In this document: positions 1 to 64,000 of the stretch, one piece after another
Numbering within the stretch: position 1 is the stretch's first letter
How the letters are laid out: every line of letters starts with the position of its first letter
DNA from: Nitrospinaceae bacterium
GTDB lineage: Bacteria > Nitrospinota > Nitrospinia > Nitrospinales > JACRGP01
Length of the DNA stretch: 64,000 nucleotides
Direction of reading: 5' to 3'
Assembly (NCBI GenBank): GCA_029261575.1
Contig: JAJDBD010000088.1
Coordinates: 13,524 to 77,523 of the forward strand
Made by a program: the position numbers and the translations under genes
The notes under the pieces: model-generated
Databases searched by the model: none
Told to the model about the DNA's origin: nothing
Seen by the model: the letters and a program-made list of their open reading frames with translations, nothing else

Positions 1-161
<161 letters not shown>

Positions 162-176
162 GAAAGAAATCCCCTC

Positions 177-2276
177 ATGATTAAATCCCTCGAAAAAATA
201 AGAAACATCGGCATCATCGCCCATATCGACGCCGGAAAAACCACGACCACCGAACGAATTTTGTATTACACCGGTAAAAGTCACAAGCTGGGCGAGGTGC
301 ACGAAGGCACCGCCACCATGGACTGGATGGAGCAGGAGCAGGAGCGGGGCATCACCATCACCTCCGCCGCGACGACCTGTTTCTGGCTGGATCATCAAAT
401 CAACATCATCGACACCCCCGGGCATGTGGATTTCACCGCCGAAGTCGAGCGTTCCTTGAGAGTGTTGGACGGCGCCGTGGGCGTGTTCTGCGCCGTGGGC
501 GGGGTGGAGCCGCAGTCGGAAACCGTTTGGCGGCAAGCCAGCAAGTACCGCGTTCCGCGGATCGGATTTGTCAACAAGATGGACCGCGCTGGAGCGGACT
601 TTGTCAATTGCGTGGGGCAAATGAAAGAGCGTCTCAACGCCAATCCCGTTCCTTTGCATTTTCCCCTGGGCGCCGAAAGCGAGTTCAAGGGGATCATCGA
701 CCTGGTTCGTATGAAGGCGCTGATGTTCACCGACGATAAGGGCGAAACCTTTGACGAGGTCGAGATTCCTGCGGAATATAAGGACGAAGCTGACAAGTAT
801 CGCGAGCAACTTCTGGAGGCCGCTTCCGATTTTGACGAAGGGTTGATGGAGAAATTTTTGAACGGCGATGAAATTTCCCCGGAGGAAATCATCAAGGCCG
901 TGCGCGGCGCCACGTTGGATTTAAGGATCACCCCTATTTTCTGCGGAGCCGCATTCAAGAACAAAGGCGTTCAGCAGTTGCTCGACGCTGTCGTGATGTA
1001 TTTGCCTTCGCCTCTGGACGTCCCTGCGATAGAGGGGATCAATCCCAACACGCAGAAAGAAGTGACTCGTAAAACCGACAAAAATGAACAACTCTCCGCT
1101 CTCGCGTTCAAGATCATGACCGATCCTTTTGTCGGGCAGTTGGCGTTCATTCGCGTTTACTCTGGTGAATTGAAAGCCGGGGGTTATATCTATAATTCCA
1201 GTAAGAACCAGCGCGAGCGCGTGGGTCGACTGCTTCGCATGCATTCGAACAAGCGCGAGGAGGTAAAATCCGTTTCGGCGGGAGACATCGCCGCAGCCAT
1301 AGGATTCAAAAAGACCTTCACCGGAGACACGATTTGCGATGAAAAGGATCCTGTGATTCTGGAGTCCATCCAATTTCCCGAACCCGTCATTTCCGTCGCC
1401 ATCGAGCCGAAAACCAAAGCCGAGCAGGACAAGCTTGCCGAAGCCCTGGGCAAACTTTTGCAAGAAGATCCCACTTTCGTCGTCAAGGCCGATCCCGAAA
1501 CCAACCAGACCATCATGTCCGGAATGGGCGAGTTGCATCTTGAAGTTCTGGTGGACCGCATGAAACGGGAGTTTTCTTTGGACGTCAACGTGTCCAAGCC
1601 TCAGGTGGCGTATCGGGAGACCATCACCCAGGCGGTCGAGGAAGACCATAAGTATGTCAAGCAGACCGGCGGACGCGGCCAGTACGGTCACGTAACGATT
1701 CTGGTCGAGCCTCGCAAGCCGGGCGCCGGTTATGAATTCATCAATAAAATCGTCGGCGGTTCTATTCCCAAGGAGTTCATTCCTGCGGTGCAAAAAGGCA
1801 TCGATGAGGGAATGCAACGCGGCGTGTTGTGCGGCTATTCCGTGGTGGACGTTGGCGTGACTCTGTTGGATGGGTCGTATCACGACGTCGACTCGTCCGA
1901 AATGGCGTTCAAGATTTGCGCTTCCATCGCGTTTCAGGCCGCCTGTAGAAAAGCCAAGCCGGCGCTTTTGGAACCCATAATGGACATCGAGGTGGTCACG
2001 CCTGAAGATTTTATGGGCGACGTGATCGGCAACCTCAGCGGAAAGCGCGGCAAGATAAAAGAATTGGGCGAGCGCGCGGGGGCAAAAGTGATCAAGGCCG
2101 AGGCTCCCTTAGCTAATATGTTTGGTTATTCCACCAGTCTGCGGTCCATGACGCAGGGTCGGGCCAATTATTCCATGGAGTTTGCAAAATACGACGTGGT
2201 ACCGTCCATGATTTCGGAAGAGATCATCGCTAAAGTTAAAGGAACCCCGAAAGAGGCCGTGGCGACCGGCAACTGA
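177..2276 (+). CDS. fusA: Elongation factor G
   Basis: 699-aa ORF with GTPase motifs [14 protein letters not shown] and NKMD. Lies between rpsG and tuf. Confidence 0.97.
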
Positions 2277-2327
2277 TTTAGTAGCGGGGAAAAATTATTA
2301 ACAATAATCGTTTTTGGAGTCAGCCAA

Positions 2328-3518
2328 ATGGCAAAAGAAAAATTCGTTCGCGATAAACCGCATTTGAATGTTGGAACTATCGGGCACGTGGACCATGGAA
2401 AAACCACCCTCACCGCGGCCATCACGGAAGTTTTAGCTAAAAAGGGGCTCGCCGATTACGTCCCCTTCGACAAAATCGACAAGGCGCCAGAGGAGAGAGA
2501 GCGCGGCATCACCATCGCCATCGCCCATGTTGAATATCAATCCGAGATACGCCATTACGCGCATGTCGACTGCCCCGGTCACGCCGACTACGTTAAAAAC
2601 ATGATCACCGGAGCCGCGCAAATGGACGGCGCCGTTCTGGTTCTGAACGCCGCCGACGGTCCCATGCCTCAAACCCGCGAACACATCCTTTTGGCGCGCC
2701 AGGTAGGCGTTCCCAGAATCGTCGTTTTTCTCAATAAGGTGGATATGGTGGACGACGAGGAGCTTCTCGACCTGGTCGAGCTGGAAGTGCGCGAGTTGTT
2801 GACCGAATATAAATACCCCGGCGACGACATTCCGATCATTCGAGGCAGCGCTCTGCACGCCTTGGAAAATCCGGAAGACGAGGAAAAAACCAAATGTATC
2901 TGGGAGTTGATAAAGGCGCTGGACGAATACGTCCCGATTCCCGAGCGCGCCGTCGACAAACCTTTCCTGATGCCCATCGAGGATATCTTCAGCATCTCCG
3001 GGCGTGGAACGGTAGCTACCGGCAGAATTGAAGCTGGCGTCGTTCATGTCGGCGACGAGGTGGAGATTGTCGGTTTCCGGCCCACCACCAAAACCGTTAT
3101 CACCGGCGTGGAAATGTTCCGCAAATTGCTGGACGACGGGCAGGCGGGCGATAATATCGGAGCGTTGCTCCGCGGCACCAAGCGCGACGATATCGAACGC
3201 GGGCAGGTGCTCGCCAAGCCGGGAAGCATCACTCCGCACACCAAGTTCAAGGCCCAGGTCTATATATTGAAAAAAGAAGAAGGCGGTCGACACACGCCGT
3301 TTTTTAACGGCTACCGTCCGCAGTTTTATTTTCGGACCACGGACGTTACCGGCATTTGTACCCTGAAAGAAGGCGTTGAGATGGTCATGCCTGGGGACAA
3401 TGTGGATATGACGATCGATTTGATCACGCCCGTAGCTATGGACAAGGAACTGCGATTCGCTATTCGCGAAGGCGGCCGTACCGTGGGCGCCGGAGTCGTG
3501 GGCGAGGTTGTTGAATAA
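2328..3518 (+). CDS. tuf: Elongation factor Tu
   Basis: 396 aa with [17 protein letters not shown] and NKVD motifs. Canonical EF-Tu length and position. Confidence 0.98.
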
Positions 3519-3832
3519 TGGCCGAACAAAGCCAAAAGATTAAAATCAAGCTTAAAGCTTACGACCACAAGCTCCTGGACTGGTCTGTTGGCGAAATCGT
3601 GGAGACGACCAAACGGACCGGCGCGCGAGTGGTGGGACCCATCCCTCTGCCGACGGTGAGAAACAGTTGGACGGTGTTGAGGTCTCCGCATGTCGACAAG
3701 AAATCCAGGGAGCAGTTTGAGATTCGGACTCATAAGAGGATCCTGGAGATTCTCGAGCCGACCCCTCAGACGGTCGACGCTCTCATGAAGCTGGATCTTT
3801 CCGGCGGCGTGGATATAGAAATAAAACTGTAA
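3518..3832 (+). CDS. rpsJ: 30S ribosomal protein S10
   Basis: 104 aa with S10-like sequence ([13 protein letters not shown]...PLPT). The ATG overlaps the tuf stop (TAATG), so there is no room for an S10 leader. Confidence 0.96.
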
Positions 3833-3990
3833 GCGTCGGCGCCAGGCAAGCGCCTGGAGGCATTAGGCGTAACTTATTTGGGTAACGCTACGGATTCGGC
3901 GACAATTGTATATTTCGGGACGAAGAAAAAGTATTTTATGGATTCGTCTATTTTAAAACTTTTTCGGCGACCTGTTAGCTAGAGAGAACT
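3833..3990 (+). repeat. Structured intergenic repeat, family 2, copy 1 (hairpin CCAGGC-AAGC-GCCTGG at its 5' end)
   Basis: Fills the unusually long rpsJ|rplC gap. It aligns over its whole length with the reverse complement of 63266-63422, including an exact 23-nt block (3840-3862 = revcomp 63399-63421). Confidence 0.75.
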
Positions 3991-4626
3991 ATGAACACCT
4001 TGTTGGGTAAAAAAGTTGGAATGACTCAGATTTTCTCCGAAAAGGGAGATTGTGTGCCTGTGACCGTGGTCGCCATGGAGAGTTGCATTCCCGTATTGCA
4101 AAAAACTCAGGAGAAAGACGGTTACAACGCCGTGCTGGTGGCCTGCGGCGAAAGAAAGCCCAAGCGCACCAACAAACCTCTTCAGGGGTTCTATGACAAG
4201 CACAAACTCAAACCCGCCCGCCAACTGACCGAATTTCGCGACGAAACCGCGGAAGAAGATCAGCTCGGCAAACCGTTGGATACGGGCATGTTCAGCGCGG
4301 GAGATCTTGTGTCTGTGGTCGGGACGTCCAAGGGTAAAGGGTTCGCGGGCGTGATGAAGCGTCACAACTTTAAGGGAAAGAACTCGTCGCATGGAACGCA
4401 CGAATCCTTTCGCGGCGGCGGTTCTATTGGTATGCACACCTACCCGGGACGCGTATTCAAAGGCAAAAAAATGCCGGGCCGGATGGGCGGCGATCGCATT
4501 CAAGTTAAAAATTTACAAGTGGTCCAGGTCGACGCAGACAAAAATATTTTGCTCATCAAAGGCGCCGTGCCCGGCGCCCGGGGCGGAATGGTTCGCGTGA
4601 CCCAAATCCACAAGGCCAAGGAATAA
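3991..4626 (+). CDS. rplC: 50S ribosomal protein L3
   Basis: 211 aa, L3-like (MTQIFSEKGDCVPVTV..., KGKGFAGVMKRHNF). Conserved S10-operon order. Confidence 0.96.
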   Translation: MNTLLGKKVGMTQIFSEKGDCVPVTVVAMESCIPVLQKTQEKDGYNAVLVACGERKPKRTNKPLQGFYDKHKLKPARQLTEFRDETAEEDQLGKPLDTGMFSAGDLVSVVGTSKGKGFAGVMKRHNFKGKNSSHGTHESFRGGGSIGMHTYPGRVFKGKKMPGRMGGDRIQVKNLQVVQVDADKNILLIKGAVPGARGGMVRVTQIHKAKE

Positions 4627-4627
4627 A

Positions 4628-5257
4628 ATGCCCGAATTGAATCTGGTAGACATTAATAATAACAAGGTTGGGACCGTTCAGGCCTCGCCCAAGGTGTTCG
4701 AGTCAAAAATTTACGAGCACCTGGTGCATCATTACACGATCATGCAGTTGGCCCGGCGCCGATCGGGTACCGCCAGCACCAAAAGCTCCTACGGTGAGAT
4801 TAGCGGAAGCGGAAAAAAGCCTTGGAAACAAAAAGGCACGGGTCGGGCCAGAGCGGGATCGACGCGGTCCGCCCTCTGGCGCGGCGGTATGACGACTTTT
4901 GGGCCGACCCCGCGCGATTTCGATATCAAGCTGTCCAAGAAAAACAAGCGGCTCGCCTTGCGATCCGTTTTGACCGAGCGGGTCCAGCAAAACGCTTTTC
5001 ATGTGGTCGATAAACTGACCCTGGACCAGCCCAAAACCAAAGACGCCGTCCAGTTGCTGAAAAAACTGGAACTGACCGCAAAAATCCTGTTCGTGATCGC
5101 CGAGAAAAACCTGAACCTGGAATTGGCGGTGCGCAATATACCCAACGTCGACGTATTGCATGTAGACGGACTCAACGTGTTTGACATTTTGAACCATGGT
5201 TCGCTGGTTTGCACGCCTGAAGCCGTAAAAAAAATCGAGGAGCGGCTGACCGTATGA
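4628..5257 (+). CDS. rplD: 50S ribosomal protein L4
   Basis: 209 aa with the KPWKQKGTGRARAGS motif. Follows rplC. Confidence 0.96.
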   Translation: MPELNLVDINNNKVGTVQASPKVFESKIYEHLVHHYTIMQLARRRSGTASTKSSYGEISGSGKKPWKQKGTGRARAGSTRSALWRGGMTTFGPTPRDFDIKLSKKNKRLALRSVLTERVQQNAFHVVDKLTLDQPKTKDAVQLLKKLELTAKILFVIAEKNLNLELAVRNIPNVDVLHVDGLNVFDILNHGSLVCTPEAVKKIEERLTV

Positions 5258-5544
5258 AAGAACTGCATCGAGTACTGGTCAAACCCCTGCTCACTGAGAA
5301 AAGCAACGATTTGTTGCAGGGAAACAACTCCGTCACCTTTCAGGTGGACAGGCGAGCCAACAAGATAGAGATCAAGGCGGCGGTGGAGAAAATTTTCAAC
5401 GTCTCCGTTGTGGACGTCAATACCCTCAACGTCAAGGGTCGGCGTAAACGGTTCGGTAAAGCCGTCGGCGTTTCCAAAAGCTGGAAAAAAGCGGTGGTTC
5501 AATTGAAAGAGGGCGACAAAATTGAAATATTTGAAGGCGCATAA
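5254..5544 (+). CDS. rplW: 50S ribosomal protein L23
   Basis: 96 aa, L23-like ([10 protein letters not shown]...). 4-nt overlap with rplD. Confidence 0.95.
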
Positions 5545-5549
5545 AAACC

Positions 5550-6377
5550 ATGACCGTTAGAAAACTCAATCCAAGATCCGCGGGCGTTCGGTTCCAGACC
5601 ATTTCAGGGTTTGAGGAACTGACCAAAAAGACTCCGGAAAAAAGTTTGTTGGTCTCCATTTCGCGAAAAGGCGGGCGCAACAACAACGGGCGGATCACCG
5701 CCAAGCGTCGCGGCGGCGGACACCGCAAGCTGTACAGGATGATCGACTTTAAAAGAAACAAGGACGGGATCGAAGCCAAGGTTGCCGGGATCGAATACGA
5801 TCCCAACCGGTCCGCCAACATCGCTTTGCTGGTGTACACCGACGGAGAAAAACGCTACATCCTGGCTCCCAGCGGATTGACGGACGGCGACAAGGTCATG
5901 TCCGGCGAAGGCGCGGAAATTCGTAAGGGCAATTGTCTTCCCCTGAGCGCCATTCCGGAAGGAACGCTGATTCACAATATCGAGATGCGTCCCGGAAAAG
6001 GCGGTCAATTGGCCCGTTGCGCGGGAACCTTCGCCCGGCTCATGGCGAAGGAAGGCAAGATGGCCAACCTGAAGCTGACCTCGGGAGAGGTTCGCCTGAT
6101 CGACGTAAACTGCCGGGCCACGATCGGGACCGTGGGCAACTCGGAGCATGAAAATATTACCATCGGTAAAGCCGGCAGGAATCGCTGGGTGGGGAAAAGA
6201 CCTCGCGTGCGCGCGGTGGCCATGAATCCCGTGGACCATCCCATGGGCGGCGGAGAAGGTCGCTCCTCTGGAGGACGGCATCCGTGCAGTCCCTGGGGTA
6301 TTCCGGCAAAAGGGTATAAAACGCGGAAGAAGACGAAGCTTTCCAGCAAGTATATTTTAAAGAAACGCAAGAAATGA
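5550..6377 (+). CDS. rplB: 50S ribosomal protein L2
   Basis: 275 aa with L2 motifs ([18 protein letters not shown]). Confidence 0.97.
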
Positions 6378-6398
6378 ACCGCTTAATCAGGGGAAACT

Positions 6399-6683
6399 AT
6401 GGCACGGTCGCTTAAAAAAGGGCCCTTTGTGGACGAATCCCTCGGCGATAAAGTCGAGGACATGAACCGGCGCAACGACAAGAAGATCATTAAAACCTGG
6501 TCGCGCCGGTCGACGGTGACCCCGGATTTTGTCGGTCATACCTTCGCCGTGCACAATGGGAAAAAATTTATTCCCGTGTTCATCACGGAAAACATGGTGG
6601 GTCACAAGTTGGGGGAGTTTTCCCCTACCCGGACCTTCAGGGGTCATACGGGCAAGACCAAAAAAGCGGCGCCGGGCAAATAA
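6399..6683 (+). CDS. rpsS: 30S ribosomal protein S19
   Basis: 94 aa, starting [12 protein letters not shown], with HNGKKFIPV. Confidence 0.97.
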
Positions 6684-6717
6684 ATGTTGATAACGGATCA
6701 ATGCGAAAGGTAGAACA

Positions 6718-7047
6718 GTGAAAGCCCTATTGAGACACACGCGTTCCACGCCGCAAAAGGCCCGGCTTGTCGCCGACTTGATTCGCGGGCGCAACGTGAA
6801 CGACGCCATGAACGTTTTGACGTTCACCCGGAAAAAAGCGGCCCGGACTTTTCAAAAGCTTTTGAAATCCGCCGTCGCCAACGCCGAGGAGAACAACAAC
6901 GTCATGGACGTGGACGATTTGTACGTCAAGACCGTGAGGGTCGATAAAGGGATTACGTGGAAGCGGCAGATGCCGCGGGCGCGCGGGATGGCCACCACGA
7001 TTTTGAAACGGACCAGTCATATCAGCATCGAATTGGCAGAAAAATAA
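6718..7047 (+). CDS. rplV: 50S ribosomal protein L22
   Basis: 109 aa, GTG start, PQKARLVADLIRG motif. Confidence 0.95.
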   Translation: MKALLRHTRSTPQKARLVADLIRGRNVNDAMNVLTFTRKKAARTFQKLLKSAVANAEENNNVMDVDDLYVKTVRVDKGITWKRQMPRARGMATTILKRTSHISIELAEK

Positions 7048-7059
7048 CAGGGAGGCTCC

Positions 7060-7755
7060 GTGGGTCAGAAAGTACATCCTTACGGGTTCCGGTTGGGCAT
7101 CAATAAAACCTGGAACGCAAACTGGATCACCAAAAAGGGATACGCTGAAAATCTTCTGGAAGATATTAATATCCGCAAGTTTATCCAAAAGAACCTCGCG
7201 CATGCCGGAATTTCCAAGGTAGAGATCGAGCGTTCTGCCAACCGGGTGCGGATCAACATCCACACCTCCCGGCCGGGAATCATCATCGGCAAAAAGGGAC
7301 TGGAAGTCGACCGGTTGAAGGAAGAATTGCAGAAGATTATCGCCGGGAAACAGGTCAACCTGAACATCAAGGAAGTCCGGCGGGCGGAACTGGATTCCGC
7401 TCTGATCGCGCAAAACATCGCCCTGCAGTTGGAGAAGCGAGTGTCGTTTCGCCGGGCCATGAAAAAGTCGGTGGTCTCTGCCCTGCGCTTCGGCGCCAAG
7501 GGAATCAAGGTGCGCTGTTCCGGAAGGTTGGGCGGCGCGGAAATTGCCCGGAGCGAATGGTACCGCGAAGGTCGCGTTCCGCTCCACACCCTGCGCGCTG
7601 ATATTGATTACGGAACCGCCGAAGGCAACACCACGTACGGCATCATCGGTATCAAGGTCTGGGTGTACAAGGGAGAAATCCTTTCCGGTATGGAAGCTGC
7701 GATCCCTGGACGTAGAAATTCCGGAGCCACCAAGAAAAAGGGTAAAACGGGCTGA
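7060..7755 (+). CDS. rpsC: 30S ribosomal protein S3
   Basis: 231 aa, GTG start, [14 protein letters not shown]-terminus (KH domain). Confidence 0.96.
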
Positions 7756-7847
7756 CGGTAAAGTAAAACGCCGGGAAGCTTTGAACTGAATATGAAAAGA
7801 AAGGTCCGGGAGGCAGTTGAGCGCCTCTCGAATGGAGAGATAAAATC

Positions 7848-8267
7848 ATGTTGATGCCCAAAAAAACCAAATACCGAAAGCGCCAGAAAGGCAAAAGGCG
7901 CGGGACCGCTTATCGGGGCGGCGAGTTGAGCTTCGGTACCGTCGGTTTGCAGGCTACGGGCAGAGGTTGGATCACCAACCGTCAGATCGAAGCCGCCCGA
8001 ATCGCCATGACCCGGCACGTCAAGCGCGGCGGTAAAATCTGGCTGAGAATTTTTCCCGACAAGCCGATCACCAAGAAGCCCGCGGAAACCCGGATGGGCA
8101 AGGGTAAGGGAAGTCCGGAATACTGGGTGGCCGTGATCAAGCCGGGTCGGATTTTGTATGAAATGGAAGGGGTCTCCCTGCCAGTGGCCCGGGAGGCGTT
8201 GAGGCTTGCCTCGCACAAACTGCCCCTCGCCACGCGTCTGGTGGTCAAGGAAGGCGCCAACATTTAA
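7848..8267 (+). CDS. rplP: 50S ribosomal protein L16
   Basis: 139 aa, [12 protein letters not shown]-terminus. Preceded by an atypically long 92-nt gap after rpsC. Confidence 0.96.
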
Positions 8268-8287
8268 ATCGGAACGAAAACGAAAAA

Positions 8288-8533
8288 ATGAAACCGCAAG
8301 AAATTAGAGAGCTTTCCGAAAAGGAACGCGAGGATAAGATTAAGGACTCTCAGGAAGAGATATTCAACCTGAGGTTTCAGATCGCCACTGGGAAAAATGA
8401 AAACCCGGGGCGGATAAGGATTTTGCGCCGTGATATTGCGCGGGTAAAAACCATACAACGCGAAGCGGCGGCGCAGGGCAACGGGTCGGCCAAGGACGCG
8501 GACACTAACAACCTAAAAACCAAAGGTCAGTGA
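8288..8533 (+). CDS. rpmC: 50S ribosomal protein L29 (with short C-terminal extension)
   Basis: 81 aa with an L29-like N-terminal ~60 aa (EIRELSEKE...LRFQ). Position between rplP and rpsQ. Confidence 0.93.
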
Positions 8534-8534
8534 C

Positions 8535-8816
8535 TTGGAGTCTCAGAGCGAAAACAAAAAAACGATGACCGGCGACGTCGTCAGCGACAAGATGGATAAG
8601 ACCGTGGTCGTCTGCGTCGAGCGCAAATATAATCATCCTAAGTTTAAAAAAGTTGTGCGCCGGAGCAAGAGGTACAAGGTACACGACGAGAAGAACGAGT
8701 GCCGGACGGGAGATTTTATCTCCATTTGCGAGACGCGCCCCCTCAGTAAGGACAAGCGCTGGCGGCTTCGGGAAATCATAACCAGGGCCGCGCCGGCGTC
8801 GGCGGAAAGCGCATAG
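8535..8816 (+). CDS. rpsQ: 30S ribosomal protein S17
   Basis: 93 aa with the [14 protein letters not shown] motif. TTG start at 8535 (alternative ATG at 8565). Confidence 0.93.
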
Positions 8817-8825
8817 GGGAAAAAG

Positions 8826-9194
8826 ATGATCCAGTTAAGAACGACGATGGAAGTTGCGGACAACTCCGGCGCTAAACGAGTGCAATGCATAAAAGTTTTG
8901 GGAGGCAGTCGCAGGCGTTACGCCAGGGTGGGCGACCTGATTGTCGTCTCCGTCCGCGAGGCCGAGCCGAACACCGCCATTAAAAAAGGCGAAGTGAAAA
9001 AAGCCGTTGTCGTTCGTACGCGAAAAGAAGTCAGGCGGGCCGACGGCAGTTATATCAAATTCGACAGCAACGCCGCCGTGTTGATCAACGACGCCAAGGA
9101 ACCTTTGGGCACCCGCATATTCGGTCCCGTGGCCCGCGAGTTGCGCGCCAAGAAATTCATGAAAATCCTGTCCCTGGCCCCGGAGGTGCTTTGA
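8826..9194 (+). CDS. rplN: 50S ribosomal protein L14
   Basis: 122 aa, [18 protein letters not shown]-terminus. Confidence 0.97.
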
Positions 9195-9198
9195 GTTT

Positions 9199-9528
9199 AT
9201 GGGAAAGAAATTGCACATCAAGAAGGACGACGTCGTCCAGGTCATCTCCGGAAAAGAGAAAGGTAAAAAGGGCAAGGTCCTGGCCATTTTCAAGGAGACC
9301 AACCGGGCGACCGTTGAGAAACTAAACATGTTCAAGCGGCACACCAAGCCAAGCCAGGGCAACCAGCAAGGCGGCATTATTGAGCGGGAGGGTTCCATTC
9401 ATATTTCCAACATCCTTCCTGTGGACGACAAGCTGGGCAAGGGCGTACGCGTTAAATGGAAAAAGCTCGAAGACGGGAACCGCGTGCGGGTCAGCGTCAA
9501 GACGGGCGAGATCATCGACAAAACCTGA
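9199..9528 (+). CDS. rplX: 50S ribosomal protein L24
   Basis: 109 aa, KKDDVVQVISGKEKGKKGKV (KOW motif). Confidence 0.96.
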   Translation: MGKKLHIKKDDVVQVISGKEKGKKGKVLAIFKETNRATVEKLNMFKRHTKPSQGNQQGGIIEREGSIHISNILPVDDKLGKGVRVKWKKLEDGNRVRVSVKTGEIIDKT

Positions 9529-9554
9529 ACGGATTAACGAGATAACGGGACACT

Positions 9555-10100
9555 ATGACAGCAACGCTTAAAACCGAATACCGCGAGAAACTTCGACCTC
9601 TGATCATGAAAGATCTGGGGCTTAAAAATCCCATGCAGACTCCCAGGTTGACCAAGGTGGTCCTCAATATCGGCATTGGCGACGCGCAGAACAATCCCAA
9701 GCTTCTGGAGGCCGGGGTCGAAGAGTTGAAAGCCATCACCGGGCAAAAACCGGTGGTCACCAAAGCCAAAAAAGCCATCTCGAACTTCAAGTTGCGCGAG
9801 GGAGTTCCCGTGGGGGTGATGGTGACCCTGCACGGCGACCGGATGTACGATTTTTTTCTACGCCTGGTGAACTTCTCCCTGCCCAGGGTTCGGGATTTCA
9901 AGGGGCTTCCGCCGCGGGCTTTCGACGGGCGCGGGAATTACACGATTGGACTCAAGGAGCAGTTGATTTTTCCGGAAATCGATTACGACAAAATAGAAAA
10001 AATCATGGGGATGAACATCACCCTGTGCACCAGCGCCGAGACCGACGAGGCCGGGCGTTGCTTGTTAAAACATCTGGGCCTGCCCCTCAGGAAATCATAA
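9555..10100 (+). CDS. rplE: 50S ribosomal protein L5
   Basis: 181 aa, L5-like (PRLTKVVLNIGIG...). Confidence 0.96.
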   Translation: MTATLKTEYREKLRPLIMKDLGLKNPMQTPRLTKVVLNIGIGDAQNNPKLLEAGVEELKAITGQKPVVTKAKKAISNFKLREGVPVGVMVTLHGDRMYDFFLRLVNFSLPRVRDFKGLPPRAFDGRGNYTIGLKEQLIFPEIDYDKIEKIMGMNITLCTSAETDEAGRCLLKHLGLPLRKS

Positions 10101-10127
10101 AACCGACGGGCTGGAAAAAGGAAACTT

Positions 10128-10313
10128 ATGGCAAAAAAATCTTTGATCGCCAAGCAGAAACGGAAACCGAAGTTCAACGTCCGGGCTTACAACCGATGCA
10201 ACGTATGCGGTCGGCCCCGGGCCTTCTTACGTAAATTTGGAATTTGCCGGATTTGTTTTCGGCTCCGGGCTTTGCAGGGAGAAATTCCCGGCGTCATTAA
10301 AGCCAGTTGGTAA
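10128..10313 (+). CDS. rpsN: 30S ribosomal protein S14, short zinc-binding type (type Z)
   Basis: 61 aa with CNVCGRP...CRICFR (CxxC-x12-CxxC). Position between rplE and rpsH. Confidence 0.95.
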
Positions 10314-10349
10314 ATACCGAATGATAATGATCAGGAGATCGAACCGCAA

Positions 10350-10742
10350 ATGATGACCGATCCAATAGCAGACATGTTCACCCGGATCCGCAACGCCTTA
10401 ATGGTGAGGCAGACCAAGACGGAAATCCCCGGCTCCAAGATGAAAACGCGGCTCGCCGAAATTTTAAAAGAGCAGGGATACATCCGGAATTTCCGCGTGT
10501 TCGACGACGGCAGGCAAGGAGTGCTCCGAGTGTATCTTAAATACGACAAGGACAACTCCGTGATCGCCGGCATCAAACGAATCAGCAAACCGGGTCGGCG
10601 CGTTTACGTCGACCGGCAAAACATTCCCAAAGTATTGAACGGTTTGGGAATCGCTATTTTATCCACCTCCTCGGGAGTCAAGACCGATCAAGCCTGCCGC
10701 GAAGCGGGAATCGGCGGCGAGATTCTGGGATACGTCTGGTAA
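10350..10742 (+). CDS. rpsH: 30S ribosomal protein S8
   Basis: 130 aa, [15 protein letters not shown]-terminus. Confidence 0.96.
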
Positions 10743-10746
10743 CGCT

Positions 10747-11298
10747 ATGTCAAGAATTGGAAGACAACCTGTCGCTGTCCCCTCTGGGGTGGATTGTAAA
10801 TTGGAGGGAGACCTGTTCCGCGCCAAAGGTCCTAAAGGGACCATGGAACGCCGCCTCCACCCCAATATGAAAATTGAGATTCAGAGCGGCGAGATCCTCG
10901 TCACCCGGCCCAACGACGAACGCCAGAACCGGGCGTTGCACGGACTCACCCGCACCCTGGTCCACAACATGGTTCACGGCGTGACCGAGGGTTTCAGCAA
11001 ACAATTGAACATCGTCGGCGTCGGGTACAAAGTCGAACTGCAGGGGAAAAACCTGGTGATGCAATTAGGATTCTCCCATCCCGTCAACGTCAAAGCCCCC
11101 CAGGGTCTTGAGTTTGAAGTGGATCCAAAAAAGAACACCATTGTCGTCAAGGGAATCGACAAGGAAAAAGTAGGCCAGATGGCCGCCGATATCCGAAGCC
11201 TGCGTCCCCCGGAACCCTACAAGGGCAAAGGCGTGATGTACGCCGACGAGCGAATAATCCGCAAGGCCGGCAAGGCCGCTATAGGAGCGAAGTCTTAA
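10747..11298 (+). CDS. rplF: 50S ribosomal protein L6
   Basis: 183 aa, MSRIGRQPVAVPSGV N-terminus. Confidence 0.96.
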   Translation: MSRIGRQPVAVPSGVDCKLEGDLFRAKGPKGTMERRLHPNMKIEIQSGEILVTRPNDERQNRALHGLTRTLVHNMVHGVTEGFSKQLNIVGVGYKVELQGKNLVMQLGFSHPVNVKAPQGLEFEVDPKKNTIVVKGIDKEKVGQMAADIRSLRPPEPYKGKGVMYADERIIRKAGKAAIGAKS

Positions 11299-11299
11299 G

Positions 11300-11665
11300 A
11301 TGTCCGTCAACGTTCGCCGCGAATTGAGATTGAAAAGAAAAAAACGCGTGAAACTCCAGGTCCAAAAGGACACGGGGAAGTGCCGGCTCACGGTATTCAA
11401 AACCGCCAAGCATATTTACGCCCAGATTGTGGACGACCGCGAGCGCAAGACATTGGCGTCCGAGTCCACCGTGTCTCCGAAATTCAAGGAGAGCAAGCAG
11501 AGTGGAGGCAATCTAAAAGCCGCCGCCTGGGTGGGCGAGTCTTTGGGAGCCAAAGCCGCAGACCAAGGAATCAAGGAAGTGTATTGCGACCGGAACGGGT
11601 TCCGCTACACCGGACGCATCAAAGCCCTGGCCGACGCGGTTCGGGAAAAGGGAGTGAAGTTTTAA
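11300..11665 (+). CDS. rplR: 50S ribosomal protein L18
   Basis: 121 aa, L18-like (RLTVFKTAKHIYAQIVDD...). Follows rplF. Confidence 0.95.
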   Translation: MSVNVRRELRLKRKKRVKLQVQKDTGKCRLTVFKTAKHIYAQIVDDRERKTLASESTVSPKFKESKQSGGNLKAAAWVGESLGAKAADQGIKEVYCDRNGFRYTGRIKALADAVREKGVKF

Positions 11666-11666
11666 A

Positions 11667-11762
11667 AGGGTCTCTAATAATTGTAAGTTTTTGCTTTCGG
11701 CAACGCCCCGTCCCTTATTTATAAGGGACGCTCGCGGCCATGATTAATTTTTAGAGGCGCAC
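11667..11762 (+). repeat. Palindromic ~95-nt MITE/REP-like element, family 1, copy A
   Basis: Lies in the rplR|rpsE gap. Terminal inverted repeats CCTCTAATAATT / AATTTTTAGAGG and a central stem-loop GTCCCTTAT-TT-ATAAGGGAC. An exact 32-nt block (11729-11760) equals the reverse complement of 16697-16728. Confidence 0.85.
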
Positions 11763-11839
11763 TCAAGCGGGAATCAAGCTCCGACGATTTGAGAAAAAAG
11801 ATTGTCGGGAGTTGGAGTTCCATAACAGCGAGGTAGACT

Positions 11840-12343
11840 TTGCAAGAAGCCGTGGATTCAAAAAAAGAAGAAATCGTCGACAAAGTCGTCAATATCCGTC
11901 GGGTGGCCAAAGTGGTCAAGGGCGGGCGGCGATTCAGCTTCAGTATTTTAATTGTAGTCGGCAACAAGGACGGCCGCGTGGGTTGGGGTCTGGGTAAAGC
12001 CACTCAGGTGCCAGAAGCCATTCGCAAAGGCGTGGAGAAAGCCAAGAAGAACATGGTCTCGGTCAGTCTGGCCTCCGGCACCATTCCCCATGAAGCGTTG
12101 GGCTGTTACGGGGCAGGCAGAGTGTTGCTGAAACCCGCGTCCCGGGGAACCGGCCTGATCGCCGGCGGGGCTGTGCGCGCCGTATTGGAAGCCGTGGGCG
12201 TACGCGACATCCTCACGAAATGTTTGCGCTCCAACAATCCTCACAATGCCGTCAAAGCCACCATCGCCGGATTACAGTCTTTGAGAGACGCCGGTCAAAT
12301 TGAAAAATTACGGGGTCAACCCGTCGCCGCCAAAACCGCGTAA
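11840..12343 (+). CDS. rpsE: 30S ribosomal protein S5
   Basis: 167 aa, TTG start preceded by [23 protein letters not shown] motif. Confidence 0.95.
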
Positions 12344-12349
12344 GGGACC

Positions 12350-12796
12350 ATGCTGACATTATCGAATCTAAAACCCTATCCGGGAACGAAAAAAAATCGC
12401 AAACGAGTGGGCCGTGGCATCGGCTCTGGAACCGGCAAGACCTGCGGCAAAGGCCAAAAAGGTCAAAAGTCCCGTTCTGGAGGCAAGCCGCATCCCTGGT
12501 TCGAAGGCGGGCAAATGCCCCTGCAACGACGCCTTCCCAAAAGGGGATTCACTAATATTTTCAAAAAGATATTTGAAGTGGTCAACCTTTCCAGGATCGA
12601 TGGAGTCGAAGGAATCGAAGGAGAAGCGACCCTCGAGGTTTTGAAGGAGAAGGGATTGATCAAAAAAACTAAAGCTGTGAAAATACTTGGCAACGGAGAA
12701 ATTTCCAGAGCGCTCACCATTCACGCTCATCATTTCAGCCAGTCCGCCAAGGAGAAAATCGAAAAAGCCGGAGGGAAAGCGATTCTTATTAAATGA
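12350..12796 (+). CDS. rplO: 50S ribosomal protein L15
   Basis: 148 aa, [21 protein letters not shown] motif. Starts 6 nt after rpsE, so no L30 gene lies in between. Confidence 0.96.
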
Positions 12797-14109
12797 GCGG
12801 CGCAGAGAATATAGGAAACATATTCAAGGTTCCCGAACTGAAGAGGCGCGTCCTCTTTACATTGGGGATTTTGGCCGTCTACAGGCTTGGGGCGCATATC
12901 CCCACCCCTGGGATCGACAGCGCGGCGTTGGTGGAGATATTCGCCAGAGTTCAGAGTACCATTCTCGGATTCTTCGACATGTTTTCCGGGGGCGCCCTGA
13001 GTCGACTCACGATATTTGCGTTGGGCATCATGCCCTACATCAGCGCCTCCATCATCCTGCAGTTGCTGACGATTGTTTCCCCGTATCTGGCGCGGCTTAA
13101 AAAAGAAGGCGAACAGGGACAAAAGAAAATCACCCAGTACACCCGGTACGGAACCATCCTGGTGAGTATTATCCAGAGTTCCGGGATCTCCATGGGGCTG
13201 GAAGCCATGAAAAGTCCCAGCGGGCAAGCCGTGGTGATGGAGCCGGGGTGGTCCTTCCGGTTGATGACCATTCTCACGCTGACCGCCGGAACCGCTTTCA
13301 TCATGTGGCTGGGCGAACAAATTACCGAACGGGGAATCGGCAACGGAATCTCCCTCATCATTTTCGCGGGGATCGTGGCCGGCACCCCCGCCGCGATATT
13401 TCAATCCCTGGACCTGATGGGGACGGGAGAATTACAGCCGCTGGTCATGCTGGTGATCACGGTGATGATGGCCTTCGTGGTCGGCGCCATTGTGTTTTCC
13501 GAGGGAGGGCAACGCAGGATACCCATACAATACGCCAAGCGCGTGGTGGGACGAAAAATGATGGGCGGCCAGAGTTCGCATTTGCCGCTAAAAGTCAATA
13601 CCGCGGGCGTCATCCCGCCTATATTTGCCTCGTCCATCATCATGTTTCCGGCCACCATTGCCCAGTTTATAACGCACCCCTGGATGCAAAACATTTCGGC
13701 GGCGCTGACGCCGGGAAACGTGATTTACAGTTTAATATTCATTGGGGCGATCTTTTTCTTTTGCTATTTTTATACGGCGGTCATATTCAACCCCGTCGAC
13801 GTGGCCGACAATATGAAGAAACACGGCGGTTACGTTCCGGGAATTCGACCGGGCGCTAAAACCGCGGAATATATCGACCAAGTGTTGTCGCGGATCACGT
13901 TTTTTGGAGCAGGCTATCTTTCGTTGATCTGTATTTTGCCCGATTATTTGATAAAATACTTCAACATTCCCTTTTATTTCGGTGGCACCAGCCTGCTCAT
14001 TGTCGTGGGCGTTTCACTGGACACCATGCAGCAGATAGAATCCCATCTGGTGATGAGAAACTACGATGGGTTTGTCAAGAAGGGGAGGTTGAGAGGCAGA
14101 AGAGGCTGA
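12793..14109 (+). CDS. secY: Preprotein translocase subunit SecY
   Basis: 438 aa multi-TM protein. ATGA overlap with rplO, conserved spc-operon position, SecY-like sequence ([24 protein letters not shown]). Confidence 0.96.
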
Positions 14110-14753
14110 TGAGGTTGATACTTTTGGGACCTCCCGGAGCGGGAAAAGGCACCCAAGCCAAACTGTTGATGAAGAAATACAATATCCCCCAGATATCGAC
14201 CGGGGATATTTTAAGAAGAGCCGTTCAGGACGATAACGATTTGGGTCGCAAGGCCAAAACGTCCATGGACGCCGGAAGCCTGGTTCCGGACGAAACCGTC
14301 ATCGGCCTGATCCGGGAAAGAATCCGGGAAGCCGATTGCGCAAGAGGATTTATTCTGGACGGGTTTCCGCGCACCGAGGTGCAGGCAGAAAAGCTCGATG
14401 AGATGTTGCGGGAGCTGGAGCTGACTATCGACGCGGTGTTGGATTTTAGCGTGGACGCCGAAGAGTTGGTGTTGCGCCTTACGGGGCGGCGCACTTGCAG
14501 GGAATGTGGAGCGATGTTCCACGTCGACGGTCGGCCCCCGAAACGGTCCGGCGTATGCGATCATTGCGACGGCGCGCTTTACCAGAGGCCCGACGACAAC
14601 CAGGCCACCATCACCAAACGGATGGAAGTCTACGAAAAGGAAACAGCGCCGTTGAAAAAATATTATAGCCAACAGGGAAACCTCAAAACGCTGGAAGGAG
14701 CAGGAGACACGGAACAGATATTTTCCCGGGTTTGCCAGCTCGTTTCCTCCTGA
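14109..14753 (+). CDS. adk: Adenylate kinase (zinc-finger lid type)
   Basis: 214 aa, P-loop GPPGAGKGTQ, lid CRECG...CDHCDG. Start overlaps the secY stop. Confidence 0.96.
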   Translation: MRLILLGPPGAGKGTQAKLLMKKYNIPQISTGDILRRAVQDDNDLGRKAKTSMDAGSLVPDETVIGLIRERIREADCARGFILDGFPRTEVQAEKLDEMLRELELTIDAVLDFSVDAEELVLRLTGRRTCRECGAMFHVDGRPPKRSGVCDHCDGALYQRPDDNQATITKRMEVYEKETAPLKKYYSQQGNLKTLEGAGDTEQIFSRVCQLVSS

Positions 14754-14847
14754 GGGGCGATTCCAAAGAGCGCTTTTGGCCAAGAGCGGCCTGGGTGAAG
14801 AGTTGCCGAGGCGCGGCAGAGAAAAAATCGAATTACTAGAGGTTCCC
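14754..14847 (-). repeat. Family 1 element, diverged copy D (same orientation as copy B)
   Basis: Fills the adk|infA gap. Shares GGGCG...TTGGCC..GAGCGGCC...AGTTGCC...AATTAcTAGAGGTTCCC with copy B (16695-16792). More degenerate than copies A and B. Confidence 0.55.
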
Positions 14848-14857
14848 TGATAAAATT

Positions 14858-15076
14858 ATGTCAAAAGAAGAGTCCATAGAAGTTGAAGGAACAGTCGTCG
14901 AACCTTTGCCCAACGCAATGTTTCGGGTAGAGCTTGATAACGGTCATAAAATCCTGGCGCACATCTCAGGAAAAATGCGTCTTCATTTCATCAGGATTTT
15001 GTCCGGAGACAAGGTGAAAGTGCAACTCTCCCCCTACGATTTGAGCCGGGGGCGAATCACCTACCGTTACAAATAA
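14858..15076 (+). CDS. infA: Translation initiation factor IF-1
   Basis: 72 aa with the [25 protein letters not shown] motif. Confidence 0.97.
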
Positions 15077-15091
15077 GAGAAAGGAAACGTC

Positions 15092-15205
15092 ATGAAAGTC
15101 CGGGCCTCCGTAAAGCCCATTTGCAATAAATGCAAGCTGATCCGCCGGAAAGGCGTAGTGCGTGTACTCTGCGTCAATCCCAAACACAAACAGCGGCAAG
15201 GTTGA
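15092..15205 (+). CDS. rpmJ: 50S ribosomal protein L36
   Basis: Not in the ORF track because it is too short. Hand translation gives [37 protein letters not shown]-stop, preceded by GAGAAAGGA. Canonical L36 sequence and position. Confidence 0.93.
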
Positions 15206-15246
15206 ACCGTTTAAAGAACCGAATTTGATTTTATAAGGAGCGTAAG

Positions 15247-15609
15247 GTGGCCAGGATTGCAGGCATCGATATACCCAGCGAAAAACGAACGATCATAGGG
15301 TTGACGTATGTTTTCGGGATTGGAAGATCCCTCTCCGCCGATATTTTGAAAAAAGCGGGGATTGCGGAAACTATTCGGGTCAAGGACCTGACCGAGGAAG
15401 AAGTCAACAAAATCCGGGGGATCATCGAAAAAGATTACGAAGTCGAAGGCGACCTGCGACGGTCGGTGAACATGAACATCAAACGTCTGATGGACGTCGG
15501 CAGTTATCGCGGACTGCGCCATCGCCGGGGAATGCCGGTGCGAGGACAGCGAAGCCATACCAATGCCCGAACCCGCAAAGGCCCAAGAAAAACGGCCGGC
15601 GCCAAATAA
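15247..15609 (+). CDS. rpsM: 30S ribosomal protein S13
   Basis: 120 aa, GTG start, [11 protein letters not shown]-terminus. Confidence 0.96.
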
Positions 15610-15638
15610 GAACAACCTTTCAGGTCAGGAAACTTTAA

Positions 15639-16037
15639 ATGGCACAGGAAAAAGCTAAACCCGTAAAAACAGGCAAGAAGAAAAAGGTCGTTCCGGAGAA
15701 TGGGATCGCCCATATCCGCGCAACCTTCAACAACACCATCGTGTCGATTTCCGACGCTTCGGGGAACGTGGTGGCCTGGTCCAGCGCGGGCGCCCAGGGG
15801 TTCAAGGGATCGCGCAAAAGCACGCCCTTCGCCGCCCAGGTGGCCGCGGAAAAGGCCGCCCAAAAAGCCCGGGACATGGGCATGAGAAAACTGGAAGTCC
15901 ATATCAAGGGTCCCGGTTCCGGAAGGGAATCCGCCGTGCGGTCGCTTCAGGCCGTCGGCATGGAAATCACGGTGATTCGAGACAAGACCCCCATACCCCA
16001 TAACGGATGCCGGCCCCGAAAACGCCGACGCGTGTGA
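15639..16037 (+). CDS. rpsK: 30S ribosomal protein S11
   Basis: 132 aa, [17 protein letters not shown] motif. Confidence 0.96.
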
Positions 16038-16067
16038 CCCAATTCATCTTATTTAGGAGATTCAGTT

Positions 16068-16694
16068 TTGGCGAGATATAGAGATTCTCTTTGCAGACTT
16101 TGCCGACGCGAAGGCATCAAGCTTTTTTTGAAAGCCGAACGATGCCTGACCGTCAAATGCGCCATTGAAAAGCGCGCTTATCCCCCCGGCCAACACGGTC
16201 AGGGTCGGCCCAAGTTCTCTGAATACGGCGTGCAGTTGAGAGAGAAACAAAAAGTCCGCAGGATTTACGGCGTTCTGGAGAAGCAATTCAGGAAATATTT
16301 CAAGATCGCCGACCGGAAAAAAGGCGTGACCGGCGAAAACCTGTTGCAACTGCTGGAGATGCGTTTCGACAACGTGGTGTATCGTCTCGGGCTTGCCGGT
16401 TCGCGCAACGCCGCACGGCAACTCGTTCGGCACAACCATTTCTACGTCAACGGCAGGCGGGTGAACATCCCTTCGTACATGGTCAAAAAGGGAGACGTGA
16501 TCGCCCCCGCGCCGAATAAGGCCGAAAAGTTTCCCATCAAAACAGCCCTGGAAGGCATGAGAGGAAAATCTCTGCCCCAATGGCTGGCGTTTGACGAAGA
16601 CAACAAACAAGGGTTGATCCAGTCTCTCCCCAGCCGGGAAGACGTGACCCTGCCCATTCAGGAACAACTCATCGTGGAGTTGTACTCAAGATAA
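16068..16694 (+). CDS. rpsD: 30S ribosomal protein S4
   Basis: 208 aa, TTG start, [17 protein letters not shown]-terminus. Confidence 0.96.
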
Positions 16695-16792
16695 GGGCGC
16701 CTCTAAAAATTAATCATGGCCGCGAGCGGCCCTTATGAAATAAGGGCTGGCGAGTTGCCAAAAGCGAAAGTATCCAATTATTAGAGGTTCCC
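16695..16792 (-). repeat. Family 1 element, copy B (inverted relative to copy A)
   Basis: Starts immediately after the rpsD stop. Its reverse complement aligns with copy A along the full length, including 32 identical nt. Ends GGGCGCCTCTAAAAATT ... AATTATTAGAGGTTCCC. Followed by a GTTCCC...GGGAAC hairpin at 16786-16815. Confidence 0.85.
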
Positions 16793-16866
16793 ATAAGAAA
16801 TCCCCCGGAGGGAACGCCCTGCGGTAACTTTATAAATGATATTTGAAAAATCAGGCGGAGGCCTTT

Positions 16867-17895
16867 ATGTTCTCGGCGCATGGAATAGTAAAAGCTAAAC
16901 GGTTGGAGTTCGATAAAAAAACCAAAACGGACGCTTACGGCAGGTTCGTTTCCGGACCCTTTGAACGCGGTTACGGAGTGACGGTGGGCAATTCGTTGCG
17001 GCGTATCCTGTTGTCTTCCATCGAAGGCGCGGCCGTGATCGGAGTCCGGTTTGAAGGCGTTTTTCATGAATTTTCCTCCCTGCCCGGAGTGATGGAAGAC
17101 GTTACCGAAATCATCCTCAATCTCAAGCAACTGAGCATCAGAAGTCGGGGGAACGGAGATTCTTCGCTCCGGCGCATCACCCTGAAAGCCCAAAAACCGG
17201 GAAGAGTCACCGCCCGGGATATTGAATCCGACGGGGGAGACGTCGAACTGTTAGACCCCGATCAGCACATCGCCACCCTCGACGAAAACGGCGAACTGGA
17301 CATGGAGATGCTGGTCCAGGTCGGGAGAGGTTACCTCCCTGCCGAGCGGCACGACCTTTCCAACGAATCGGTTCACATGATTCCCGTGGACGCCATTTTC
17401 TCCCCGGTGGAAAAAGTCAGCTACCATGTGGAAAAAACCCGCGTCGGGCAATCCACCGATTACGACTCCCTGATCATGGAGATCTGGACCAACGGCAGCA
17501 TCACCCCGGACGACGCGGTGGCCCACGCGGCCAAGATCGTCAAAGACCACATGCAGTTGTTCATCAACTTCGACGAAGAACCCGAACCGCAACAGCCCCA
17601 GGTCGACGAGAAGAAACAAAAAGTACTGACCTATTTGTCCAAAAGCGTGGAAGAGCTGGAACTTTCGGTTCGCTCCTACAACTGCTTGAAAAACGCCAAC
17701 ATTCAAACCATCTCCGAACTGGTGCAAAAGAACGACCAGGAAATGCTGAAAACCCGCAACTTCGGCAGGAAATCCCTGAACGAAATTAAGGATATTCTGG
17801 AGGAGATGGGATTGGGCCTGGGCACGAAACTGGACGGCGACGACCTGAAGCAACTCAACTCGCTTAGAAAAAAGAAGGAAGTAGAAAACCCGTAG
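16867..17895 (+). CDS. rpoA: DNA-directed RNA polymerase subunit alpha
   Basis: [11 protein letters not shown] motif and a C-terminal domain ([22 protein letters not shown]). I prefer the ATG at 16867, preceded by GGCGGAGG, over the TTG at 16843 given in the ORF track. Confidence 0.95.
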
Positions 17896-17927
17896 ATAAC
17901 GGATTCGCGCTAACAACCCATTTAAGG

Positions 17928-18024
17928 ACGCTTCTGGTAATTCAAAATTTTTTCGTTTGGCAACTCGCTTGGCCTTTATTTTAATAGCCAAGCTCGCGGC
18001 CTCGGACAATTTTTAGAGGTTCCC
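17928..18024 (+). repeat. Family 1 element, copy C (same orientation as copy A, degenerate 5' end)
   Basis: Lies in the rpoA|rplQ gap. TTTGGCAACTCGC...GCTCGCGGCC...CAATTTTTAGAGGTTCCC matches copy A and the reverse complement of copy B. The central stem is replaced by GGCCTTTATTTTAATAGCC. Confidence 0.65.
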
Positions 18025-18052
18025 TTAATTTAATAGAGAAGGTAATGATCCC

Positions 18053-18598
18053 ATGCGGCATTTAAAAGCGGGCAACAGAAAATTCGGCCGTAGCCCGGCC
18101 CATCGAAAAGCCATGTTCCGCAACATGGTCACCGCGCTGGTGCGCCAGGAAAGAGTCCGCACGACTCTCGCCAAGGCCAAGGAGTTGCGCGGCAAAGTGG
18201 AGAAAGTCATCACCTTGGGTAAAAAGGGAACCCTGCACGCCCGCCGGACCGCCCGCAGGCATGTGGCGGAAAGAGAAACCCTGCTCAAGGTTTTTGGACC
18301 GCTGTCCGAACGCTACGCCGATCGTCCCGGCGGGTACACCCGCGTCATCAAAATAGGCAATCGCCCCGGCGACGACGCGCCCATGGCGTTCATCGAACTG
18401 GTCGACCGCGAAGAAGAGGCGGCGCAGGCCGAGGATAAGAAAAGCAAAAAAGCCGCGGGAAAGAAAACCGAAAAGAAAGCCGAAGGTAAATCCAAAAAGC
18501 CGGAAGAGAAAAAAGCCAAAGAAAAAACGCCCAAAGATAAAAAAGAAAAACCCGCCGCCAAAAAAGAAAGCAAAAAAGACGACGCGGAGAAAAAGTAA
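18053..18598 (+). CDS. rplQ: 50S ribosomal protein L17 with a Lys-rich C-terminal extension
   Basis: 181 aa, N-terminus [21 protein letters not shown]. The last ~62 aa are K/E/A low complexity. Confidence 0.95.
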
Positions 18599-18655
18599 CT
18601 CCCAGACCGCGTCGCCTCCCTGAAAAGCTCCCGCCTCAAGCGCCGTTGTGGCGCC

Positions 18656-19084
18656 TCAAGGAATGTTTGGCTTCACCCCCGTCGGCCCCTGTTTGAACCG
18701 ATAGTTGGTGTTCTCCTTGATGTACGCCAGCAAATCGTCGTAACTCTTGAAGTGTTCCGACCAGCCGTAATCTTCGTTCGTGTATTCGCAATTCGTCGTG
18801 CTGTGTTCCTTGCAGATATAGGGCCGGGTCTCGTAAATCCCGCACTGGTTGTTGTCCTGCAAAAAATTGCAGCGCGTGTGAATCATGATGTGCCATTTTT
18901 TCCGGTAGATATACATCGAAACCTGCTGGTGCGCCAGTTTCCACAGATAGCTTTCATAATCCTTCCGGGAACCCGGCTCGTCGATTTCAAACGCAAAATA
19001 GGCGCAACATTTTGCGGGGAGGCATTTGGAGCATTGGTCCGAATCGTTGTCCGGATCAAAACTTATTTTTTGTTTCTTTGCCAT
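18656..19084 (-). CDS. YkgJ-family (CxxCxxCC-type) putative zinc/iron-chelating protein
   Basis: Cys pattern CSKC-x5-CC plus a later C..C..C, typical of the UPF0153/YkgJ family. The start is taken at MAKKQKISF (19084) rather than the upstream ORF-track ATG at 19153. Confidence 0.6.
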   Translation of the reverse strand: MAKKQKISFDPDNDSDQCSKCLPAKCCAYFAFEIDEPGSRKDYESYLWKLAHQQVSMYIYRKKWHIMIHTRCNFLQDNNQCGIYETRPYICKEHSTTNCEYTNEDYGWSEHFKSYDDLLAYIKENTNYRFKQGPTGVKPNIP

Positions 19085-19360
19085 TGGGAAGTCCTGTTTA
19101 AATCGGTTGGGAATTTTCTGACGCGCAACAACAAGCCGCGCCGCGGAAACCAATTATGCCAGTAAACTCGCCAGGTCCAAAGAAAAACCCGCTCGACGTC
19201 GGGCAAGCGCCGATGAATGTTGTAAACTGGATTTGTTTTGTTGCCCGGACATGAGCGACCGGTCGCCCTTGGGAGCCAGTCTTCTACACAGCGCCGGAGG
19301 CAATGTCTGCATGCGAAAACCCCTGGTCATCCCGAATGCCATGATCAAAAACCAAACGCC

Positions 19361-20719
19361 ATGAATTTTGAGCCGGAGAAAAACATTTCAATTTGGCGTC
19401 GCATCCGAAGCGAGTTTGCGGAAGGCGTCCAGAAGTTAAAAAATAATCCCGAATATTTTTGGGCGGTGGTCTCGGGTTATGGGTTCATGGGGAGCAACAT
19501 CCTCGTCCAGGTTTTGCTCGTCCCGATTTACCTGGCCGCGCTGGGCAAATACCAGTTTGGCGTTCTCATGATCCTGTTGGCGTTTATCAATTACGCCGCG
19601 TTGGGAATCGGCTGGATGTCCGGCGGGTTGACGCGGATGCTCGGGGAATGCGCCGCCACAAAGCGCTTTGATGATTTCTTTAAAATTTATTCCTTGTCCA
19701 AGTGGATATACGTCGGCTACGCGTTGATTGTGGGACTCCTCATGGTCGGGGTTGTTCAACTTTTTGGAGACCGATTTTTCGACGGCTATGAAAAAATCGA
19801 TCGCGAAACGGTTGTTTGGAGCGTCGTTTTTGCGGCGGCCTACGTCGCAGTCTTTTATGACTTTGCCGTCGACCAGACCGCCCTGACCGCCCTGAAGCGG
19901 CAAACCGCAGGCAACCTTTTTCAAATCCTGAGGCTTTCGCTGGTCGCCGCCGCCGTCGTTTTCTGGTTGTATAACGGCGGCGGATTGAAAGCGGTGTTGA
20001 TCAGTTTTTTGATCGGCGCCCTGGCGGCCCGCGCGGCCGTCTGGCTACACTGGAAATTTAAGGGTCCGCGATTAAAATGGTCCCTGCCTTCCAGGGGCGA
20101 GCTTCCTTTTCTTAAACGTCTGACGGGTCCGATGGGAATGGGGTATCTGCTGTTTGGCTGTTTTAACCTTACCCTGGCGGCGGATACGATCCTCATCGGT
20201 TGGCTGGGCGGAGCGGAGATGGCGGCGGAATTTGTTCTGGTCTGGAAAATTGCTGAGGTCGTCATTCTTATCATCGACCGGATTCCAAGTCATTTACAAC
20301 CTTATATAATCCATACGGACGTAAACCGAGACAAAGAACGGCTCAATCGATTGAGCCAAAAATTCTGGAAAGGAATTCTGGCGGTTTCCCTGGCCGCCGC
20401 TCTGGCTTATGCGTTGATGGGATCTTGGATTGTAGGCGTCTGGGTAGGACCGGAAAACCGGCCCGATAATCCTGCCGCCTACCTCCTTGCCGCGGGCGCG
20501 ATTTTCTGGCTGGGGTGTTCTCGCCTTCCAATATCTTTCGCTTATTCCACGGTGAAGCTCAAGGCGCTGAACCAAGTCTCGGGTATCGAGTTGGCGGCAA
20601 AGCTTGCTATCATCTTAATCTTGTTCCCCAGGGCCGGCTATCTGGCGCCGCTGATTGCGATCAACGCCGTGCACACGGTTTGGGCTTTTCGAGCGTATTA
20701 TAAATTAATAAAGATCTGA
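19361..20719 (+). CDS. Polysaccharide flippase (MOP/Wzx-like) membrane protein
   Basis: About 452 aa with around 12 hydrophobic helices and the composition of a polysaccharide biosynthesis protein. It heads a glycan locus. The start is taken at MNFEPEK (19361); the ORF-track start at 19238 adds a non-membrane, Arg-rich leader. Confidence 0.6.
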   Translation: MNFEPEKNISIWRRIRSEFAEGVQKLKNNPEYFWAVVSGYGFMGSNILVQVLLVPIYLAALGKYQFGVLMILLAFINYAALGIGWMSGGLTRMLGECAATKRFDDFFKIYSLSKWIYVGYALIVGLLMVGVVQLFGDRFFDGYEKIDRETVVWSVVFAAAYVAVFYDFAVDQTALTALKRQTAGNLFQILRLSLVAAAVVFWLYNGGGLKAVLISFLIGALAARAAVWLHWKFKGPRLKWSLPSRGELPFLKRLTGPMGMGYLLFGCFNLTLAADTILIGWLGGAEMAAEFVLVWKIAEVVILIIDRIPSHLQPYIIHTDVNRDKERLNRLSQKFWKGILAVSLAAALAYALMGSWIVGVWVGPENRPDNPAAYLLAAGAIFWLGCSRLPISFAYSTVKLKALNQVSGIELAAKLAIILILFPRAGYLAPLIAINAVHTVWAFRAYYKLIKI

Positions 20720-20842
20720 GTCTTGTCGCAATTTATGGTTTATAGATTTTCCTGAATCTGGATAACGCCTTTGAAAAATGGTAGGATTTAAAACTTGGAA
20801 TTTTTATTCCTCCATAAAATTTTTTGAATTCCTACCCCCAAA

Positions 20843-21859
20843 ATGAACCTTACGAAAATATTAAAATATGGACGGGTTTATTATAATTGGCGCGTCAAAA
20901 AAAGCGTAAAATTGAACTATTTGCCGGACGATATTTCCATTGAGACGACCAATATTTGCAATTTCAAATGTCAATTTTGCCCGCAAAGCGATTCCGAACA
21001 TTTTTCCCACCTCAACAAAAGTTATTTAACTTCAGAAAACCTGGAGATCATCCTAAAAAAATTAAGAGCGGAGGGGATCACAACAAATCTCCTGCATTGG
21101 ACTTTGGACGGGGAACCTTTTATTAACAAAAATTTTCCCGAACTGTTTGAAGTCGCCCTTAAATATGGATTTCATCGTTTTCATTTTTCCACCAATGGGA
21201 CTCTTTGCGACGCCAAAACCTTGAGAGCGTTTCCTGTAAGCCACCGACTTTCAATCACGCTGGCTATAGACTTTTGCGCGGACCCGGAATATTTTGAATC
21301 TGTCCGCGGCACAAAGGACTCCTGGGAAAGGGTGGTAAATAATATTAAAAGCCTGCTAGACGCGGAAGATCTGAACCATGTTCATATTGAGTTGCAGGAC
21401 ATTTTCTCTTTTTCCAATTCCGCCTCTGAAGAGCTTGACGCGAGTTTTTTAAAATTAAAAGAACTGTTTGGAGAGCGCGAACGGTTGTCAATGTTTACGA
21501 AAACCTTTCACAACGCCGCTGGATATCTTGAAAGCGCAAATGAGAATTCGAACCAACATATTAAGCGATATTTTGGATGCCCATATCCATGGTCAAGTAT
21601 GGTGATAGCGTCAAACGGAGACGTCGTGGCATGTTGCCGGGATCTTCGGCACCAAACAGTTCTTGGCAATCTGTTAAAGGAAAACCTTTGGGACATATGG
21701 AACGGGCCTGCCGCTCGGGAACTTCGCGAGAATTTGTCGAATGAAAAACCGGAAAATTCCGAAGCCTGTCGAGGTTGCGATTTACCCTACGATCAAAACA
21801 AACACGGTTGGGCAAATTTAATAAAAACCGCCAAGAAGCGGCTTCAAATTTTTTCATAA
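20843..21859 (+). CDS. Radical SAM protein with C-terminal SPASM/twitch-like Cys cluster
   Basis: CNFKCQFC (CxxxCxxC) near the N-terminus. C-terminal CPYPW...GDVVACCRD...CRGCD auxiliary-cluster pattern. Confidence 0.8.
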   Translation: MNLTKILKYGRVYYNWRVKKSVKLNYLPDDISIETTNICNFKCQFCPQSDSEHFSHLNKSYLTSENLEIILKKLRAEGITTNLLHWTLDGEPFINKNFPELFEVALKYGFHRFHFSTNGTLCDAKTLRAFPVSHRLSITLAIDFCADPEYFESVRGTKDSWERVVNNIKSLLDAEDLNHVHIELQDIFSFSNSASEELDASFLKLKELFGERERLSMFTKTFHNAAGYLESANENSNQHIKRYFGCPYPWSSMVIASNGDVVACCRDLRHQTVLGNLLKENLWDIWNGPAARELRENLSNEKPENSEACRGCDLPYDQNKHGWANLIKTAKKRLQIFS

Positions 21860-22012
21860 ATTCTCCAGACGCCCTTTCCTTAAAATCACAACTTTAAACG
21901 CAACTAACTGTTTATCGGATTCAACCAAAGCGACTCCTTTAAGAGCGAATTATTTCCTAAAAGCATTCGATAGCCTTAAAAGAGAGGCAGAGGGCGCCCT
22001 AAAGTTTCCCCC

Positions 22013-23350
22013 ATGAGCCTTGTAGTCATCGTAAGCACTTTTTCCATCGCGTTTTGGGTCTTTATTGCCTGGCGCTTGTCCGCGCGGTTTTCAGACGCCA
22101 TGCACTTTGGCGTTCTATTCGCCCTGTTGTTCGTCGTCAATTATCCTCTCAAGTTGATCTTCACGGAATATGGATTTCCATCGGCGATGGACAGTCTGGC
22201 GCTGGAACCCATATACCGGTTGATGGCGCTGGGGCTTTCCAACCTGTGCGCCCTGGCATTTGTTGCGCCCCTGTTTTTCTTCAAACTTCGCGTCCCATTG
22301 GGAACCCCCGAAGATTACCCTCAGGTCCTGCAAACCAAAAAAACCTACTTATGGCTCTTCCTGTTTCTGGGTTTTGAGATAATCGGCGTCGGCCCGGAAA
22401 AACTGGTGTACCTTTTGGATTTTGGGCGGGCGACTGATCTGATCGAGATAAGGACAGAGGAACGGTTGGATTCCGCAATGGCTGGATTGCTTCGCTTCGC
22501 GGGAATGGCCGCATTGATCATGCACGTGAGCAGTGTCGCTTCCAAATGGGTTTTGCTGGGAAAGAAAAGCTACTTCATGGTTTTTATCGTCTGGCCCGGT
22601 ATCATGTATTTCTTTCTGGTGTTGACCGGATCCAAGCAAAGCGTCCTTATTTTGCCCTTGTTGGCGGTAATTTTATTCAATTATTACCGGAGGATCTACC
22701 GGCAAAAATTCTATTCGTTCCAAACCATCATGGGCTTTTTGCTGGTCGGCGTTTTACTTGTGGGGCTTTTGGGCTATTTGCGAGGATTTGGCACACTGTA
22801 TGGAAACCCGTTGGAGCAAATGCTTCAACAAGGATTATACGCATTTGACGCCATTGATAATTTTGCTTTTATAATTTACCGGATGGGCGATTACTGGCGC
22901 GGCGACCTGGATTTCCTGCCAACAATCCACAATCTATCGGTGAGCGTCGTTCCAAGATTCTTTTGGCCGGACAAACCTTTGGTGATGAGTAACCAGTTCA
23001 TCATGCAAATTTATTTGCCTGAACGGTTCACCGGACATTTGGGCGAGGCCGTCAGCCCCTCGATGCCGGGCGAATTCATGCTTTCGGGTGGAATTTTTTT
23101 CATGCTGTTCTGGTCTGCCGCCATCGGCCTGTTGTTTTATTTTTTCTATTTCAAGACGCACCAACCGAAAGCCAAATTATTTTTTCTTATGGGATACCTG
23201 TTCCTGGCGATCAATATCAACAACCTGCTTCGGAGCGGCGACGGAATGCTCGGGATTTTCGTGGTGTTTTGCGTCGTAGCCTTGATCGTTCGCTTGACCT
23301 TTTTCCTGTTTTTGATTCCTTCGGGCAAAAAAAACATGCCGGTTTCATAA
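22013..23350 (+). CDS. Polytopic membrane protein, O-antigen/oligosaccharide repeat-unit polymerase (Wzy)-like
   Basis: 445 aa with at least 10 hydrophobic segments and one larger loop. The call rests on glycan-locus context and has no diagnostic motif, so it is tentative. Confidence 0.45.
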   Translation: MSLVVIVSTFSIAFWVFIAWRLSARFSDAMHFGVLFALLFVVNYPLKLIFTEYGFPSAMDSLALEPIYRLMALGLSNLCALAFVAPLFFFKLRVPLGTPEDYPQVLQTKKTYLWLFLFLGFEIIGVGPEKLVYLLDFGRATDLIEIRTEERLDSAMAGLLRFAGMAALIMHVSSVASKWVLLGKKSYFMVFIVWPGIMYFFLVLTGSKQSVLILPLLAVILFNYYRRIYRQKFYSFQTIMGFLLVGVLLVGLLGYLRGFGTLYGNPLEQMLQQGLYAFDAIDNFAFIIYRMGDYWRGDLDFLPTIHNLSVSVVPRFFWPDKPLVMSNQFIMQIYLPERFTGHLGEAVSPSMPGEFMLSGGIFFMLFWSAAIGLLFYFFYFKTHQPKAKLFFLMGYLFLAININNLLRSGDGMLGIFVVFCVVALIVRLTFFLFLIPSGKKNMPVS

Positions 23351-24217
23351 TTTACGAATCCGGTATTCAAGGGAAGAGTAGATTCCAAGAAATTTTAATA
23401 TGGAAAAAACAGGTTTGGAAAGCCCCAGTCTATTTATCAGACGCAATACGGCAATGAATTTTTTGTGGCCTTTTATTTGATCGTACTTTTCGTGGATCAA
23501 AATACTTTCCAGTTTTTCCAGATATATATTTTCAAAGGAGACGTCGAGATTTTTGAGGATTCTCTCAATTATAAAGGGATGCACAAATTGCAGTTGGTCT
23601 ATGGCTGCGGGATCTTTCCCGCATAATTTGACGATAAGTTTAGAAAGCCATCGGGGACCCAGAGGCGCCATCCAGAGTTGTAAATGCGGTTCGTAAGGCC
23701 AAATGTAATTGGGCGCCTCCAGATGCAGGACGCCCCCCGGTTTCAACACCCGGGCCATTTCATTAAGGCTTTTCTCGACGTCCTCGACATGCTCGATCAC
23801 CGTATGACAGGTGATCAAATCAAAAGTACCATCATCATAAGGAAGCGCCTCGGCGAGACCTTTATCAATCCGGATTTTTTTTGCGTTCTCCGGCGCACAA
23901 AACTTACTTTTAACGACGGCGTTTCCCAGGTCCACGGCCAGTTGCTCAATTTCAATACCGTCCGCATGGGCGATCCGGCCCGAACAAGCCGCTCCAAATA
24001 CCAACGGACCCCAGGAACACCCGACGTCCAAAACGGAGAGTCCGTCTCCTTCGATCAAGCTTAACGAACGTTCCATAATATTCTCGCCGGTAGAAATGGA
24101 CTCTTTAATTTCATCCAACGCCGATTTGCCAGACTGTTTTCTTAGCCCGTGGCCCGCATTGGGAGGAGCGTGAAATAATCGTTGAGCCAGGGTTTCAAGT
24201 TCGGGCATGCTTTCCAT
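23345..24217 (-). CDS. Class I SAM-dependent methyltransferase
   Basis: Motif I VLDVGCSWGP and post-I/II motifs (FDLITCHTVIEHV, LKPGGVLHLE). Convergent 6-nt overlap with the preceding gene. Confidence 0.8.
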   Translation of the reverse strand: MESMPELETLAQRLFHAPPNAGHGLRKQSGKSALDEIKESISTGENIMERSLSLIEGDGLSVLDVGCSWGPLVFGAACSGRIAHADGIEIEQLAVDLGNAVVKSKFCAPENAKKIRIDKGLAEALPYDDGTFDLITCHTVIEHVEDVEKSLNEMARVLKPGGVLHLEAPNYIWPYEPHLQLWMAPLGPRWLSKLIVKLCGKDPAAIDQLQFVHPFIIERILKNLDVSFENIYLEKLESILIHEKYDQIKGHKKFIAVLRLINRLGLSKPVFSILKFLGIYSSLEYRIRKL

Positions 24218-24478
24218 ATATTAACAAGCGTCCAGTATCCAAATTTTTCGTTGGCAAGCGTCTTTTAAAATTAATATACTTCGCTGGAGAGGTCTTTTAC
24301 ATTTGCCTCCAGCATTTTACTTTACTTGCAATTTTAAGTTTGCATATTAATTTTTGATCTTTTTTCCCCCTTGAGTTTTCGTTCTTCTCATAAAGTCGAG
24401 TTTGCGAATTCTTTGACTCCGCTTATTTATCCCCTGAAAATAGCATTGGGGAGTTTAAGTTTTATTTAAAGGCGGCAT

Positions 24479-25108
24479 ATGGATTACTGGAGAGAAAAAT
24501 ATTTTTTCCCGGTTTTAAAGGAAAATAAAAGCGTCGCCCTGGTGGGTATTGGAGCGGCGGAGGCCTATGTTGAAAAACAACTTCTGGAAGAATGGGATCC
24601 CTATCTTTTAAGCAAACAATGTAAAGATTATTGCGTTTACGATATCAATGATAAATTAGTATCCATTGCCCGAGACCATGGTATCCGCGCCGAGACGCTG
24701 GACGTCGCTCAACAAACTTTAGGGCGGGAATTTGACCGAATTTTCGCCGTCGACGTTGTGGAGCATGTTTTCGACCCAATCTCTTTTTTAAAAAACTTGA
24801 GAGATTCCCTTGCCCCGGAAGGTCTTTTGGTGATCACAACTCCCAATGCCATTTATTGGCGCCAATTCATAAGCCTGCGCGAATTCGAGGAACATTTATT
24901 TTCCTTCAATTGCGAGACCTTAAAACATCTGGCGCGTGAGATTAATTTGGAAATCGTAGAACTGAAATCTTTCCAAACCACCGGCGGAGTCGACTCGCTT
25001 CCCAGAAAAACGCTTCAATATTTCCACAATATCATGGCCCGCCTGGGACGCGGAAATACGCTCTTAATGGCGGCGCAATCTTCAATTCAAAAATTTAAGG
25101 AATCGTAA
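24479..25108 (+). CDS. Class I methyltransferase-like protein (degenerate motif I)
   Basis: FDRIFAVDVVEHVFDP...LAPEGLLVITTPN resembles the Methyltransf_11/23 core. The motif I region is VALVGIGAAEAY. Confidence 0.5.
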   Translation: MDYWREKYFFPVLKENKSVALVGIGAAEAYVEKQLLEEWDPYLLSKQCKDYCVYDINDKLVSIARDHGIRAETLDVAQQTLGREFDRIFAVDVVEHVFDPISFLKNLRDSLAPEGLLVITTPNAIYWRQFISLREFEEHLFSFNCETLKHLAREINLEIVELKSFQTTGGVDSLPRKTLQYFHNIMARLGRGNTLLMAAQSSIQKFKES

Positions 25109-25137
25109 CCAATTCCATTTCAATTTTTTCATGAGTC

Positions 25138-26052
25138 TTGATAAGACAAATGGCGCTTTCAGCAAAAAGTTTTTTTGTAGAAAATAAACCAAATCTCCAG
25201 CCGGATATAAGGCTGAATTTGGAAAAGGAATTTTTTTGTTCCATTAAGCTTAGTAATGGAACGTTTAAAACTACTTGGCCAAATCGTTTCAAAGATATTG
25301 ACTTGGAAGTCATTAAGTACTTACAAAAACAGGCGGCGGTAAAGCCCAAAACCTTTTTGGATATTGGTGTGTCTTCCGGAAGATCAACTTATGAATGGTT
25401 CCTATCGCTTAAAGACGCTGGATTTCAACCTAAAATGAAGGGGACCGATCTAATTTTGACAGCATATTTAATTCGTATTTGCTCCGGAATCTACGTTCTA
25501 GCTGAAAAAAATGGACATCCACTCCAATTCGATTTAATTAATGTTGTAATTCGGTCTTGGAATAGGAGATTGGATTATTTTACCGGTTATTTTTGTCTAA
25601 CCATAGCGCTCAAACGAATTTTCAAGCCTGAATTTCTATTAAAAAAAATACATTATGGAGAAAAACAATTAAAAAAATCTTCATGCCAAGAAAATACAAA
25701 AAAAATAAAACTTCTTAGCCCTATTATCCGTGAGGATTGCCCCATTGAGTTTTATGAAGACGATATATTGGCGAAAAACTCCGGATCGTTCAAGAGGAAA
25801 TACGATATGATCCGCGTCTGCAATTTATTAAACAAGGGCTATTTCACTCTCGATCAATTAAGATTGGGTCTAAAAAATATAATTGAAAAACTGTCCGGTC
25901 CAGGCTCTTATTTGTTAATTAATCGCACAGTGGACGCCATCAACCACGGCGCTCTTTTTCGTTTTCGCGACGACGGTCGATTGGAGTCCGTGTTGCAATT
26001 GGGAAAAGGCTCCGAAATTGAAGACCTTGTCCTGGAAATGACAATCGATTAA
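25138..26052 (+). CDS. Hypothetical protein, CheR-like/class I methyltransferase fold suspected
   Basis: FLDIGVSSGRSTYEW (motif I-like) and YDMIRVCNLLNKGYF (CheR-like). Very AT-rich gene. TTG start at 25138 or ATG at 25150. Confidence 0.4.
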   Translation: MIRQMALSAKSFFVENKPNLQPDIRLNLEKEFFCSIKLSNGTFKTTWPNRFKDIDLEVIKYLQKQAAVKPKTFLDIGVSSGRSTYEWFLSLKDAGFQPKMKGTDLILTAYLIRICSGIYVLAEKNGHPLQFDLINVVIRSWNRRLDYFTGYFCLTIALKRIFKPEFLLKKIHYGEKQLKKSSCQENTKKIKLLSPIIREDCPIEFYEDDILAKNSGSFKRKYDMIRVCNLLNKGYFTLDQLRLGLKNIIEKLSGPGSYLLINRTVDAINHGALFRFRDDGRLESVLQLGKGSEIEDLVLEMTID

Positions 26053-26320
26053 TTTCGAATCAATCAGACTTCCGCGACTGAATAACCGGCAATCCCTTCC
26101 AGCGTTTATTTTTTATCCCCATCTACTGAATACGGTTTTCCATTGGAAACAAGAACCGCCGCCGATCAACCTCAAGCGGAGGCTCGCAGAAGCCCTCTCT
26201 CCGCCGCCGTTATTTTGATTTTAAAAGAGCGCTTTTCTTGTTAAACTTGCGCCAACAAATACCTGTCGGCGCAAACAAAGCGGCTTGCGTCGACCATTCC
26301 CTAGATATTTTTCCGCGAAT

Positions 26321-27091
26321 ATGGCTGAACCACAAAGTCAGGAAAGCGTCAAATCGTTCGAACATCAGTGGACCCAGTTCCAAACCTGGGACAGCGAGGC
26401 GGACTATTACAGAAGACTGTTCACCGACCAAGGCGTCCTGCACGATTATTACGACGGCAAAGTTGTGGCCGACGTCGGGTCGGGCAACGGTCGAGCCTCT
26501 TGGTTTTTGGCGAAACTGACCAAGGCGAAAAAAATCATTTCTATAGAGCTTGCAATCAAAAACATTGAAAAACAAAAATCCTACATTAAAGACCCCCGCG
26601 TGGAATTCATCCAGGAAGACGCAGGACTCGTTAAGTTTAAAGCGGATATTATTTGTTGTTTTGGCTTCATTCAGCACACCCGCAACCCTCAGGCGGTATT
26701 AAAAAACCTGGTCGCTAATTTAAACGACGGCGGGGAATTGCTGGTTTCATTTTACGGAAAAACCCTGGCGACGATGGGGTTGGAGCCGCTCAGGTTCCTG
26801 CTCAAAAGATTGCCGAAAAAAATTCTCTGGGTTCTGACGCCGCTGTTGGCGCCTATTTTCATGGCGAGAAAAGCGGGACGATCCGGCGGATTTAAAAACG
26901 CGCGGGTCACGGCTTATGACTGGTTCGGCTCCCATCATTATCAATATTATTTTTCAGAATCGGAAGCCAGAACGCATCTCATTAACTGCGGCCTCCATCC
27001 GAATAACATTTTGAAAATACGAAAAGGGGCCTACCGGGCGCGAGCAGGCGAATTCCCCCTGTCCCTTGATGAAACCCTGAAAGCGTTTTGA
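26321..27091 (+). CDS. Class I SAM-dependent methyltransferase
   Basis: Motif I VADVGSGNGRASW, then CCFGFIQHTRNP and LNDGGELLVSFY. The ATG at 26321 (MAEPQSQ) is preferred over the TTG at 26285. Confidence 0.8.
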   Translation: MAEPQSQESVKSFEHQWTQFQTWDSEADYYRRLFTDQGVLHDYYDGKVVADVGSGNGRASWFLAKLTKAKKIISIELAIKNIEKQKSYIKDPRVEFIQEDAGLVKFKADIICCFGFIQHTRNPQAVLKNLVANLNDGGELLVSFYGKTLATMGLEPLRFLLKRLPKKILWVLTPLLAPIFMARKAGRSGGFKNARVTAYDWFGSHHYQYYFSESEARTHLINCGLHPNNILKIRKGAYRARAGEFPLSLDETLKAF

Positions 27092-28206
27092 TGACAGATT
27101 CAAACCTTTCCAGCGTTTATTTCTATCCCCATTCTTACTTTCGTGACCGGCAACTTGACACGGTGCGCCTCTGGAAATCAAGCCCCGTTTTAAATCCTGA
27201 TCTTTTGACGCGCCAAAAAGGCCGACAAGTCAATAAATCCATTTCCCTATCCAAATCCATACGCCTAAGCTGGAAACAAAAATTGCCGTTAATGAACGTA
27301 AGACTGCGACCCGCAGGATTACCGCGCGACGCCGTCGTTTATGTTTGGGGCGGTTTGTTGGCTACGGGACCTTTTATCATCGACCTGGACAATCCCTACG
27401 CCATGACGGGATACAATCTTACGGCGATGAAACTGTACCGGCTATTTATTTCTATTTTTCTTCGCGCCGACCGTTGCCGGGAAATCCGCTGCATGAGCGG
27501 GGCCTGCCGAAAAACTTTAAAACTCTTGTTTGGCGACGCCGTTTATCAAAAAGCCAGGGTGTGTTACCCCTACATGGAAGCCAAGGTGAATACGCCGCCG
27601 GAAGCCGATCCAAGAGGCTGCCGCTTTCTTTTCGTTGGGACCCAGTTTGAAATCAAGGGAGGCGCGGCTCTGCTAAACGCCTTTCAAAAAGTTTACGAAA
27701 AGGAACCTTCCGCGCGACTCGACATCGTCACTCACCTGCCGGAAAAATTTAAAACGCGGATCGACTCTTGTCCAGGTATCCATGCGCATAAAGCCACCCT
27801 TTCAAGAGACGCCGTCCACGAGCGTTTCATGAAAAATGCCGACGTCCTGATCCATCCCACCTACGTGGACTCCTTTGGCATGGTCGTACTGGAAGCGTTG
27901 GCTCACGGCCTGGCGATCATCGGAACGGACGTCTACGCCCTGCGGGAAATGATCCGGGACGGCTATAACGGCGCCCTGCTCCAACCACCCATTTCCATAT
28001 GGAACGAGGCGATTCCCTCGCCTTTTTATAAGGAATTATCCTCCTTTAAAACGCATTTGGAAAAACTGGACGCCAGTATATTTGAAGCAGACCTGGAAAA
28101 ACCCATGCTGACCTTTGCCCAGAACCCAGAGCGACTTCGCGTTTGCAAACAAAACAGTTTAAATTTGTTTCGCGAGAATTTTAGCGCCAACCGAGGTAAT
28201 AATTGA
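27091..28206 (+). CDS. Glycosyltransferase, GT4 (GT-B fold)
   Basis: C-terminal domain HPTYVDSFGMVVLEALAHGLAIIGTDVYALREMIRDGYNGALL (E-x7-E region). The start overlaps the upstream stop. Confidence 0.8.
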   Translation: MTDSNLSSVYFYPHSYFRDRQLDTVRLWKSSPVLNPDLLTRQKGRQVNKSISLSKSIRLSWKQKLPLMNVRLRPAGLPRDAVVYVWGGLLATGPFIIDLDNPYAMTGYNLTAMKLYRLFISIFLRADRCREIRCMSGACRKTLKLLFGDAVYQKARVCYPYMEAKVNTPPEADPRGCRFLFVGTQFEIKGGAALLNAFQKVYEKEPSARLDIVTHLPEKFKTRIDSCPGIHAHKATLSRDAVHERFMKNADVLIHPTYVDSFGMVVLEALAHGLAIIGTDVYALREMIRDGYNGALLQPPISIWNEAIPSPFYKELSSFKTHLEKLDASIFEADLEKPMLTFAQNPERLRVCKQNSLNLFRENFSANRGNN

Positions 28207-28316
28207 TTACTATCCCAGCTGAGCTTAGTTTGGCATAAAGATTATTTTTCGTTCGGAAGTTATTTGAATCCCGATCTGGGACTTGAATCGCTAATTTTTT
28301 TATTTGGAAGAATCGC

Positions 28317-29222
28317 GTGAAGGTTTCCTTTGTCATCCCCACATATAACCGCGCGGAAAAGGTTAAACGGACCATTCAAAGCGTCTTGAATCAAAAATCC
28401 GCAACGGTGGAAGCCATCGTTGTCGACGACGCGTCTACAGACTCCATCCGGGAAACCATGGAGTTATTTCGCGATCATCCGGAGGTCCGATACATCCGGT
28501 TTGAAAAAAACCGGGGACAAAACGTCGCCAGGAACGTCGGTATCGAAGCCGCCACGGGAGACCTGGTCGCCATTTTGGACAGCGACAACGAAGATTTTGG
28601 AAGCGACCTGAGTCCTGTTTGGGAAACGCTCCAACAAAACAAAGATCTTCTTGCCGTATTTACGGGAGCCGTTTCTTGCGCCACCAGGAAACGGATGGGG
28701 AACTTTTCTTCGGCTGGAAAAGTTTTTGGCTGGGAAGGGTTTTTGAACGGCGTCTATCAGGGAGAATATCAACCCTTTTTCAAAAAATCCGACATTACCG
28801 GAAAAGTGTTCGACGAAGGTCTGGGAATCAAACGTTCGTGCACAACCTTGGCCTGGTTGCGTTTGGGGAAAAAACATAAATTCACTATTCTGGATATTCC
28901 AACTCTCCTTTACGACGATACCGGGGAAGACCGGATGGGAAATATTTCCAACGTTCTCCACGACGCCGAGGAAATGTATCAGTGCAATTCATTGATTCTT
29001 GAAAATTTTGGAAACGATATTCTAGCCTACCCAAAAGCCTATTCCACGTTGCAACTAAACATGGCTTATTATTCTCTGCTATTCCAGGGACGCTGGAAAG
29101 CCTGGAAACATTTGAAAGACGTCTCCTGGCTCCGATCGGATAAGGTAAGATGGTTAATTGTCGCCTCATGCATTCTGGCCGGCCCCGGTCTGGTGAAATG
29201 GGCAAGAAAGCTTTTAGCTTAA
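28317..29222 (+). CDS. Glycosyltransferase family 2
   Basis: VSFVIPTYNRAEKV...VVDDASTD...ILDSDN (GT-A DxD). GTG start. Confidence 0.85.
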   Translation: MKVSFVIPTYNRAEKVKRTIQSVLNQKSATVEAIVVDDASTDSIRETMELFRDHPEVRYIRFEKNRGQNVARNVGIEAATGDLVAILDSDNEDFGSDLSPVWETLQQNKDLLAVFTGAVSCATRKRMGNFSSAGKVFGWEGFLNGVYQGEYQPFFKKSDITGKVFDEGLGIKRSCTTLAWLRLGKKHKFTILDIPTLLYDDTGEDRMGNISNVLHDAEEMYQCNSLILENFGNDILAYPKAYSTLQLNMAYYSLLFQGRWKAWKHLKDVSWLRSDKVRWLIVASCILAGPGLVKWARKLLA

Positions 29223-29256
29223 TAAGTAACCCTCGTAATATATTTCATTTATTTAT

Positions 29257-29994
29257 ATGACCTCCAACATTAATACGCCGGAATTTGGCCCTGAGTTTTA
29301 CGAAGAATTCTGGAAGAATGAGGATTTTGCTTTCCGTTATCAACTGGATTCCGCTTTGCGGGACCGATTTCCCGCCATTCAAGAAGTTTGGGGGAATCTT
29401 CCCTCGCCGGAAAGCGTTTTGGATTTCGGGTGCGGCAATGGCGTCCTGACGGATCACATGTTTCGAAATGGATTTGGGAGCAAACTTTTGGGAGTGGATA
29501 TAAGCAAAAAAGGAATCAATTTTGCCAAGAAAAAATTTCAAGGATCCAACCTCCAATTTCAAACATACAGCCCCGGACAGGAAGACTCCTTGCCCCAATG
29601 CGATGTTCTGGTCTCCTCGCATGTGCTGGAGCACCTTCACGATCCCAGCGACGTTCTTTGCAGAATATTGCCGCTGGCAAAACTGTTTGTTTTGGAGGTT
29701 CCTTTGGAGAGTTGTCTTTTACAAAATACAATCGACCGTTTCCGCCCGCAAAGGAGAAAAAATAACGCCGTGGGACATGTTAATTTTTGGAGTAAAGCGA
29801 CATTCAGGGAATTTCTGGAAAATTCCGGTCTGACGATCATTAAGGATTTTCATTATGCCGCCGCGCCTTTTTCTCCATTTACGCCTCCTTATAAAAGGAC
29901 CATTGAACAAACGTTGTTAAAACTGCTGGGCCTTCGGATTTATGAAAAATTGATGGCCACGCATTATATCGTTCTGGCCAAGTCTCGGACCTGA
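29257..29994 (+). CDS. Class I SAM-dependent methyltransferase
   Basis: Motif I VLDFGCGNGVLT, then CDVLVSSHVLEHLHDP. Confidence 0.8.
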   Translation: MTSNINTPEFGPEFYEEFWKNEDFAFRYQLDSALRDRFPAIQEVWGNLPSPESVLDFGCGNGVLTDHMFRNGFGSKLLGVDISKKGINFAKKKFQGSNLQFQTYSPGQEDSLPQCDVLVSSHVLEHLHDPSDVLCRILPLAKLFVLEVPLESCLLQNTIDRFRPQRRKNNAVGHVNFWSKATFREFLENSGLTIIKDFHYAAAPFSPFTPPYKRTIEQTLLKLLGLRIYEKLMATHYIVLAKSRT

Positions 29995-30035
29995 TTCAAG
30001 TCTTATAACCCCATTCCCTCTCAAGAGAAATTTCT

Positions 30036-31955
30036 ATGTGCGGCATTCTCGGTTGGTTGGGCAACCCGGACCCAAATATCGCCCGGAAGGCGCTCGACCG
30101 CTTGACCCATCGCGGTCCCGACCAGCAAGGCGAATGGCTGGACGAAAACCGTTCCATCTGGTTGGGTCATCGTCGCTTGTCTATCATCGACGTCTCCCCT
30201 CTCGGCCGCCAGCCCATGGTCTCCCCCAGCGGGCGTTACGTCCTCTGCTATAACGGCGAAGTTTATAATTATCCCGCGCTTAAAAAAGAACTGGAAAACC
30301 TACGTTTCCAATTTAAGGGAACCTCCGATACCGAAGTCGTCCTCGCCGCCATCGAGGCTTGGGGACTGCGCGCGGCGCTGGAAAAATTTATCGGCATGTT
30401 CGCCTTCGGATTGTACGACCGGGAGGAGGCTTGCCTCTGGCTGGTCCGCGACCGCATGGGCATTAAGCCCTTGTATTACGCGCATAACGGCGCCGAGCTT
30501 GTCTTTTCATCCGAACTCAAGCCGTTAAAGTTAATTCCCTGGCTGGACCAGTCCATCGACCCGGTCGCTCTGGACGCCTACTTGCGTTATCTCTGCGTCC
30601 CCGCCCCTCTCTCCATCCTGAAAGGCGTCCGCAAACTCCAACCGGGAGAACTTTTGCGCTGGAACGGTTCCAACTTGGAATCGTCGTTCTATTGGAGCTT
30701 GAACGACGCCGTTGAAAATGGGAGGGAAAATCCGTTCACCGGCTCCAGGCAGGAGGCCGCGGATGAATTGGAGAGCCTTCTCCGCAACGCTGTGTCCTTA
30801 CGAATGGTTTCGGACGTGCCCCTGGGCGCCTTTTTGTCGGGAGGAATCGACTCTTCGACCGTCGTCGCCCTAATGCAGTCCCAAAGCTCCCAAAAAATAA
30901 AAACGTTTTCTATCGGTTTCAAAGAGAAAGCGCACGACGAATCCCGATACGCTAAAAAAGTCGCGGCCCACCTGGGGACCGATCACCGCGAATTGATTCT
31001 CGATCCCGGTTCCATTCTGGAGGCTTTCCCAAAAATAACCACGTCGTTTGACGAGCCTTTCGCCGACCTCAGTTCCCTGCCCACCTACCTTGTCAGCCAA
31101 TTTGCCCGAGAGCACGTGACCGTGACTTTATCCGGCGACGGCGGCGATGAATTGTTTGGAGGCTACCCCCGCTATTTCTGGGCCAAGCGCATTCAGAATT
31201 TTCAACGCAGAGTGAAGCCGCCGCTGGCGCGGGTCGCGGGACGGCTGTTGCAAGCGATACCCGCGTGGTTCCTGGACGGTCCTGTTTCCTCTCTCGGCGG
31301 GGCAAAATATGGCGGATCGGGAGGGCTGTCCCATCGCGTCCATCGCATGGGAAAATATATTGTCTGTCCGCCAGAAAGCGTCTATAAAGAAATCGTCGCG
31401 GCATGGAAAAAGCCAGAAGCCGTTTTGAAAACCTTCAAGGGGTCTTGGGAGATGCCCTCCCCATTACGATTCCCTGAATTGGACTGGGCACAGCAAATGA
31501 TGGCGATCGACCAAACCAATTATATGGTCGACGATATACTCACAAAAGTGGATCGGGCGTCAATGGCCGTTTCTTTGGAAACGCGCGTTCCCATTCTGGA
31601 TCACCGGATTGTGGAGTGGAGTTGGAGGATTCCTCTGGAATATAATCTTGCCGCCCAGGGCGATCGAGGCAAACTTTTATTGAGAGACGTTCTCTACCGC
31701 CATGTGCCCAAAGAATTGATCGAACGACCCAAAATGGGGTTCGGCCTGCCCATGGAACATTGGTTGCGCAAGGAACTCAGACCTTGGGCCGAGGATTTAT
31801 TGCAACCCGCCTCCCTAAAAAACTCTGGCATTTTTAGACCCGAGCCGATCCAAAAAGTTTGGGAAAAACACCTGCAAGGCGAAAACCGTCTTCCAGAGAT
31901 ATGGACCGCGCTAATGTTTCTCGAATGGCAAAAAGGATGGTCGGCTCAACCATGA
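30036..31955 (+). CDS. Asparagine synthetase B-like glutamine amidotransferase
   Basis: 639 aa. N-terminal MCGI (Ntn Cys2) GATase-II domain and the PP-loop SGGIDSS of the synthetase domain. Confidence 0.9.
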   Translation: MCGILGWLGNPDPNIARKALDRLTHRGPDQQGEWLDENRSIWLGHRRLSIIDVSPLGRQPMVSPSGRYVLCYNGEVYNYPALKKELENLRFQFKGTSDTEVVLAAIEAWGLRAALEKFIGMFAFGLYDREEACLWLVRDRMGIKPLYYAHNGAELVFSSELKPLKLIPWLDQSIDPVALDAYLRYLCVPAPLSILKGVRKLQPGELLRWNGSNLESSFYWSLNDAVENGRENPFTGSRQEAADELESLLRNAVSLRMVSDVPLGAFLSGGIDSSTVVALMQSQSSQKIKTFSIGFKEKAHDESRYAKKVAAHLGTDHRELILDPGSILEAFPKITTSFDEPFADLSSLPTYLVSQFAREHVTVTLSGDGGDELFGGYPRYFWAKRIQNFQRRVKPPLARVAGRLLQAIPAWFLDGPVSSLGGAKYGGSGGLSHRVHRMGKYIVCPPESVYKEIVAAWKKPEAVLKTFKGSWEMPSPLRFPELDWAQQMMAIDQTNYMVDDILTKVDRASMAVSLETRVPILDHRIVEWSWRIPLEYNLAAQGDRGKLLLRDVLYRHVPKELIERPKMGFGLPMEHWLRKELRPWAEDLLQPASLKNSGIFRPEPIQKVWEKHLQGENRLPEIWTALMFLEWQKGWSAQP

Positions 31956-33088
31956 TCCGTATCCTTCATGTCATCAACGGACTGGCCGTCGCCGGCGCCG
32001 AAACCATGCTTTACAAATTGTTGTCCGGGATGGATTCCAAGAGATTTCAATCCGTTGTCGTTTCCCTTTCGGACAAGGGCGATCTCGGTTCCAGAATTGA
32101 AGAAGCCGGCGTCCCGATCTACGCCCTTGGAATGAAGCCTGGCAGGCCGTCGCCGCTGGCGGCGCTTCGGCTCTATCGACTGACAAAAAAGTTCCGTCCC
32201 CATATCCTGCAAACCTGGCTCTACTACGCGGACTTGATGGGCCTCGTCGTCGGGAAACTGGCCGGCATCCCGAAAATATTTATGAACCTGAGATGCACCG
32301 CAATGGACCCGGCACAATCCCGTTTTTTTATTCGAGCCTCCGTCTATGCCTTGGCCTGGATTTCTCCTCTTGCCGACGGGATGATTTATAATTCCGAAGC
32401 GGGCCGAATGGATCATGAAGCTATTGGGTTTCGTCCGTCACAATGGAAATGGATACCCAATGGATTCGACCTGGAGACGTTTCGCCCCGACCCAAACGCA
32501 AGAGCACGCTTGATGAAAGAATTGGACATTCAAGAACCCGCTTTCCTGATCGGCCATATCGCGCGCTTCGATCCTCAAAAGGATCATGCAACCTTGATAT
32601 CTGCGGCAAAGGAGGCCGTGAGGCAGAATTCAATGATTCATTTTGTCCTGGCTGGGAAAAACGTCTCGCAAACAAACGACGATTTCAAAAATATGCTGAG
32701 GGACGCCAATTGCTCTCAAAACATCCATCTTCTGGGAAAAAGAAAAGACGTCGAAAAAATTCTTCCGGGTCTGGACGCCCTGGTTTTAAGCTCTGCTTTT
32801 GGAGAAGGATTTCCTAATATTTTGGGAGAGGCTATGGCTTGCGCGATTCCCTGTATCGCAACCGACGTCGGAGATTCAAAACAAATCCTGGGTTCCTCCG
32901 GGTTCATCGTGCCGCCTAAAATTCCAAAGCGTCTGGCGAAGGCGATGCTTGATCTGGCAACTATGAATCCGAAAGAAAGAGAAGCGCGGGGAAACGCCGC
33001 CCGCCGGAGAATTGCGGAAAACTTTTCCATTGAAAAGGTCGTCGCCCAGTATGAAAATTTTTATCGCGACGCCCTGACCGTTAAATAA
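31952..33088 (+). CDS. Glycosyltransferase, GT4 (GT-B fold)
   Basis: MIRILHVINGLAVAGAE N-terminus and SSAFGEGFPNILGEAMACAIPCIATDVGD C-domain. ATGA overlap with the asnB-like stop, so the ORF-track start at 31859 is rejected. Confidence 0.85.
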   Translation: MIRILHVINGLAVAGAETMLYKLLSGMDSKRFQSVVVSLSDKGDLGSRIEEAGVPIYALGMKPGRPSPLAALRLYRLTKKFRPHILQTWLYYADLMGLVVGKLAGIPKIFMNLRCTAMDPAQSRFFIRASVYALAWISPLADGMIYNSEAGRMDHEAIGFRPSQWKWIPNGFDLETFRPDPNARARLMKELDIQEPAFLIGHIARFDPQKDHATLISAAKEAVRQNSMIHFVLAGKNVSQTNDDFKNMLRDANCSQNIHLLGKRKDVEKILPGLDALVLSSAFGEGFPNILGEAMACAIPCIATDVGDSKQILGSSGFIVPPKIPKRLAKAMLDLATMNPKEREARGNAARRRIAENFSIEKVVAQYENFYRDALTVK

Positions 33089-33101
33089 AATCTCCTTAAC
33101 G

Positions 33102-34268
33102 ATGGCCGCCTTAAAAAAAAACGCGCTTTTGATTGCCGCCGGGTTAGCGCTCGCATTGGGCCTGTGCGAGGGCGGCCTGCGTCTGGCCCAGATTTCCTAT
33201 CCGTATTTTCACGAGCCGGACCCCCATCGCGGTTATAGTTTGTCGCCGGGGGTGGAGGGCTGGTACACGAATGAAAACCGCGCTTATATCCGCATCAACA
33301 GCCTGGGCATGCGCGACCGCGAGCATTCCGTCCCAAAGCCAGCGAAGACCTTTCGCGTGGCCGTGTTGGGCGATTCGTTCACGGAGGCTTTTCAGGTCGA
33401 CCGGGAAAAAACTTTCTGGAGCGTTCTGGAAAACGAACTGGCGGATTGCCCGACGTTCTCCGATAAAACTCCGGAGGTTCTCAATTTTGGCGTCGGCGGA
33501 TACGGTACCGGTCAAGAGCTTCTCACGCTGCGCCATCACGTTTGGCGGTTCGACCCCGATCTCGTTCTCCTCGCTTTCTTTTCCGGAAACGACGCCCGGA
33601 ACAATTCAAAAAAATTGCAAGGCGACGACCGTATTCCTTATTTTAATTTCAAGGACGGGAGGCTGACTCTCGACGCCGCCTTTCGCGACACGGCGTGGTA
33701 TCGGTCGCGAACGTCGTGGACGGGACGGACCGGCTATTGGATACTAAATTCATTCCGCACGGTTCAGATTTTGAAGCGCGCTTGGAATCTGGCGCAAAGC
33801 GCCGCCCCCGCCCAGGACGGGGTTCCCGACAACGTCAACACAATCGAAGCGGGACTGGACGATACGGTTTTCCGGGAACCCGCGAATCAGGATTGGCAAA
33901 ATGCCTGGAGAATCACGGAAGCTTTGATTGCCGAAATGAGTCGGGAGGTTAAGGAGAAGAACAAACGGTTTTTTATTTCGACGGTAACGTCTGGAATTCA
34001 GGTCCATCCCGACAAAAAAATTCGCGATGAATTTATGAAAAAAATGCGGGTTAAAAATCTTTTCTATCCCGAGACGCGGCTTCAAGCTATCGAGGAAGAA
34101 CACGGCATTCCGGTTTTGAGTCTCGCTCCGCTGTTCCAAGCCTACGCCGACCAGAAGCGGGTTTTCCTGCACGGGTTTGGGGCTCGTTTGGGCGTCGGCC
34201 ATTGGAACGAGGAGGGGCACAAGTTGGGTGGAAGATTGATGGCCAACTTTATTTGCGAGCGGCTTTAA
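33102..34268 (+). CDS. SGNH/GDSL-family hydrolase or acyltransferase with N-terminal membrane anchor
   Basis: Block I VAVLGDSFTE, block II GVGGYGTGQ, block III FFSGNDARNN. One N-terminal hydrophobic helix. Confidence 0.7.
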   Translation: MAALKKNALLIAAGLALALGLCEGGLRLAQISYPYFHEPDPHRGYSLSPGVEGWYTNENRAYIRINSLGMRDREHSVPKPAKTFRVAVLGDSFTEAFQVDREKTFWSVLENELADCPTFSDKTPEVLNFGVGGYGTGQELLTLRHHVWRFDPDLVLLAFFSGNDARNNSKKLQGDDRIPYFNFKDGRLTLDAAFRDTAWYRSRTSWTGRTGYWILNSFRTVQILKRAWNLAQSAAPAQDGVPDNVNTIEAGLDDTVFREPANQDWQNAWRITEALIAEMSREVKEKNKRFFISTVTSGIQVHPDKKIRDEFMKKMRVKNLFYPETRLQAIEEEHGIPVLSLAPLFQAYADQKRVFLHGFGARLGVGHWNEEGHKLGGRLMANFICERL

Positions 34269-34409
34269 CGATTTTTGAAAATTATCGACCTTGTTGACTT
34301 ATATTGAACGCGGCGGCAAGCATGTCGGCGGGGCCTTGCAAGCGCCAAAAATTAATCGCTCACCGTCCGCCTCAACGATTCGTTGATTCGTTGATTCGTT
34401 CATACGCCT

Positions 34410-36635
34410 ATGGTCCGGTTACCAGATCAAATAGGGTTTTGCCTGCTCCTGTTCTTAATCGTTTTCACGCCGCTGGCGTTTGGCTCCGTTCATACCTGGG
34501 CTTACACGTTGACCGAATGCGTCGCGCTGTTGATGATTTCCTGCCCGCTCCTGCAAGCCGCGATCAAAGGCGAATTCGTTTGGGTCAAGGCGCCGTTCAA
34601 CGCCTGCGTCCTCGTTTTGCTGGCCTACCTGTTTTTGCAAACGCTCCCCCTGCCCGCAAGCCTGATAGCAAACCTGTCTCCGGAAACTCTGGCGGACCAC
34701 GCGCGCCGGCTCGCGCCGGGCGAACCTCTTTCCTCTATGGGCAATATTTCCCTTTCCCTGAACCCGAGAAAAACCTGGGTGGATTGGTCGAAGATTGCGA
34801 CCTATTTTGCCGTCTTTTTTTACATCGTGAACCGGGTCCGGACCCGAAGGGAAATCAACCTGCTGATTGCTGCGATTTTATCGGTCGCCTGTTTCGAGGT
34901 GTTGTACGGTCTGTGGGGAAAGGTCGAGGGGACTTATACGATCTGGTGGTGGCAAAATAAATTTGGCGGTCCTCATATCAGCGGCACCTACATCAATTCG
35001 AATCATCTCGCAGGCTATCTGGAAATGGCGGCCCTGTTGGGCGTCGGATTTGTCTTCAGTTTTTTCAAACGATCGCGGTCTCGCAAACCTCTGGTAAAAA
35101 TCTCCTGGGGAATGCGGGCGCTGGAATTTTTTCAAAACCGCGGAAGTTCGTTCCAGCTATTTGCTTTTTATTCCACCCTCCTTATTTTATCCGGAGTCTT
35201 TTTGACCGCCTCACGCGGAGGCATGCTTGCTCTGTCGGGCGGCCTGATTTTTGCGGGGGCGGCGTCCTTCCGCCAATGGCGACCGTATTTAAAGCCGACG
35301 TATTTGGCGTTGATCCTCGTTGCCGCGCTGTCCGCCGCGTGGGTCCTGCAAGGGGAGGAAACCCTGTCGGTGTTTGATCGATATAAAACTCTTTTTTCCG
35401 TGGGCGATTTGCTTCGGGACGAACAAAAGGCATACTCCAACGAGTTTCCGCTGAGGTTGAGACTTTATCGCGACCTGATCGCGGCCAGCCGGGACTATCC
35501 TTTTTTTGGAATCGGATTGGGTTCTTTTTCCGAACTGTATCCCAAGTATTATCCTCCGAATATCGTGGGATCGTTTCAGTACGCGCATAACGACTGGTTG
35601 CAGTGGCTTTTGGAAACCGGATGGATCGGACTCGCCTTGCTGGCGGCGGCGATGATTTTCTTCGTCGCGTCCTGCGGTCGTCTGCTGAGAAAGCGCGACG
35701 ACCCTTATGCCGTGGGAATTGGCTGGGGCGCCCTCGGCGGCCTGACCGCCTTGTTCCTGCACAGTTTCGTGGATTTCAATCTGCACATCCCCGCCAACGC
35801 TCTTCTGTTCTTCGTCCTTGCGGGAATCGCTTATGTGACGATCCATAACCAGGTTCATCAGGGCCAGGAAACCAGCCTGCTTCCGACCCGGACCCTTCGG
35901 CCCGCGAAGCCGGTTCTTTGGGGCGCGGTTGCGGGAATGGTTTTAATTTTTGGGATGTTCGGAACCTGGAGTCTCAAGCATTTGCGAGCGGAAAATCTTT
36001 GCCCGACGGAAGTGAATTCCACGCTGACGCTGGAAAAAAATCCTCCTCTCGACGACATAAAAAAAGCTTTGATACTGGAGCCGAACAATGCGGAGTGTTG
36101 GGGCAAGCTGGCGTTGCAATTCGAAAAACTTAAAAGACTGGAACCGAAAAATTTCTTCCAGAAGTACTACACGGAAAAAAACGTTCAGGCCCTGACTGAG
36201 GCGTTGCGGCTCAATCCCATCCGTTCCTACCACCACGCTTTACTGGGCAGGGAATATTTTCATCTGAGCCTGTTAGAGCCTGAGAGTTCGCGGAAATGGT
36301 TGGACCGGTCCTACCGCTCCTATGAAAATGCCGTTTATTACGACCGAAGAAAGTCCGGAGCCATTCTGACCGCCGCCAACATCTGGCTGGACTACGCGAA
36401 GGGCGCGACCCGGCCCGACCATAAAGTCATGTTTTCGGAAAAGGCGTTCGCGTTGATGAAAGTGATTGTTCGGTTGCGGCCCTTTTTTTGGAAATACGCT
36501 CTGGACACGGCGTTTCCTTATTACTCCAAGCTCGATCTGGTTACAAAAGTGATTCCCGGTCCCGGCGAGTCGGACGAATTCAAAAAGCTGAATTTAAGGG
36601 CGCGGCAACGGGTATTAAAACGCCTGGGCCTCTGA
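34410..36635 (+). CDS. O-antigen ligase family (Wzy_C) membrane protein fused to a C-terminal TPR-like domain
   Basis: 741 aa. The N-terminal ~500 aa are polytopic with the signature YAHNDWLQWLLETGWIGL. The C-terminal ~230 aa are soluble, helical-repeat-like (ALILEPNNAECWGKLA..., ALRLNPIRSYHHALLGREY). Confidence 0.75.
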   Translation: MVRLPDQIGFCLLLFLIVFTPLAFGSVHTWAYTLTECVALLMISCPLLQAAIKGEFVWVKAPFNACVLVLLAYLFLQTLPLPASLIANLSPETLADHARRLAPGEPLSSMGNISLSLNPRKTWVDWSKIATYFAVFFYIVNRVRTRREINLLIAAILSVACFEVLYGLWGKVEGTYTIWWWQNKFGGPHISGTYINSNHLAGYLEMAALLGVGFVFSFFKRSRSRKPLVKISWGMRALEFFQNRGSSFQLFAFYSTLLILSGVFLTASRGGMLALSGGLIFAGAASFRQWRPYLKPTYLALILVAALSAAWVLQGEETLSVFDRYKTLFSVGDLLRDEQKAYSNEFPLRLRLYRDLIAASRDYPFFGIGLGSFSELYPKYYPPNIVGSFQYAHNDWLQWLLETGWIGLALLAAAMIFFVASCGRLLRKRDDPYAVGIGWGALGGLTALFLHSFVDFNLHIPANALLFFVLAGIAYVTIHNQVHQGQETSLLPTRTLRPAKPVLWGAVAGMVLIFGMFGTWSLKHLRAENLCPTEVNSTLTLEKNPPLDDIKKALILEPNNAECWGKLALQFEKLKRLEPKNFFQKYYTEKNVQALTEALRLNPIRSYHHALLGREYFHLSLLEPESSRKWLDRSYRSYENAVYYDRRKSGAILTAANIWLDYAKGATRPDHKVMFSEKAFALMKVIVRLRPFFWKYALDTAFPYYSKLDLVTKVIPGPGESDEFKKLNLRARQRVLKRLGL

Positions 36636-36755
36636 AACGGTTCGTGGGCTTTTAAATTACCCGCGGGTGCCGGTCGATTTTAAGGCGGGCGAATTTTTGC
36701 ATTAATCTCCCTCCGACTTTTTTTGCGATACTATAAAGGCAGGAGGAATTCCCCA

Positions 36756-37493
36756 ATGAACTGCAAATTTGCCAAACCGGGATTTCGATGGGGCCGCGCG
36801 CGGGCCTGGTGGGCTATCCTTTGTGTTGGGGCTCTTTCGGCGTGCGCCTCCGGAGCCGTTACCGGCAACCGCTACGTGGACGAGTCCAGAGGTTACCAGA
36901 CCTCCTGGTCGGCGTCGGATTGGGAGACGATCCCGGACGCCTGGTCCTACGATGATGATTTCGGAACGATCCTGACCCAGACGCCCGGAAAATTTCAGTA
37001 CTTCACGGAGAAAAGACACGACGGCAGGCCGCGCAACGAACTGGGCCGTTATTACGATCCTCCCAAGACGAAGGAAACTTCAATATTCGACGTCGGACTG
37101 GGATTGCGCCGGCAAGGCGCGGACCTGAAAATTCTAGCGGCCACCGCCACCGAGGGTCGTTTGTTCAAATTTGTACAGGCTCACAAGGACCGGCGGGATT
37201 ATGGCAAGCGGGGGGAGTTGATCCGGGATTACTTTGAAATCATCGGGGCGCCCTCTGGCGCCGCGAAGGGAGCGGGCGGCTCGTCCGGCGCGGATATTTT
37301 AACGACGCGGTGGAATTCGGAGCAAGGCGCGCGCGTACTCCATGGAAGGTTTGTGGGTGATTATGTATTGCTGGTTTTTCTGCAAGCCGGGAACTCGGTT
37401 TCCAACGATCTGTTGGACGAGGGAGTCGCCGTCGCTAAAAGTCTGATCGATGAAAATTTAACCCTTCTTTCCGAAACGTCCCATCGAAATTGA
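36756..37493 (+). CDS. Hypothetical lipoprotein
   Basis: The signal peptide ends in the lipobox-like LSAC. No recognisable domain. Start taken at MNCKF (36756). Confidence 0.5.
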   Translation: MNCKFAKPGFRWGRARAWWAILCVGALSACASGAVTGNRYVDESRGYQTSWSASDWETIPDAWSYDDDFGTILTQTPGKFQYFTEKRHDGRPRNELGRYYDPPKTKETSIFDVGLGLRRQGADLKILAATATEGRLFKFVQAHKDRRDYGKRGELIRDYFEIIGAPSGAAKGAGGSSGADILTTRWNSEQGARVLHGRFVGDYVLLVFLQAGNSVSNDLLDEGVAVAKSLIDENLTLLSETSHRN

Positions 37494-37517
37494 ACGTCCT
37501 CCCGCGAAGCGACCGGG

Positions 37518-38417
37518 CTAAAAGAAACTGCGCGGGATGTGAATGATATCTCCCGGTTTCAGGCGGATATTCTTTGTCAAATCGCCCTCAAAAATGACCT
37601 GGTCCAGAGGCACGCTGATCCGTTTGATTTCTTTTACCCCGTTGGAATTCATGGTCTTTCTATACACCTTGGCGGCTTTCGGACGGGCGATTTCCGTCAG
37701 TCCCTCGGCCATTAAAATCGCGTCGAGAATAGTAATGCCCGCGCGAAAATCGACCACCTGCGGTTTTTTCACCTCGCCCATGACGTTGATCCGGCTGTCG
37801 AAATTGTCGTGGATCAAAACAAAGTCGTTGTCCTTGAGAATGACGTTTTGGGAAAATTCGTCCTCGCGAATCAGCGCGTGGAAATCGATGGGCATCTTCT
37901 TTCCATCCCGAAGCAAATAGGATTTTTTGAGATCGGCTTGTTCGGTGAAGCCCTCGGCCAGGGAAAAAAGATGCAAAAGGGAAATCGGCCGGTTCACTTT
38001 AAAAGTCCCCGCCTTGTTGACCTCGCCGGTGATGGAAATTTTGATGCTGTTGATCTCTTTGACGATGACGGTGACGCTGGCGTCGGTGATGAATTTCCTG
38101 AGGCGCGCAGTGATTTCTTTCCTCAATTCCGACGGAGTCCTGCCTTTGGCCTTGACGTCTCCGATCAGGGGAAAGGCGACCAGGCCGTCCGGGCGAACGG
38201 GCATTTTAGAGGTCATTTCCTTACTGCCCCACACCGAAATTTCGATGATATCCTCCGGACCCAGTCGAAACGCCTCCTCGTCGGCGGTTTGGGTCGAAAG
38301 GTTTGAAGATTTTTCCGCTGGAGACGCGAACCCCTGCGCTCCCGCTGGAGAGGAATAGAAGGAAAGATTCGTCGCCGCCAGGAACAACAATCCTACAACC
38401 GCCCAATTATATTTCAT
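37518..38417 (-). CDS. Polysaccharide export outer-membrane protein (Wza-like: Poly_export + SLBB)
   Basis: Signal peptide MKYNWAVVGLLFLAATNLSFYSSPAGAQG, then LGPEDIIEISVW...PVRPDGLVAFPLIGDVKAKGRTPSEL (Poly_export motif) and SLBB-like repeats. Alternative start at 38447. Confidence 0.8.
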   Translation of the reverse strand: MKYNWAVVGLLFLAATNLSFYSSPAGAQGFASPAEKSSNLSTQTADEEAFRLGPEDIIEISVWGSKEMTSKMPVRPDGLVAFPLIGDVKAKGRTPSELRKEITARLRKFITDASVTVIVKEINSIKISITGEVNKAGTFKVNRPISLLHLFSLAEGFTEQADLKKSYLLRDGKKMPIDFHALIREDEFSQNVILKDNDFVLIHDNFDSRINVMGEVKKPQVVDFRAGITILDAILMAEGLTEIARPKAAKVYRKTMNSNGVKEIKRISVPLDQVIFEGDLTKNIRLKPGDIIHIPRSFF

Positions 38418-38529
38418 GATTCCCCCAGAATTTTTAAACCCACGCAAAACCGAAAATCCGCCTCGTGTCTGAAAAGGTTCCTAAGCGTTAGTCAAGCGGG
38501 ATATTTAACAGCGATGGATTTTGAGCGTC

Positions 38530-38563
38530 ATTATAGCATCGAGGCAAGAGAAGCAGACGTCAA
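38530..38563 (-). promoter_or_regulatory. Candidate sigma70 extended -10 promoter for the wza-like gene
   Basis: The minus strand reads TTGACG-N22-TGCTATAAT, that is TGnTATAAT at 38538-38530. The -35-like hexamer is 22 nt away, which is too far to be canonical. A C9 tract (38568-38576) abuts it upstream. Confidence 0.4.
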
Positions 38564-38637
38564 AAATGGGGGGGGGTGGAAGCGAACTGCCGCGCGCCAA
38601 AGATCCCTTGAGCGGGTTGGAGCGGAGCGCCGGGTTT

Positions 38638-39300
38638 TCAGGTAGCGGGAGTTCTTTTTATCAGGAGAATTTCGTGCATGTTCCAAAAATAAGTAATCGT
38701 CTTGTCGAGAGAAACATTCTTTTTCGATTCCAGATGCGCCAATACGGTGGCACGGGGTAAAGCCTTGCCGTTGTACCCAACCGCCAACACGCCGTCCGAG
38801 GCAAGGTAATCGGGCGCCTGGTCGAATAAAACGTCCAGAACTCCGGGATCTTCATAGTAGGACAAATTCCAGAAAATTATGTCGTAGGTTTTTTGGGGGA
38901 CGTTGGAAAATACGTTCGAGGTCAATGCGTTTACTTTATAAGAATTCGCCGAAATAAATTTTTTGGCGCACTCCACCCGTTCCTCGCGGTTGTCCACTCC
39001 GTCGATGGTCGTGGAAACCCGTTTGGAAAGACAGCCGCTCAGGATTGCAAAACTTCCCACGCCAATTTCCAGCATGCGGGGATTGTCCCATCGGCGTATG
39101 AGTTTCTTCAATTCGCGGCGCAGGAGGACCGTCGTCAGATCAAAGTAGCAACTGTCCCCCGTATCGACGGGAAAACGGCTCATCCCAAAAATCAACCGGG
39201 CAAGGAATCGGGATCGGAGACATGCGTGCCAAAAGGATCGAAACCGCGACGGAGCCGCGCCGGCGTAAATTTGATAAATTTTTTCGACTAGGACTCTCAT
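38638..39300 (-). CDS. Class I methyltransferase (HemK-like fold, degenerate NPPY)
   Basis: Motif I MLEIGVGSFAILSG. DIIFWNLSYY sits where N6/N5-MTases carry D-x4-NPPY. Last gene of the FkbH-ACP cassette. Confidence 0.6.
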   Translation of the reverse strand: MRVLVEKIYQIYAGAAPSRFRSFWHACLRSRFLARLIFGMSRFPVDTGDSCYFDLTTVLLRRELKKLIRRWDNPRMLEIGVGSFAILSGCLSKRVSTTIDGVDNREERVECAKKFISANSYKVNALTSNVFSNVPQKTYDIIFWNLSYYEDPGVLDVLFDQAPDYLASDGVLAVGYNGKALPRATVLAHLESKKNVSLDKTITYFWNMHEILLIKRTPAT

Positions 39301-39324
39301 AGAAAAAAAGGAGCGCTCCGCAGG

Positions 39325-39573
39325 CTAGCGGCTGTTGTTTAGACGTCGTTCGAGGACTTTGTAGACGTCCTTGAGTTGCTGTATTTCCAGTATCTCGCCG
39401 GTGGACAATTGAACTCCGAATTTGGATTCCAATCCCGAGATCAGGGACATATGGCCGATCGAATCCCATTCCGGAACCTGATCGGGGCTTAGGTTTTCGT
39501 TCAAATCTTCCGGTTCCAGGTCAAACAAGGAACAGAAAATCTCGTTTGCTTCTTCTTTCATGTTGGTATTCAT
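39325..39573 (-). CDS. Acyl carrier protein
   Basis: 82 aa, acidic, with the phosphopantetheine attachment motif WDSIGHMSLI (DSxxxxxL). Confidence 0.8.
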   Translation of the reverse strand: MNTNMKEEANEIFCSLFDLEPEDLNENLSPDQVPEWDSIGHMSLISGLESKFGVQLSTGEILEIQQLKDVYKVLERRLNNSR

Positions 39574-39588
39574 GCGGCTATGGGTGGG

Positions 39589-41424
39589 TCAATCCTGGAG
39601 GGGTTGAACATAGTCCGGCGGATCGGGAAACTTGCCGAGCGCATATTCCCAAATTTCTTCCTGGATATCTTCGCGGTTTTCAATATGTTTGAATCCCAGT
39701 TCCCGATACATGTTTTGACAGACGCCATTTTTGGGGCTGGGAATATAAACGCCCACCAGTTTTCGGGCCTGGCATCGATTGGCCTCGGCGGCCAATTTGG
39801 AAATAAATACCGTTTCCAAGGTAAGGCCGATCACCCGGCAACTCAACAGAAAGACGTCGATCCACCAGGCGCCGTTTTGAATATGGACAATCGCCGCGCC
39901 AATGAGGCCATTATCGCCGTACTTGTCGACCATTTTCAAGCTGTATATTTTATAATCCGGGCGGTCGACGAACCCGGCGATTTCATCCTCAGAATATCGG
40001 CGCGTGGTTAAATTATATTGATTGGTTTTTTTGACGAGTTGACATATCCGGTCGAAGGACGCCGGTTGAATTTCCTTGAAGGCGACTTTCATTTTAAGGT
40101 TTTTATAAAACCCCTCCAGGCTTCCGGCGCTTTCTTTTAAAGAATCGCGGCTTTTTTTCGCCTGATAATGGAGTTGGCGTTGGGCGTCCTCTTCGGTTTG
40201 GGTCAACGCGTCGAAATCATTTAACCCTTCGAGGGCGGCGCGGTACAAGGCGGGATCCTCCGGCAATTCCACCGTAAGAACTTCCGGCGCCATTTCCCTC
40301 ATCATTTCCCTTTCCCTGGGGTTGTCGTCGATGAAAACGATAGAGTCCAAACCTATTCCAATTTCTTTGCTGATTTCCCGAACGTTTTGCGGCTTATCCT
40401 GCCAATTGATTTTAGTCGCCGCGAAATCTTCCTTTTTCAAAAACATGAAAGGATGATTTTGAAAAACCCGGTCCACGTCGCTTTCGTTATTCTTACTGCA
40501 AATAGCCAGGATGATTCCTTTGTTCGCCAGTTCCTTGAGGTACTTTTGGAAATCCAGAAAAATATTTCCCGGCGATTGCGGCTCCAGTTGAATGCCGTCT
40601 ATCCCCGCCTCTCCCAATATCCCGCCCCAAAGAGTGTTGTCCAAATCCACCACCAGGCATTTTTTATTCTTCCCCTTAAGCGGTTTGATGAAGCGCATGT
40701 ATTCGTGGACCAGACTGGGAATGCGGTCGTTGTGAAACGGTTGTTTGAACAAATACCACTGCCTCTCATCCTTCCAGCGATCCCACCCCGCCTTGTTGAC
40801 CAGCTTGTTGTAGTCCAGACAATAAATTCCCTTTTTCCCGGAAATAATATTGGAATGGAAGCAGGCGTTCAAATACGCATGACTCTCAAAAACGCTATTG
40901 GCGCCGAAAGGATCGGACAAGCGGTCGAAGGGATAATGAAAATTATGAATCAGAAGAGGACACTTGAAGCGGTCTTTTAACATTCCCGCGAGGGCGGCAA
41001 CCTGCTCCAGTTCTTCGCGCGTTTTTTCTTCAAGGTCCGCGCCGTTGGCGTTTCCGGTATTCTGGTAAATGTGAGGAAAAATTTCTTCGCCCAACAATCC
41101 GAGGATGATCAGATCGGGTTGAAAACCGCCTTCCGAGCCTTCGCCCAACTTGGAGACGACGCCGAAATATTCATGGGAGACCATCTCGGGCGCCAAACCC
41201 AGCTTGAAACATTCGACCCGCAAGGCTTTTTTGACCATCTCCGCGGTGAAATTGGTAATGATCATGCACCGGAAAGTTTCTCTCCGAATAGGCTCTCCGG
41301 GAACCGGATCGAGGTTTTCGTTTTTCAATAACCGGTCGATTTTTTTTTCGAGCAAAACGTAATCGTGGAAACAGAGCTTCCCTTTTTTCTTTGCCTCGTA
41401 ATCAAGGATCAATTCTCGAATCAT
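39589..41424 (-). CDS. FkbH-like protein (HAD-IIIC phosphatase domain plus C-terminal GNAT-like domain)
   Basis: 611 aa. HAD motif I VVDLDNTLWGG, later SKNN and FIDDNP. The C-terminal ~150 aa are acyltransferase-like. This is the FkbH/OzmB-type architecture. Confidence 0.8.
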   Translation of the reverse strand: MIRELILDYEAKKKGKLCFHDYVLLEKKIDRLLKNENLDPVPGEPIRRETFRCMIITNFTAEMVKKALRVECFKLGLAPEMVSHEYFGVVSKLGEGSEGGFQPDLIILGLLGEEIFPHIYQNTGNANGADLEEKTREELEQVAALAGMLKDRFKCPLLIHNFHYPFDRLSDPFGANSVFESHAYLNACFHSNIISGKKGIYCLDYNKLVNKAGWDRWKDERQWYLFKQPFHNDRIPSLVHEYMRFIKPLKGKNKKCLVVDLDNTLWGGILGEAGIDGIQLEPQSPGNIFLDFQKYLKELANKGIILAICSKNNESDVDRVFQNHPFMFLKKEDFAATKINWQDKPQNVREISKEIGIGLDSIVFIDDNPREREMMREMAPEVLTVELPEDPALYRAALEGLNDFDALTQTEEDAQRQLHYQAKKSRDSLKESAGSLEGFYKNLKMKVAFKEIQPASFDRICQLVKKTNQYNLTTRRYSEDEIAGFVDRPDYKIYSLKMVDKYGDNGLIGAAIVHIQNGAWWIDVFLLSCRVIGLTLETVFISKLAAEANRCQARKLVGVYIPSPKNGVCQNMYRELGFKHIENREDIQEEIWEYALGKFPDPPDYVQPLQD

Positions 41425-41427
41425 AAA

Positions 41428-42186
41428 TCAGAGGGGCATTTTTTCTCCGCCGCAAACGGGGAGGTTGATTCCTGTGAGATATTTGGCGTAGGGGCTTGCA
41501 AGGAAAAGGGCGGCGACGGCGATATCGTCCAACTCCGTGAGTTTGCGCATGGGCGTGTTGGAAACGATTTCCTGAAAAAAACGATCCGGCAGATTTTTAT
41601 TCAAATCCGTTTTGGTGGGACCCGGCGAGATCATATTTACGTTGACGTTGTGCGGTCCCAACTCCACCGCAAGGCTTTTGGAAAAACCTTCCAACGCGGA
41701 TTTGATCGTCACGTAGGGAGCTTGCTGTCCGGGCGGAGTTCCCAATATCCAGGCGGAAAGAACGTTAATGATACTGCCCTGCTCTCGCTCCTTCATTTGT
41801 TTTCCAAACACAAAGCAACAATTGAAAGTTCCTTTTAAAGAGACGTCCACATGGCGCTGGAAATCCTGCCATTCCAAATTGAAAAAACCCTTTTGCTGAA
41901 CCGACGGCCCGGCGTTATTGACCAGGACGTCCACCGGTCCAAAATGTTTTTCAACTTCTTCGGCCATCTTTTCCACCGCGTCCCGGTCCGCAACGTCCGC
42001 CTGAATGGAAATCGCCTCGCCGCCGTTTTTGATAATTTCTTCTTCGATGGACTTCGCCGCTTTGGAATTGGACTTGAAATTCAAAACTACCTTGGCCTTA
42101 TGGGCGGCGAAATACCTGGCCATGGCGGACCCTATGCCCCGGCTGGCGCCGGTGACGACCACCACTTTGCTTTCTAAGTCGAGCAT
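41428..42186 (-). CDS. SDR-family oxidoreductase, 3-oxoacyl-ACP reductase (FabG)-like
   Basis: 252 aa with TGASRGIGSA (TGxxxGxG), NNAG, and S...YxxxK (YVTIK). Confidence 0.85.
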   Translation of the reverse strand: MLDLESKVVVVTGASRGIGSAMARYFAAHKAKVVLNFKSNSKAAKSIEEEIIKNGGEAISIQADVADRDAVEKMAEEVEKHFGPVDVLVNNAGPSVQQKGFFNLEWQDFQRHVDVSLKGTFNCCFVFGKQMKEREQGSIINVLSAWILGTPPGQQAPYVTIKSALEGFSKSLAVELGPHNVNVNMISPGPTKTDLNKNLPDRFFQEIVSNTPMRKLTELDDIAVAALFLASPYAKYLTGINLPVCGGEKMPL

Positions 42187-42635
42187 TCTACCGGCCTCGC
42201 CCAGCCATTTGAGTTTTTTTTTTGCGGGGGATTAAAAATCACTTCGGCAGTCCCGGAAATCACTTTTTTATCGTCCTGGTTGACGATCTCCGTGTGGATT
42301 TTTAGGATTTTTGTTGCGGAGTCAATTCCGGTAATTTTACCGCTAATGGTTAGGGTATCGCCTACAAAAACCGGACTCAGAAACGAAAGCTTTTGCGAAC
42401 GATACAACGCGCCCGCTCCCGGAAGCATGACGCCCACGAGGGTGGAGATAAACGAAGAGGCCAGCATGCCATGGCAAATACTGCCCGTCGAGAGAATCTC
42501 CTGGGCGAAATCGTCGTCGAGGTGAATCGGGTTGTCGTCGCCGGTAAGCTCGACAAAGGCCCGAAGGTCTTTGTCCTCGATTTTCTTTTGAAAGCTGGCT
42601 TCCTGGCCTACTTGGAAATCTTCCCAGGTTTTCAT
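42174..42635 (-). CDS. MaoC-like (R)-specific hydratase/dehydratase (hot-dog fold)
   Basis: 153 aa with LTGDDNPIHLD and ICHGML motifs. 13-nt overlap with the fabG-like start. Confidence 0.8.
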   Translation of the reverse strand: MKTWEDFQVGQEASFQKKIEDKDLRAFVELTGDDNPIHLDDDFAQEILSTGSICHGMLASSFISTLVGVMLPGAGALYRSQKLSFLSPVFVGDTLTISGKITGIDSATKILKIHTEIVNQDDKKVISGTAEVIFNPPQKKNSNGWARPVECST

Positions 42636-42800
42636 GGATTGGATAATTGGATAAAAAGAGAGGATCGCTTAATATTTTTTACCGTCGGATGCAGATAAGG
42701 CAATGAAACCCGCCGCCTGCTTTTCATATATTAACACAAAGCCGACAAAACCTTTTGAATGAATCAAACCTCGGTCCGGAATGCGAAATACCGCGCCATT

Positions 42801-43382
42801 CTAGTCTGAGTAAACCGTTTTGATGATGGTTGCGGATTTGCGTATCCCCTGACACAAGGCTTGGACCGATGCGCTGGATCCTGCGGAGGACGCCACCGAC
42901 AAGAAATCCGACTCCGCATTTTTTCCTATGAATTGACCGAGAAAAGCTTCCGATACCAACTCGTCTCTTTGCAAACCTTTGAACTCCAAAATCTCTACCC
43001 TTTTAATCCTCCCGTCGGGGCCGCAAACAACCATGTAATGAATATCCAACGGATGGTGGGCGAGGTTGACGACCCTGTCAAAATGGGCGAGACCGATTTT
43101 TTTTCCATCTTTAATTCCCACATGCAACTTGACCCTTTTCTGATTGAACGGTTGACCGGTCAAATCCTGGATCGATTTTTTCTGGGTCTTATCCAACCAT
43201 TTTTTTTCAATCGTTACTTGGTCCGCATCCGAAAAGGCTTTGTCCAAGGCTTGCTTCTTTGTCAGATAGGTCTTGGATCGAACCTCCTCCTCTTTCAGGA
43301 TATGCCCCTGGGCAGGCATATGTTCAAAAACAAAAATCCCAACCAAGCAAAGCCAAAGCGCATTCCTTAATCTCATTTTCAT
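42801..43382 (-). CDS. Secreted protein with FMN_bind-like domain
   Basis: N-terminal signal/anchor. The C-terminal part, IKRVEILEFKG...FLGQFIGKN...SSAGSSASVQAL, resembles the FMN-binding domains of NosR/RnfG/NqrC, but the flavinylation motif (SGAT) is not canonical. Confidence 0.4.
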   Translation of the reverse strand: MKMRLRNALWLCLVGIFVFEHMPAQGHILKEEEVRSKTYLTKKQALDKAFSDADQVTIEKKWLDKTQKKSIQDLTGQPFNQKRVKLHVGIKDGKKIGLAHFDRVVNLAHHPLDIHYMVVCGPDGRIKRVEILEFKGLQRDELVSEAFLGQFIGKNAESDFLSVASSAGSSASVQALCQGIRKSATIIKTVYSD

Positions 43383-43472
43383 TGTTGGTTTCTCCTTTTC
43401 AAGGAAATTTTATCGGTTTCTCTTTCAAAGGTTGGAAACCCAATAAATATTTTTGCCGTCCCATCTTTAACG

Positions 43473-46400
43473 TCATGCTCTTTTTCTCCATCTGAACTCC
43501 AAAACCATAGAATAAATTGCTGGGAGCACAATCAAAGTCAGCAAAGTCGCCGAAACCATGCCGCCCACCATGGGCGCGGCGATTCGCTTCATCACCTCGG
43601 AGCCGGTTCCGTGTCCCCACATGATCGGCAACAAGCCGCCTATCACCGCCGCCACCGTCATCATGATGGGCCGCACTCTTTCCGTCACGCCCTCCATCAC
43701 CACGTCGCGGATTTCCTTTTTGCTCGCAAAGCCGCCAGAGTTCAATTTTCTCTGATAGGCGTGGTCGATGTACACCAACACCAGCACGCCGATTTCCGAC
43801 GCCACTCCCGCCAACGCGATGAATCCGACCCCGACGGCGACGCTCAGTTCGTATTGCAAATAATAAAGGTACCAGACGCCGCCCACCAGGGCGAACGGCA
43901 GGGACAACATGACGATCAGGCTCTCGGTCAGATTGTTAAAATTTAAATACAATAATAAAAAAATAAGAACCAGCGTCAGGGGAACCACAAGTTTCAATCT
44001 TTCCTTGGCGCGTTCCATGTATTCGTACTGGCCGCTCCATTGCAAGGAATAACCGGAGGGGAGCTGAAAGTTTTCGGCCAATATTTTTTTGGCGTTGGCG
44101 ACATAGGTTCCCACGTCGATATCTTTAATGTCGATATAGATCCAGGCGTTGAGGCGGGCATTTTCGCTTTTAACGACCGGCGGTCCTTTCTTGATGGAAA
44201 TATCCGCCACCTGCGCCATGGGCACATGCTCGCCGCGCGGCGTGGGGATCAATACGCGTTTCAGTTTATTGATATCGTCGCGCAAATCCCGGCTGTAACG
44301 CAGGTTCACCGGATAGCGCTCCCGACCTTCCACGGTGGTGGTGATGTTCATCCCGCCGATCGCGGTCTGGATGACGTCCTGCACGTCGCCGGTGGTCAAG
44401 CCGTAGCGCGCCGCTTGCTCGCGCTTGATTTCAAAGTCGAAATAATTTCCGCCCACAACCCGCTCGGCGAAAACGCTCAGGGTTCCCGGTACGGTTTTAA
44501 TGACCGATTCCACCTTCGCCCCCAATTCCTGGAGAACGTTTAAGTCGTCGCCGGCGATCTTGATCCCAACGGGCGTTTTTATTCCCGTGGACAGCATATC
44601 GATGCGCGTCTTGATGGGCATGGTCCAGGCGTTGGTGACGCCTGGAATTTTTATGGCGGCGTCCATTTCCGCGATCAATTTTTTTGTCGTCATCCCCTCG
44701 CGCCATTCGCTCTCCGGTTTCAGCATGACGGTCGTTTCCATCATGCTAAGCGGCGCGGGATCGGTGGCGGTTTCGGCGCGGCCGATCTTTCCAAAAACCC
44801 GGCGGACTTCCGGGAATTGTTTAATCATTTTGTCTGTCTGCTGAACCAGTTCCCTGGCTTTGGTGATGGAAATTCCCGGCAGAGTGGTGGGCATGTACAA
44901 AATGTCGCCTTCGTTGAGCGGCGGCATGAACTCGGAACCGAGCTGTTTCAGCGGAATCAGCGTGATCGCCAGAATCAGCAAGCCGCCGAGGAGGGTTAAA
45001 AATTTCATCCTGAGCGCGAGCCAGATCACGGGTCGGAACAAAATATTCAATATCCAGTTGACGGGGTTTTTCCGCTCCGGAAGAATTTTTCCGCGAATTA
45101 AATATCCCATCAAAACCGGAACCAGCGTCACCGAAAGAATCGCGGCGGCGGCCATGGAGTAGGTTTTGGTGAAAGCGAGCGGGGCGAACAATCGGCCCTC
45201 CTGCGCTTGCAGGCTGAAAACGGGTAAAAACGAAACCGTGATGATGAGCAAACTGAAAAACAGCGCCGGTCCCACTTCGCTGGAGGCTTCGTAAATTATT
45301 TGCCAATGATTTTTCTTGCGGTCCCGGTCGCGCTCCAGATGTTTGTGGACGTTTTCCACCATCACGATGGCGCCGTCTATCATGGCGCCGATGGCGATGG
45401 CGATTCCCCCCAGCGACATGATGTTGGCGTTCAACCCCTGTAAATTCATGACGATCAGAGCCATCAAAATTCCCAAAGGAATCGTCAGGATAGCCACCAG
45501 GGCGGATCGCATATGCAATAGAAACACCAGGCAAACCAGCGATACCACCAGAAACTCTTCCTCCAGTTTCTCTTTCAGGTTGTCCACCGCGCGCAAGATC
45601 AACCCGGACCGGTCGTAGACGGTAACAATTTCCACTCCCTCGGGCAGGCCGCTCTTTAATTCCTCGAGTTTTGCCTTAACCCGGTTGATAACCTCCAATG
45701 TGTTTTCGCCGAATCGCTGGATCACGACGCCGCCGACGACTTCGCCCTCGCCGTCAAGCTCCGCCAGTCCCCGACGCATTTCCGGTCCCAGGTGAACGTT
45801 TGCCACGTCGCGAATTAAAATCGGGGCGCCATGGGCGTCCACGCCCAAAGGAATACTCTTGATATCGTCGACGCCTTTGATGTAACCCAGCCCCCGGACC
45901 ATGAACTCGGTTTCGGACATCTCCAGCGCCCTTCCCCCGACGTCGTTGTTGCTTCTTTTGATGGCGCTGGAAATTTTGTGCAGAGGAATATTGTAGGCGA
46001 TGAGTTTGTTGGGGTCGATCTCCACTTGATATTGCTTGACGTATCCGCCGACGCCGGCGACCTCGGAAACGCCGGGCACGGTTTGCAGTTCATAACGCAA
46101 ATACCAGTCCTGGATAGACCGCAAATCCGAGAGATCGTTCTTGCCGGTTTTATCGACCAGGGCGTATTCGTAGACCCAGCCCACCCCCGTGGCGTCCGGG
46201 CCCAGGGTGGGGTTGACGCCTTCCGGCAACCTGCCGCCGACAAAATTGAGTTGCTCCAGAACGCGGCTTCGCGCCCAATACATATCCGTCCCGTCTTCGA
46301 AAATAATATAAACAAATGAAAACCCAAAAAACGAATAGCCGCGCACGATTTGGGCGAAAGGAACCGAAAGCATGGCCGTGGTCAAAGGATAGGTGATCTG

Positions 46401-46589
46401 GTCCTCGACGATTTGCGGGGCCTGGCCGGGAAACTTTGTGAATATGATCACCTGCACGTCGCTGAGGTCGGGAATGGCGTCGAGCGGCGTCCTTAACATG
46501 GAATAGATCCCGAACGCGATCAGAAACCCGGTTCCCAGGAGAACCAGAAATCTGTTTTTCAGAGAAAGCGCGATTACTTTTTTTAGCAT
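43473..46589 (-). CDS. cusA: Heavy-metal efflux RND pump, CusA-type (Cu/Ag)
   Basis: 1038 aa, 12-TM RND layout. The TM4 signature SLGGIAIAIGAMIDGAIVMVEN matches the monovalent-cation (CusA) type rather than the Czc DFG-DGA-VEN type. Confidence 0.88.
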   Translation of the reverse strand: MLKKVIALSLKNRFLVLLGTGFLIAFGIYSMLRTPLDAIPDLSDVQVIIFTKFPGQAPQIVEDQITYPLTTAMLSVPFAQIVRGYSFFGFSFVYIIFEDGTDMYWARSRVLEQLNFVGGRLPEGVNPTLGPDATGVGWVYEYALVDKTGKNDLSDLRSIQDWYLRYELQTVPGVSEVAGVGGYVKQYQVEIDPNKLIAYNIPLHKISSAIKRSNNDVGGRALEMSETEFMVRGLGYIKGVDDIKSIPLGVDAHGAPILIRDVANVHLGPEMRRGLAELDGEGEVVGGVVIQRFGENTLEVINRVKAKLEELKSGLPEGVEIVTVYDRSGLILRAVDNLKEKLEEEFLVVSLVCLVFLLHMRSALVAILTIPLGILMALIVMNLQGLNANIMSLGGIAIAIGAMIDGAIVMVENVHKHLERDRDRKKNHWQIIYEASSEVGPALFFSLLIITVSFLPVFSLQAQEGRLFAPLAFTKTYSMAAAAILSVTLVPVLMGYLIRGKILPERKNPVNWILNILFRPVIWLALRMKFLTLLGGLLILAITLIPLKQLGSEFMPPLNEGDILYMPTTLPGISITKARELVQQTDKMIKQFPEVRRVFGKIGRAETATDPAPLSMMETTVMLKPESEWREGMTTKKLIAEMDAAIKIPGVTNAWTMPIKTRIDMLSTGIKTPVGIKIAGDDLNVLQELGAKVESVIKTVPGTLSVFAERVVGGNYFDFEIKREQAARYGLTTGDVQDVIQTAIGGMNITTTVEGRERYPVNLRYSRDLRDDINKLKRVLIPTPRGEHVPMAQVADISIKKGPPVVKSENARLNAWIYIDIKDIDVGTYVANAKKILAENFQLPSGYSLQWSGQYEYMERAKERLKLVVPLTLVLIFLLLYLNFNNLTESLIVMLSLPFALVGGVWYLYYLQYELSVAVGVGFIALAGVASEIGVLVLVYIDHAYQRKLNSGGFASKKEIRDVVMEGVTERVRPIMMTVAAVIGGLLPIMWGHGTGSEVMKRIAAPMVGGMVSATLLTLIVLPAIYSMVLEFRWRKRA

Positions 46590-46601
46590 TATTTTGCCTC
46601 T

Positions 46602-47549
46602 TTAAATGCGGTCTTTCGCGCGGGTTTCAATATATTTTTTGGGAAATTGTTGGAATTCGTTTCGGCATACTTCAGAACAAAACCAATATTTTTGCTCCTG
46701 ATAAATATGTAGTATAGGAAGATTTCTTTCTTTAAAAGACATTCCACAAACCAGGTCGTAATCCAGATTCCCTGTACGAGTTCTTAAAAATTTTAAAAAT
46801 GAATCGACCAGACCAGGGTCAAAATGACTGCCTTTTTCGCTTTCAATAATCCTCAGGGTTTCATTTTCACTCAATGCCTTCCGGTAGGCTCTGCCATGGA
46901 TCATTCCGTCGTAAGCGTCGACGATGCTGATTATTTTTGAACCCAAAGGAATTTCCGGCCCATGAAGTCCGTCCGGATAGCCAGTACCGTCGATTCTTTC
47001 GTGATGATGCCGAATTGTTTTTTGAATTTTTTCAAAACCCTTTAGTTTTTTAATGGATTCCGATCCTAAAATTGGATGTTTTTTTATTGTCTGAAATTCT
47101 TCGACATTCAATTTCCCTGGTTTTTTCAAAATATGGTCGGGAATGCCAATTTTCCCGACGTCGTGCAACTCTGCGGCCTGAGCAATCTCTTCGATCTCCT
47201 TGGAAGGCAATTCAAGAAATTCGGCAAAATTCCGGCTTAAATTCCGAACGTTTATGGAATGGCCCTCCGTATAGGGGTCTTTCAAATCAATCATTGAAAT
47301 CAAGGCCAGTTGAATGCTCATGTATTCTTCAAATTTTTCATTTTGAAGCTGTAAAAACTTTGCAGCATAAATCAACGTCGCCAAGGACAAAATAAACAAC
47401 CAAACTCCCGCTCCCAACATAAACGCATAATGACGGTTGCCCAACAACCCCGCCCAAATGATAGAACCAACTGCAATCACTAAAGTTAAGACAACAAGAA
47501 TGGAAATTACCCAAATGATTCTTCGGTTTTTTTTATGAAACGAACTCAT
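46602..47549 (-). CDS. Membrane-anchored HD-GYP phosphodiesterase fused to a C-terminal YHS/TRASH metal-binding domain
   Basis: Two N-terminal TM helices. HD-GYP motifs HDVGK and HHERIDGTGYPDGL. C-terminal DLVCGMSF...YWFCSEVCRNEFQQFPKKY matches the YHS pattern (CGM...FCS..C). 12-nt gaps to cusB and cusA. Confidence 0.85.
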   Translation of the reverse strand: MSSFHKKNRRIIWVISILVVLTLVIAVGSIIWAGLLGNRHYAFMLGAGVWLFILSLATLIYAAKFLQLQNEKFEEYMSIQLALISMIDLKDPYTEGHSINVRNLSRNFAEFLELPSKEIEEIAQAAELHDVGKIGIPDHILKKPGKLNVEEFQTIKKHPILGSESIKKLKGFEKIQKTIRHHHERIDGTGYPDGLHGPEIPLGSKIISIVDAYDGMIHGRAYRKALSENETLRIIESEKGSHFDPGLVDSFLKFLRTRTGNLDYDLVCGMSFKERNLPILHIYQEQKYWFCSEVCRNEFQQFPKKYIETRAKDRI

Positions 47550-47561
47550 TTGCTTAAGCTC

Positions 47562-49244
47562 TCAATGCGGGTTTTTCTCTTCGCCTATTTTCATTTTCAT
47601 TACCGGCTCCATTGTCTTTTCGGGTTTTTTCGCAGGCTCTGTTTTCTTTTCTTCGCCCTGAAACTTGCCGACGGCCTCTTTCAATTTGCTCTCCGAGTCG
47701 ATGAGGAACGCGGAGGACGTCACCACCACCTCGCCCGCTTTCACGCCTTCGATCACCTGATAATAACCTTCCGCAAGCGGACCCAGGGAAAGGACGCGGG
47801 ACTCAAAGCCTCCGGAGGAATTTCGCACAACCCCATAATCCTTTTCGCCGGCATGAATCACCGCCTCTTCGGGAATGGCCGCCGTTTGCAGGGCGATTTC
47901 CGATTTGAGAACCACGTTGGCGTACATTTCCGGCTTCAATTCCCAGTCCGGATTTTCAAATTCCATCCTCACCTTTATGGTCCGCGTTTTGGATTCCAAA
48001 AATGGATCGATGTAGGTGACTTTTCCCTTGAACATTTTGCCTGGGAAATAGGACAAGGTCATTTCGACGTTCTGCCCCATTTTGATCCAGGGAAGCTCGT
48101 ACTCGTAGATATCCGCCAGAACCCAGATGTTCGAAAGGTCGACCAGGGTATAAAGTCCCATCCCAGGGATGACGCGCATTCCATGGTTTGCCTTTTTGTT
48201 AAGGACAAATCCGCGATGGTGGGAATGAACGTGCATGGTTTTTTTGACTTTCTTTTTTTGCATCAATTCGTCAATCTGGTGTTGGGGGACGTCGAACAAC
48301 TGCAATCTGCGGATGGTGGACTCGACCAGCGAGTTGGCGCCTTTTCCGATTTCAGCAAATGAATTGGTTTTGAGAGTTTCCTGATATTTCATGGCCGTCA
48401 ATAATTCTTCCTGGGTGGAGACCAACTCGGGACTGTAAATATCCACCAGCAGTTGACCCTCCTTGACTTCCTGCCCGGTAAAATCGACGTACAGTTTTTC
48501 AATCCAGCCTTCGTATTTTGTGTGGATATGGTTCACCAGCCGCTCGTCGTAGGTCAGTCGCCCTATGGTGCGAACCTGCCGCGTCAATTTCCGCGCTTTG
48601 ATTTTTGCCGTCTTGACCCCGATATTTTGAACCATGGCGGGATTGATTCGAATTCCGCTTCCCGCATCCACATCCTCGTAAACCGGAACCAGATCCATCC
48701 CCATGGGACCTTTCCCCGGCTTGTTCGATGTGAAGGAAGGGTTCATCGGCGCCTGCCAGAATTTGATTTTCCTTCCCGAATTTTTGCCGTCGGGCGCGGC
48801 TCCGGAATCTTTTCCCGTAGTTTGCGGCGCGGACTTTTCGGACATTTTGGAAATGGAGTCTTCCAGATTCTGGATGACCGGACGAGCCTTGTCGGTCAAG
48901 GTTTGGGACAACCCCTTAAGCGCCTCGATATTTTTATCCAGGGATTCCGGGTTGGTGGCGAATCCGAAAAGATAGGCCGCGACCAAAAGACCCGCTACAA
49001 GGAGCGCTTTCAGAAAAGTAGAAGGGCGTTTTTGCTCCGCAGACAATTCCGCCTCGGCGGGGAAAATAATTTCTTCCTCTTGCAACTCTTCTTCGGCGTC
49101 TTCAGAATTCGAGTCTCTTTCATTAGAAATATTTTCCGGATCGTGTTGGGTTTCGCCGATCCCGTCCCAGGACTCTTCCTCGCCCGAAGCGGCGTCTTCC
49201 TCGAATTCCTCGGGAGGTTTTTTTTCGTCTTCAAAATTATCCAT
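47562..49244 (-). CDS. cusB: Efflux RND periplasmic adaptor (CusB-like) with acidic N-terminal extension
   Basis: 560 aa. Membrane-fusion-protein core (barrel-sandwich/lipoyl-like motifs, e.g. GQLLVDIYSPEL). Position between the TolC-like gene and the RND pump. Confidence 0.8.
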   Translation of the reverse strand: MDNFEDEKKPPEEFEEDAASGEEESWDGIGETQHDPENISNERDSNSEDAEEELQEEEIIFPAEAELSAEQKRPSTFLKALLVAGLLVAAYLFGFATNPESLDKNIEALKGLSQTLTDKARPVIQNLEDSISKMSEKSAPQTTGKDSGAAPDGKNSGRKIKFWQAPMNPSFTSNKPGKGPMGMDLVPVYEDVDAGSGIRINPAMVQNIGVKTAKIKARKLTRQVRTIGRLTYDERLVNHIHTKYEGWIEKLYVDFTGQEVKEGQLLVDIYSPELVSTQEELLTAMKYQETLKTNSFAEIGKGANSLVESTIRRLQLFDVPQHQIDELMQKKKVKKTMHVHSHHRGFVLNKKANHGMRVIPGMGLYTLVDLSNIWVLADIYEYELPWIKMGQNVEMTLSYFPGKMFKGKVTYIDPFLESKTRTIKVRMEFENPDWELKPEMYANVVLKSEIALQTAAIPEEAVIHAGEKDYGVVRNSSGGFESRVLSLGPLAEGYYQVIEGVKAGEVVVTSSAFLIDSESKLKEAVGKFQGEEKKTEPAKKPEKTMEPVMKMKIGEEKNPH

Positions 49245-49297
49245 AACGTTTCCCGTTTGATACTTACGATTTTTTTACAGGTTCCCGACGGTTCGCC

Positions 49298-50572
49298 TTA
49301 AAAAAGTTTTTCCCCAACCAGGTATTCAATTTTTGCCAGCGTCTTTTCGTGACCCGTCAGTTCCCGGTGATGCTTGATTTTCCACTGGAACAGAGTCACC
49401 TGATTGTCCAGCAGGGTGAGGAAATCCACTTTGTCCACGCTGTAACCGGCCATGGCGGACTCCAGCGATTGCCGCGCCTGCGGAATGATTCCCGTCTTGA
49501 TCAGGCGAACCAGTTCGCTCGCCTTTTTTTGCTCGTCGAGCTTTTCTTCCAGCCGCAAAAAGATTTCGTTCCTGATCTTATTATAAGCCGCCTTCGTCCT
49601 GTCGATCCTGAACCGCTCCTGCCGGACTTTTTTGCTTTGCTTGGTTTTATGCCACAGGGGAATATTGACGCTGACAAAGGCCGAAACGAAATCGGGATTG
49701 GTTTGACGAAGCAATTCCTCCCGGCGACCGTATTTAACTCCCACGTTGAAATCCGGGTAATATTCTTTCAACGCCAGGGTTTTGGAAATTTTTGATTTTT
49801 CGATCAAGGCTTTCAGTTCCTTGAGTATGGGCCGATGATCTTCCGCCTCTGCTTGCAGTTTTTCCGAAGTAAATTGAAACGGCGTCTCGGTGATTCCGTG
49901 GCGGATGCTTAACGGCGCCTGCGGCAGGCGGTTCATCAAGGTATTGAGCCGGGCTTCCTCCACTCCCTTGCGTTTCTGGAGGCGGATCAATTCGTCTATG
50001 TTTTTGGACAACTCGACCTGGGCCTTCAACACGTCCTGCTGAATTCCCTTGCCCACGGAATATTTTGTTTCCGCGATGGACACAAACTGCTCCAAAAGCT
50101 TTTTATTCTGTTGCGTGATCTCGATGGAAGCCAACACGAAGCAAAGCTCGAAATAGGAAACCTTGACGTCGCGGATGGCTTGCAACTTCAACTCTTCCAG
50201 GTTTTCCCTGGCGACGACGACGTCCTGATTCGCCATTTCGGTCCTCAACCCCAACTTGCCCGGATAGGGGAACTTCTGGGAAATCGTCAACTGCTTTTGC
50301 GTCATCGGTTGATCGGTGAACGAAAAGCTGTCGATCGGAACGTTCATGAATTCGAATTTCATCGTCGGGTCGTCCAGAGACCCCGCCTGCGAAGGGATCT
50401 GCTTGAACAGACTGATATTTTCCTCGGCCTCCTTTAATTGCGGGTTGTTTTGCAGAGCTTCCGCGACGAACCGGTCCAGGTTCTGGCGAAAGGTCTCCGG
50501 GGGCGCCCCATAAACATTGGATGCCAGCGCAAGCGCAATTAAAAACAAGGCAAGGGGTTTGAGTGAAAACAT
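49298..50572 (-). CDS. TolC-family outer-membrane efflux protein (CusC role)
   Basis: 424 aa with a signal peptide (ASNVYG-AP) and two-repeat coiled-coil OEP composition. First large gene of the efflux operon. Confidence 0.8.
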   Translation of the reverse strand: MFSLKPLALFLIALALASNVYGAPPETFRQNLDRFVAEALQNNPQLKEAEENISLFKQIPSQAGSLDDPTMKFEFMNVPIDSFSFTDQPMTQKQLTISQKFPYPGKLGLRTEMANQDVVVARENLEELKLQAIRDVKVSYFELCFVLASIEITQQNKKLLEQFVSIAETKYSVGKGIQQDVLKAQVELSKNIDELIRLQKRKGVEEARLNTLMNRLPQAPLSIRHGITETPFQFTSEKLQAEAEDHRPILKELKALIEKSKISKTLALKEYYPDFNVGVKYGRREELLRQTNPDFVSAFVSVNIPLWHKTKQSKKVRQERFRIDRTKAAYNKIRNEIFLRLEEKLDEQKKASELVRLIKTGIIPQARQSLESAMAGYSVDKVDFLTLLDNQVTLFQWKIKHHRELTGHEKTLAKIEYLVGEKLF

Positions 50573-50699
50573 GGAACCCTCTCGGCAATAATTTTATAGA
50601 CGGCGCCAAACGGGACCGGGGACGCAGAATCGGCGAAGGCGGTAAATTAGCCCGTTTGGGCCAACGTAAAAACGAAGAAGATAAAAATGAAAGGCTGGA

Positions 50700-50960
50700 T
50701 TACTTGGGGGGGTGGTAAGGGGATTCCGGATGATTCGAAAAAGAAAGAATATTGTATTCGGCGGGGTTTTCCATTTGGTTCGAGGCGAGGGCCTCGGTTG
50801 CGAGGGCTTCGGTTGCGACGGAGCAAACCGAGCAGGTTTGGCTCATGGAGCAATCCATTTTGGCCATGTGTATTTCCATGGCGATGGACTGGACTCCGCA
50901 AGCCAAGAGACTCAGAACGATGAAGCAGACGAAAAACTGTTTTTTCAACTTTGCGGACAT
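50700..50960 (-). CDS. Small Cys/Met/His-rich putative lipoprotein (candidate periplasmic metal-binding protein)
   Basis: MSAKLKKQFFVCFIVLSLLAC (lipobox-like), then HMAKMDCSMSQTCSVCS and a tandem ATEAL-ATEAL. Sits between a near-consensus promoter and the TolC-like gene. Start at 50960, which lies downstream of the predicted transcription start. Confidence 0.5.
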   Translation of the reverse strand: MSAKLKKQFFVCFIVLSLLACGVQSIAMEIHMAKMDCSMSQTCSVCSVATEALATEALASNQMENPAEYNILSFSNHPESPYHPPK

Positions 50961-50989
50961 AGGACTAATTGTTTGATTTTCTTGCACTA

Positions 50990-51018
50990 AATATATTCCT
51001 TTCCGCTAAAACTGTCAA
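50990..51018 (-). promoter_or_regulatory. Candidate sigma70 promoter of the cus-type operon
   Basis: The minus strand reads TTGACA (51018-51013), a 17-nt spacer, then TATATT (50995-50990). This is near-consensus spacing and hexamers, about 30 nt upstream of the small lipoprotein start. Confidence 0.5.
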
Positions 51019-51072
51019 CCCCAAGGGAATTCGAATATTGAATCGGAAAATCAACTTTGCTAGGATGTTTGA

Positions 51073-51462
51073 ATGAATCCCATAAAATCTGTTACCATCG
51101 GATTAGGGTTACTTTTGGTTGCAATCGCTTTTAAGTTTGTAGGATTGCGCCTAACAAACGACCCTAGTCTTGATGGGGAATCTGTACCGCTTGCGCTATT
51201 TGCCATTCATATTGATCTCTTGGTGATCGCCATGAGTACAATTGTATCGGCGGCTCTGGCTTTGCCAGGCGACAAAAAGGGCCGGTTGATTGGCCCCGCG
51301 ATAGGCTGGGGTATAAGCATCGTAATAATATTAGCCATCTTGGGATTCCAAGGGTTTGCTTGGGCATTGTGGGCGGAAAACGACTGGTTTAAATATTATA
51401 TTCCAGATATAATGGCGTTGAGCGTTTTAGTTTGGTCAGTCGCCGCCGCTGGAGATCAATGA
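51073..51462 (+). CDS. Hypothetical membrane protein (about 4 TM)
   Basis: 129 aa made of four hydrophobic segments. No recognisable motif. Confidence 0.45.
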   Translation: MNPIKSVTIGLGLLLVAIAFKFVGLRLTNDPSLDGESVPLALFAIHIDLLVIAMSTIVSAALALPGDKKGRLIGPAIGWGISIVIILAILGFQGFAWALWAENDWFKYYIPDIMALSVLVWSVAAAGDQ

Positions 51463-51665
51463 TGAAAAGTCAGGATTTAATTGCCGGAGCGATAGCCTCC
51501 GTTATGGGCTTCGCCATAATATGGTTAACCGTTCATTTCTTCTCTTTTTTATTTGAGTATTTTTTTACGACGCTCTTTATTTTGGCTGGAATTGCAGGAG
51601 TCCTTTTCTATTGGGCAAACTCCCTTCCTAACAAATCCGGTGCAACGTGGGCCAAAAAAAAATAA
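51459..51665 (+). CDS. Hypothetical small membrane protein (2 TM)
   Basis: 68 aa starting MMKSQDL, with ATGA overlap with the previous gene. Two hydrophobic helices and a KKK tail. Confidence 0.4.
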   Translation: MMKSQDLIAGAIASVMGFAIIWLTVHFFSFLFEYFFTTLFILAGIAGVLFYWANSLPNKSGATWAKKK

Positions 51666-51881
51666 TAACTTCCGTAGTAACCGAAACTTTTTAAATCGCT
51701 CTTAGTTTCAATTCTTTTCTTTCTTTTCCCCTTCCTATTTTTCCCAAAAGTCATATCTGTGTTTTCCAAGCGACGGTCTTCGCCTTCCAAGGGCTTCGAG
51801 GGTGTGGTACACTTGGGCCAAAATTTTGGGAACGGAAAATAAATAAAAATTCTGCGGTTTTAAATCAAATGGAGGCGGGGA

Positions 51882-52547
51882 ATGAAAAAGAAAATTGGCG
51901 TGGTTCTTTCCGGTTGCGGGGTCTACGACGGATCGGAAATCCATGAGGCGGTGATCACGCTGTTGGCCATAGACCGTGCGGGTTGCGAGGCTGTATGCAT
52001 CGCTCCGAACATAGATCAGAAGCACGTCGTCAACCACCTGACCGGCGAAGAGGCTCCCGGCGAAAAGCGCAACGTGTTGGTCGAATCCGCGCGCATTGCG
52101 CGAGGCGCCATCGTTGACCTCAAGGACGTTAGAACGGACGACGTCGACGGGCTGATCCTGGTCGGCGGATTCGGCGCGGCCAAAAACCTGTCGGACCTGG
52201 AGTCCAAGGGAACGGACTGCGACGTGGACCATGAATTGATCCGCCTGATCATCGATTTTGCGGTCCAGGACAAACCTTTTGCCGCCTGTTGCATCGCCCC
52301 GGCGGTGGTGGCCAAGGTGTTTGACGGGGGGACCGTCCACCCGACGCTCACCATCGGCAACGACCCGGAGTTTGCGGAAAAAATCAACAAAATGGGCGGC
52401 AAGCACCAGGAGTGCGCCGCCACGGATATCATCGTCGACGAAAAAAACAAGATTGTCACCACCCCGGCGTACATGAACGGTAAAAGCATCGGCGAAGTGG
52501 CCGAGGGCATCGAAAAGGCGGTCCAGAAACTGGTGGAAATGATCTGA
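51882..52547 (+). CDS. elbB: ElbB-type DJ-1/PfpI-family protein (glyoxalase III-like)
   Basis: 221 aa. MKKKIGVVLSGCGVYDGSEIHEAV...GGFGAAKNLS...CIAPA closely parallels E. coli ElbB. Confidence 0.85.
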   Translation: MKKKIGVVLSGCGVYDGSEIHEAVITLLAIDRAGCEAVCIAPNIDQKHVVNHLTGEEAPGEKRNVLVESARIARGAIVDLKDVRTDDVDGLILVGGFGAAKNLSDLESKGTDCDVDHELIRLIIDFAVQDKPFAACCIAPAVVAKVFDGGTVHPTLTIGNDPEFAEKINKMGGKHQECAATDIIVDEKNKIVTTPAYMNGKSIGEVAEGIEKAVQKLVEMI

Positions 52548-52681
52548 GTCTTCCAAAAACGGTTTTGGTTTGCCGGAAAGGATCGGGTTTGCGACGAACC
52601 GGAATCCTCCGGCCCGAGTTATTGACCCGCCCGCGCGCCCGTTCCCTCCTCGATTTGCGCGCGCCGCACGACCCTGAAACG

Positions 52682-53458
52682 ATGATCGCTAAACTGATTG
52701 AAATCTGCAAACACCACGAATTGATACGAAGCCTGGTCGGCAAGGATCTGAAAATCCGCTACCACGGCTCCGTCCTCGGCTACCTGTGGTCCCTGCTCAA
52801 TCCCTTTCTGATGATGGTCGTCTTCACCCTGGTATTTTCCATCTTTATGCGCATCAAGATGGAAAACTACGCCCTGTTCCTGATATCCGCGCTCCTGCCC
52901 TGGACCTTTTTTTCCAACAGCCTGCTGGCCGGTTCCCTGTCCATTGTCGGCAACGGCCATTTCCTGCAAAAATTTTACTGTCCCCGGGAGTTGTTTCCCA
53001 TCACCGTGATCCTGTCCAACGCGGTCATTCTTCTGCTCAGTTTCATACCCTTCTTTTTGTTCATGTATTATATGAAAGGCGAATTGGGCTGGAGCCTGTT
53101 GGCCCTGCCGCTGGTGGTCGGCATTCATCTGCTGTTCACCCTGGGCCTCGCGTTCGCATTGTCCAGCCTTTACGTTTATTTTCGCGACGTGAAGCATTTG
53201 CTGGAATTTGTCATGATGGTCTGGTTTTACGTCACCCCCATTATTTATCCCACCTCCATGATTCCGGAGAAATACCGGATCCTGCTGACCCTGAACCCCG
53301 CCGTCCCCATCATCGGACTTTATCGCGATGTGTTTTACGATTTATCCTTTCCCAGCCTGGCGGACCTGTCGATCGCCGGAGGCATGGCGCTGGCGGTTCT
53401 GTTCGCGGGGTGGACGATTTTCCGTTCCCTGGAACAGAATTTTGTGAAGGAACTTTAA
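52682..53458 (+). CDS. wzm: ABC-2 type polysaccharide export permease (Wzm/TagG-like)
   Basis: 258 aa from MIAKLIEICKHHELIRSLVGKDLKIRYHGSVLGYLWS (typical ABC-2 N-terminus) with six TM segments. The ORF-track start at 52565 is rejected because it adds an Arg/Pro-rich leader. Confidence 0.8.
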   Translation: MIAKLIEICKHHELIRSLVGKDLKIRYHGSVLGYLWSLLNPFLMMVVFTLVFSIFMRIKMENYALFLISALLPWTFFSNSLLAGSLSIVGNGHFLQKFYCPRELFPITVILSNAVILLLSFIPFFLFMYYMKGELGWSLLALPLVVGIHLLFTLGLAFALSSLYVYFRDVKHLLEFVMMVWFYVTPIIYPTSMIPEKYRILLTLNPAVPIIGLYRDVFYDLSFPSLADLSIAGGMALAVLFAGWTIFRSLEQNFVKEL

Positions 53459-53459
53459 G

Positions 53460-54689
53460 GTGATCGCCTGTCAAAACCTGGGGATTCAATTCACGCGCCG
53501 ACATCATCGCGAGCAGTCGCTCAAGGATTTTGTGTTGCACCGTCTGAGAAGGATGGACGTCGAACGCAAGTTCTGGGCGTTGAAGGAGATCGATTTCACT
53601 TTGCCGCAAGGCGGCGTCATGGGAGTGATCGGAACCAACGGATCGGGTAAGAGCACCCTGCTGAAAGTATTGAGCGGTCTTTTGAAACCCGACGAAGGCG
53701 CGGTCGACGTTCAGGGCCGGATCGCCCCGCTTCTGGAATTGGGCACCGGATTTGAACCCAGCCTCTCCGGCGCTGAAAATATTTATTTCAACGGCGCCGT
53801 TCTGAACATGCCGCGCAAGGAAATCGCCGCGAACTTCAACCGCATCGTGGATTTTTCCGGTTTGGGGGATCTGATCGAAACTCCCCTGGTCCATTATTCC
53901 ACCGGCATGGCGATGCGTCTGGGTTTCTCCATCGCCGCGCACAGCCCGGCGGACGTTTTATTGATCGACGAAATTCTTGCCGTCGGCGATCAGGTTTTCC
54001 AGCGACGGTGCCTGGATAAAATTAATGAACTGAACGGTCAGGGCGTTTCGGTCCTCTTTGTTTCCCATGGTCTGGCGCAGGTGAAAGAATTATGCAAGTC
54101 GGTTTTATGGATCCACGAAGGCCGGCAAAAATTCCTGGGTCCGGCGGATGAGGCGACGGAGCGTTACCTCATGCACACGGACGAAAATTACCGCCAAATC
54201 CGCGAGGAGCAAAAACGCGCCGAAGCCGCCGCGGAAAAAGCCCAGAAGGAACGCTTGGACAACAAAGGCAAGGTGGTGGCTACTGTGGGCTTGACGTTTT
54301 GCGGAGAAAACCTAAAGCCGGCGGATAAATTCAAACCCCACGACCCTTTGACGATTCGCTGGGAATACCACGCCAAAAAGCGGGTGGAGAATCCCATTTT
54401 CGGCTTGGCCATCCATCGAGAAGACGGGACGCATATTTGCGGACCCAACACGCAGGACTGCCGTTTTTCCACCGGCGTCATCGAGGGGCACGGGGTCTTA
54501 TTGTTGAAAATGGCCTCTATCCCTCTGAGTCCTGGGATATACAAGGTTTCCCTGGCCATTTGGGACTCCACCCACACCCACGCTTACGACTGGGGCGAAT
54601 TGGCTTATGAGTTTGAGGTGGTATCGGCTTCATGGTATAAACACCGGGGTTGCGTCGCTATGGATTACCAATGGAAAATTCAGTCATGA
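53460..54689 (+). CDS. wzt: Polysaccharide ABC exporter ATPase with C-terminal glycan-binding domain (Wzt-like)
   Basis: Walker A GTNGSGKST, signature YSTGM, Walker B LLIDE. A ~150-aa C-terminal extension that looks beta-rich (Wzt_C-like). GTG start. Confidence 0.85.
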   Translation: MIACQNLGIQFTRRHHREQSLKDFVLHRLRRMDVERKFWALKEIDFTLPQGGVMGVIGTNGSGKSTLLKVLSGLLKPDEGAVDVQGRIAPLLELGTGFEPSLSGAENIYFNGAVLNMPRKEIAANFNRIVDFSGLGDLIETPLVHYSTGMAMRLGFSIAAHSPADVLLIDEILAVGDQVFQRRCLDKINELNGQGVSVLFVSHGLAQVKELCKSVLWIHEGRQKFLGPADEATERYLMHTDENYRQIREEQKRAEAAAEKAQKERLDNKGKVVATVGLTFCGENLKPADKFKPHDPLTIRWEYHAKKRVENPIFGLAIHREDGTHICGPNTQDCRFSTGVIEGHGVLLLKMASIPLSPGIYKVSLAIWDSTHTHAYDWGELAYEFEVVSASWYKHRGCVAMDYQWKIQS

Positions 54690-56077
54690 TAAAAGTTTGC
54701 GTGGTCGCCCACGATCCCATTCAAAAAGCGATGGCCGGTCCGGGAATCCGCTCTCTTGAGCTGGCCCGCGCCCTGGCGAAAAATTTCGACGTCACCTTCG
54801 CCACGCCCAACCCGGTCGACCTTCCCGGCGAATCCTTCAAGACGGTTTATTATAATTACCGGTCGCTCAAAAAAATCGTCGAGGACCAGGACGTGGTCTG
54901 CGTCTTCGGGTTTCAAATCCGTCGGTTTCCCTTTCTGAAAAAAATTGCCGCCGCTCTGGTGGTGGACGTCTATTGCCCGACCTTTTTCGAGGCGCTGGCC
55001 AGTTATCAGGAACAGACGTTGGACGAAATGGTTCCTCTATGCCGAGTGGTTTTGGATATTTTTCAGGAACAACTCCAGATCGGGGATTTTTTTATTTGCG
55101 CCGGCGAAAAGCAGAGGGACATGTGGGTGGGCATGCTGATGGCCACAGGGCGGATCAATCCCTACACCTTCGCCATGGATAACACTCTGCGCAAGTTGAT
55201 CGACGTCGTTCCCTATGGGTTGCCGGGCCATCCGCCGGAAAAAAATCAGGGCGCGCTCAAAGGCGCCCATCCAGCCATTAAAAAAGACGATTTCGTTCTT
55301 CTCTGGGGCGGCGGTTTGTACGACTGGCTCGACCCCCTCGTCGCTGTCCGGGCTATGGAAATCGTGGGCAGGAAACGCCAGGACGTTAAACTATTTTTCA
55401 TGGGATGCCGGCACCCTTTGGCGTCGGTGGAAATGGACGTCATCAAGGAAACCCGAAGGCTCAGCGAAGCCCTGGGCCTCACGGGGAAAACCGTCTTGTT
55501 CAACGACCATTGGGTCGCCTACCAGGACCGGGCGAATTATTTGCTGGACGCGGATATAGGACTCAACCTGCACAAAAAATCCATCGAAACCGATTACTCC
55601 TTTCGCACCCGCATCATGGACTATCTTTGGGCGGAGCTTCCCATTCTCACCACCCGCGGAGGAACCCTGGCCGACCTGGTGGAGGAAAAAAATCTGGGCT
55701 GTAGCGTCGATTACGACGACGCGGAAGGGTTGGCGGAAAAAATTCTGGATCTGGCCGACGGGCGGATTCCGCTCGGCGCCTTTAGGGAAAATATTCGCCG
55801 CGTCAAGGGAGATTATTCCTGGGAGCGGGTTGTGGAACCGCTGGAAGAGTTTTGCCGCTCCCCGTTCAAAAGAATCGACCGCAACTTCGCCGTGGAAACC
55901 TGGAGTATCCGTAGCCCCTTTTATTTTTACCGCGCCGCGAGGTCCATTTACAAGACCAAGGGAATGGCGGGTTTGACCGTAAAAGTCGTTCTGTTTTTTC
56001 TAATGAGGATTCAAATCTTTCTCGCCAATTTATCCCACCGCCTGGTTGGCGCCGTGGACAAAAATACCTCTTCTTGA
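54686..56077 (+). CDS. Glycosyltransferase (GT-B fold, GT4-like)
   Basis: MIKVCVVAHDP... N-domain, and a C-domain with a nucleotide-sugar-binding-like segment (FRTRIMDYLWAELPILTTRGGTLADLVEE). ATGA overlap with wzt. Confidence 0.65.
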   Translation: MIKVCVVAHDPIQKAMAGPGIRSLELARALAKNFDVTFATPNPVDLPGESFKTVYYNYRSLKKIVEDQDVVCVFGFQIRRFPFLKKIAAALVVDVYCPTFFEALASYQEQTLDEMVPLCRVVLDIFQEQLQIGDFFICAGEKQRDMWVGMLMATGRINPYTFAMDNTLRKLIDVVPYGLPGHPPEKNQGALKGAHPAIKKDDFVLLWGGGLYDWLDPLVAVRAMEIVGRKRQDVKLFFMGCRHPLASVEMDVIKETRRLSEALGLTGKTVLFNDHWVAYQDRANYLLDADIGLNLHKKSIETDYSFRTRIMDYLWAELPILTTRGGTLADLVEEKNLGCSVDYDDAEGLAEKILDLADGRIPLGAFRENIRRVKGDYSWERVVEPLEEFCRSPFKRIDRNFAVETWSIRSPFYFYRAARSIYKTKGMAGLTVKVVLFFLMRIQIFLANLSHRLVGAVDKNTSS

Positions 56078-56173
56078 TTTCAACCCTATTAATTAAGAAT
56101 ACGTTTGAGAAAATACCGGTCCATTTGAGATTTCATTCTGCGATGAATTTTCCTTCCTTTTAAAACCCCGGAA

Positions 56174-57469
56174 ATGATAAAAAAAATTAAAGCATTGTTG
56201 ACGTTTTTTGTGATCGCCCTGGCTCTTTTGGAATTGTGCAGTTTCCTGGCGTTTCCCTATTTGGCGGGGAAACCTTTCGGCCTACAAGCTCTCAACAAAG
56301 AAAGGGAGTCCAGATTGACCCTCCTGAGAGAAAAGCTGGGTTCCTATGCAGAAGAGGATACCCGATTGTATTATTTGCATCCTTATTTAGGCTACAGCGG
56401 TCGACCTGGAAGAAATTCGTTTGGTCAGATTTTCGACGAATATGGGTTTTTGAGCGGGAGCGCGCCTTTTCCTTACAAAAAACAAGGAGACGAATTCGTA
56501 GTGGCCGTTTTGGGCGGGAGCGTAGCCGGCAACTTCGCCTATGCCAGCGCGTCCGATTTGCAAAGACACTTGAGCCAACTCGACGCCGACTTCTCCAACA
56601 GACAAATCGTTCTGGTCAACCTGGCCAACGGAGGTTTCAAACAACCCCAGCAGTTGATAGCTCTCATTTACGCTTTTTTTCTAGGAGCGGATTTCGATTT
56701 TGTGTTGAATCTGGACGGGTTTAACGACACGGCCTTAGCGGTAGAAAATCTGAATTATAAAATTAACCCCCTTTTCCCTTCGGGGTTTCATATGGGGTTT
56801 ACTTCAAAGGGAGCCGAAAAGCTCGACGCCAATACGGTGGACAATCTTTATAAACTTCGCCGGGTTCTTAAAAACGAAAACAGATTATTGAAAACTCTCG
56901 ATAAGGCGCCGTGGAGGTACAGCGTTTTTCTAAATACCTTCACCGCTTTATGGACCGAAAAATCAAAAAAGAAGATAAAACTTTTAAACTATAATCTGGC
57001 AAAACAGGCCCAGGAAAGCATCTTGCCGGATTTTCGCGGCCCGAAATTTGATTCCACAAAAAACCCTTATTATTTGGCCATCGACGCCTGGTTGACCGGC
57101 TCAGAATTGATTTACGCTCTGAGCCGCGGCAAAGGATTGCCATACGCGCACGTTCTTCAACCCAATCAATATTACCAGGACAGCAAACCGCTTTCCGCCA
57201 ATGAAATAAAAATCGCCTACGCTCCCCAGCATAGCTGGAACCGTATCGCCAAGGAAGCCTACCCCTTGTTGGTCGAACAGGGAAAGGAAATGATAAAATA
57301 TAATTTTCCTTTTTACGACGCCACCCAGGTCTTTAAACATGTGAAGGAGGATATATATGTCGACATTTGCTGTCACTTCAACGACAGGGGAAACGAATTG
57401 CTTTCGGCGGAGATTGCCAAAGCCATCGCGACCGAAATGAAGAAAAAGAAAAACCGAATTGGGCGATGA
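56174..57469 (+). CDS. Membrane-anchored SGNH-like protein (paralog-like to 33102-34268)
   Basis: N-terminal TM helix. Block-like motifs VAVLGGSVAGN, LANGGFKQPQQ and LDGFNDTA occur in the same order as SGNH blocks I-III. This is weaker evidence than for 33102-34268. Confidence 0.45.
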   Translation: MIKKIKALLTFFVIALALLELCSFLAFPYLAGKPFGLQALNKERESRLTLLREKLGSYAEEDTRLYYLHPYLGYSGRPGRNSFGQIFDEYGFLSGSAPFPYKKQGDEFVVAVLGGSVAGNFAYASASDLQRHLSQLDADFSNRQIVLVNLANGGFKQPQQLIALIYAFFLGADFDFVLNLDGFNDTALAVENLNYKINPLFPSGFHMGFTSKGAEKLDANTVDNLYKLRRVLKNENRLLKTLDKAPWRYSVFLNTFTALWTEKSKKKIKLLNYNLAKQAQESILPDFRGPKFDSTKNPYYLAIDAWLTGSELIYALSRGKGLPYAHVLQPNQYYQDSKPLSANEIKIAYAPQHSWNRIAKEAYPLLVEQGKEMIKYNFPFYDATQVFKHVKEDIYVDICCHFNDRGNELLSAEIAKAIATEMKKKKNRIGR

Positions 57470-57475
57470 GAGTCC

Positions 57476-57501
57476 CCGGTTATCTGCCGGGCAAATAACG
57501 G
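57476..57501. terminator. Candidate bidirectional hairpin between convergent genes
   Basis: CCGGTTATCTGCC-G-GGCAAATAACGG is an imperfect stem-loop in the 66-nt gap between the 56174-57469 (+) and 57536-58765 (-) genes. It has no clear U-tract. Confidence 0.3.
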
Positions 57502-57535
57502 ACCAGATCAAACAAAGGGGAAATGGGAAGTTTGT

Positions 57536-58765
57536 TTAGGATTGAACGGACCGGGTCTTTATGAGTTTTATCAGATCTTTCATAAAGGGTATTTTTTTTA
57601 CCAGGGTTTTACCTTGGACAAGGTAAACGGGCCAGCGCGCCGGAAACTCTACAATGAATTGATACCCGCGCTCTATTGTTTTCCAAACGGTCCGGAACCA
57701 TTCATATCTGTTGCAATAAATCCTGATTAGGGATTCGCCTTTGGCGCGCCATCCGCCCGTCTGGGCCTCCAGAACCGCGATTCTTGGCGAGGCGAATTTC
57801 AAGTACGCCGAAACGGCGGCGGTTTTTTTTCCATGAAAGAAAACCCCGCAGGCAAGTTCCTGCAGATCTTTTTCGGTAAACTCCTCCATCCAACGCATGC
57901 TGAACGGATTGTTGTTGTATTCCTCCTTAATTTCGTTGACCGTTGAATTGACAAAATCCTTGTGATTTTCAGGACTCAATTTTTGCGACCAAACGTTCAA
58001 AATCCAGACCAGCGTGAAGGACGGGTATTGATGGGACCGGGCGCCCGAATTTATTTTGTCGAAATTGCCGAACAATTCTTCTACCCCCGCCGTGGTCATA
58101 TTAAAAAATTGATTGGGGTAAGCGTGGACGGGGGACAGGAAGGCGGTTTCAATATAGACCTCCCCATTCGGTTCCAAAACCCGAAACAGCTCGTCCGAGG
58201 CCTGGAAGGGGTTGCGCAAATGTTCGAAAACCGCTCCGGAGAAAACGGTATGCAGGCTGGCGCTTTTAAACGGGAGTTTCATCGCCGAGGCCACGATCTC
58301 CGTATTGGGAACGGCGAAAATGTCCATTTTAATCAAGTTGTCAAAAGTGCCGGGTTGATTCCCCGAACCCAGGTTCAACACCGGGCGGCCTTCGGCCCTT
58401 CGTATGAATTCCAACCATTGTCCCGATAAGGGATTTTCCACCACCACTTCCGGGGTATAATCAAACGCCTCATCCGGGTCCGGCAACATGACGGGAATTC
58501 CGTTATGCACGGGATACTTTTGCCCGCAGGCGCGACAGACGATTTTATTCCCTAAAAGTTCCAGCGAATCTTCGTCGGCGCATACAACACAGCGCAAAAG
58601 CGGAAAGATAAATTCCCGCAACTTTTTATTTTTCAATTTGAGTTTTTCAGGTTCTGTCAAGTTCCGACTCGAAAAAAGCCGCTGGGGGTAACAGGCGGAA
58701 TTTAAGGGTATTTTATTGTAGGCTTTTATCCATTTAATCTCTAATGAAAACTCATGGTCGGTCAA
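57536..58765 (-). CDS. Class I SAM methyltransferase with N-terminal Trm112-like zinc ribbon
   Basis: CVVC...CRACGQKYPVHNGIPVMLP (zinc ribbon), then motif I VLNLGSGNQP and VFSGAVFEHLRNP. Confidence 0.75.
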   Translation of the reverse strand: MTDHEFSLEIKWIKAYNKIPLNSACYPQRLFSSRNLTEPEKLKLKNKKLREFIFPLLRCVVCADEDSLELLGNKIVCRACGQKYPVHNGIPVMLPDPDEAFDYTPEVVVENPLSGQWLEFIRRAEGRPVLNLGSGNQPGTFDNLIKMDIFAVPNTEIVASAMKLPFKSASLHTVFSGAVFEHLRNPFQASDELFRVLEPNGEVYIETAFLSPVHAYPNQFFNMTTAGVEELFGNFDKINSGARSHQYPSFTLVWILNVWSQKLSPENHKDFVNSTVNEIKEEYNNNPFSMRWMEEFTEKDLQELACGVFFHGKKTAAVSAYLKFASPRIAVLEAQTGGWRAKGESLIRIYCNRYEWFRTVWKTIERGYQFIVEFPARWPVYLVQGKTLVKKIPFMKDLIKLIKTRSVQS

Positions 58766-58900
58766 AAGGCCTTGCTCGCTTTAAAGAAAGAGAACGAGGC
58801 GCCGGAATATTGTCGTTTGGTTCCAATTTAAACCCTGTGATAAACTTTTTGGACAGGCTTCTTTAGCGCTTTTTAAACGCGCTCCCCTATTGAGATAATC

Positions 58901-60280
58901 ATGAACGTCCTGCTCCTGCGTCCTCCGGCTATGGGGGAAAATATTTCCAAAGTCCTGCCGCTGGGTTTGCTCGCCATAGGCTCTGCATTAAAGGACGAAG
59001 GCCATCGCGTTGCCGTCCTCGACCTGCGCATGTTCGCTTTTCCCGAAAAGGAATTGCGCCGACGCCTGGGCGAATTCGATCCCGGCCTCGTGGGAATCGG
59101 TTTGATGACGGTGGAAAGCGACGCGGCTTTCGCGTTGGCGCAAACGGTCAAATCCCTTCGGCCCAAAACCCAGATCGTTTTCGGCGGACCCCATTGCGCC
59201 CACGACCCGCAATTCATTTTGCATGATCGCAACGTGGACTTCATGGTCGTCGGCGAAGGCGAGCGCACGATCGTTGAACTGACCGCCGCCGTTCAATCGC
59301 GCGGCGAACTGGAACAGGTCGACGGCCTGGCGTTTCGACGCGACGGCGAATACGTCATGACAGGCGAACGCAAACCGATCCCGAATCTCGACGCGCTGAA
59401 TATCGATTACGGCCTGCTGGACGTTGCCCGCTATTTCAAACCGGAATGTTCGCACGAATACCTCCCCGCCACGCGCCGGTTTATGCCGATCATGACTTCG
59501 CGCGGATGCCCCTACACTTGCATCTACTGCCATGAAGTGTTCGGCAAGACCATGCGCTACCGCTCGCCGCAAAAAGTTCTGGAGGAAATGCGCTACCTGC
59601 AAACAACCTACGGCGCGCGCGAGTTTCATATTCTCGACGACGTCTTCAACATCAATATGAAACGCGCCAAGGAGATCCTCGGACTCGTCGCGCAAAGCGG
59701 AATGAACGTAAAAATCTCTTTTCCCAACGGCCTGCGCGCGGACCTGATCGACGAAGAGTTGATCGACAAGATGTGCGCCGCGGGCGTGTACCGCCTGGCG
59801 CTCGGCATCGAGTCGGGATCGGAGCGCGTACAGGGGACTTTATCCAAACGGCTGAAGATCGGCGTCGTCCCGCCGGTGGTGCGCCGGTTGTCGCAAGCGG
59901 GAATCAGCGTCAACGGATTTTTCATGCTCGGCTTTCCCGGCGAAACCCGCGAGGAAATGGAGGAGACCATCCGCTTCGCCTGCGACCTGGATTTGAGCAC
60001 CGCGTTGTTCTCCCTGGTCATCCCCAATCCAGGAACAAAACTGAGAACCCTGGCCGTGGAAGAGGGCGCCCAGAGCAACCAGGATTTCTCCGACTATTCG
60101 ATCAACGCCGTGAACGGCAACGCCAGCCGGGTGGAAGCCAGGGAATTGATTGCCCTGCAAAAGAAAGCTTACCGAAAGTTCTATCTGTCGCCCCGGCGCA
60201 TGTGGAAAGTTTACAGGACCACCCCGGCGAAATCCTTGCTGGCGGGAAAGTTTTTTTCATTCTTAAAACTGGCAGGCTAA
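58901..60280 (+). CDS. B12-binding-domain radical SAM protein (class B)
   Basis: N-terminal Rossmann-like cobalamin-binding region (LLLRPP...LGLLAIGSALKDEGHRVAVLD), then SRGCPYTCIYC (CxxxCxxC). Confidence 0.85.
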   Translation: MNVLLLRPPAMGENISKVLPLGLLAIGSALKDEGHRVAVLDLRMFAFPEKELRRRLGEFDPGLVGIGLMTVESDAAFALAQTVKSLRPKTQIVFGGPHCAHDPQFILHDRNVDFMVVGEGERTIVELTAAVQSRGELEQVDGLAFRRDGEYVMTGERKPIPNLDALNIDYGLLDVARYFKPECSHEYLPATRRFMPIMTSRGCPYTCIYCHEVFGKTMRYRSPQKVLEEMRYLQTTYGAREFHILDDVFNINMKRAKEILGLVAQSGMNVKISFPNGLRADLIDEELIDKMCAAGVYRLALGIESGSERVQGTLSKRLKIGVVPPVVRRLSQAGISVNGFFMLGFPGETREEMEETIRFACDLDLSTALFSLVIPNPGTKLRTLAVEEGAQSNQDFSDYSINAVNGNASRVEARELIALQKKAYRKFYLSPRRMWKVYRTTPAKSLLAGKFFSFLKLAG

Positions 60281-60984
60281 TGAAGGAAACCGTCAAAATT
60301 TCCATCGTCGTCCCGGTTTACAACGAGGCTCCCTGCCTTGTGGAGCTTTACGACCGGTTGCAAGCAACGGCGCGCGGACTTCATAAAACGTATGAAATAA
60401 TTTTTGTCGACGACGGCAGTCGCGACGGATCGTTGGAGATTTTGCGGGACATGCAAAACCAAAACGACTCGGTCCGGCTGATCGCCTTGCCGGAAAACCT
60501 CGGACAACAGAAGGCGGTGTGGCGCGGATTCCAGGCCAGTCGCGGAGAGATTATCGTCCAACTCGATTCCGATTTGCAGAATCCGCCGGAAGAAATCCCC
60601 AAACTTATTACAGCCATGACGCCGGAAGTCGATCTGGTCTGTACGCGCCCCAGCCTGCGGCGCGACCGCTCATGGCGGGTGTGGGGATCGCGCCTGGCGC
60701 ATCGCGCCGGAGCGTTGTTGTTCGCGGACGCCGGAGCGCTCAACCTGGGATCCTTCCGCGCTTTGAAAAAAAACGTGGTCGATCGAATGGAAACGGCGGG
60801 CGACCGGCGCTACATGGCCGCGCTCATGAGCCGGATGAACCTGGTCCGCGTGGAAATAGAGGTCGACCACCATCCAAGACCGCGCGGCCAGACGAAATAC
60901 AATTTTATTTCGCTGGCGCGGCTCGCCGGAGTGTTGGTCGCCGAGGGATTGAAGCAGGTCGTTCGCAAACTACAGCCCTTATAA
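60280..60984 (+). CDS. Glycosyltransferase family 2, polyprenyl-phosphate sugar synthase-like (DPM1/ArnC/GtrB type), no TM tail
   Basis: ISIVVPVYNEAPCL...IFVDDGSRDGS...QLDSDLQNPPEE. Start at MKETVK overlaps the upstream stop (TAATG). The long upstream extension in the ORF track is rejected. Confidence 0.8.
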   Translation: MKETVKISIVVPVYNEAPCLVELYDRLQATARGLHKTYEIIFVDDGSRDGSLEILRDMQNQNDSVRLIALPENLGQQKAVWRGFQASRGEIIVQLDSDLQNPPEEIPKLITAMTPEVDLVCTRPSLRRDRSWRVWGSRLAHRAGALLFADAGALNLGSFRALKKNVVDRMETAGDRRYMAALMSRMNLVRVEIEVDHHPRPRGQTKYNFISLARLAGVLVAEGLKQVVRKLQPL

Positions 60985-61125
60985 ATAAGGCTGGGCAAAG
61001 CGCCCACCGAAAAGATTTGATTTGCAAACCCAACGTGACTTGTACATTCGCCGTATAAGCGACGCCTATTGGGTCCAGCGTCAAGCTGGCCCGCGCCGCT
61101 TGCCGGACAACCGTTGATTGCCGCC

Positions 61126-61995
61126 ATGGAAATCCAAAAACTCACCTCGCTCATCGTGGAACCGACCAACGCCTGCAACCTGCGTTGCTCCTTTTGTTTT
61201 GTGACCGAGGGAATGGAGCGTCCGGAGGGGTTCATGGACTGGACGCTTTATAAAAAAATTATCGACGAGACCCCGGGGCTGGAGCATCTGGTTTTGCACA
61301 ACTGGGGCGAACCGCTTCTGCATCCGAAAATTTTTGAAATGATCGATTACGCCGCGCAAGCCGGAGTTTGCCACGTCGTGATGAATACCAACGGCACGTT
61401 GTTGGACGACGCAAAAATCGAACGCCTGGTGCGGAGCGGACTGAGCATCCTGCGCTTTTCTATCGATGGGTTGGAGGGAACTTATAAAAACATTCGCGGC
61501 ATTTCTCTGGAAGTCGTCGAAAGCGCCCTGCTGAAGGTCAAAGCGCGACGGGATGCGCTGAGGCCGGACCTGCAACTGGGCGTTGTGTTCACCGTCGACG
61601 AGGAAACCTGCGCCGAGACGGAAGCTTTCCTACGACGCTGGGAGGGTCTGGCGGATCATGTTCGCCTGCAACCCAAACTGATCCGGCAACCGCGCCGGGA
61701 GTCCTGTCCGCAACCTTTCGGCAAAGACTATGGCCAACTCACCGTGTTGTGGGACGGCGCGGTCCTTCCTTGTTGCGTGGATTACAACGCCGAGCTTAAG
61801 CTGGGCGACGCCCGGACGCAGACCGTAAAAGAGATATGGAATTCCAGCGCGATGGCCGCCCTGCGCCGCCGCCACCTCGAGGGGGATTTACCGGAGACCT
61901 GCGCCGGGTGCAACGAATGCCAGACGCCGCAGGCGCCCAAGCGGTTTGCCAGCGCGACGCTACCAGCCGGGGTGACCCCCGGAGGCAATGTTTAA
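61126..61995 (+). CDS. Radical SAM protein with SPASM-like C-terminal Cys cluster
   Basis: EPTNACNLRCSFC (CxxxCxxC). C-terminal CPQPF...GAVLPCCVDY...CAGCNEC. Start at MEIQKL (61126). Confidence 0.8.
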   Translation: MEIQKLTSLIVEPTNACNLRCSFCFVTEGMERPEGFMDWTLYKKIIDETPGLEHLVLHNWGEPLLHPKIFEMIDYAAQAGVCHVVMNTNGTLLDDAKIERLVRSGLSILRFSIDGLEGTYKNIRGISLEVVESALLKVKARRDALRPDLQLGVVFTVDEETCAETEAFLRRWEGLADHVRLQPKLIRQPRRESCPQPFGKDYGQLTVLWDGAVLPCCVDYNAELKLGDARTQTVKEIWNSSAMAALRRRHLEGDLPETCAGCNECQTPQAPKRFASATLPAGVTPGGNV

Positions 61996-62401
61996 AGCCC
62001 CCTCTTGCAAAGGAGAGCTTTGCATAACTGCAAATCGACCGCTCAAACAGGAAACAGGAAGGCCTTTGGCCTCATGACGCCTCCTCATCCTCGCCTGTCG
62101 CTCCGTGAGCGCTCCCGCCAGGGGAGAAGGGAGGCTTGTTCCCAGTATTGACGTGGGTTTGCAGTTCGGCGCCGAAATAAGAAACTTTAATAATTCCTCT
62201 CCCTTGACGGGAGAGGACATAGGTGAGGGTGAATAATAACCCTTCCTCTTTTCCCGAAACGACGACTTGCGCAAAGCTCTCCTTGCAAAGAGGGCTGGGG
62301 TGATTCTTCCGCTAAAAATTTCAATGGTTAGTTCTTGCGCTGTTGAAACCTTGGGAATCCTCCCGACTCCCTTTGCAAGAGGGAGCCTTTTTAATTGCTA
62401 G
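61996..62401. repeat. Non-coding block of REP-like hairpins
   Basis: At least five imperfect palindromes of the CTCyC-N-GrGAG type: 62008-62030, 62110-62135, 62196-62236 (TCTCCC-TTGAC-GGGAGA followed by GGTGAGGGTGA), 62271-62300 and 62366-62386 (CTCCCTTTGCAAGAGGGAG). No credible ORF. Confidence 0.6.
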
Positions 62402-63265
62402 ATGATCGCGGGTTCTCCAATGACTACGCTATCCCCAACGACAAACGATCCCAATCGTGAAAAAATTCTGAACGCCAATCGCGCGGCGCATGCCCGCGAG
62501 GGAACCTTGTACCTTGCCCGCCATCCGGAGCAATCCAATTTTTATCAAACCCGTCTCCGTTCAAAGGCTCTCGACGAATTTTCTAAAATGGCGCTTCCCG
62601 GAGGCAACCTCCTCGACCTCGGTTGCGGAACGGGATACCTGACCCTCCCCTTGCTGGAGCGGGGTTTTCAGATGACGGCGGTCGACCTTTCGCCTGCAAT
62701 GATAGAAGCTCTGGCGGCTCGCCTCCCAAAAGATAAATTGACCGACTGCCGTTTGCGCGTCGAGGAAGCCGGAGATTTTCTGCGGCGGGAAGAAGCGCTT
62801 TACGACGGCGCAACGCTTTCGGCCCTGCTCCATCATCTTTACGATTATGAAGAAGTCATTGAGGCGATTTGCGCGAGGCTCAAGCCCGGCGCGCCGCTGT
62901 TGATTTACTTTGAACCCCTGAAAGACGCCGGGCATTCGCCTGCGGCCCATAAACTCCACCGCGCTCTGGCGGCGCTGGACGAAACGGTTTACCGGTTGGA
63001 AATGCGTTGGCGAGGGATTCCGTTGTTAGACGAGGAATACGTTTGGGCGGATTACCAGCGGCGCTTTGGCGGGATCGACTTCAACCGTCTGGAGACCATT
63101 CTAAAAAAATCGGGGATGGAAATTCTGCGCGTGGAAAAATTCTGTGCGCGCCGTTATGGATGGGCGTCCTGGATCGCTAACCGAATATTAAAAACGCCAA
63201 ACACTTTCAGCTTGCTCGCCCGCCGGGCAACGCCCGGCCAGCGTGACGCTGGACCCAGCGGTTGA
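62402..63265 (+). CDS. Class I SAM-dependent methyltransferase
   Basis: Motif I LLDLGCGTGYLTLPLL, then YDGATLSALLHHLYD and LKPGAPLLIYFEP. Confidence 0.8.
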   Translation: MIAGSPMTTLSPTTNDPNREKILNANRAAHAREGTLYLARHPEQSNFYQTRLRSKALDEFSKMALPGGNLLDLGCGTGYLTLPLLERGFQMTAVDLSPAMIEALAARLPKDKLTDCRLRVEEAGDFLRREEALYDGATLSALLHHLYDYEEVIEAICARLKPGAPLLIYFEPLKDAGHSPAAHKLHRALAALDETVYRLEMRWRGIPLLDEEYVWADYQRRFGGIDFNRLETILKKSGMEILRVEKFCARRYGWASWIANRILKTPNTFSLLARRATPGQRDAGPSG

Positions 63266-63422
63266 CGATTGAAAAGTTACCCTCAACTCGGATTCGAACT
63301 TTTCGAAATTTCCCTATTGCATTTGATATTCAATAGCGCCGAAGCCGGTCGCGTTTCCCATACAAGTTACGCCATCTGCCCCCGGGGGCTTCCCCGGTTG
63401 CCTCCAGGCGCTTGCCTGGCGG
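63266..63422 (-). repeat. Structured intergenic repeat, family 2, copy 2 (inverted)
   Basis: Its reverse complement aligns with 3833-3990 (exact 23-nt block plus GGCGTAACTT..TGGG.AACGC..CGG.TTCGGCG). It carries an extra CCGGGG-AAGC-CCCCGG hairpin. On the minus strand it begins right after the GGDEF-PilZ stop. Confidence 0.75.
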
Positions 63423-64000
63423 TCAGAGGTTGAGGTTTTCTTCTCCGTCGACGCCCAACAGCTCGCTCAGGAAATTGGCAAAACGGTTTTTCATCTGTCC
63501 TGCAAGGCGCAAAAAGGAAATCCCGATTTCGTAATTGTCGTCAAATTTTTCCACCCGCACCACTTTTCCGATGAGAACCAGACGAGAGTCCTCGTCCGGC
63601 AAGGGCATTTGCACCTGAAGGTGATCGCCCATTTGAAACGCTTTATCGCTGAGGAACAACAAGCCGCCCATGCTCAGATCCTTGCTCTTGACGGGCAGGT
63701 CTTTGGGCGGCGACTCGCTCAGGTCGTTTACCTGCACGTCGCCGATATAGTCGATGCGCAGGTATTGGCGCTTGTCTTCGGAAAACAGTTTGATGCGGTT
63801 TTTGCCCGCCGCCTTGGCGGCGTACATCGCCCGGTCGGCGCAACGCACCAAGCTGATTTCGTCGCTGGCGTCCATGGGATAGCCCGCCAACCCGCCGCTC
63901 AACGTGATGGAGAATTCGTCTCCACTGTAGGACATTTTTAAATCTTCCACCTTTTGCCGAATGCGCTCCCCGATGACCAGCGACTTTACCTTGTGCGTTT
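63423..64000 (-). CDS. Diguanylate cyclase (GGDEF domain, C-terminal part) fused to a PilZ domain; 5' end outside window
   Basis: The frame stays open to the window edge (…THKVKSLVIGERIRQKVEDLKMSYSGDEFSITLSGGLA…ADRAMYAAKAAGKNR, the GGDEF-domain C-terminus). It is followed by PilZ motifs RQYLR (RxxxR) and DLSMGG (DxSxxG). The GTG at 63950 in the ORF track is an internal Val. Confidence 0.8.
   Translation of the reverse strand, partial: THKVKSLVIGERIRQKVEDLKMSYSGDEFSITLSGGLAGYPMDASDEISLVRCADRAMYAAKAAGKNRIKLFSEDKRQYLRIDYIGDVQVNDLSESPPKDLPVKSKDLSMGGLLFLSDKAFQMGDHLQVQMPLPDEDSRLVLIGKVVRVEKFDDNYEIGISFLRLAGQMKNRFANFLSELLGVDGEENLNL

Follow-up and report, generated by a model that had tools for sequence, protein, structure and literature searches.

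The rpsJ-rplC spacer of a Nitrospinaceae bacterium very probably carries a decayed copy of a lineage-specific REP/BIME/REPIN-like mosaic repeat

The element in the spacer between rpsJ and rplC of the Nitrospinaceae MAG studied here (G000) is very probably one decayed member of a lineage-specific family of mosaic interspersed repeats resembling REP, BIME and REPIN elements, and not an RNA specific to the S10 operon. There are hundreds of copies, only one lineage carries them, related genera lack the element at this site and sister species show turnover of copies; for these reasons, the mobile-repeat option is strongly supported. An earlier note on this DNA had suggested either a structured 3′-UTR RNA or a mobile repeat. 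The second suggestion, a mobile and dispersed repeat, was retained, and the dedicated structured RNA or sRNA was given up. The window, i.e., the whole stretch analyzed (64,000 nucleotides, C88:13524-77523), belongs to an assembly of 3.0 Mb in 200 contigs with 52% GC and 87% completeness. It was compared with its relatives in a set of 30 Nitrospinales genomes, G000 included. Apart from G000, the carriers of the repeat are the sister species G001 ('Nitrospinaceae bacterium OFTM324') of the same genus (g1) and the genomes G002 and G004 of the genus g2. The completeness of the four repeat-bearing MAGs is 71-87%.

The repeat is called family 2 below. H denotes its 23-nt unit of hairpin and tag, T its non-palindromic tail module of 55-130 nt and T-left the left part of this module (~53 nt). 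Copy A is the copy in the rpsJ-rplC spacer and copy B is the copy located 3′ of a GGDEF-PilZ gene. The following features were found in the window:

3518..3832, plus strand: rpsJ (ribosomal protein S10), from the ORF list; Pfam Ribosomal_S10, E 8e-36; TAA stop at 3830-3832
3840..3862, plus strand: H unit of copy A, the exact 23-mer CGCCAGGCAAGCGCCTGGAGGCA, starting 7 nt past the rpsJ stop
3859..3913, plus strand: T-left module of copy A (GGCATTAGGCGTAACTTATTTGGGTAACGCTACGGATTCGGCGACAATTGTAT); nhmmer family profile, E 8.3e-10, 40 bits
3914..3954, plus strand: worn rest of the long T variant of copy A (..GAAAAAGT..GGATTCG..), from a weak alignment to the right half of full-length copies
3955..3990, plus strand: leftover spacer with the rplC ribosome-binding region, from the comparison with the G001 spacer
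3991..4626, plus strand: rplC (ribosomal protein L3), from the ORF list; Pfam Ribosomal_L3
60995..61095, minus strand: third family-2 copy, with a degenerate CCAGC.TGACGCTGG hairpin, an ACCCA tag, a short T and a degenerate inverted hairpin; nhmmer E 1.5e-7
61967..61987, plus strand: solo hairpin unit CCGGGG-TGAC-CCCCGG with AGGCA, just before the stop of the ORF 61069-61995
63223..63252, plus strand: two inverted terminal hairpins closing copy B, CCGGGC-AAC-GCCCGG and CCAGCG-TGA-CGCTGG
63251..63380, minus strand: full-length long T of copy B, matching the 128-position model end to end; nhmmer E 1.5e-27, 95 bits
63377..63398, minus strand: second hairpin unit of copy B, CCGGGG-AAGC-CCCCGG (hairpin at 63382-63397) with the tag GGGCA; 17 exact hairpins genome-wide
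63399..63421, minus strand: H unit of copy B, the identical 23-mer CGCCAGGCAAGCGCCTGGAGGCA, beginning 1 nt past the TGA of the GGDEF-PilZ gene
63423..64000, minus strand: 3′ part of the GGDEF-PilZ gene, which runs past the window edge; Pfam GGDEF and PilZ

The rpsJ-rplC spacer of G000 comprises 158 nt (3833-3990). The hairpin of copy A, CCAGGC-AAGC-GCCTGG, occupies positions 3842-3857, starting 9 nt past the rpsJ stop codon, and is followed by the tag AGGCA (3858-3862). T-left of this copy was aligned with 34 full-length copies. Beyond position ~3915, copy A is decayed and its pairwise similarity to copy B is weak. The family profile gave no match in 3914-3954 and the right end of the copy is missing, so the element spans 3840-~3954. 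Further downstream, AGCTAGAGAGAACT (3977-3990) is common to the spacers of G000 and the sister species.

Copy B (about 63223-63421) is a complete element. The region 63266-63422 is flanked by the stop of the minus-strand GGDEF-PilZ gene and by the end of a class-I methyltransferase ORF encoded on the plus strand, and the first hairpin begins 3 nt past the GGDEF-PilZ stop codon. The closing hairpins fall within the final ~17 codons of that methyltransferase ORF (62402-63265), in which the Pfam methyltransferase domain stops at residue ~168 of 287. The continuation of copy B to about 63223 was missed in the earlier note, as was the third copy in the window at about 60995-61095. A 'tRNA-like' stretch of copy B, GTTCGAATCC, was dropped from consideration, as it is not conserved among copies.

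The similarity between copies A and B, which the earlier note had described as an alignment of the 158-nt spacer with the reverse complement of 63266-63422, was reproduced. The exact shared block of 23 nt was confirmed at 3840-3862 (plus strand) and 63399-63421 (minus strand), and the insert in copy B is indeed a second hairpin, CCGGGG-AAGC-CCCCGG. After the 23-mer, the two copies share about 50 nt at ~82% identity, a score reached by none of the 1000 shuffles. A local alignment of 49 nt outside the 23-mer (GGCGTAACTT...ATTG.ATAT) scored 28, with shuffles (n = 1000) giving 8.6 ± 1.5 and a maximum of 18.5. Thus, the similarity does not rest on the hairpin block alone. The family profile recovered copy A with an E-value of 8e-10 and the full-length copy B with 1.5e-27.

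A genome-wide nhmmer census, which the earlier note had proposed, revealed that additional copies are counted in the hundreds, the family being far from limited to two. The T-left profile was obtained via iterated nhmmer searches of G000 and yielded 170 matches; the long variant was represented by a 128-position model with 276 matches (54 full-length, 151 left-only, 36 right-only and 35 others). For the 23-mer CGCCAGGCAAGCGCCTGGAGGCA, 27 exact occurrences were found, and 111 when up to 2 mismatches were allowed. Its hairpin, CCAGGC-AAGC-GCCTGG, has 95 exact copies, and the tag AGGCA accompanies 67 of them. Among the related GC-hairpin units, about six in number, this 23-mer is the most frequent. 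In total, G000 contains more than 400 perfect hairpins; the count of oriented perfect hairpins from five stem types is 417. The most frequent 14-mers of the entire genome are all GC hairpins of one design. The hairpin types, counted as perfect copies with a 6-bp stem, are as follows:

CCAGGC-AAGC: 95 copies; usual tag AGGCA
CCAGCG-TGA / TGC: 74 and 32 copies; usual tag ACCCA
CCGGCG-AGG / AAGG: 57 and 18 copies; usual tags GGCCA / AGCCA
CCGGGC-AAC: 46 copies; usual tag TGGAA
CCGGGG-TAGC / AAGC: 22 and 17 copies; usual tags AGGCA / GGGCA
CCGGGC-AAGC: 16 copies; usual tag AGGCA and variants

All six related stems are perfectly complementary. Together, the T matches and hairpins cover 32.5 kb, or about 6% of the intergenic DNA. 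T itself is intergenic in 92% of cases, being enriched between convergent genes and depleted between divergent ones. The hairpins are conserved at an identity of at least 91% and T at ~70%.

Comparison of the copies made it possible to describe the element as a succession of up to five parts. It begins with an outward-facing GC hairpin unit, which consists of a 6-bp stem, a loop of 3-5 nt and a 5-nt tag (e.g., AGGCA) pointing inward. This may be followed by extra hairpin units and then by T, either short (~60 nt) or long (~130 nt), the ends of which are the inverted repeats GGCAGTAGGCG and CGCCAACTACTGCC. T starts with GGCAGTAGGCG; its short form ends with ..ATCAAACyyTGCC and its long form with ..TTCAATCGCCAACTACTGCC. 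Extra hairpin units can also be present beyond T, and an inverted hairpin unit is located at the far end. The left and right hairpins of one copy are often of different types, and hairpin units were also found solo or in tandem stacks. At the junction of tag and T, the motif GTAG, 5 nt from the stem, is part of CAGTAGGCG, which has 51 copies in G000. Of an IHF-like consensus, T shows only one half (TATCAA).

G000 also contains a MITE of ~100 nt, family 1 (TCTAAAAATT...CATGGCCGCGAGCG...CCCTTAT/ATAAGGG), which resembles family 2 in its occurrence in the same ribosomal operons and in insertion differences with respect to G001, and is unrelated to it in sequence and architecture. The earlier idea that the two families are modules of one composite element is right only in a weak sense: they sometimes nest or abut, but they are independent, since family 2 nests inside family 1 in G001, which marks them as separate elements. 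A supposed fragment of family 2 at 16802-16834 was not detected by either family profile at E ≤ 1e-3.

To evaluate the distribution of the family, the hairpin and tag pattern was counted with up to 2 mismatches in the 30 Nitrospinales genomes:

G000: 130
G001 (same genus): 102
G002 and G004 (genus g2): 27 and 16
26 other Nitrospinales genomes: 0-4
reversed control pattern: 0

The family is therefore confined to two genera of one family, Nitrospinaceae. In the genus g2, nearly all copies have the doubly compensated form CCGGGC..GCCCGG. When the rpsJ-rplC spacer was compared among relatives, as the earlier note had advised, the element was found to be absent from this junction in the other genera. 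The spacer is 43 and 20 nt long in other Nitrospinaceae genera and 4-13 nt long in other families, which indicates that the long spacer of G000 is a derived state. In G001 it comprises 38 nt, 24 of which are T-like (AACGCTTCCGGCGTTTGGATATTT; 12 of 2000 shuffles reach the score). The G001 spacer had been considered a clean empty site; this was dropped after re-alignment gave the T-like 24-nt stretch, and the truly empty sites are those of the other genera. Judging from the aligned spacers, the element was probably present in the common ancestor of G000 and G001 and was then almost wholly deleted in G001. Such a near-total deletion would make the rpsJ-rplC copy dispensable in that species. At the distal site, G001 contains two orthologous left hairpins, after which a short T lies in the opposite orientation.

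The T modules of the two species were compared using nhmmer on 370 kb of G001, the pattern GTAGCGTTYCC having proved too strict as a proxy for T. The density of T in these 370 kb equals that of G000. In spans syntenic with G001, which have a median nucleotide identity of 84%, only 4 of the 23 G000 copies were alignable, and the 51 copies of CAGTAGGCG in G000 compare with 1 in the 370 kb of G001. These figures point to high turnover and to separate amplification of subfamilies in each species. In a wider scan with one genome per GTDB species, the exact 23-mer was found in G001, once in a Paracoccaceae MAG and in the Clostridia MAG RGIG5399. In the latter, 14 copies were counted when up to 3 mismatches were allowed; most of them lie within ~65 kb, and a similar ...GGCAAATGGCG tag follows. 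No Y1_Tnp was found in this MAG. The occurrence of the 21-23-nt hairpin and tag in this unrelated MAG hints at horizontal spread of the system. No exact match for the 23-mer or the 21-mer was found in the JGI metagenome collection.

The properties of the family were then set against those of known repeats. As in REPs, a 16-nt hairpin (6-bp stem, 4-nt loop) lies within a 23-nt unit that is dispersed in high copy number, extragenic, close to the 3′ ends of genes and rare between divergent genes. The likeness to the REPs and BIMEs of E. coli and Enterobacteria extends to short GC-rich imperfect palindromes in hundreds of extragenic copies, to mosaics formed by palindromes in alternating orientation with conserved non-palindromic motifs, and to a position between convergent or co-directional genes near 3′ ends, where they can sit in operons and be co-transcribed. 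Differences from REP/BIME concern the sequence, which is unrelated, and the stems, of which six or more variants were found, each paired with a 5-nt tag of its own. Moreover, the linker motifs of BIMEs are far shorter than T (55-130 nt), GTAG is not directly adjacent to the stem and no TnpA(REP)/RAYT was found.

The arrangement hairpin-T-inverted hairpin corresponds to that of REPINs. Like the REPIN-RAYT systems of Pseudomonas fluorescens and others (Bertels and Rainey 2011, PMC3116915), the family has two inverted hairpins around a spacer with the whole unit as the repeat, ends that are better conserved than the spacer, and vertical, lineage-specific inheritance with different subfamilies in sister species. 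It differs in that the left and right hairpins are often of different types and the spacer T is itself a conserved family. In addition, three of the four carrier genomes yielded no single-copy RAYT gene with flanking REPs, and the RAYT-like gene of the fourth, G002, has other flanks. With the GTAG/CGTC-tagged REPs (Di Nocera et al. 2013, PMC3733652), it shares the occurrence of singletons, head-head and tail-tail dimers with 20-100-bp spacers, heterodimers and clusters, a location within 20 bp of the 3′ ends of ORFs, sometimes running into them, and the presence of GTAG, here at the junction of tag and T. Unlike in those REPs, GTAG lies 5 nt from the stem and not at its foot, and the stem-adjacent tag is RSSCA. 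Nitrospinota are not mentioned in that survey (PMC3733652). The Correia/NEMIS elements, which are MITEs of Neisseria, are similar in size (~100-150 bp), in having inverted ends, in being located between co-transcribed genes and in being able to form RNA hairpins. However, Correia elements form one homogeneous family with defined terminal inverted repeats of 26 bp and a TA target duplication, whereas the termini described here are modular hairpins and no target duplication was seen.

The earlier note had also pointed out that the element starts close to the stop codon of the upstream gene and lies in the orientation of that gene. This was borne out at both loci, and across the family it turned out to be a statistically strong rule. 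The distance between a hairpin and the adjacent stop was at most 10 nt in 91 of 415 cases, which is 3.8-fold more than the 24 expected from random placement in the same gaps, and hairpins were depleted near start codons (7 vs. 15 expected). In the histogram of distances, 0 nt from the stop stands out as a sharp peak (42 cases). Of the 58 stop-like triplets that immediately precede a hairpin on its 5′ side, 43 terminate an ORF of 80 codons or more, and on the tag side there are only 3 such triplets. The usage of TAA, TGA and TAG at hairpin-abutted stops is roughly that of the genome at large. In several convergent gene pairs the spacer is exactly one element (TAA-hairpin...hairpin-TTA), and at one site G000 and G001 have different hairpins, each 0 nt from a different stop codon. 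The tag points away from the gene in all 89 stop-abutting hairpins (89/89), because the hairpin is the outer terminus of the element.

Such precision could be explained if the hairpins were host-selected (domesticated) post-stop RNA elements, which would shield the upstream mRNA against 3′ exonucleases, delimit the 3′ ends of convergent genes or modulate translation termination. The rpsJ copy would then set the S10:L3 expression ratio, and this is compatible with a mobile origin. Apart from the peak at the stop, the enrichment near stops with depletion near starts, the single-element spacers and the site with different hairpins in the two species, this explanation is favored by the far better conservation of hairpins compared with T and by the covariation of stems between genera (CCAGGC/GCCTGG vs. 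CCGGGC/GCCCGG). The 0-nt abutment and the better conservation of the hairpins could mean that they are under host selection rather than purely selfish. REPs of E. coli reportedly stabilise upstream mRNA, and those within ~15 nt of a stop are said to affect translation. However, the outermost hairpin always points inward; the orientation rule thus follows from the architecture and by itself is no sign of selection at the RNA level. Furthermore, palindromes fold equally on either strand and as DNA, and decay of the rpsJ copy in G000, along with its near-complete loss from G001, suggests that it is dispensable there. Selfish REPs generally lie close to 3′ ends (PMC3733652): they are located within 20 bp of the 3′ ends of ORFs, in convergent and unidirectional pairs (Di Nocera et al. 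2013, PMC3733652), and are also described as overlapping ORF ends and as forming dimers with conserved spacers. On the whole, we consider domestication by the host an unlikely explanation.

According to the preferred reading, that of a REP/BIME/REPIN-like repeat, the elements would be non-autonomous mobile DNA, the movement of which is suggested by the differences between species. They are probably moved as hairpin-forming single strands by an enzyme acting in trans, REP/RAYT-like or other; new copies may be inserted beside stop codons, or those located there may be the ones that persist best. At the RNA level, the 16-nt hairpin would form in the S10-operon mRNA 9 nt past the rpsJ stop and, by analogy with E. 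coli REPs, could act as a barrier to 3′-to-5′ exonucleases or as an obstacle to the terminating ribosome, with a possible effect on mRNA decay or termination. The RAYT domain PF01797 (Y1_Tnp) was absent from G000, G001 and G004, the control genomes being positive, and accordingly no hairpin-flanked PF01797 gene of the REPIN-RAYT kind was found in these three MAGs. One RAYT-like ORF of 178 aa was found in G002, flanked by its own inverted repeats; only the 15-nt motif GGAACGCTACG is common to these flanks and T (E 0.018). This gene was rejected as the mobiliser, as its flank motifs are absent from G000. A tblastn search of G000 with the G002 protein was negative, its two weak matches not being genes, and self-BLAST of G000 revealed no assembled multi-copy IS. 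Given the 71-87% completeness of the carrier MAGs, the absence of a RAYT or another mobiliser is weak evidence. Since the MAGs are incomplete and repeat-flanked genes assemble badly, the trans-acting enzyme may be missing from the bins. There is also a low probability that this is a REP-like system that works without a RAYT-type transposase, its hairpin termini being placed at stops with single-nucleotide precision via insertion that recognises the stop region or via host selection.

A classical MITE would offer another route of movement: the hairpin and GGCAGTAGGCG ends would serve as terminal inverted repeats for a DDE transposase, encoded by an IS that the MAGs lack, and insertion would generate a short target duplication. 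The inverted ends and the discrete size classes agree with this, and the family 1 MITE coexists in the same operons, where clean insertions were seen. Copy A can even be read as flanked by TAA...TAA. This candidate target duplication was rejected, as it was not repeated at other filled/empty pairs, and no recognisable target-site duplication was found in the filled-vs-empty comparisons. Moreover, the left and right hairpin types are unmatched within a copy, hairpin units exist solo and in tandem stacks, and neither a parent IS with the same ends nor a multi-copy IS was found in the assembly. All this makes a classical MITE improbable.

As for the structured RNA suggested in the earlier note, no conserved secondary structure was found beyond the 16-nt hairpin. 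RNAalifold predicted 0 consensus pairs both on 35 long copies and on 80 short (T-left) copies. A hand-drawn two-helix fold of T was rejected as well, with 55.0% paired cells vs. 54.3% in column shuffles. Rfam 15 gave no match at the gathering score in the whole window and none at E ≤ 1 in either locus. The z-score of folding against shuffles was -1.18 for the whole rpsJ-rplC spacer, i.e., no better than shuffles, and -2.28 for the complete copy B. With respect to flanking co-directional genes, T lies in the same orientation in 51 cases and in the opposite one in 30, and H in 26 and 19, respectively. Only the short hairpins are structured, and T has no conserved fold. The lack of a consensus fold and of an Rfam match, together with the mixed orientation, argues against an RNA gene or a dedicated cis-regulatory fold. 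The earlier statement that the hairpin is not a classical terminator with a U-tract was correct, as AGGCA follows it. The terminator-like alternative stem at 3850-3870 is weak, giving no more than shuffles do, and no terminator or promoter signal above chance was found. The place of the spacer within a conserved operon, directly past a stop codon, and its two local stems that exclude each other (3842-3857 and 3850-3870) might point to an RNA dedicated to the S10 operon, either cis-regulatory or an sRNA (an attenuator, a processing site or a 3′-UTR-derived sRNA), with a second copy at the GGDEF-PilZ gene. Such an RNA is extremely unlikely in view of the hundreds of copies at unrelated loci, the same junction without the element in all other genera, its decay in G001 and the folding and Rfam results given above.

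The full-text literature search found no description linking Nitrospina with REPs, and the REP/BIME/REPIN-like family is apparently undescribed for Nitrospinota. The kind of element is well known; interest attaches to the family itself, its richness, its precise abutment to stops and its apparently missing transposase. It accounts for an entire class of conserved hairpins and modular intergenic blocks of G000, which should not be annotated lightly as sRNAs or riboswitches. In addition, some proteins have C-termini rewritten by these elements, and MAG assemblies are broken by them. For the Nitrospinota, which are globally important marine nitrite oxidisers, the finding adds a REP/BIME-like system, and an unusually rich one, with six hairpin types and a conserved internal module. 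The sharp abutment to stop codons and the apparent absence of RAYT make this system of wider interest for how REP-like DNA spreads and how it affects mRNA.

Family-2 repeats, REP/BIME-like mosaics of a GC hairpin unit with a 5-nt tag, an internal module T and an inverted hairpin unit, were found in contact with several coding ends in the window:
60995–61095, minus strand: third family-2 copy, in which a short T lies between two degenerate hairpins
61953–61990, plus strand: solo hairpin pair, CCAGCGCGACGCT.. and CCGGGG-TGAC-CCCCGG with the tag AGGCA
62402–63265, plus strand: class-I SAM methyltransferase ORF (tail of interest 63215–63265)

The first two overlap the ends of the called ORFs 60519–61058 and 61069–61995, and neither is mentioned in the note. 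The terminal hairpins of the copy at about 63223–63421 encode the final ~17 codons of the methyltransferase ORF (..LLARRATPGQRDAGPSG*), and the orthologue in the same-genus sister species G001 likewise enters a degenerate hairpin, with its stop 8 codons earlier. The C-terminal tails of both orthologues are repeat-encoded.

Outside the window, two convergent gene pairs of the same Nitrospinaceae genome (G000) have spacers that each consist wholly of one long family-2 element, and the terminal hairpins directly adjoin both stop codons (TAA|CCGGCG...CGCCGG|TTA):
C59, gene pair at ~36885–38842: spacer of 187 nt
C135, gene pair at ~13001–14876: spacer of 267 nt

At window positions 3850–3870, the 3' arm (GCGCCT) of the hairpin CCAGGC-AAGC-GCCTGG can pair with the beginning of T (AGGCGT), after which comes AACTTATTTG; the resulting stem and the hairpin are mutually exclusive alternatives. 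The consensus junction of hairpin and T has this complementarity (GCGCCTGG / TAGGCGC) built in. As a terminator, the 3850–3870 stem was no better than chance.

A 178-aa ORF resembling REP-associated tyrosine transposases (RAYT) was found in a member of the neighbouring genus (995–1531 in segment L037, G002:C60:22800–25300), with HYH and YIHxN..KHGL motifs and a Pfam Y1_Tnp score of 25 bits. It has its own inverted repeats on either side (GGAGCGCTACGCG ... CGCGTAGCGYTCC) and, together with them, looks like a separate REP-RAYT system of that genus. The family-2 hairpin and tag CCAGGCAAGCGCCTGGAGGCA, then AATGGCG, was also seen in the unrelated Clostridia MAG RGIG5399 (1.6 Mb, sheep colon). This MAG has 14 occurrences of the hairpin with tag and its CCGGGC..GCCCGG variant (≤3 mismatches), for the most part clustered (segment L079, 4760–5260; G031:C8:169–233 kb), and it lacks a Y1_Tnp gene. 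Horizontal transfer, convergence or mis-binning could account for these copies.

Other repeat insertions were located as follows:
Window 11666–11839, 14754–14857, 16695–16842 and 17896–18052: copies of the family-1 MITE in the spc/alpha operons
G000 C97:7497–7768 and C73:37068–37321, outside the window: third, larger MITE-like family (~235–270 nt)
G001:C5, about 55505–55700: 189-nt insertion in G001 only, compared with G000 C73:46843–46849

At least two of the spc/alpha junctions lack the family-1 MITE at the orthologous G001 sites (G000 insertions of 147 and 89 nt). The third family has long, perfect inverted ends (GGGTCAGGACTCATTAATTATGT...ACATAATTAATGAGTCCTGACCC), and both its insertions are present in G000 and cleanly absent from the orthologous G001 sites. 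The 189-nt insertion is a family-1 MITE, the central palindrome of which holds an entire family-2 element, with T reversed between two hairpins; thus, families 1 and 2 nest, yet are independent.

Follow-up and report, generated by a model that had tools for sequence, protein, structure and literature searches.

MITEs can be co-transcribed within operons, where they are cut by RNase III or alter mRNA stability, as in the Correia and ERIC families (PMC10969869, PMC2229807). Correia elements (NEMIS) of Neisseria are MITEs with long terminal inverted repeats (TIRs) and a size of about 100-155 bp; they occur in both orientations, are often co-transcribed in operons and form long hairpins, for which RNase III cleavage at the inverted repeats has been demonstrated (PMC10969869, PMC2229807). 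ERIC elements (IRUs) of Enterobacteriaceae are imperfect palindromes of about 127 bp, transcribed, intergenic, present in both orientations and often situated just 3′ of ORFs, and they have an orientation-dependent effect on the stability of adjacent mRNA segments (PMC2229807). The RUP element of Streptococcus pneumoniae, a MITE of 107 bp, carries inverted repeats, leaves a target-site duplication (TSD) and is dispersed between genes; an IS transposase is believed to move it in trans (PMC2229807, PMC3049150). Geobacter uraniireducens has a MITE, Chunjie, that is described as AT-rich with a stable hairpin (PMC10969869, PMC3184786).

Here, we describe a ~98-nt element, present in four copies within a 64-kb window (the whole stretch of DNA analysed) from an uncultured Nitrospinota bacterium, that resembles these families in build and setting but differs from each of them. 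Correia elements belong to another phylum and duplicate a TA dinucleotide rather than the AT-rich tetramer found here; they carry 24-26 bp inverted repeats, an IHF site and promoters, whereas no such motif was found in our element by a scan confined to sigma-70 promoters. ERIC has 7 bp inverted repeats and TA termini, is restricted to enterobacteria and has an experimentally shown functional effect, whereas any such effect of the present element is putative. RUP targets TA and has a candidate parent, IS630-Spn1; here the TSD is 4 bp, and no parent was found in the window or the fetched loci. Chunjie is described as 178-235 bp long, its inverted repeats measuring 21 bp and its direct repeats 9 bp. 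Membership in Correia, ERIC or RUP was rejected on the 4 bp TSD, which is not TA; reviews describe these families as confined to other phyla (PMC2229807). REP and BIME sequences are also small intergenic palindromes inside operons, but REPs measure 20-40 nt, lack TIRs and TSDs and are tied to RAYT transposases. Such palindromes can serve as mRNA stabilisers; REPs leave no duplication, and IS200/IS605 elements insert beside one fixed target, again without duplication.

We propose that the four copies are probably insertions of a previously undescribed Nitrospinota MITE family, carried as co-transcribed passengers in the spc/alpha operons. The MITE reading rests on the TSDs, the TIRs, the dispersed copies in other genomes and the empty or decayed orthologous sites, which together support an earlier suggestion of a non-autonomous mobile element that tolerates operon junctions. 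A limited literature search found no paper describing MITEs in Nitrospinota, a group of marine nitrite oxidisers mostly known from MAGs.

Element copies at four ribosomal gene junctions

The host gene string, rplR-rpsE-rplO-secY-adk-infA-rpmJ-rpsM-rpsK-rpsD-rpoA-rplQ, runs co-directionally on the + strand from 11300 to 18598; its ORFs come from the window and its gene names from synteny and the Pfam labels of orthologous loci. We name the copies by position (the 'copy B' of the preliminary description is our copy C). Copy A, between rplR and rpsE, spans 11662-11766 (body 11666-11762) on the + strand, the family-consensus orientation, with TSDs TTAA (11662-11665) and TCAA (11763-11766) that match at 3 of 4 positions; the rplR stop TAA (11663-11665) lies inside the left TSD, and the central hairpin at 11709-11730. 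Between adk and infA, the diverged copy B occupies 14751-14851 (body 14755-14847) on the - strand; its TSDs, TGAG (14751-14754) and TGAT (14848-14851), also agree at three of four positions, the left one containing the adk stop TGA (14751-14753). The best-preserved window copy, C, lies on the - strand between rpsD and rpoA at 16691-16796 (body 16695-16792), flanked by ATAA at 16691-16694 and 16793-16796, with the rpsD stop TAA (16692-16694) inside the left TSD and a central hairpin at 16729-16747. Copy D, on the + strand between rpoA and rplQ at 17922-18028 (body 17926-18024), is flanked by TTAA at 17922-17925 and 18025-18028; it begins 27 nt past the rpoA stop and ends 25 nt short of the rplQ ATG at 18053, and the stem of its central hairpin (17967-17993) differs in sequence, reading GCTTGGC/GCCAAGC.

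Copies A, C and D are strong copies of one element, and B is diverged but still significant. A profile built from A, the reverse complement of C, and D and searched against the 64-kb window recovers these three at E 1e-30 to 1e-34, by construction, and matches B at E 8e-5; no fifth copy was found in the window. A family profile that excludes B (3 window copies and 14 from other genomes) matches B over positions 3-95 at E 1.2e-5. Self-BLAST aligns A with the reverse complement of C at 86% identity across 93 nt (E 5e-23), and the 32-nt exact block that had been reported between them is present at 11729-11760 and 16697-16728. The formal comparison thus upholds the preliminary description in its claims of four copies of one element and of both orientations (A and D +, B and C -). 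Because an independent Logan assembly, L001 (99.8% identical), carries copy B too, this copy is not an assembly artefact.

The element is non-coding, lacks a transposase gene and is short enough for a MITE (under about 500 bp): bodies measure 93-99 nt, and two variants in another MAG reach 129-131 nt including TSDs. Its ends are imperfect TIRs of ~17 nt (GGGnnCCTCTAAwAATT ... AATTwTTAGAGGnnCCC). In 16 of 17 copies the arms are complementary at 10-14 of the 17 terminal positions, and in copy B, where one TIR has decayed, at 7; pairing reaches 83.6% in the true register, compared with 35-54% in slid-partner controls. Internally, a conserved GGCAACTCGC box is followed by a hairpin of variable sequence and then by a GCTCGCGGCC box. 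The anatomy reported earlier stands for the TIRs and the GGCAAC box, and its central stem-loop for A, C and D but not for B, which has lost it. Sixteen of 17 copies retain the central hairpin, and at least 6 different stem sequences occur among them; formal covariation on the sequence alignment was not significant against shuffles. As RNA, three of the copies (A, C and D) form hairpins of ~100 nt, with folding energies of -29 to -40 kcal/mol and z of -2.5 to -4.3, and copy B folds no better than chance (z about 0).

Target duplications, dispersed copies and orthologous sites

Of 17 full copies, 15 are bounded on both sides by perfect direct repeats of 4 bp; window copies A and B match at 3 of 4 positions. 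Eight of the 15 perfect TSDs are non-palindromic (TTAT, TTTA, TAAA, TAAT) and are repeated directly, not invertedly; a longer, ATAT-flanked copy is one more directly duplicated case. The chance probability of the observed set is about 2e-10. The targets are AT-rich and variable (TTAA, TTAT, TTTA, TAAA, TAAT, ATAT, ATAA and TGAT), with TTAA the commonest. In three of the four window copies (A, B and C), the duplicated tetramer contains the stop codon of the upstream ORF, which is therefore left intact.

About 16 further copies were found in three other Nitrospinota MAGs in unrelated intergenic contexts: OFTM7 has at least 10, spread over 6 contigs, while JAYOZP01 has 3 and CAYFMN01 has 2, each on 2 contigs. 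In all, the family recurs in four other assemblies. A truncated copy is present in the close relative L034 (88.6% DNA identity). Copies outside the window neighbour CBS, LMF1, MlaA, FG-GAP, NUDIX, ATP-grasp, aldo-keto reductase, M23 peptidase, AIR synthase and chlorite dismutase genes, in co-directional, convergent and divergent settings, and no ribosomal-protein operon sequence was found around the other-MAG copies in the fetched loci of about 8 kb each. A second copy lies within 8 kb in 4 of 12 fetched loci, in contexts that are all different. Neither the window nor the fetched loci contained a transposase or a full-length IS with matching ends. An IstB-like ORF, without an IstA partner, adjoins one copy in L013.

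The four junctions measure 174 (rplR-rpsE), 104 (adk-infA), 172 (rpsD-rpoA) and 157 nt (rpoA-rplQ) in the window, compared with 27-71, 0-9, 66-100 and 24-55 nt, respectively, in relatives. The exceptions are L014, with 161 nt at rplR-rpsE and 166 nt at rpsD-rpoA, and L034, with 120 nt at rpsD-rpoA, where a truncated copy C resides. Subtracting the element and one TSD from the window junction gives the length seen in relatives, in agreement with the original proposal that the extra length is the element. Seven relatives (RpoA 71-80% identical), L014 included, gave no family match at these junctions. Other small insertions are present in the same operons of L014 and of L034.

The L034 sites give relative ages. 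Copies B and D are missing there from clean sites, that of D being a single TTAA; adk and infA lie 0-9 nt apart in L034 and all other relatives. The L034 orthologue of copy C has the same TSD and orientation and a 50-nt internal deletion that removes the left inverted repeat and the central hairpin, and only about 14 nt, from the left TIR, survive of copy A. From these states, A and C predate the split from L034, D appears younger, given its empty L034 site, and B is either a younger insertion or was precisely lost in L034. Copies A and C nevertheless retain perfect central stems of 8-10 bp.

Insertion, tolerance and competing explanations

A transposase acting in trans would make a 4-nt staggered cut at AT-rich tetramers, most commonly TTAA, and so leave the 4-bp TSD; we infer the mobilisation in trans because no transposase or matching full-length IS was found, and the staggered cut because of the duplications. 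Tolerance by the host would then have three parts: a target tetramer that often overlaps the stop codon, so that duplication rebuilds the stop (rplR, adk and rpsD); an element carrying no terminator signal; and a downstream ribosome-binding site left untouched or, at adk-infA, possibly replaced by the GAGG of the TIR. With the stop regenerated, no terminator and the ribosome-binding site kept or replaced, the copies would be co-transcribed passengers.

No terminator-like site and, in a sigma-70 consensus scan, no promoter was found on the + strand of the four elements; an intrinsic terminator or attenuator was rejected because a G+C-rich stem with a U-tract is absent from all four on that strand. 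Rfam, the recommended check for a known RNA family, gave no match across the 64-kb window at gathering thresholds and none inside the elements when 11500-18200 was searched with E up to 1. The latter search produced a single match, a sub-threshold Alpha_RBS at 15207-15279, outside the elements. A curated cis-regulatory RNA or ribosomal-protein leader was rejected given this lack of an Rfam match and of conservation at the orthologous junctions in the seven relatives, and given the partial deletion in L034. The inverted-repeat end reads TTAGAGG and holds a Shine-Dalgarno-like GAGG, which stands 7-9 nt 5′ of the start codon in two copies elsewhere and, in the intact TIR of copy B (14839-14842), 15 nt 5′ of the infA ATG at 14858. 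The anatomy thus lends some support, as a putative basis, to the idea that the element end affects translation initiation.

Pure passive insertion does not explain the clustering in the operon. All four window copies fall within 11.0-18.1 kb, a stretch holding 53 of the 699 intergenic AT-only tetramers of the window, which under random choice of such sites has a probability of about 3e-5 in a post-hoc test covering 64 kb only. This makes targeted insertion, in which junctions of very highly transcribed operons, for example just past stop codons, are favoured by the transposase or by the condition of the target DNA, a possible if unlikely explanation; the clustering would in that case stem from how the element transposes. 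The insertion times differ (A and C before the L034 split, D apparently after), three of the four insertions are exactly at a stop codon, and the small insertions in L014 and L034 fit the same picture; however, the copies in other MAGs adjoin ordinary genes in loci devoid of ribosomal-protein operon sequence, their pairing within 8 kb fits local hopping or high copy number equally, the enrichment was computed after the fact on a single window, and very short junctions offer few AT-rich tetramers, stop codons being among them.

Conservation at rpsD-rpoA bears on the idea that the copies, or at least this one, are domesticated cis-acting RNA: a processing site, stabiliser, partial terminator or internal promoter that would uncouple expression of rpsE-secY-adk, infA, rpoA and rplQ. 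Of the long junctions compared between the window and L034 it is the best conserved, with 9 substitutions in 120 positions, where other junctions differ at about 18% and four-fold sites at 28%. Its element-derived surviving half is equally conserved, differing at 3 of 49 sites (P 0.016 against the other junctions, P 1.3e-4 against four-fold sites); this low divergence hints at constraint. That A and C still fold well after predating the L034 split, that the hairpin persists while central stems vary between subfamilies, and that the half retained by L034 contains, on the + strand of copy C, a weak TTGCCA-N18-TATTAG noted by eye and not flagged by the promoter scan, point the same way. We nevertheless regard domestication as improbable, and the stoichiometry-setting role suggested in the preliminary description as neither needed nor favoured. 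Most relatives lack the element at these junctions; in L034 the structure is destroyed, C having lost its left inverted repeat and hairpin and A almost its whole length; copy B shows no significant folding; the copies lie in both orientations and, in other genomes, also in convergent and divergent intergenic regions; and both a terminator signal and an Rfam family are lacking. There is no sign so far that the cell needs the element. As passengers of the MITE family, three of the copies would form imperfect RNA hairpins of ~100 nt in either orientation, which could be RNase III or exonuclease-barrier sites by analogy with Correia and ERIC elements.

A composite account earns little credence: an element inserting scarlessly between translationally coupled genes, favoured at insertion or in retention in the most highly transcribed operons, rebuilding the upstream stop, supplying the downstream gene with a Shine-Dalgarno sequence through ends reading ...UUAGAGGnnCCC, and co-opted at least at rpsD-rpoA. 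Were it true, a processing site or internal promoter at that junction would set rpoA-rplQ apart from the upstream ribosomal proteins, and transposons would have rewired ribosomal operon stoichiometry. A REP/RAYT-type palindrome or IS200/IS605-derived palindromic element (PATE), in place of a TIR-bearing, target-duplicating (DDE) transposon, is highly implausible: the element is palindromic, intergenic and found in both orientations, but it is about 98 nt and not 20-40 nt, and its flanking tetramer varies between copies and is duplicated on both sides. These variable 4-bp direct duplications and the inverted-repeat ends contradict both identities, so that of the label 'MITE/REP-like' given at the outset the first half stands, with TIRs, TSDs and dispersed copies, and the second falls. 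Chance similarity of AT-rich low-complexity spacers, to which AT-rich arms alone lend any colour, is refuted by profile E-values (A, C and D between 1e-22 and 1e-34, B 1e-5), by the BLAST match of A to C and by recurrence in the four other assemblies.

Consequences for Nitrospinota genomes

The element is a new family of an ordinary kind of bacterial repeat, and a real, tidy case. It provides a natural example of a transposon entering highly compact, constrained operons harmlessly, through an AT-rich tetramer that contains the stop codon and restores it. The filled, truncated and empty states in L034 yield relative copy ages and reveal host deletions removing copies. In practical terms, the element lengthens junctions usually assumed to be short, and where repeats of this sort fall in marker-gene regions, MAG assembly and gene calling can be broken or misled. 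Should the clustering, or the conservation seen in the rpsD-rpoA copy, turn out to be functional, the family would let the co-option of a MITE in ribosomal gene expression be put to the test.

Four copies of one element in the spc/alpha operons

The gene string rplR-rpsE-rplO-secY-adk-infA-rpmJ-rpsM-rpsK-rpsD-rpoA-rplQ occupies the + strand (sequence 11500–18200 and ORF list), with gene names assigned from synteny and the Pfam labels of orthologous loci. Four of its junctions are long (174, 104, 172 and 157 nt) and, as the preliminary description had claimed, each holds a real copy of one ~98-nt element: A between rplR and rpsE (11662–11766), B between adk and infA (14751–14851), C between rpsD and rpoA (16691–16796) and D between rpoA and rplQ (17922–18028), all spans including the flanking duplications described below. 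A and D lie in the + orientation, B and C in the −. A repeat search of the window linked C to A (inverted, 57 nt, 86%) and to D, and self-BLAST aligned A with C over 93 nt at 86% identity (E 5e-23). A profile made from A, the reverse complement of C, and D recovered those three plus B (E 8e-5, 64 kb searched) and no further copies in the 64-kb window; a family profile made without B matched it over positions 3–95 (E 1.2e-5). By these profile E-values and self-BLAST, all four copies are significantly alike. The 32-nt exact block shared by A and C, the terminal inverted repeats, the central stem-loop and the GGCAAC box reported previously were all confirmed in the sequence. B is also present in an independent Logan assembly, on a 1.8-kb contig located through Adk that is 99.8% identical.

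The window holds other repeats. A second small family, unrelated to the element, has copies at 3836–3915 (+) and 63326–63421 (−) that are identical over a 23-nt block, CGCCAGGCAAGCGCCTGGAGGCA (hairpin CCAGGC-aagc-GCCTGG), and ~77% identical over ~73 nt more. The first fills the 158-nt rpsJ|rplC junction directly past the rpsJ stop, the second sits between convergent ORFs, and the hairpin block turns up again downstream of rplQ in L034, the ribosomal operon of a close relative (11766–11786). A 32-nt near-perfect palindrome at 52835–52866 (94% self-complementary by self-BLAST) lies within a predicted + strand ORF (52565–53458).

A MITE inserted repeatedly at AT-rich tetramers

When the copies are aligned together with their flanks, the tetramers bordering the GGG...CCC ends agree left and right, perfectly in 15 of 17 full copies. 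The flanking tetramer is TTAA seven times, a palindrome at which direct and inverted repeats are indistinguishable; among the other full copies are TTAT (twice), TTTA (twice), TAAA (twice), TAAT and, at C, ATAA (+ strand reading), and ATAT flanks a longer variant. Because the non-palindromic tetramers repeat directly and not invertedly (chance probability ~2e-10), they are target-site duplications, and the palindrome does not extend into them. Between the inverted-repeat arms, 10–14 of 17 positions match. Small size, inverted-repeat ends, duplication and dispersal together define a MITE, a miniature inverted-repeat transposable element, inserted repeatedly at AT-rich tetramers. The earlier reading as a non-autonomous mobile element is thus borne out by the duplications, the inverted-repeat ends, the dispersed copies and the empty and filled sites in relatives, and the variable duplicated target contradicts the REP reading and also places the element outside the IS200/IS605 type. 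Its mode of working resembles that of Correia, ERIC, RUP and Chunjie elements, from which it differs, as families compared by description, in its 4-bp rather than TA or 9-bp duplication and in its host phylum; on these two grounds we do not assign it to any of them. A limited literature search found no report on MITEs in Nitrospina.

Scanning one genome per species for an exact pattern located 12 further loci in three Nitrospinota metagenome-assembled genomes (MAGs), JAJDBF01 'OFTM7', JAYOZP01 and CAYFMN01, and returned zero matches beyond them; a profile search of the 12 loci gave ~16 full copies plus fragments. None of the 12 is syntenic with the ribosomal operon. The adjoining genes are mutually unrelated (CBS, LMF1, MlaA, FG-GAP, NUDIX, ATP-grasp, aldo-keto reductase, M23 peptidase, AIR synthase and chlorite dismutase) and are arranged co-directionally, convergently and divergently, and a second copy lies less than 8 kb away in 4 of the 12. 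Longer variants of 129–131 nt including the 4-nt duplications (L006 5280–5408; L013 5834–5964) carry an extra segment of ~25 nt (…GTTGGCAGTGCGCCAGCAC…) 3′ of the central hairpin, and L003 5963–6013 is a fragment of this form. The single strict-pattern match in a metagenome scan (L017) sits in GC-rich coding DNA and was set aside as chance, as were seven matches to the two internal boxes among viral contigs, all in DNA of 63–69% GC and without a family match. No transposase for the MITE was identified in the window or in the loci around the copies; an IS21 parent was considered for the IstB-like ORF beside the L013 copy and rejected, this ORF lacking an IstA partner and sitting among flagellar, GNAT and GGDEF genes.

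Filled, empty and decayed sites in relatives

No family match was found at the four junctions in seven relatives with RpoA 71–80% identical (loci L014, L015, L016, L018, L021 and L022, and the RIFCS-clade loci L031–L033). The relatives' junctions measure 44–71, 0–9, 66–100 and 24–52 nt at the A, B, C and D sites, and the window junctions less the element and one duplication fall within these ranges, slightly above at rpoA|rplQ. The exceptions are two long junctions in L014 (GCA_016206985.1, RpoA 80%), rplR|rpsE at 161 nt (3143–3303) and rpsD|rpoA at 166 nt (8085–8250), neither of which matches the MITE family significantly (global alignment z ~2; one inverted-repeat arm alone matches, at 6 bits). 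The rpsD|rpoA insert, which begins 1 nt past the stop codon, carries ends resembling inverted repeats (GGGCCCCTTT...AGAGGCGCCC) and has a folding energy of −41.6 kcal/mol. Since the junctions of the sister RIFCS clade are short, the L014 insert is an event of its own; a related element may have struck there independently.

L034 (JAJDBB010000084.1, GCA_029261555.1), located through the RpoA cluster, is much closer, with 88.6% DNA identity across the operon and 28% divergence at four-fold sites. Here, ~14 nt of the left inverted repeat of A survive, followed by a 147-nt deletion. C is retained, its site, orientation and ATAA/ATAA duplication all as in the window, and a 50-nt deletion between two TAAGGGC direct repeats has removed the central hairpin and one of the inverted repeats. 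B is missing, the adk-infA gap being 4 nt, and D is missing, its empty site a single TTAA. From these states, the insertions of A and C predate the split from L034, D looks younger than the split, and B is younger or was precisely lost; the copies are being worn away by host deletions. L034 also has its own ~85-nt insertion at rpsM|rpsK (8714–8828), flanked by a ~12-nt direct repeat (AGAAyAACmTTT) and unrelated to the MITE family, and a ~80-nt insertion at rpsE|rplO (5483–5727) that resembles a partial duplicate of the rplO start; a truncated rplO gene call makes the latter junction read 245 nt.

All four window copies lie within 11.0–18.1 kb, a stretch holding 53 of the 699 AT-only tetramers of the window (intergenic-plus-stop positions), which gives a random-site probability of ~3e-5 in a post hoc test covering 64 kb. 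Passive insertion does not account for this clustering. The insertions have more than one date, and the clustering, these staggered times and the second copies in the MAG loci leave local hopping, a high copy number and insertion targeted to transcribed DNA as possible causes.

Proposed accommodation in transcripts and possible RNA roles

Three of the four copies in the window have the upstream stop codon inside the left duplication (rplR TAA in TTAA at A, adk TGA in TGAG at B and rpsD TAA in ATAA at C), as does one truncated OFTM7 copy; because duplication regenerates the tetramer, the upstream ORF stays intact. Whichever way it is oriented, the element has TTAGAGGnnCCC at its 3′ end, with a Shine–Dalgarno-like GAGG. 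An ATP-grasp ORF starts directly after the right duplication in L007 (3283–3391), and an M23 peptidase ORF has its ATG overlapping the right duplication in L010 (2345–2449), placing the GAGG 9 and 7 nt upstream of the ATG, respectively; the L007 start is backed by a Pfam domain beginning at residue 7. On this spacing, the MITE may supply the ribosome-binding site of both ORFs. The GAGG of B lies 15 nt before infA, and adk and infA are coupled across 0–9 nt in every relative.

Scans for other signals gave no support to a terminator, a sigma-70 promoter or an Rfam family: no terminator-like or sigma-70-like sites were found on the + strand of the elements, against the partial terminator that had been suggested for A–D, and no Rfam match to the elements was returned. 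A match to Alpha_RBS (RF00140) that scores 19.8 bits (E 0.29), short of the gathering threshold of 38, lies elsewhere, at 15207–15279 upstream of rpsM, the expected place of the S4-binding leader of the alpha operon. A sigma-54 promoter (GG-N10-GC) in the GGCAAC box was likewise rejected, as it fits L007, L011 and roughly C and does not fit A, D or the OFTM7 copies. The box of the JAYOZP01 copies (L007, L011) reads GGCAAC-TCGC-TTGC (alignment A2, columns 37–51); its sigma-54-like spacing, which most other copies do not have, is probably coincidental.

As RNA, A, C and D are predicted to form ~100-nt imperfect hairpins (−29 to −40 kcal/mol, z −2.5 to −4.3) on both strands, A and D more weakly on the − strand (z about −1.8 to −1.9); the fold of B is no stronger than that of shuffled sequence. 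All but one of 17 copies keep the central hairpin, whose stem comes in at least six different sequences; it is flanked by conserved boxes GGCAACTCGC and GCTCGCGGCC, of which the second was part of the search pattern, making its invariance partly a matter of construction, and the first was not. Sequence alignment misaligns the central stems, so per-copy folds were used; in the MAFFT alignment, formal covariation was not above shuffles, the palindrome being real against slid controls, and the RNAalifold consensus structure is weak. The covariance-model alignment A3 includes reverse-strand matches of the palindrome and was left out of pair counts.

An alternative is that one or more copies have been domesticated, and here the rpsD|rpoA junction is of interest. 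It is the best conserved of the long junctions between the window and L034, with 9/120 substitutions compared with ~18% at the other junctions and 28% at four-fold sites, and the surviving element-derived half of C has 3/49, a hint of constraint on C. Against an essential RNA role, the element is absent from these junctions in most relatives, its hairpin-forming parts are deleted in L034, B has decayed, the copies are of mixed orientation and the family also occurs in non-operon contexts. We consider domestication of one or more copies improbable. The native leader at this junction (window 16797–16866; L034 9932–10000) is conserved to an unusual degree, with ~8% substitutions, and its small hairpin CCCC-CGGA-GGG(G) adjoins GGGAAC, which is complementary to the GTTCCC end of the element.

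For the MITE reading, we propose that a transposase acting in trans would make a 4-nt staggered cut, and that three things would make insertion within operons tolerable: duplication restores the stop codon, the element brings no terminator, and the next gene either keeps its ribosome-binding site or receives a substitute. Such copies would then be carried in polycistronic mRNA as hairpins. RNase III cleavage and exonuclease blocking by MITE hairpins are documented for Correia and ERIC (PMC10969869, PMC2229807), and by analogy the Nitrospinota copies may act likewise, although we infer all RNA-level effects of the MITE.

Follow-up and report, generated by a model that had tools for sequence, protein, structure and literature searches.

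A free-standing FkbH-ACP cassette beside an exopolysaccharide locus in a Nitrospinaceae bacterium: a candidate source of lactyl-type units for glycan decoration

A chemical precedent for the locus reported here is the starter-unit route of FR901464 and lankacidin biosynthesis, in which, as a passage of PMC4765723 relates (citing He et al. 2014), DH-KR proteins convert glyceryl-S-ACP into lactyl-S-ACP. For OzmB, an acyl-S-enzyme mechanism has been described (PMC9057759). On the glycan side, N-glyceroyl and related acyl groups are found on bacterial glycans, with a genetic basis reported as unknown (PMC5378307), and a gene with an fkbH domain lies in the flagellar glycosylation locus of C. jejuni (PMC7099621). 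The cassette of the Nitrospinaceae bacterium is read here, with a probability of about 0.55, as a free-standing ACP-based pathway, in which a glycolytic C3 unit would be turned into a lactyl-type donor decorating the exopolysaccharide of a Wzx/Wzy/Wza locus. Such a pathway would parallel the starter-unit route of FR901464 and lankacidin but stand on its own and serve to acylate a glycan.

The window, by which we mean the whole 64-kb stretch of DNA analysed, carries on its minus strand five intact ORFs for a MaoC dehydratase, an SDR reductase, an FkbH-like protein, an ACP and an MTS/HemK-like methyltransferase, all recovered where a sequence-only reading of this DNA had placed them. The close packing described there, by overlaps or gaps of at most 24 nt, was found as well: the MaoC and SDR genes overlap by 13 nt (spacing -13), and spacers of 3 nt (SDR-FkbH), 15 nt (FkbH-ACP) and 24 nt (ACP-methyltransferase) follow, with the expected wza-like gene 190 nt downstream of the methyltransferase gene. 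Domain assignment by HMM/TIGRFAM (Pfam, NCBIfam) returned MaoC, SDR, FkbH, ACP and MTS calls, and the motifs quoted earlier, DLDNTLWGG (D260/D262), DSI (Ser38) and NLSY (145-148), are all present. A syntenic relative, locus L093, has proteins 84-96% identical to those of the window and also carries the cassette, with a GNAT acyltransferase and a CE4 deacetylase. Against it, all five genes show dN/dS of 0.03-0.10, which indicates purifying selection and is no higher than for CusA and Wza.

The FkbH-like protein and its dedicated ACP

The FkbH-like gene (39589..41424, minus strand) encodes a long-form, three-domain enzyme that combines a BF1531-like N-domain with a HAD-IIIC phosphatase domain and a GNAT-fold domain bearing Cys529. 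Its description as an FkbH-like HAD-IIIC plus GNAT-like protein is borne out by TIGR01686 FkbH (297.7 bits, cut-off 146.65), by TIGR01681 HAD-IIIC (71.8 bits, cut-off 35.75) and by an AlphaFold model (pLDDT 85.6), whose C-terminal domain has the GNAT fold and matches GNAT acetyltransferases, and whose residues ~1-410 match 3slr. In an alignment with ZmaN, the FkbH of the zwittermicin cluster, and one Streptomyces FkbH, HAD motifs I-IV (D260xD262, S310, K344, D366D367) are invariant and C529 (in SCRV) is the sole invariant cysteine; the presumed catalytic Cys of FkbH does align. The dN/dS against L093 is 0.09. The protein is proposed to act as a glyceryl-S-ACP synthase with 1,3-bisphosphoglycerate; we infer this substrate, and C529 as the catalytic cysteine, purely from conservation.

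The adjacent gene (39325..39573, minus strand) encodes an ACP of 82 aa, with the phosphopantetheine site Ser38 in DSI, that matches PP-binding with 22.7 bits (cut-off 20.8) and reaches 78.4 bits with a profile made from ACPs adjacent to FkbH, in agreement with its designation as a dedicated ACP. The same pairing of a long-form FkbH with an ACP is found in a Streptomyces butenolide/tetronate-type cluster. Related loci were surveyed as the best-scoring 80 of at least 597, from GTDB species representatives (mostly MAGs), with flanks of up to 10 kb and ORFs called crudely. Of these best 80 of at least 597 loci, 72-74 have an ACP homologue, usually directly downstream of FkbH, and in 10-12 a PPTase (ACPS) adjoins the FkbH/ACP pair; the 64-kb window holds no PPTase gene.

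This pairing bears on a quite different interpretation, according to which the FkbH-like protein is a mere HAD sugar-phosphate phosphatase, and the ACP, MaoC and SDR form an unrelated 3-hydroxyacyl (fatty-acid-like) side pathway. The NCBI family name, "HAD-IIIC family phosphatase", and the description of 3slr, the only solved relative, as a phosphatase domain would fit such a role. However, the GNAT-fold domain and the invariant SCRV cysteine are shared with true FkbH enzymes, in the best 80 of at least 597 loci the ACP gene nearly always comes next and a PPTase is often adjacent, and a KS or acyl-ACP synthetase that could charge the ACP with a fatty acyl chain is absent; we regard this as the least probable of the readings weighed here.

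A possible route from a glycolytic C3 unit to a lactyl group

The lactyl route would begin with 1,3-bisphosphoglycerate forming a thioester on Cys529 of the FkbH-like protein, whose HAD domain (D260/D262) would strip the 3-phosphate and whose GNAT-fold domain would hand the glyceryl group to the phosphopantetheine of ACP Ser38, all assigned by homology and with the residues in place. By analogy, the proposed role of the MaoC protein (D33/H38) would be to eliminate the 3-OH of glyceryl-S-ACP, giving 2-hydroxyacryloyl-S-ACP (enol-pyruvoyl) and its tautomer pyruvoyl-S-ACP, and that of the SDR (S144/Y158/K162) to reduce the 2-keto group with NAD(P)H to lactyl (2-hydroxypropanoyl)-S-ACP. The DH and KR of FR901464 are PKS-type domains, whereas the cassette enzymes are of the MaoC and classical SDR types, and the lactyl outcome is therefore drawn by analogy and not by homology. 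More speculatively, the 2-OH could be O-methylated by the MTS-like methyltransferase, or a sugar could be methylated instead. As relatives suggest, the acyl group may finally be placed on an amino sugar after removal of its N-acetyl group, a task for which L093 encodes its GNAT and CE4 deacetylase, and other Nitrospinota a hexapeptide acyltransferase together with a PIG-L de-N-acetylase.

The first gene (42174..42635, minus strand) encodes a MaoC-type single hot-dog (R)-specific dehydratase/hydratase (PF01575 MaoC_dehydratas, 1.3e-18) with a complete hydratase-2 motif, FVELTGDDNPIHLDDDFA, including D33 and H38. Among solved structures it comes closest to two PhaJ (R)-enoyl-CoA hydratases (5cpg, 1iq6) and to a human 3-hydroxyacyl-thioester dehydratase (3ir3), and it is 93% identical to its L093 orthologue (dN/dS 0.10). 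The reductase (41428..42186, minus strand) is a classical SDR (adh_short_C2, 1.2e-57; dN/dS 0.06 against L093) with the motifs TGASRGIG (12-19), NNAG (90-93), S144 and Y158xxxK162. Its earlier label, SDR/FabG-like reductase, stands: the protein falls under the cut-off of every NCBIfam FabG equivalog, and is therefore called FabG-like and not FabG. Against a profile from FkbH-neighbour MaoC/SDR proteins, the MaoC scores 157 bits and the SDR 294 bits. The order MaoC-SDR-FkbH-ACP recurs in loci L032 and L082. Among the best 80 of at least 597 loci, MaoC occurs in 24 and SDR in 17-18; some of these loci have the SDR as a protein of its own, and seven encode N-MaoC/SDR-C fusion proteins, which tie the two activities together as a pair of consecutive steps. 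Of the 24 loci with MaoC, 11 show no SDR nearby; the pathway might end at pyruvoyl, or its product might vary by locus.

The many loci with MaoC and no SDR would also suit another ACP-bound C3 or C4 unit (plain or O-methylated glyceroyl, pyruvoyl, or 2-methoxyacryloyl/2-methoxypropanoyl), made with a different order or substrate for MaoC and SDR; the SDR might, for example, oxidise the 3-OH, as FkbK does en route to hydroxymalonyl. Consistent with this are the methyltransferase genes directly after the ACP in the window and in two related loci, and the fact that di-O-methylglyceroyl (in C. jejuni) and N-glyceroyl are documented glycan substituents. We nevertheless hold such a product to be unlikely, since the fusions couple both activities, a 3-hydroxyacyl dehydratase can only turn a 2,3-dihydroxyacyl thioester into a 2-keto product, which an SDR can reduce, and an FkbK-type 3-hydroxyacyl-CoA dehydrogenase and an FkbI-type acyl-CoA dehydrogenase are absent.

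The last gene (38638..39300, minus strand) encodes a divergent MTS/HemK-like class I methyltransferase with GVG at 80 and NLSY for NPPY at 145. MTS is matched above its cut-off (PF05175, 34.8 bits against 23) and the HemK-family matches are sub-threshold, in line with the HemK-like enzyme with degenerate NPPY recognised before. The source gene call has 181 aa from M40; the ORF form given here, of 220 aa, is supported because the L093 orthologue, at the same position (84% identity, dN/dS 0.10), aligns from residue 1. With only four homologues among 5.8 billion proteins, this is a tiny lineage-restricted family. A 48%-identical homologue is preceded by a WecB-like gene and not by an ACP; as the family is not consistently tied to ACP genes, its link to the pathway is weak, and its role in O-methylation of the acyl unit or in sugar methylation is uncertain. 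In L005 and L010 a methyltransferase also directly follows the ACP, the three belonging to different methyltransferase families.

The transfer step

What is left of a GNAT acyltransferase gene, otherwise deleted, was located at 42681..42790 (minus strand) by tblastn and DNA alignment against L093. In tblastn, positions 42681-42773 correspond to residues 47-77 of the L093 GNAT (31 aa, 68% identity), and the DNA alignment delimits a ~110-nt internal fragment with deletions on either side. The L093 gene is intact, encodes 222 aa (PF00583, 26.1 bits, cut-off 20.7) and overlaps the MaoC start. The 165-nt "gap" upstream of MaoC in the window, which holds the remnant, is not a neutral spacer. Relative to L093, a clean ~985-nt indel takes out the CE4 deacetylase. 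Profile searches of the 64-kb window found no hexapeptide, ~378-aa family, MBOAT or intact GNAT candidate, and no deacetylase was found in it; the GNAT deletion thus leaves the window with no recognisable transferase.

Of the best 80 of at least 597 loci, 58 have a candidate acyltransferase (hexapeptide, ~378-aa, MBOAT, Antibiotic_NAT or GNAT) no more than 6 kb away, and 21 have a deacetylase. The pairs are non-orthologous, PIG-L de-N-acetylase with Hexapep in L032, L048 and L083 and CE4 with GNAT in L093; the acyltransferase of L023 is an Antibiotic_NAT. The only remaining acyl-transfer/esterase candidate in the window, a weak one with no direct link to the cassette, is a membrane-anchored SGNH/GDSL protein in the adjoining exopolysaccharide locus (33102..34268, plus strand; Lipase_GDSL_2, 5.6e-12), which is 83% identical in L093 and has homologues in only two of the best 80 of at least 597 loci.

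The probable transfer enzyme of this copy is gone, and the last step would be carried out by some other enzyme or be broken; since the window lacks a transferase gene of these families and a PPTase gene, and its GNAT is a remnant, function in the source genome is uncertain. It is possible, if doubtful, that the cassette is here an evolutionary relic of the same pathway, making lactyl-ACP with no dedicated outlet or consisting of genes heading to decay. The GNAT remnant between its deletions, the absence of the CE4 deacetylase and the lack of hexapeptide, ~378-aa, MBOAT or GNAT candidates in the 64-kb window all point that way, but none of the five ORFs is broken, their junctions are close or overlap, and their dN/dS values match the low ones of CusA and Wza, an average over the whole divergence from L093 that cannot date the GNAT loss. 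A transferase might also be encoded beyond the window, or its part might be taken by the conserved SGNH protein or by FkbH's own GNAT-fold domain.

The neighbouring exopolysaccharide locus

The Wza-like outer-membrane polysaccharide exporter (37518..38447, minus strand; Poly_export and SLBB) is co-directional with the cassette and of the XrtA/PEP-CTERM type (TIGR03027, XrtA/PEP-CTERM exopolysaccharide exporter, 193.7 bits, cut-off 180); its translation probably begins at the ATG at 38417, from which the L093 orthologue aligns. Pfam and NCBIfam scans define a divergently oriented locus (19238..37493, plus strand) that comprises a Wzx-like flippase, a radical SAM/SPASM protein, several SAM methyltransferases, of which one is encoded on the minus strand, a GT4, a GT2, an AsnB-type amidotransferase, another GT4, the SGNH protein, a Wzy_C-TPR protein and an uncharacterised protein of 256 aa. 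L093 keeps the Wzy, SGNH and 256-aa genes in synteny. This locus is the likely source of the target glycan.

The same surroundings weigh on the view that the cassette serves a polyketide, tetronate, non-ribosomal peptide or lipid pathway elsewhere and adjoins the exporter by coincidence. The biochemically studied FkbH enzymes do all serve PKS/NRPS pathways, as in 43 of 44 open-access papers mentioning FkbH, and the Streptomyces cluster with a long-form FkbH and ACP pair also has KS/FabH-like/AfsA. That view is very improbable: as the sequence-only reading had stated, the window has no PKS/NRPS module (searches for KS, AT and C-domain were empty, and FabH-like and acyl-CoA dehydrogenase genes are absent from it), and partners of this kind are missing near homologues too, with KS, AT or condensation domains in none of the best 80 of at least 597 loci (flanks of up to 10 kb) and just three FabH-like and 3-4 stand-alone adenylating enzymes. 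The conserved neighbours are instead glycosyltransferases, de-N-acetylases, N-acyltransferases, MBOATs and sugar-nucleotide enzymes, the seven homologue contexts for which Pfam annotation was precomputed are all glycan loci (with GTs, Wzy, Wzx or exosortase), and the synteny of wza, like that of wzy and the SGNH gene, is retained in L093. GT2/GT4 genes, however, were detected by home-made profiles in only 44 of the best 80 of at least 597 loci.

The cassette is thus a member of a widespread, conserved and unstudied module of bacteria and archaea. Of the uses first suggested, a lipid anchor finds no support; because the FkbH residues are kept and PKS/NRPS partners are absent from the window and from the best 80 of at least 597 loci, the reading with the best support is a small hydroxy-acyl unit, tethered to the ACP and used to decorate a glycan, narrowed here to a unit that would be of the lactyl type.

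The cassette in its genomic setting

Five minus-strand ORFs, encoding a MaoC-type dehydratase (42174-42635), an SDR reductase (41428-42186), an FkbH-like protein (39589-41424), a carrier protein (ACP, 39325-39573) and a methyltransferase (38638-39300), are real genes that form a tight cassette upstream of a polysaccharide exporter, as the sequence-only reading had it and as the ORFs, the HMM assignments and the junctions bear out. The dehydratase and reductase genes overlap by 13 nt, the subsequent gaps measure 3, 15 and 24 nt, and 190 nt separate the last gene from the wza-like one (37518-38447, minus strand), whose product matches the XrtA/PEP-CTERM-type polysaccharide exporter model TIGR03027 (193.7 bits against a cut-off of 180). 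A promoter/terminator scan placed no terminator-like site between the cassette genes, and was uninformative overall, with 10 terminator-like sites against 10.8 expected. The catalytic motifs of the MaoC, SDR, ACP and FkbH-like proteins are all intact on inspection.

Between 19.2 and 37.5 kb, an exopolysaccharide (EPS) locus encoded largely on the other strand converges on the cassette, with genes for a Wzx-like flippase, a radical SAM/SPASM protein, several SAM methyltransferases, GT4 and GT2 glycosyltransferases, an AsnB-type amidotransferase, a second GT4, an SGNH protein, a Wzy_C-TPR protein and a 256-aa protein without known function. The amidotransferase is similar to TIGR03108, although its score of 519.8 falls short of the cut-off of 816.9, and no exosortase was found among the window ORFs scanned. 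The part of the locus lying within 20000-30000, where GC content falls to 0.40-0.50 versus about 0.53 elsewhere, carries several of the SAM methyltransferases, a radical SAM/SPASM gene and uncharacterised proteins of 445 and 304 aa; this methyltransferase-packed, low-GC segment suggests a heavily methylated glycan and is possibly of horizontal origin. Radical SAM/SPASM genes also adjoin the FkbH cassettes of three other Nitrospinota loci (L032, L048 and L083). The locus is directly abutted by a conserved translation/transcription block on the plus strand (177-18598), which begins with EF-G, ends with RpoA and ribosomal protein L17 and has ribosomal-protein-sized ORFs in between. Its RpoA is 80% identical to that of a ‘Nitrospinae bacterium’ and 75% to that of Nitrospina gracilis, which places the contig in Nitrospinota.

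Upstream of the cassette, on the same strand and unrelated to it, lies a CusCBA-like heavy-metal RND efflux operon (43473-50572) with an AcrB-family pump, an HMBD-bearing CusB-like adaptor and an outer-membrane factor, and with an HD_5 plus YHS-domain protein (46602-47549) encoded between pump and adaptor. No function is assigned to a secreted 193-aa protein (42801-43382). A second glycan system follows on the plus strand (52565-63265), with a Wzm/Wzt ABC transporter (Wzt_C on Wzt), glycosyltransferases, more methyltransferases, a B12-binding radical SAM enzyme (58901-60280) and a radical SAM/SPASM enzyme (61069-61995), and a PilZ-domain protein is encoded at 63423-63950 on the minus strand. 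The 64-kb window holds no detectable ketosynthase, acyltransferase, condensation domain, FabH-like enzyme, acyl-CoA dehydrogenase or 3-hydroxyacyl-CoA dehydrogenase, in agreement with the earlier statement that it contains no PKS or NRPS module.

Cassette enzymes and their predicted chemistry

The FkbH-like protein is of the long form (about 610 aa), with an extra N-domain. Its TIGRFAM scores exceed both curated cut-offs, as expected from the initial FkbH/HAD-IIIC assignment: 297.7 bits against 146.65 for the FkbH domain (TIGR01686) and 71.8 against 35.75 for HAD-IIIC (TIGR01681). Pfam, which recognised neither an FkbH nor an FkbH_N domain in the protein and returned weak HAD matches only, is insufficient here, and the identity of the protein rests on NCBIfam and on a structure model. 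This AlphaFold model (pLDDT 85.6), in which the protein has three parts, superposes over residues ~1-410 on BF1531 (3slr; TM 0.84 on the target), an uncharacterised fragment of which was the only match in a PDB sequence search. As references we aligned ZmaN, from a zwittermicin cluster recognised by its annotated zmaJ, and a Streptomyces FkbH encoded beside an ACP and an acyl-CoA dehydrogenase. Across these two and 25 long-form homologues, D260/D262/T264, S310, K344 and D366/D367 are invariant. The putative catalytic Cys, on whose alignment the sequence-only reading had made its claim depend, aligns with both reference enzymes: C529, within S528-C529-R530-V531, is the sole Cys that is invariant when the window protein is compared with true FkbH enzymes, and from this invariance we infer that it is the thioester-carrying active-site residue. 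In the OzmB mechanism, a phosphoglyceryl-S-enzyme becomes a glyceryl-S-enzyme that delivers its acyl group to the ACP (PMC9057759). The C-terminal domain that bears C529 has a GNAT fold in the model, a pantetheine-binding scaffold that would suit transfer to an ACP. By score, HAD motifs, Cys and adjacent ACP, the protein can be placed in the FkbH family (TIGR01686). A homologue search with it gave more than 3,900 matches, of which the best distinct one is only 41% identical, and a scan of metagenome contigs did not find close relatives of it; the sole close relative came through a search with the methyltransferase. We also considered the extra N-domain as an SGNH-type transferase and set this idea aside, as a 26-sequence alignment has no conserved His and no Ser/His pair stands out.

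The ACP gene, which starts 15 nt downstream of the FkbH-like one, encodes a protein with a PP-binding match (22.7 bits) and a DSI motif with Ser38, and scores 78.4 bits against a profile of FkbH-associated ACPs. The dehydratase (MaoC_dehydratas, 1.3e-18) is a MaoC/PhaJ-type single hot-dog that aligns with PhaJ structures; it has a perfect hydratase-2 motif, matching the pattern [YF]-x(1,2)-[LVIG]-[STGC]-G-D-x-N-P-[LIV]-H-x5-[AS] at residue 27, and with D33 and H38 it carries the catalytic Asp and His of (R)-specific enoyl-thioester hydratases/dehydratases. The reductase, initially described as SDR/FabG-like, is a classical SDR (adh_short_C2, 1.2e-57; TGxxxGxG, NNAG, S144, Y158xxxK162) but not a FabG, since it reaches some 200 bits at best against the NCBIfam FabG equivalog models and stays under every one of their cut-offs (296-333). 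With 294 bits against a profile of FkbH neighbours, it belongs to the SDRs associated with FkbH.

That dehydratase and reductase act in consecutive steps is indicated, in the manner of a Rosetta stone, by proteins of 392-423 aa that fuse an N-terminal MaoC to a C-terminal SDR beside FkbH in seven loci (L017, L040, L049, L069, L076, L079 and L085) among the 80 best-scoring of at least 597 related loci. These fusions mirror the gene order of the window. Two MAGs, one from Nitrospinota (L032) and one from Papillibacter (L082), share the order MaoC-SDR-FkbH-ACP; two further Nitrospinota loci (L048, L083) show MaoC-SDR-FkbH with the ACP upstream, and a Methanosarcinales locus reads PPTase-FkbH-ACP-MaoC-SDR-Antibiotic_NAT. 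Judged by gene order and fusions, the MaoC-SDR pair is part of the FkbH-ACP module.

In the pathway that we propose, 2,3-dihydroxypropanoyl-S-ACP would be converted by the 3-hydroxyacyl-thioester dehydratase to the enol of pyruvoyl-S-ACP, and the SDR would then reduce the 2-keto group to give lactyl-S-ACP. According to PMC4765723, which summarises He et al. 2014, the sequence from glyceryl- to lactyl-S-ACP has been demonstrated for the DH-KR proteins in starter-unit biosynthesis for FR901464 (Fr9) and lankacidin (Lkc); the same four activities, with a logic identical to that of the window cassette, also serve the proposed loading module of bryostatin BryA. On the strength of this demonstrated chemistry, the cassette is best read as a discrete, non-PKS analogue of the lactyl-ACP starter pathway, by analogy rather than homology. 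As in those systems, FkbH, ACP, dehydratase and ketoreductase are encoded together, here by four adjacent genes. DH and KR form one bifunctional protein in Fr9/Lkc, and seven relatives of the window cassette likewise fuse MaoC and SDR; the window enzymes, in contrast, are discrete and of the MaoC/PhaJ and classical SDR types rather than PKS-type DH and KR, the comparison being one of enzyme types. PKS-type DH*/KR* domains and a PKS context are missing, with no PKS in the window or in the 80 best of at least 597 loci; the window genes neighbour glycan assembly and export functions instead, and their product would be a decoration and not a chain starter.

Other known uses of FkbH were also considered. 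The methoxymalonyl- and hydroxymalonyl-ACP pathways (FkbGHIJK, OzmBDEFG, ZmaN/D/E/G) share with the cassette an FkbH enzyme, whose motifs align with ZmaN, and a dedicated ACP, and they include an O-methyltransferase acting on the ACP-bound hydroxyl, whereas the window methyltransferase is MTS/HemK-like. In place of the 3-hydroxyacyl-CoA and acyl-CoA dehydrogenases that oxidise C3, the window has a dehydratase and an SDR, and phmmer searches with ZmaG, ZmaE and ZmaI found no FkbK/OzmG/ZmaG- or FkbI/OzmD/ZmaE-type dehydrogenase in it. The ‘glycerate utilisation’ operons of tetronate and butenolide biosynthesis combine a long FkbH (645 aa in the Streptomyces plasmid cluster L094) with a small following ACP and sometimes a PPTase (PMC7489565); here the glyceryl unit would be tailored by dehydratase and reductase rather than condensed with a polyketide, and two queries for the FabH-like condensing enzyme of such operons and a KS query had no match in the window. 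Because the required dehydrogenases and the FabH-like enzyme are missing, we reject the methoxymalonyl, hydroxymalonyl and tetronate routes.

A glycan-directed C3 donor is the reading we prefer: we put at roughly 0.7 the probability that the cassette uses FkbH to make an ACP-bound C3 acyl donor that serves a glycan. That the unit is lactyl, which draws on the starter-unit analogy, is a more tentative claim whose odds we place slightly under even. The earlier suggestion of an ACP-tethered small acyl unit for glycan decoration has accordingly gained support, from the aligned Cys and from 80 best-scoring related neighbourhoods free of PKS/NRPS partners, and is sharpened toward lactyl.

A syntenic relative, related loci and candidate delivery genes

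The methyltransferase had been called HemK-like with an NLSY motif. The motif is present, together with GVG, and the protein matches MTS (34.8 bits), but its HemK-family matches are sub-threshold. Its family is very small, with four homologues among 5.8 billion proteins. The source gene call has 181 aa, starting at M40; conservation in a relative favours the 220-aa form, and the N-terminal extension shows a coding-like substitution pattern in that comparison. The relative in question, an 86% identical homologue, lies on NCBI contig JAJDBB010000101.1 (GCA_029261555.1; hereafter L093), where the protein has 228 aa and runs eight codons past the end of the window form. Its location 3' of the ACP is kept in L093, there with a CE4 deacetylase gene in between, and methyltransferases of other families lie 3' of FkbH-ACP in two loci (L005 and L010). 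The contexts of two other homologues, on contigs of about 2 kb, contain no ACP, and in one of them the homologue, 48% identical, is preceded by a WecB-like gene. The link of the methyltransferase to the ACP is therefore weak, and we treat it as an associated, unproven part of the cassette. The methyl acceptor may be the 2-OH of the acyl unit, in the way that FkbG/OzmF act on hydroxymalonyl-ACP, or else a sugar.

L093 is syntenic with the window from CusB through the GT4 gene, and protein identities between the two range from 76 to 96% across cassette, exporter and flanks. Its order is CusA, u191, GNAT, MaoC, SDR, FkbH, ACP, CE4 polysaccharide deacetylase (248 aa), methyltransferase and Wza. 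The GNAT is intact (222 aa, L093:5014-5682) and overlaps MaoC by 4 nt. In the window, the 165-nt ‘spacer’ upstream of MaoC holds an internal GNAT fragment of about 110 nt (~42681-42790, minus strand) with deletions on either side, and the survival of this fragment between deletions indicates that the GNAT was lost in the window lineage. The CE4 gene is absent through a clean indel of ~985 nt, 24 nt at 39301-39324 standing against L093:8993-10000; it left no remnant in the window, and the indel is compatible with a loss here or a gain in L093. All five cassette genes have dN/dS values of 0.03-0.10 against L093, a comparison that cannot date the GNAT loss. Profiles built from related loci detected none of the common partner transferases and no PPTase in the window either, and the module there is incomplete. 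Either another enzyme performs the transfer, candidates being the conserved SGNH protein, the GNAT-fold domain of FkbH or a gene beyond the window, or the cassette has recently been orphaned. The presence and absence of transferase and deacetylase in two close Nitrospinota amount to a natural experiment on the gain or loss of a decoration.

To place the cassette more widely, we scanned GTDB species-representative genomes, which yielded at least 597 loci, and analysed the 80 best-scoring, mostly MAGs, with mechanical ORF calling and ad hoc profiles built from neighbour clusters and the window proteins. These best 80 span Acidobacteriota, Nitrospinota, Planctomycetota, Verrucomicrobiota, Myxococcota, Firmicutes, CPR, Asgard, Thaumarchaeota and others. 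An ACP is present in 72-74 of them, mostly starting a few bases at most from the FkbH stop; MaoC was found in 24, an SDR in 17-18 and a PPTase directly upstream in 10-12 of the same 80. GT2/GT4 genes were detected by the ad hoc profiles in only 44 of the 80 best; all seven contexts with precomputed Pfam annotation are glycan loci, in which FkbH and then a small ACP are flanked by glycosyltransferases, Wzy, Wzx, hexapeptide or GNAT-like transferases, methyltransferases and exosortase. PKS/NRPS partners in homologue neighbourhoods, which would have spoken against a glycan role, were found in none of the best 80 of at least 597 loci: queries with ZmaA, ZmaB, ZmaK and a Streptomyces KS matched 3-4 lone adenylating enzymes and nothing else, and FabH-like genes occur in 3 of these 80. 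The pair of long-form FkbH and ACP is also of natural-product type, as the Streptomyces plasmid cluster (L094) illustrates, with its KS, FabH-like enzyme, 645-aa FkbH, ACP, PPTase and AfsA-like protein.

Within the best 80 (L012-L091 for this count), a Glyoxalase_4/VOC gene lies next to FkbH in 17 of 56 MaoC-negative loci versus none of 24 MaoC-positive ones, so that the two never occur together, and sulfotransferases are confined to MaoC-negative loci. This mutual exclusivity and the sulfotransferase distribution suggest at least two distinct, alternative tailoring branches. Candidate acyltransferases lie within 6 kb in 58 of the best 80 loci (hexapeptide LbH, a family of ~378 aa encoded immediately 3' of the ACP, MBOAT, Antibiotic_NAT or GNAT), and 21 of the 80 encode a CE4 or PIG-L de-N-acetylase. 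Other Nitrospinota carry a hexapeptide acyltransferase and a PIG-L de-N-acetylase that are non-orthologous to the GNAT and CE4 of L093, and in an archaeon (L023) an Antibiotic_NAT takes the acyltransferase role. Such recurrence of non-orthologous acyltransferase and de-N-acetylase genes supports a model where an N-acetyl sugar would be de-acetylated and then re-acylated from the ACP, with extracytoplasmic O-acylation as the predicted step in MBOAT variants.

MBOAT genes occur in 6 of the 80 best loci, plus S. meliloti pSymB, and directly adjoin the ACP and FkbH-like genes in L071, L078, L067, L062 and the S. meliloti pSymB-type replicon (L008, 815-5849). The 409-aa gene that separates them in S. 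meliloti bears the name ‘TonB-dependent receptor’, which looks like a mis-annotation. The MBOAT-adjacent arrangement is Dlt-like, with MBOAT directly after FkbH-ACP in L071, L078, L067 and L008, and implies extracytoplasmic O-acylation from a carrier protein. In Dlt D-alanylation (DltC carrier and MBOAT DltB), as proposed here, a small dedicated carrier feeds acyl groups to an envelope glycopolymer; the differences are FkbH-type loading instead of an adenylating ligase, a C3 hydroxy-acyl instead of D-alanyl and, in the window, no MBOAT.

A proposed role of carrier-bound C3 units in glycan decoration

Small N- or O-acyl groups on surface sugars affect antigenicity, recognition by phages and lectins, and polymer physics. 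Some Vibrio cholerae O-antigens contain N-lactoyl (2-hydroxypropanoyl) perosamine, and the flagellin of C. jejuni 11168 bears di-O-methylglyceroyl-Pse; to our knowledge, little has been established about the enzymes that make glyceroyl, lactoyl and their methyl ethers. An FkbH-domain gene, cj1302, belongs to the flagellar glycosylation locus of C. jejuni, a glycan-modification locus as here, and is mentioned without functional work (PMC7099621). In the open-access literature, FkbH otherwise belongs to polyketide or peptide natural products throughout, and no study of a glycan-associated FkbH was found there beyond that passing mention, subscription-only work lying outside this coverage. Neighbours of cj1302 include acpP and methyltransferase genes. 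Tannerella forsythia is documented to carry N-glyceroyl pseudaminic acid, in a paper that describes the genetic basis of this acyl group as ‘a major challenge’ and says that the basis of its transfer ‘remains a major challenge’ (PMC5378307). These C. jejuni and Tannerella systems modify nonulosonic acids on glycoproteins, whereas the window has a Wzx/Wzy/Wza exopolysaccharide locus, and, unlike in them, the MaoC/SDR step points to lactyl rather than glyceroyl.

Together, the data support the view that FkbH, dehydratase and reductase, all of known chemistry, have been redeployed as a stand-alone module for glycan acylation, widespread but uncharacterised. A broader proposal, to which we give a little less than an even chance, is that FkbH-ACP cassettes constitute a widespread, unrecognised carrier-protein-dependent system that puts glycolysis-derived C3 acyl groups on the cell-surface glycans of bacteria and archaea (including Asgard, Thaumarchaeota and CPR lineages), with swappable tailoring and delivery enzymes. 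Glyceroyl, pyruvoyl and lactoyl would be installed, also in O-methyl form; tailoring would fall to MaoC with or without SDR, or to a VOC/glyoxalase-type enzyme, and delivery to LbH, GNAT, Antibiotic_NAT or MBOAT, often after de-N-acetylation. The glycan-acylation model yields genome markers to predict glycan decorations from sequence, as well as new parts for glyco-engineering. If true, the broader proposal would supply the missing genetic basis of N-glyceroyl and N-lactoyl sugars, such as Tannerella Pse5Am7Gra and Campylobacter di-O-methylglyceroyl-Pse. If the acylation model is right, the capture of 1,3-bisphosphoglycerate by FkbH on a carrier protein, known almost only from polyketide and non-ribosomal products, would be used far more broadly, to tailor glycans; at least 597 related loci occur in species-representative genomes from many phyla and both prokaryotic domains.
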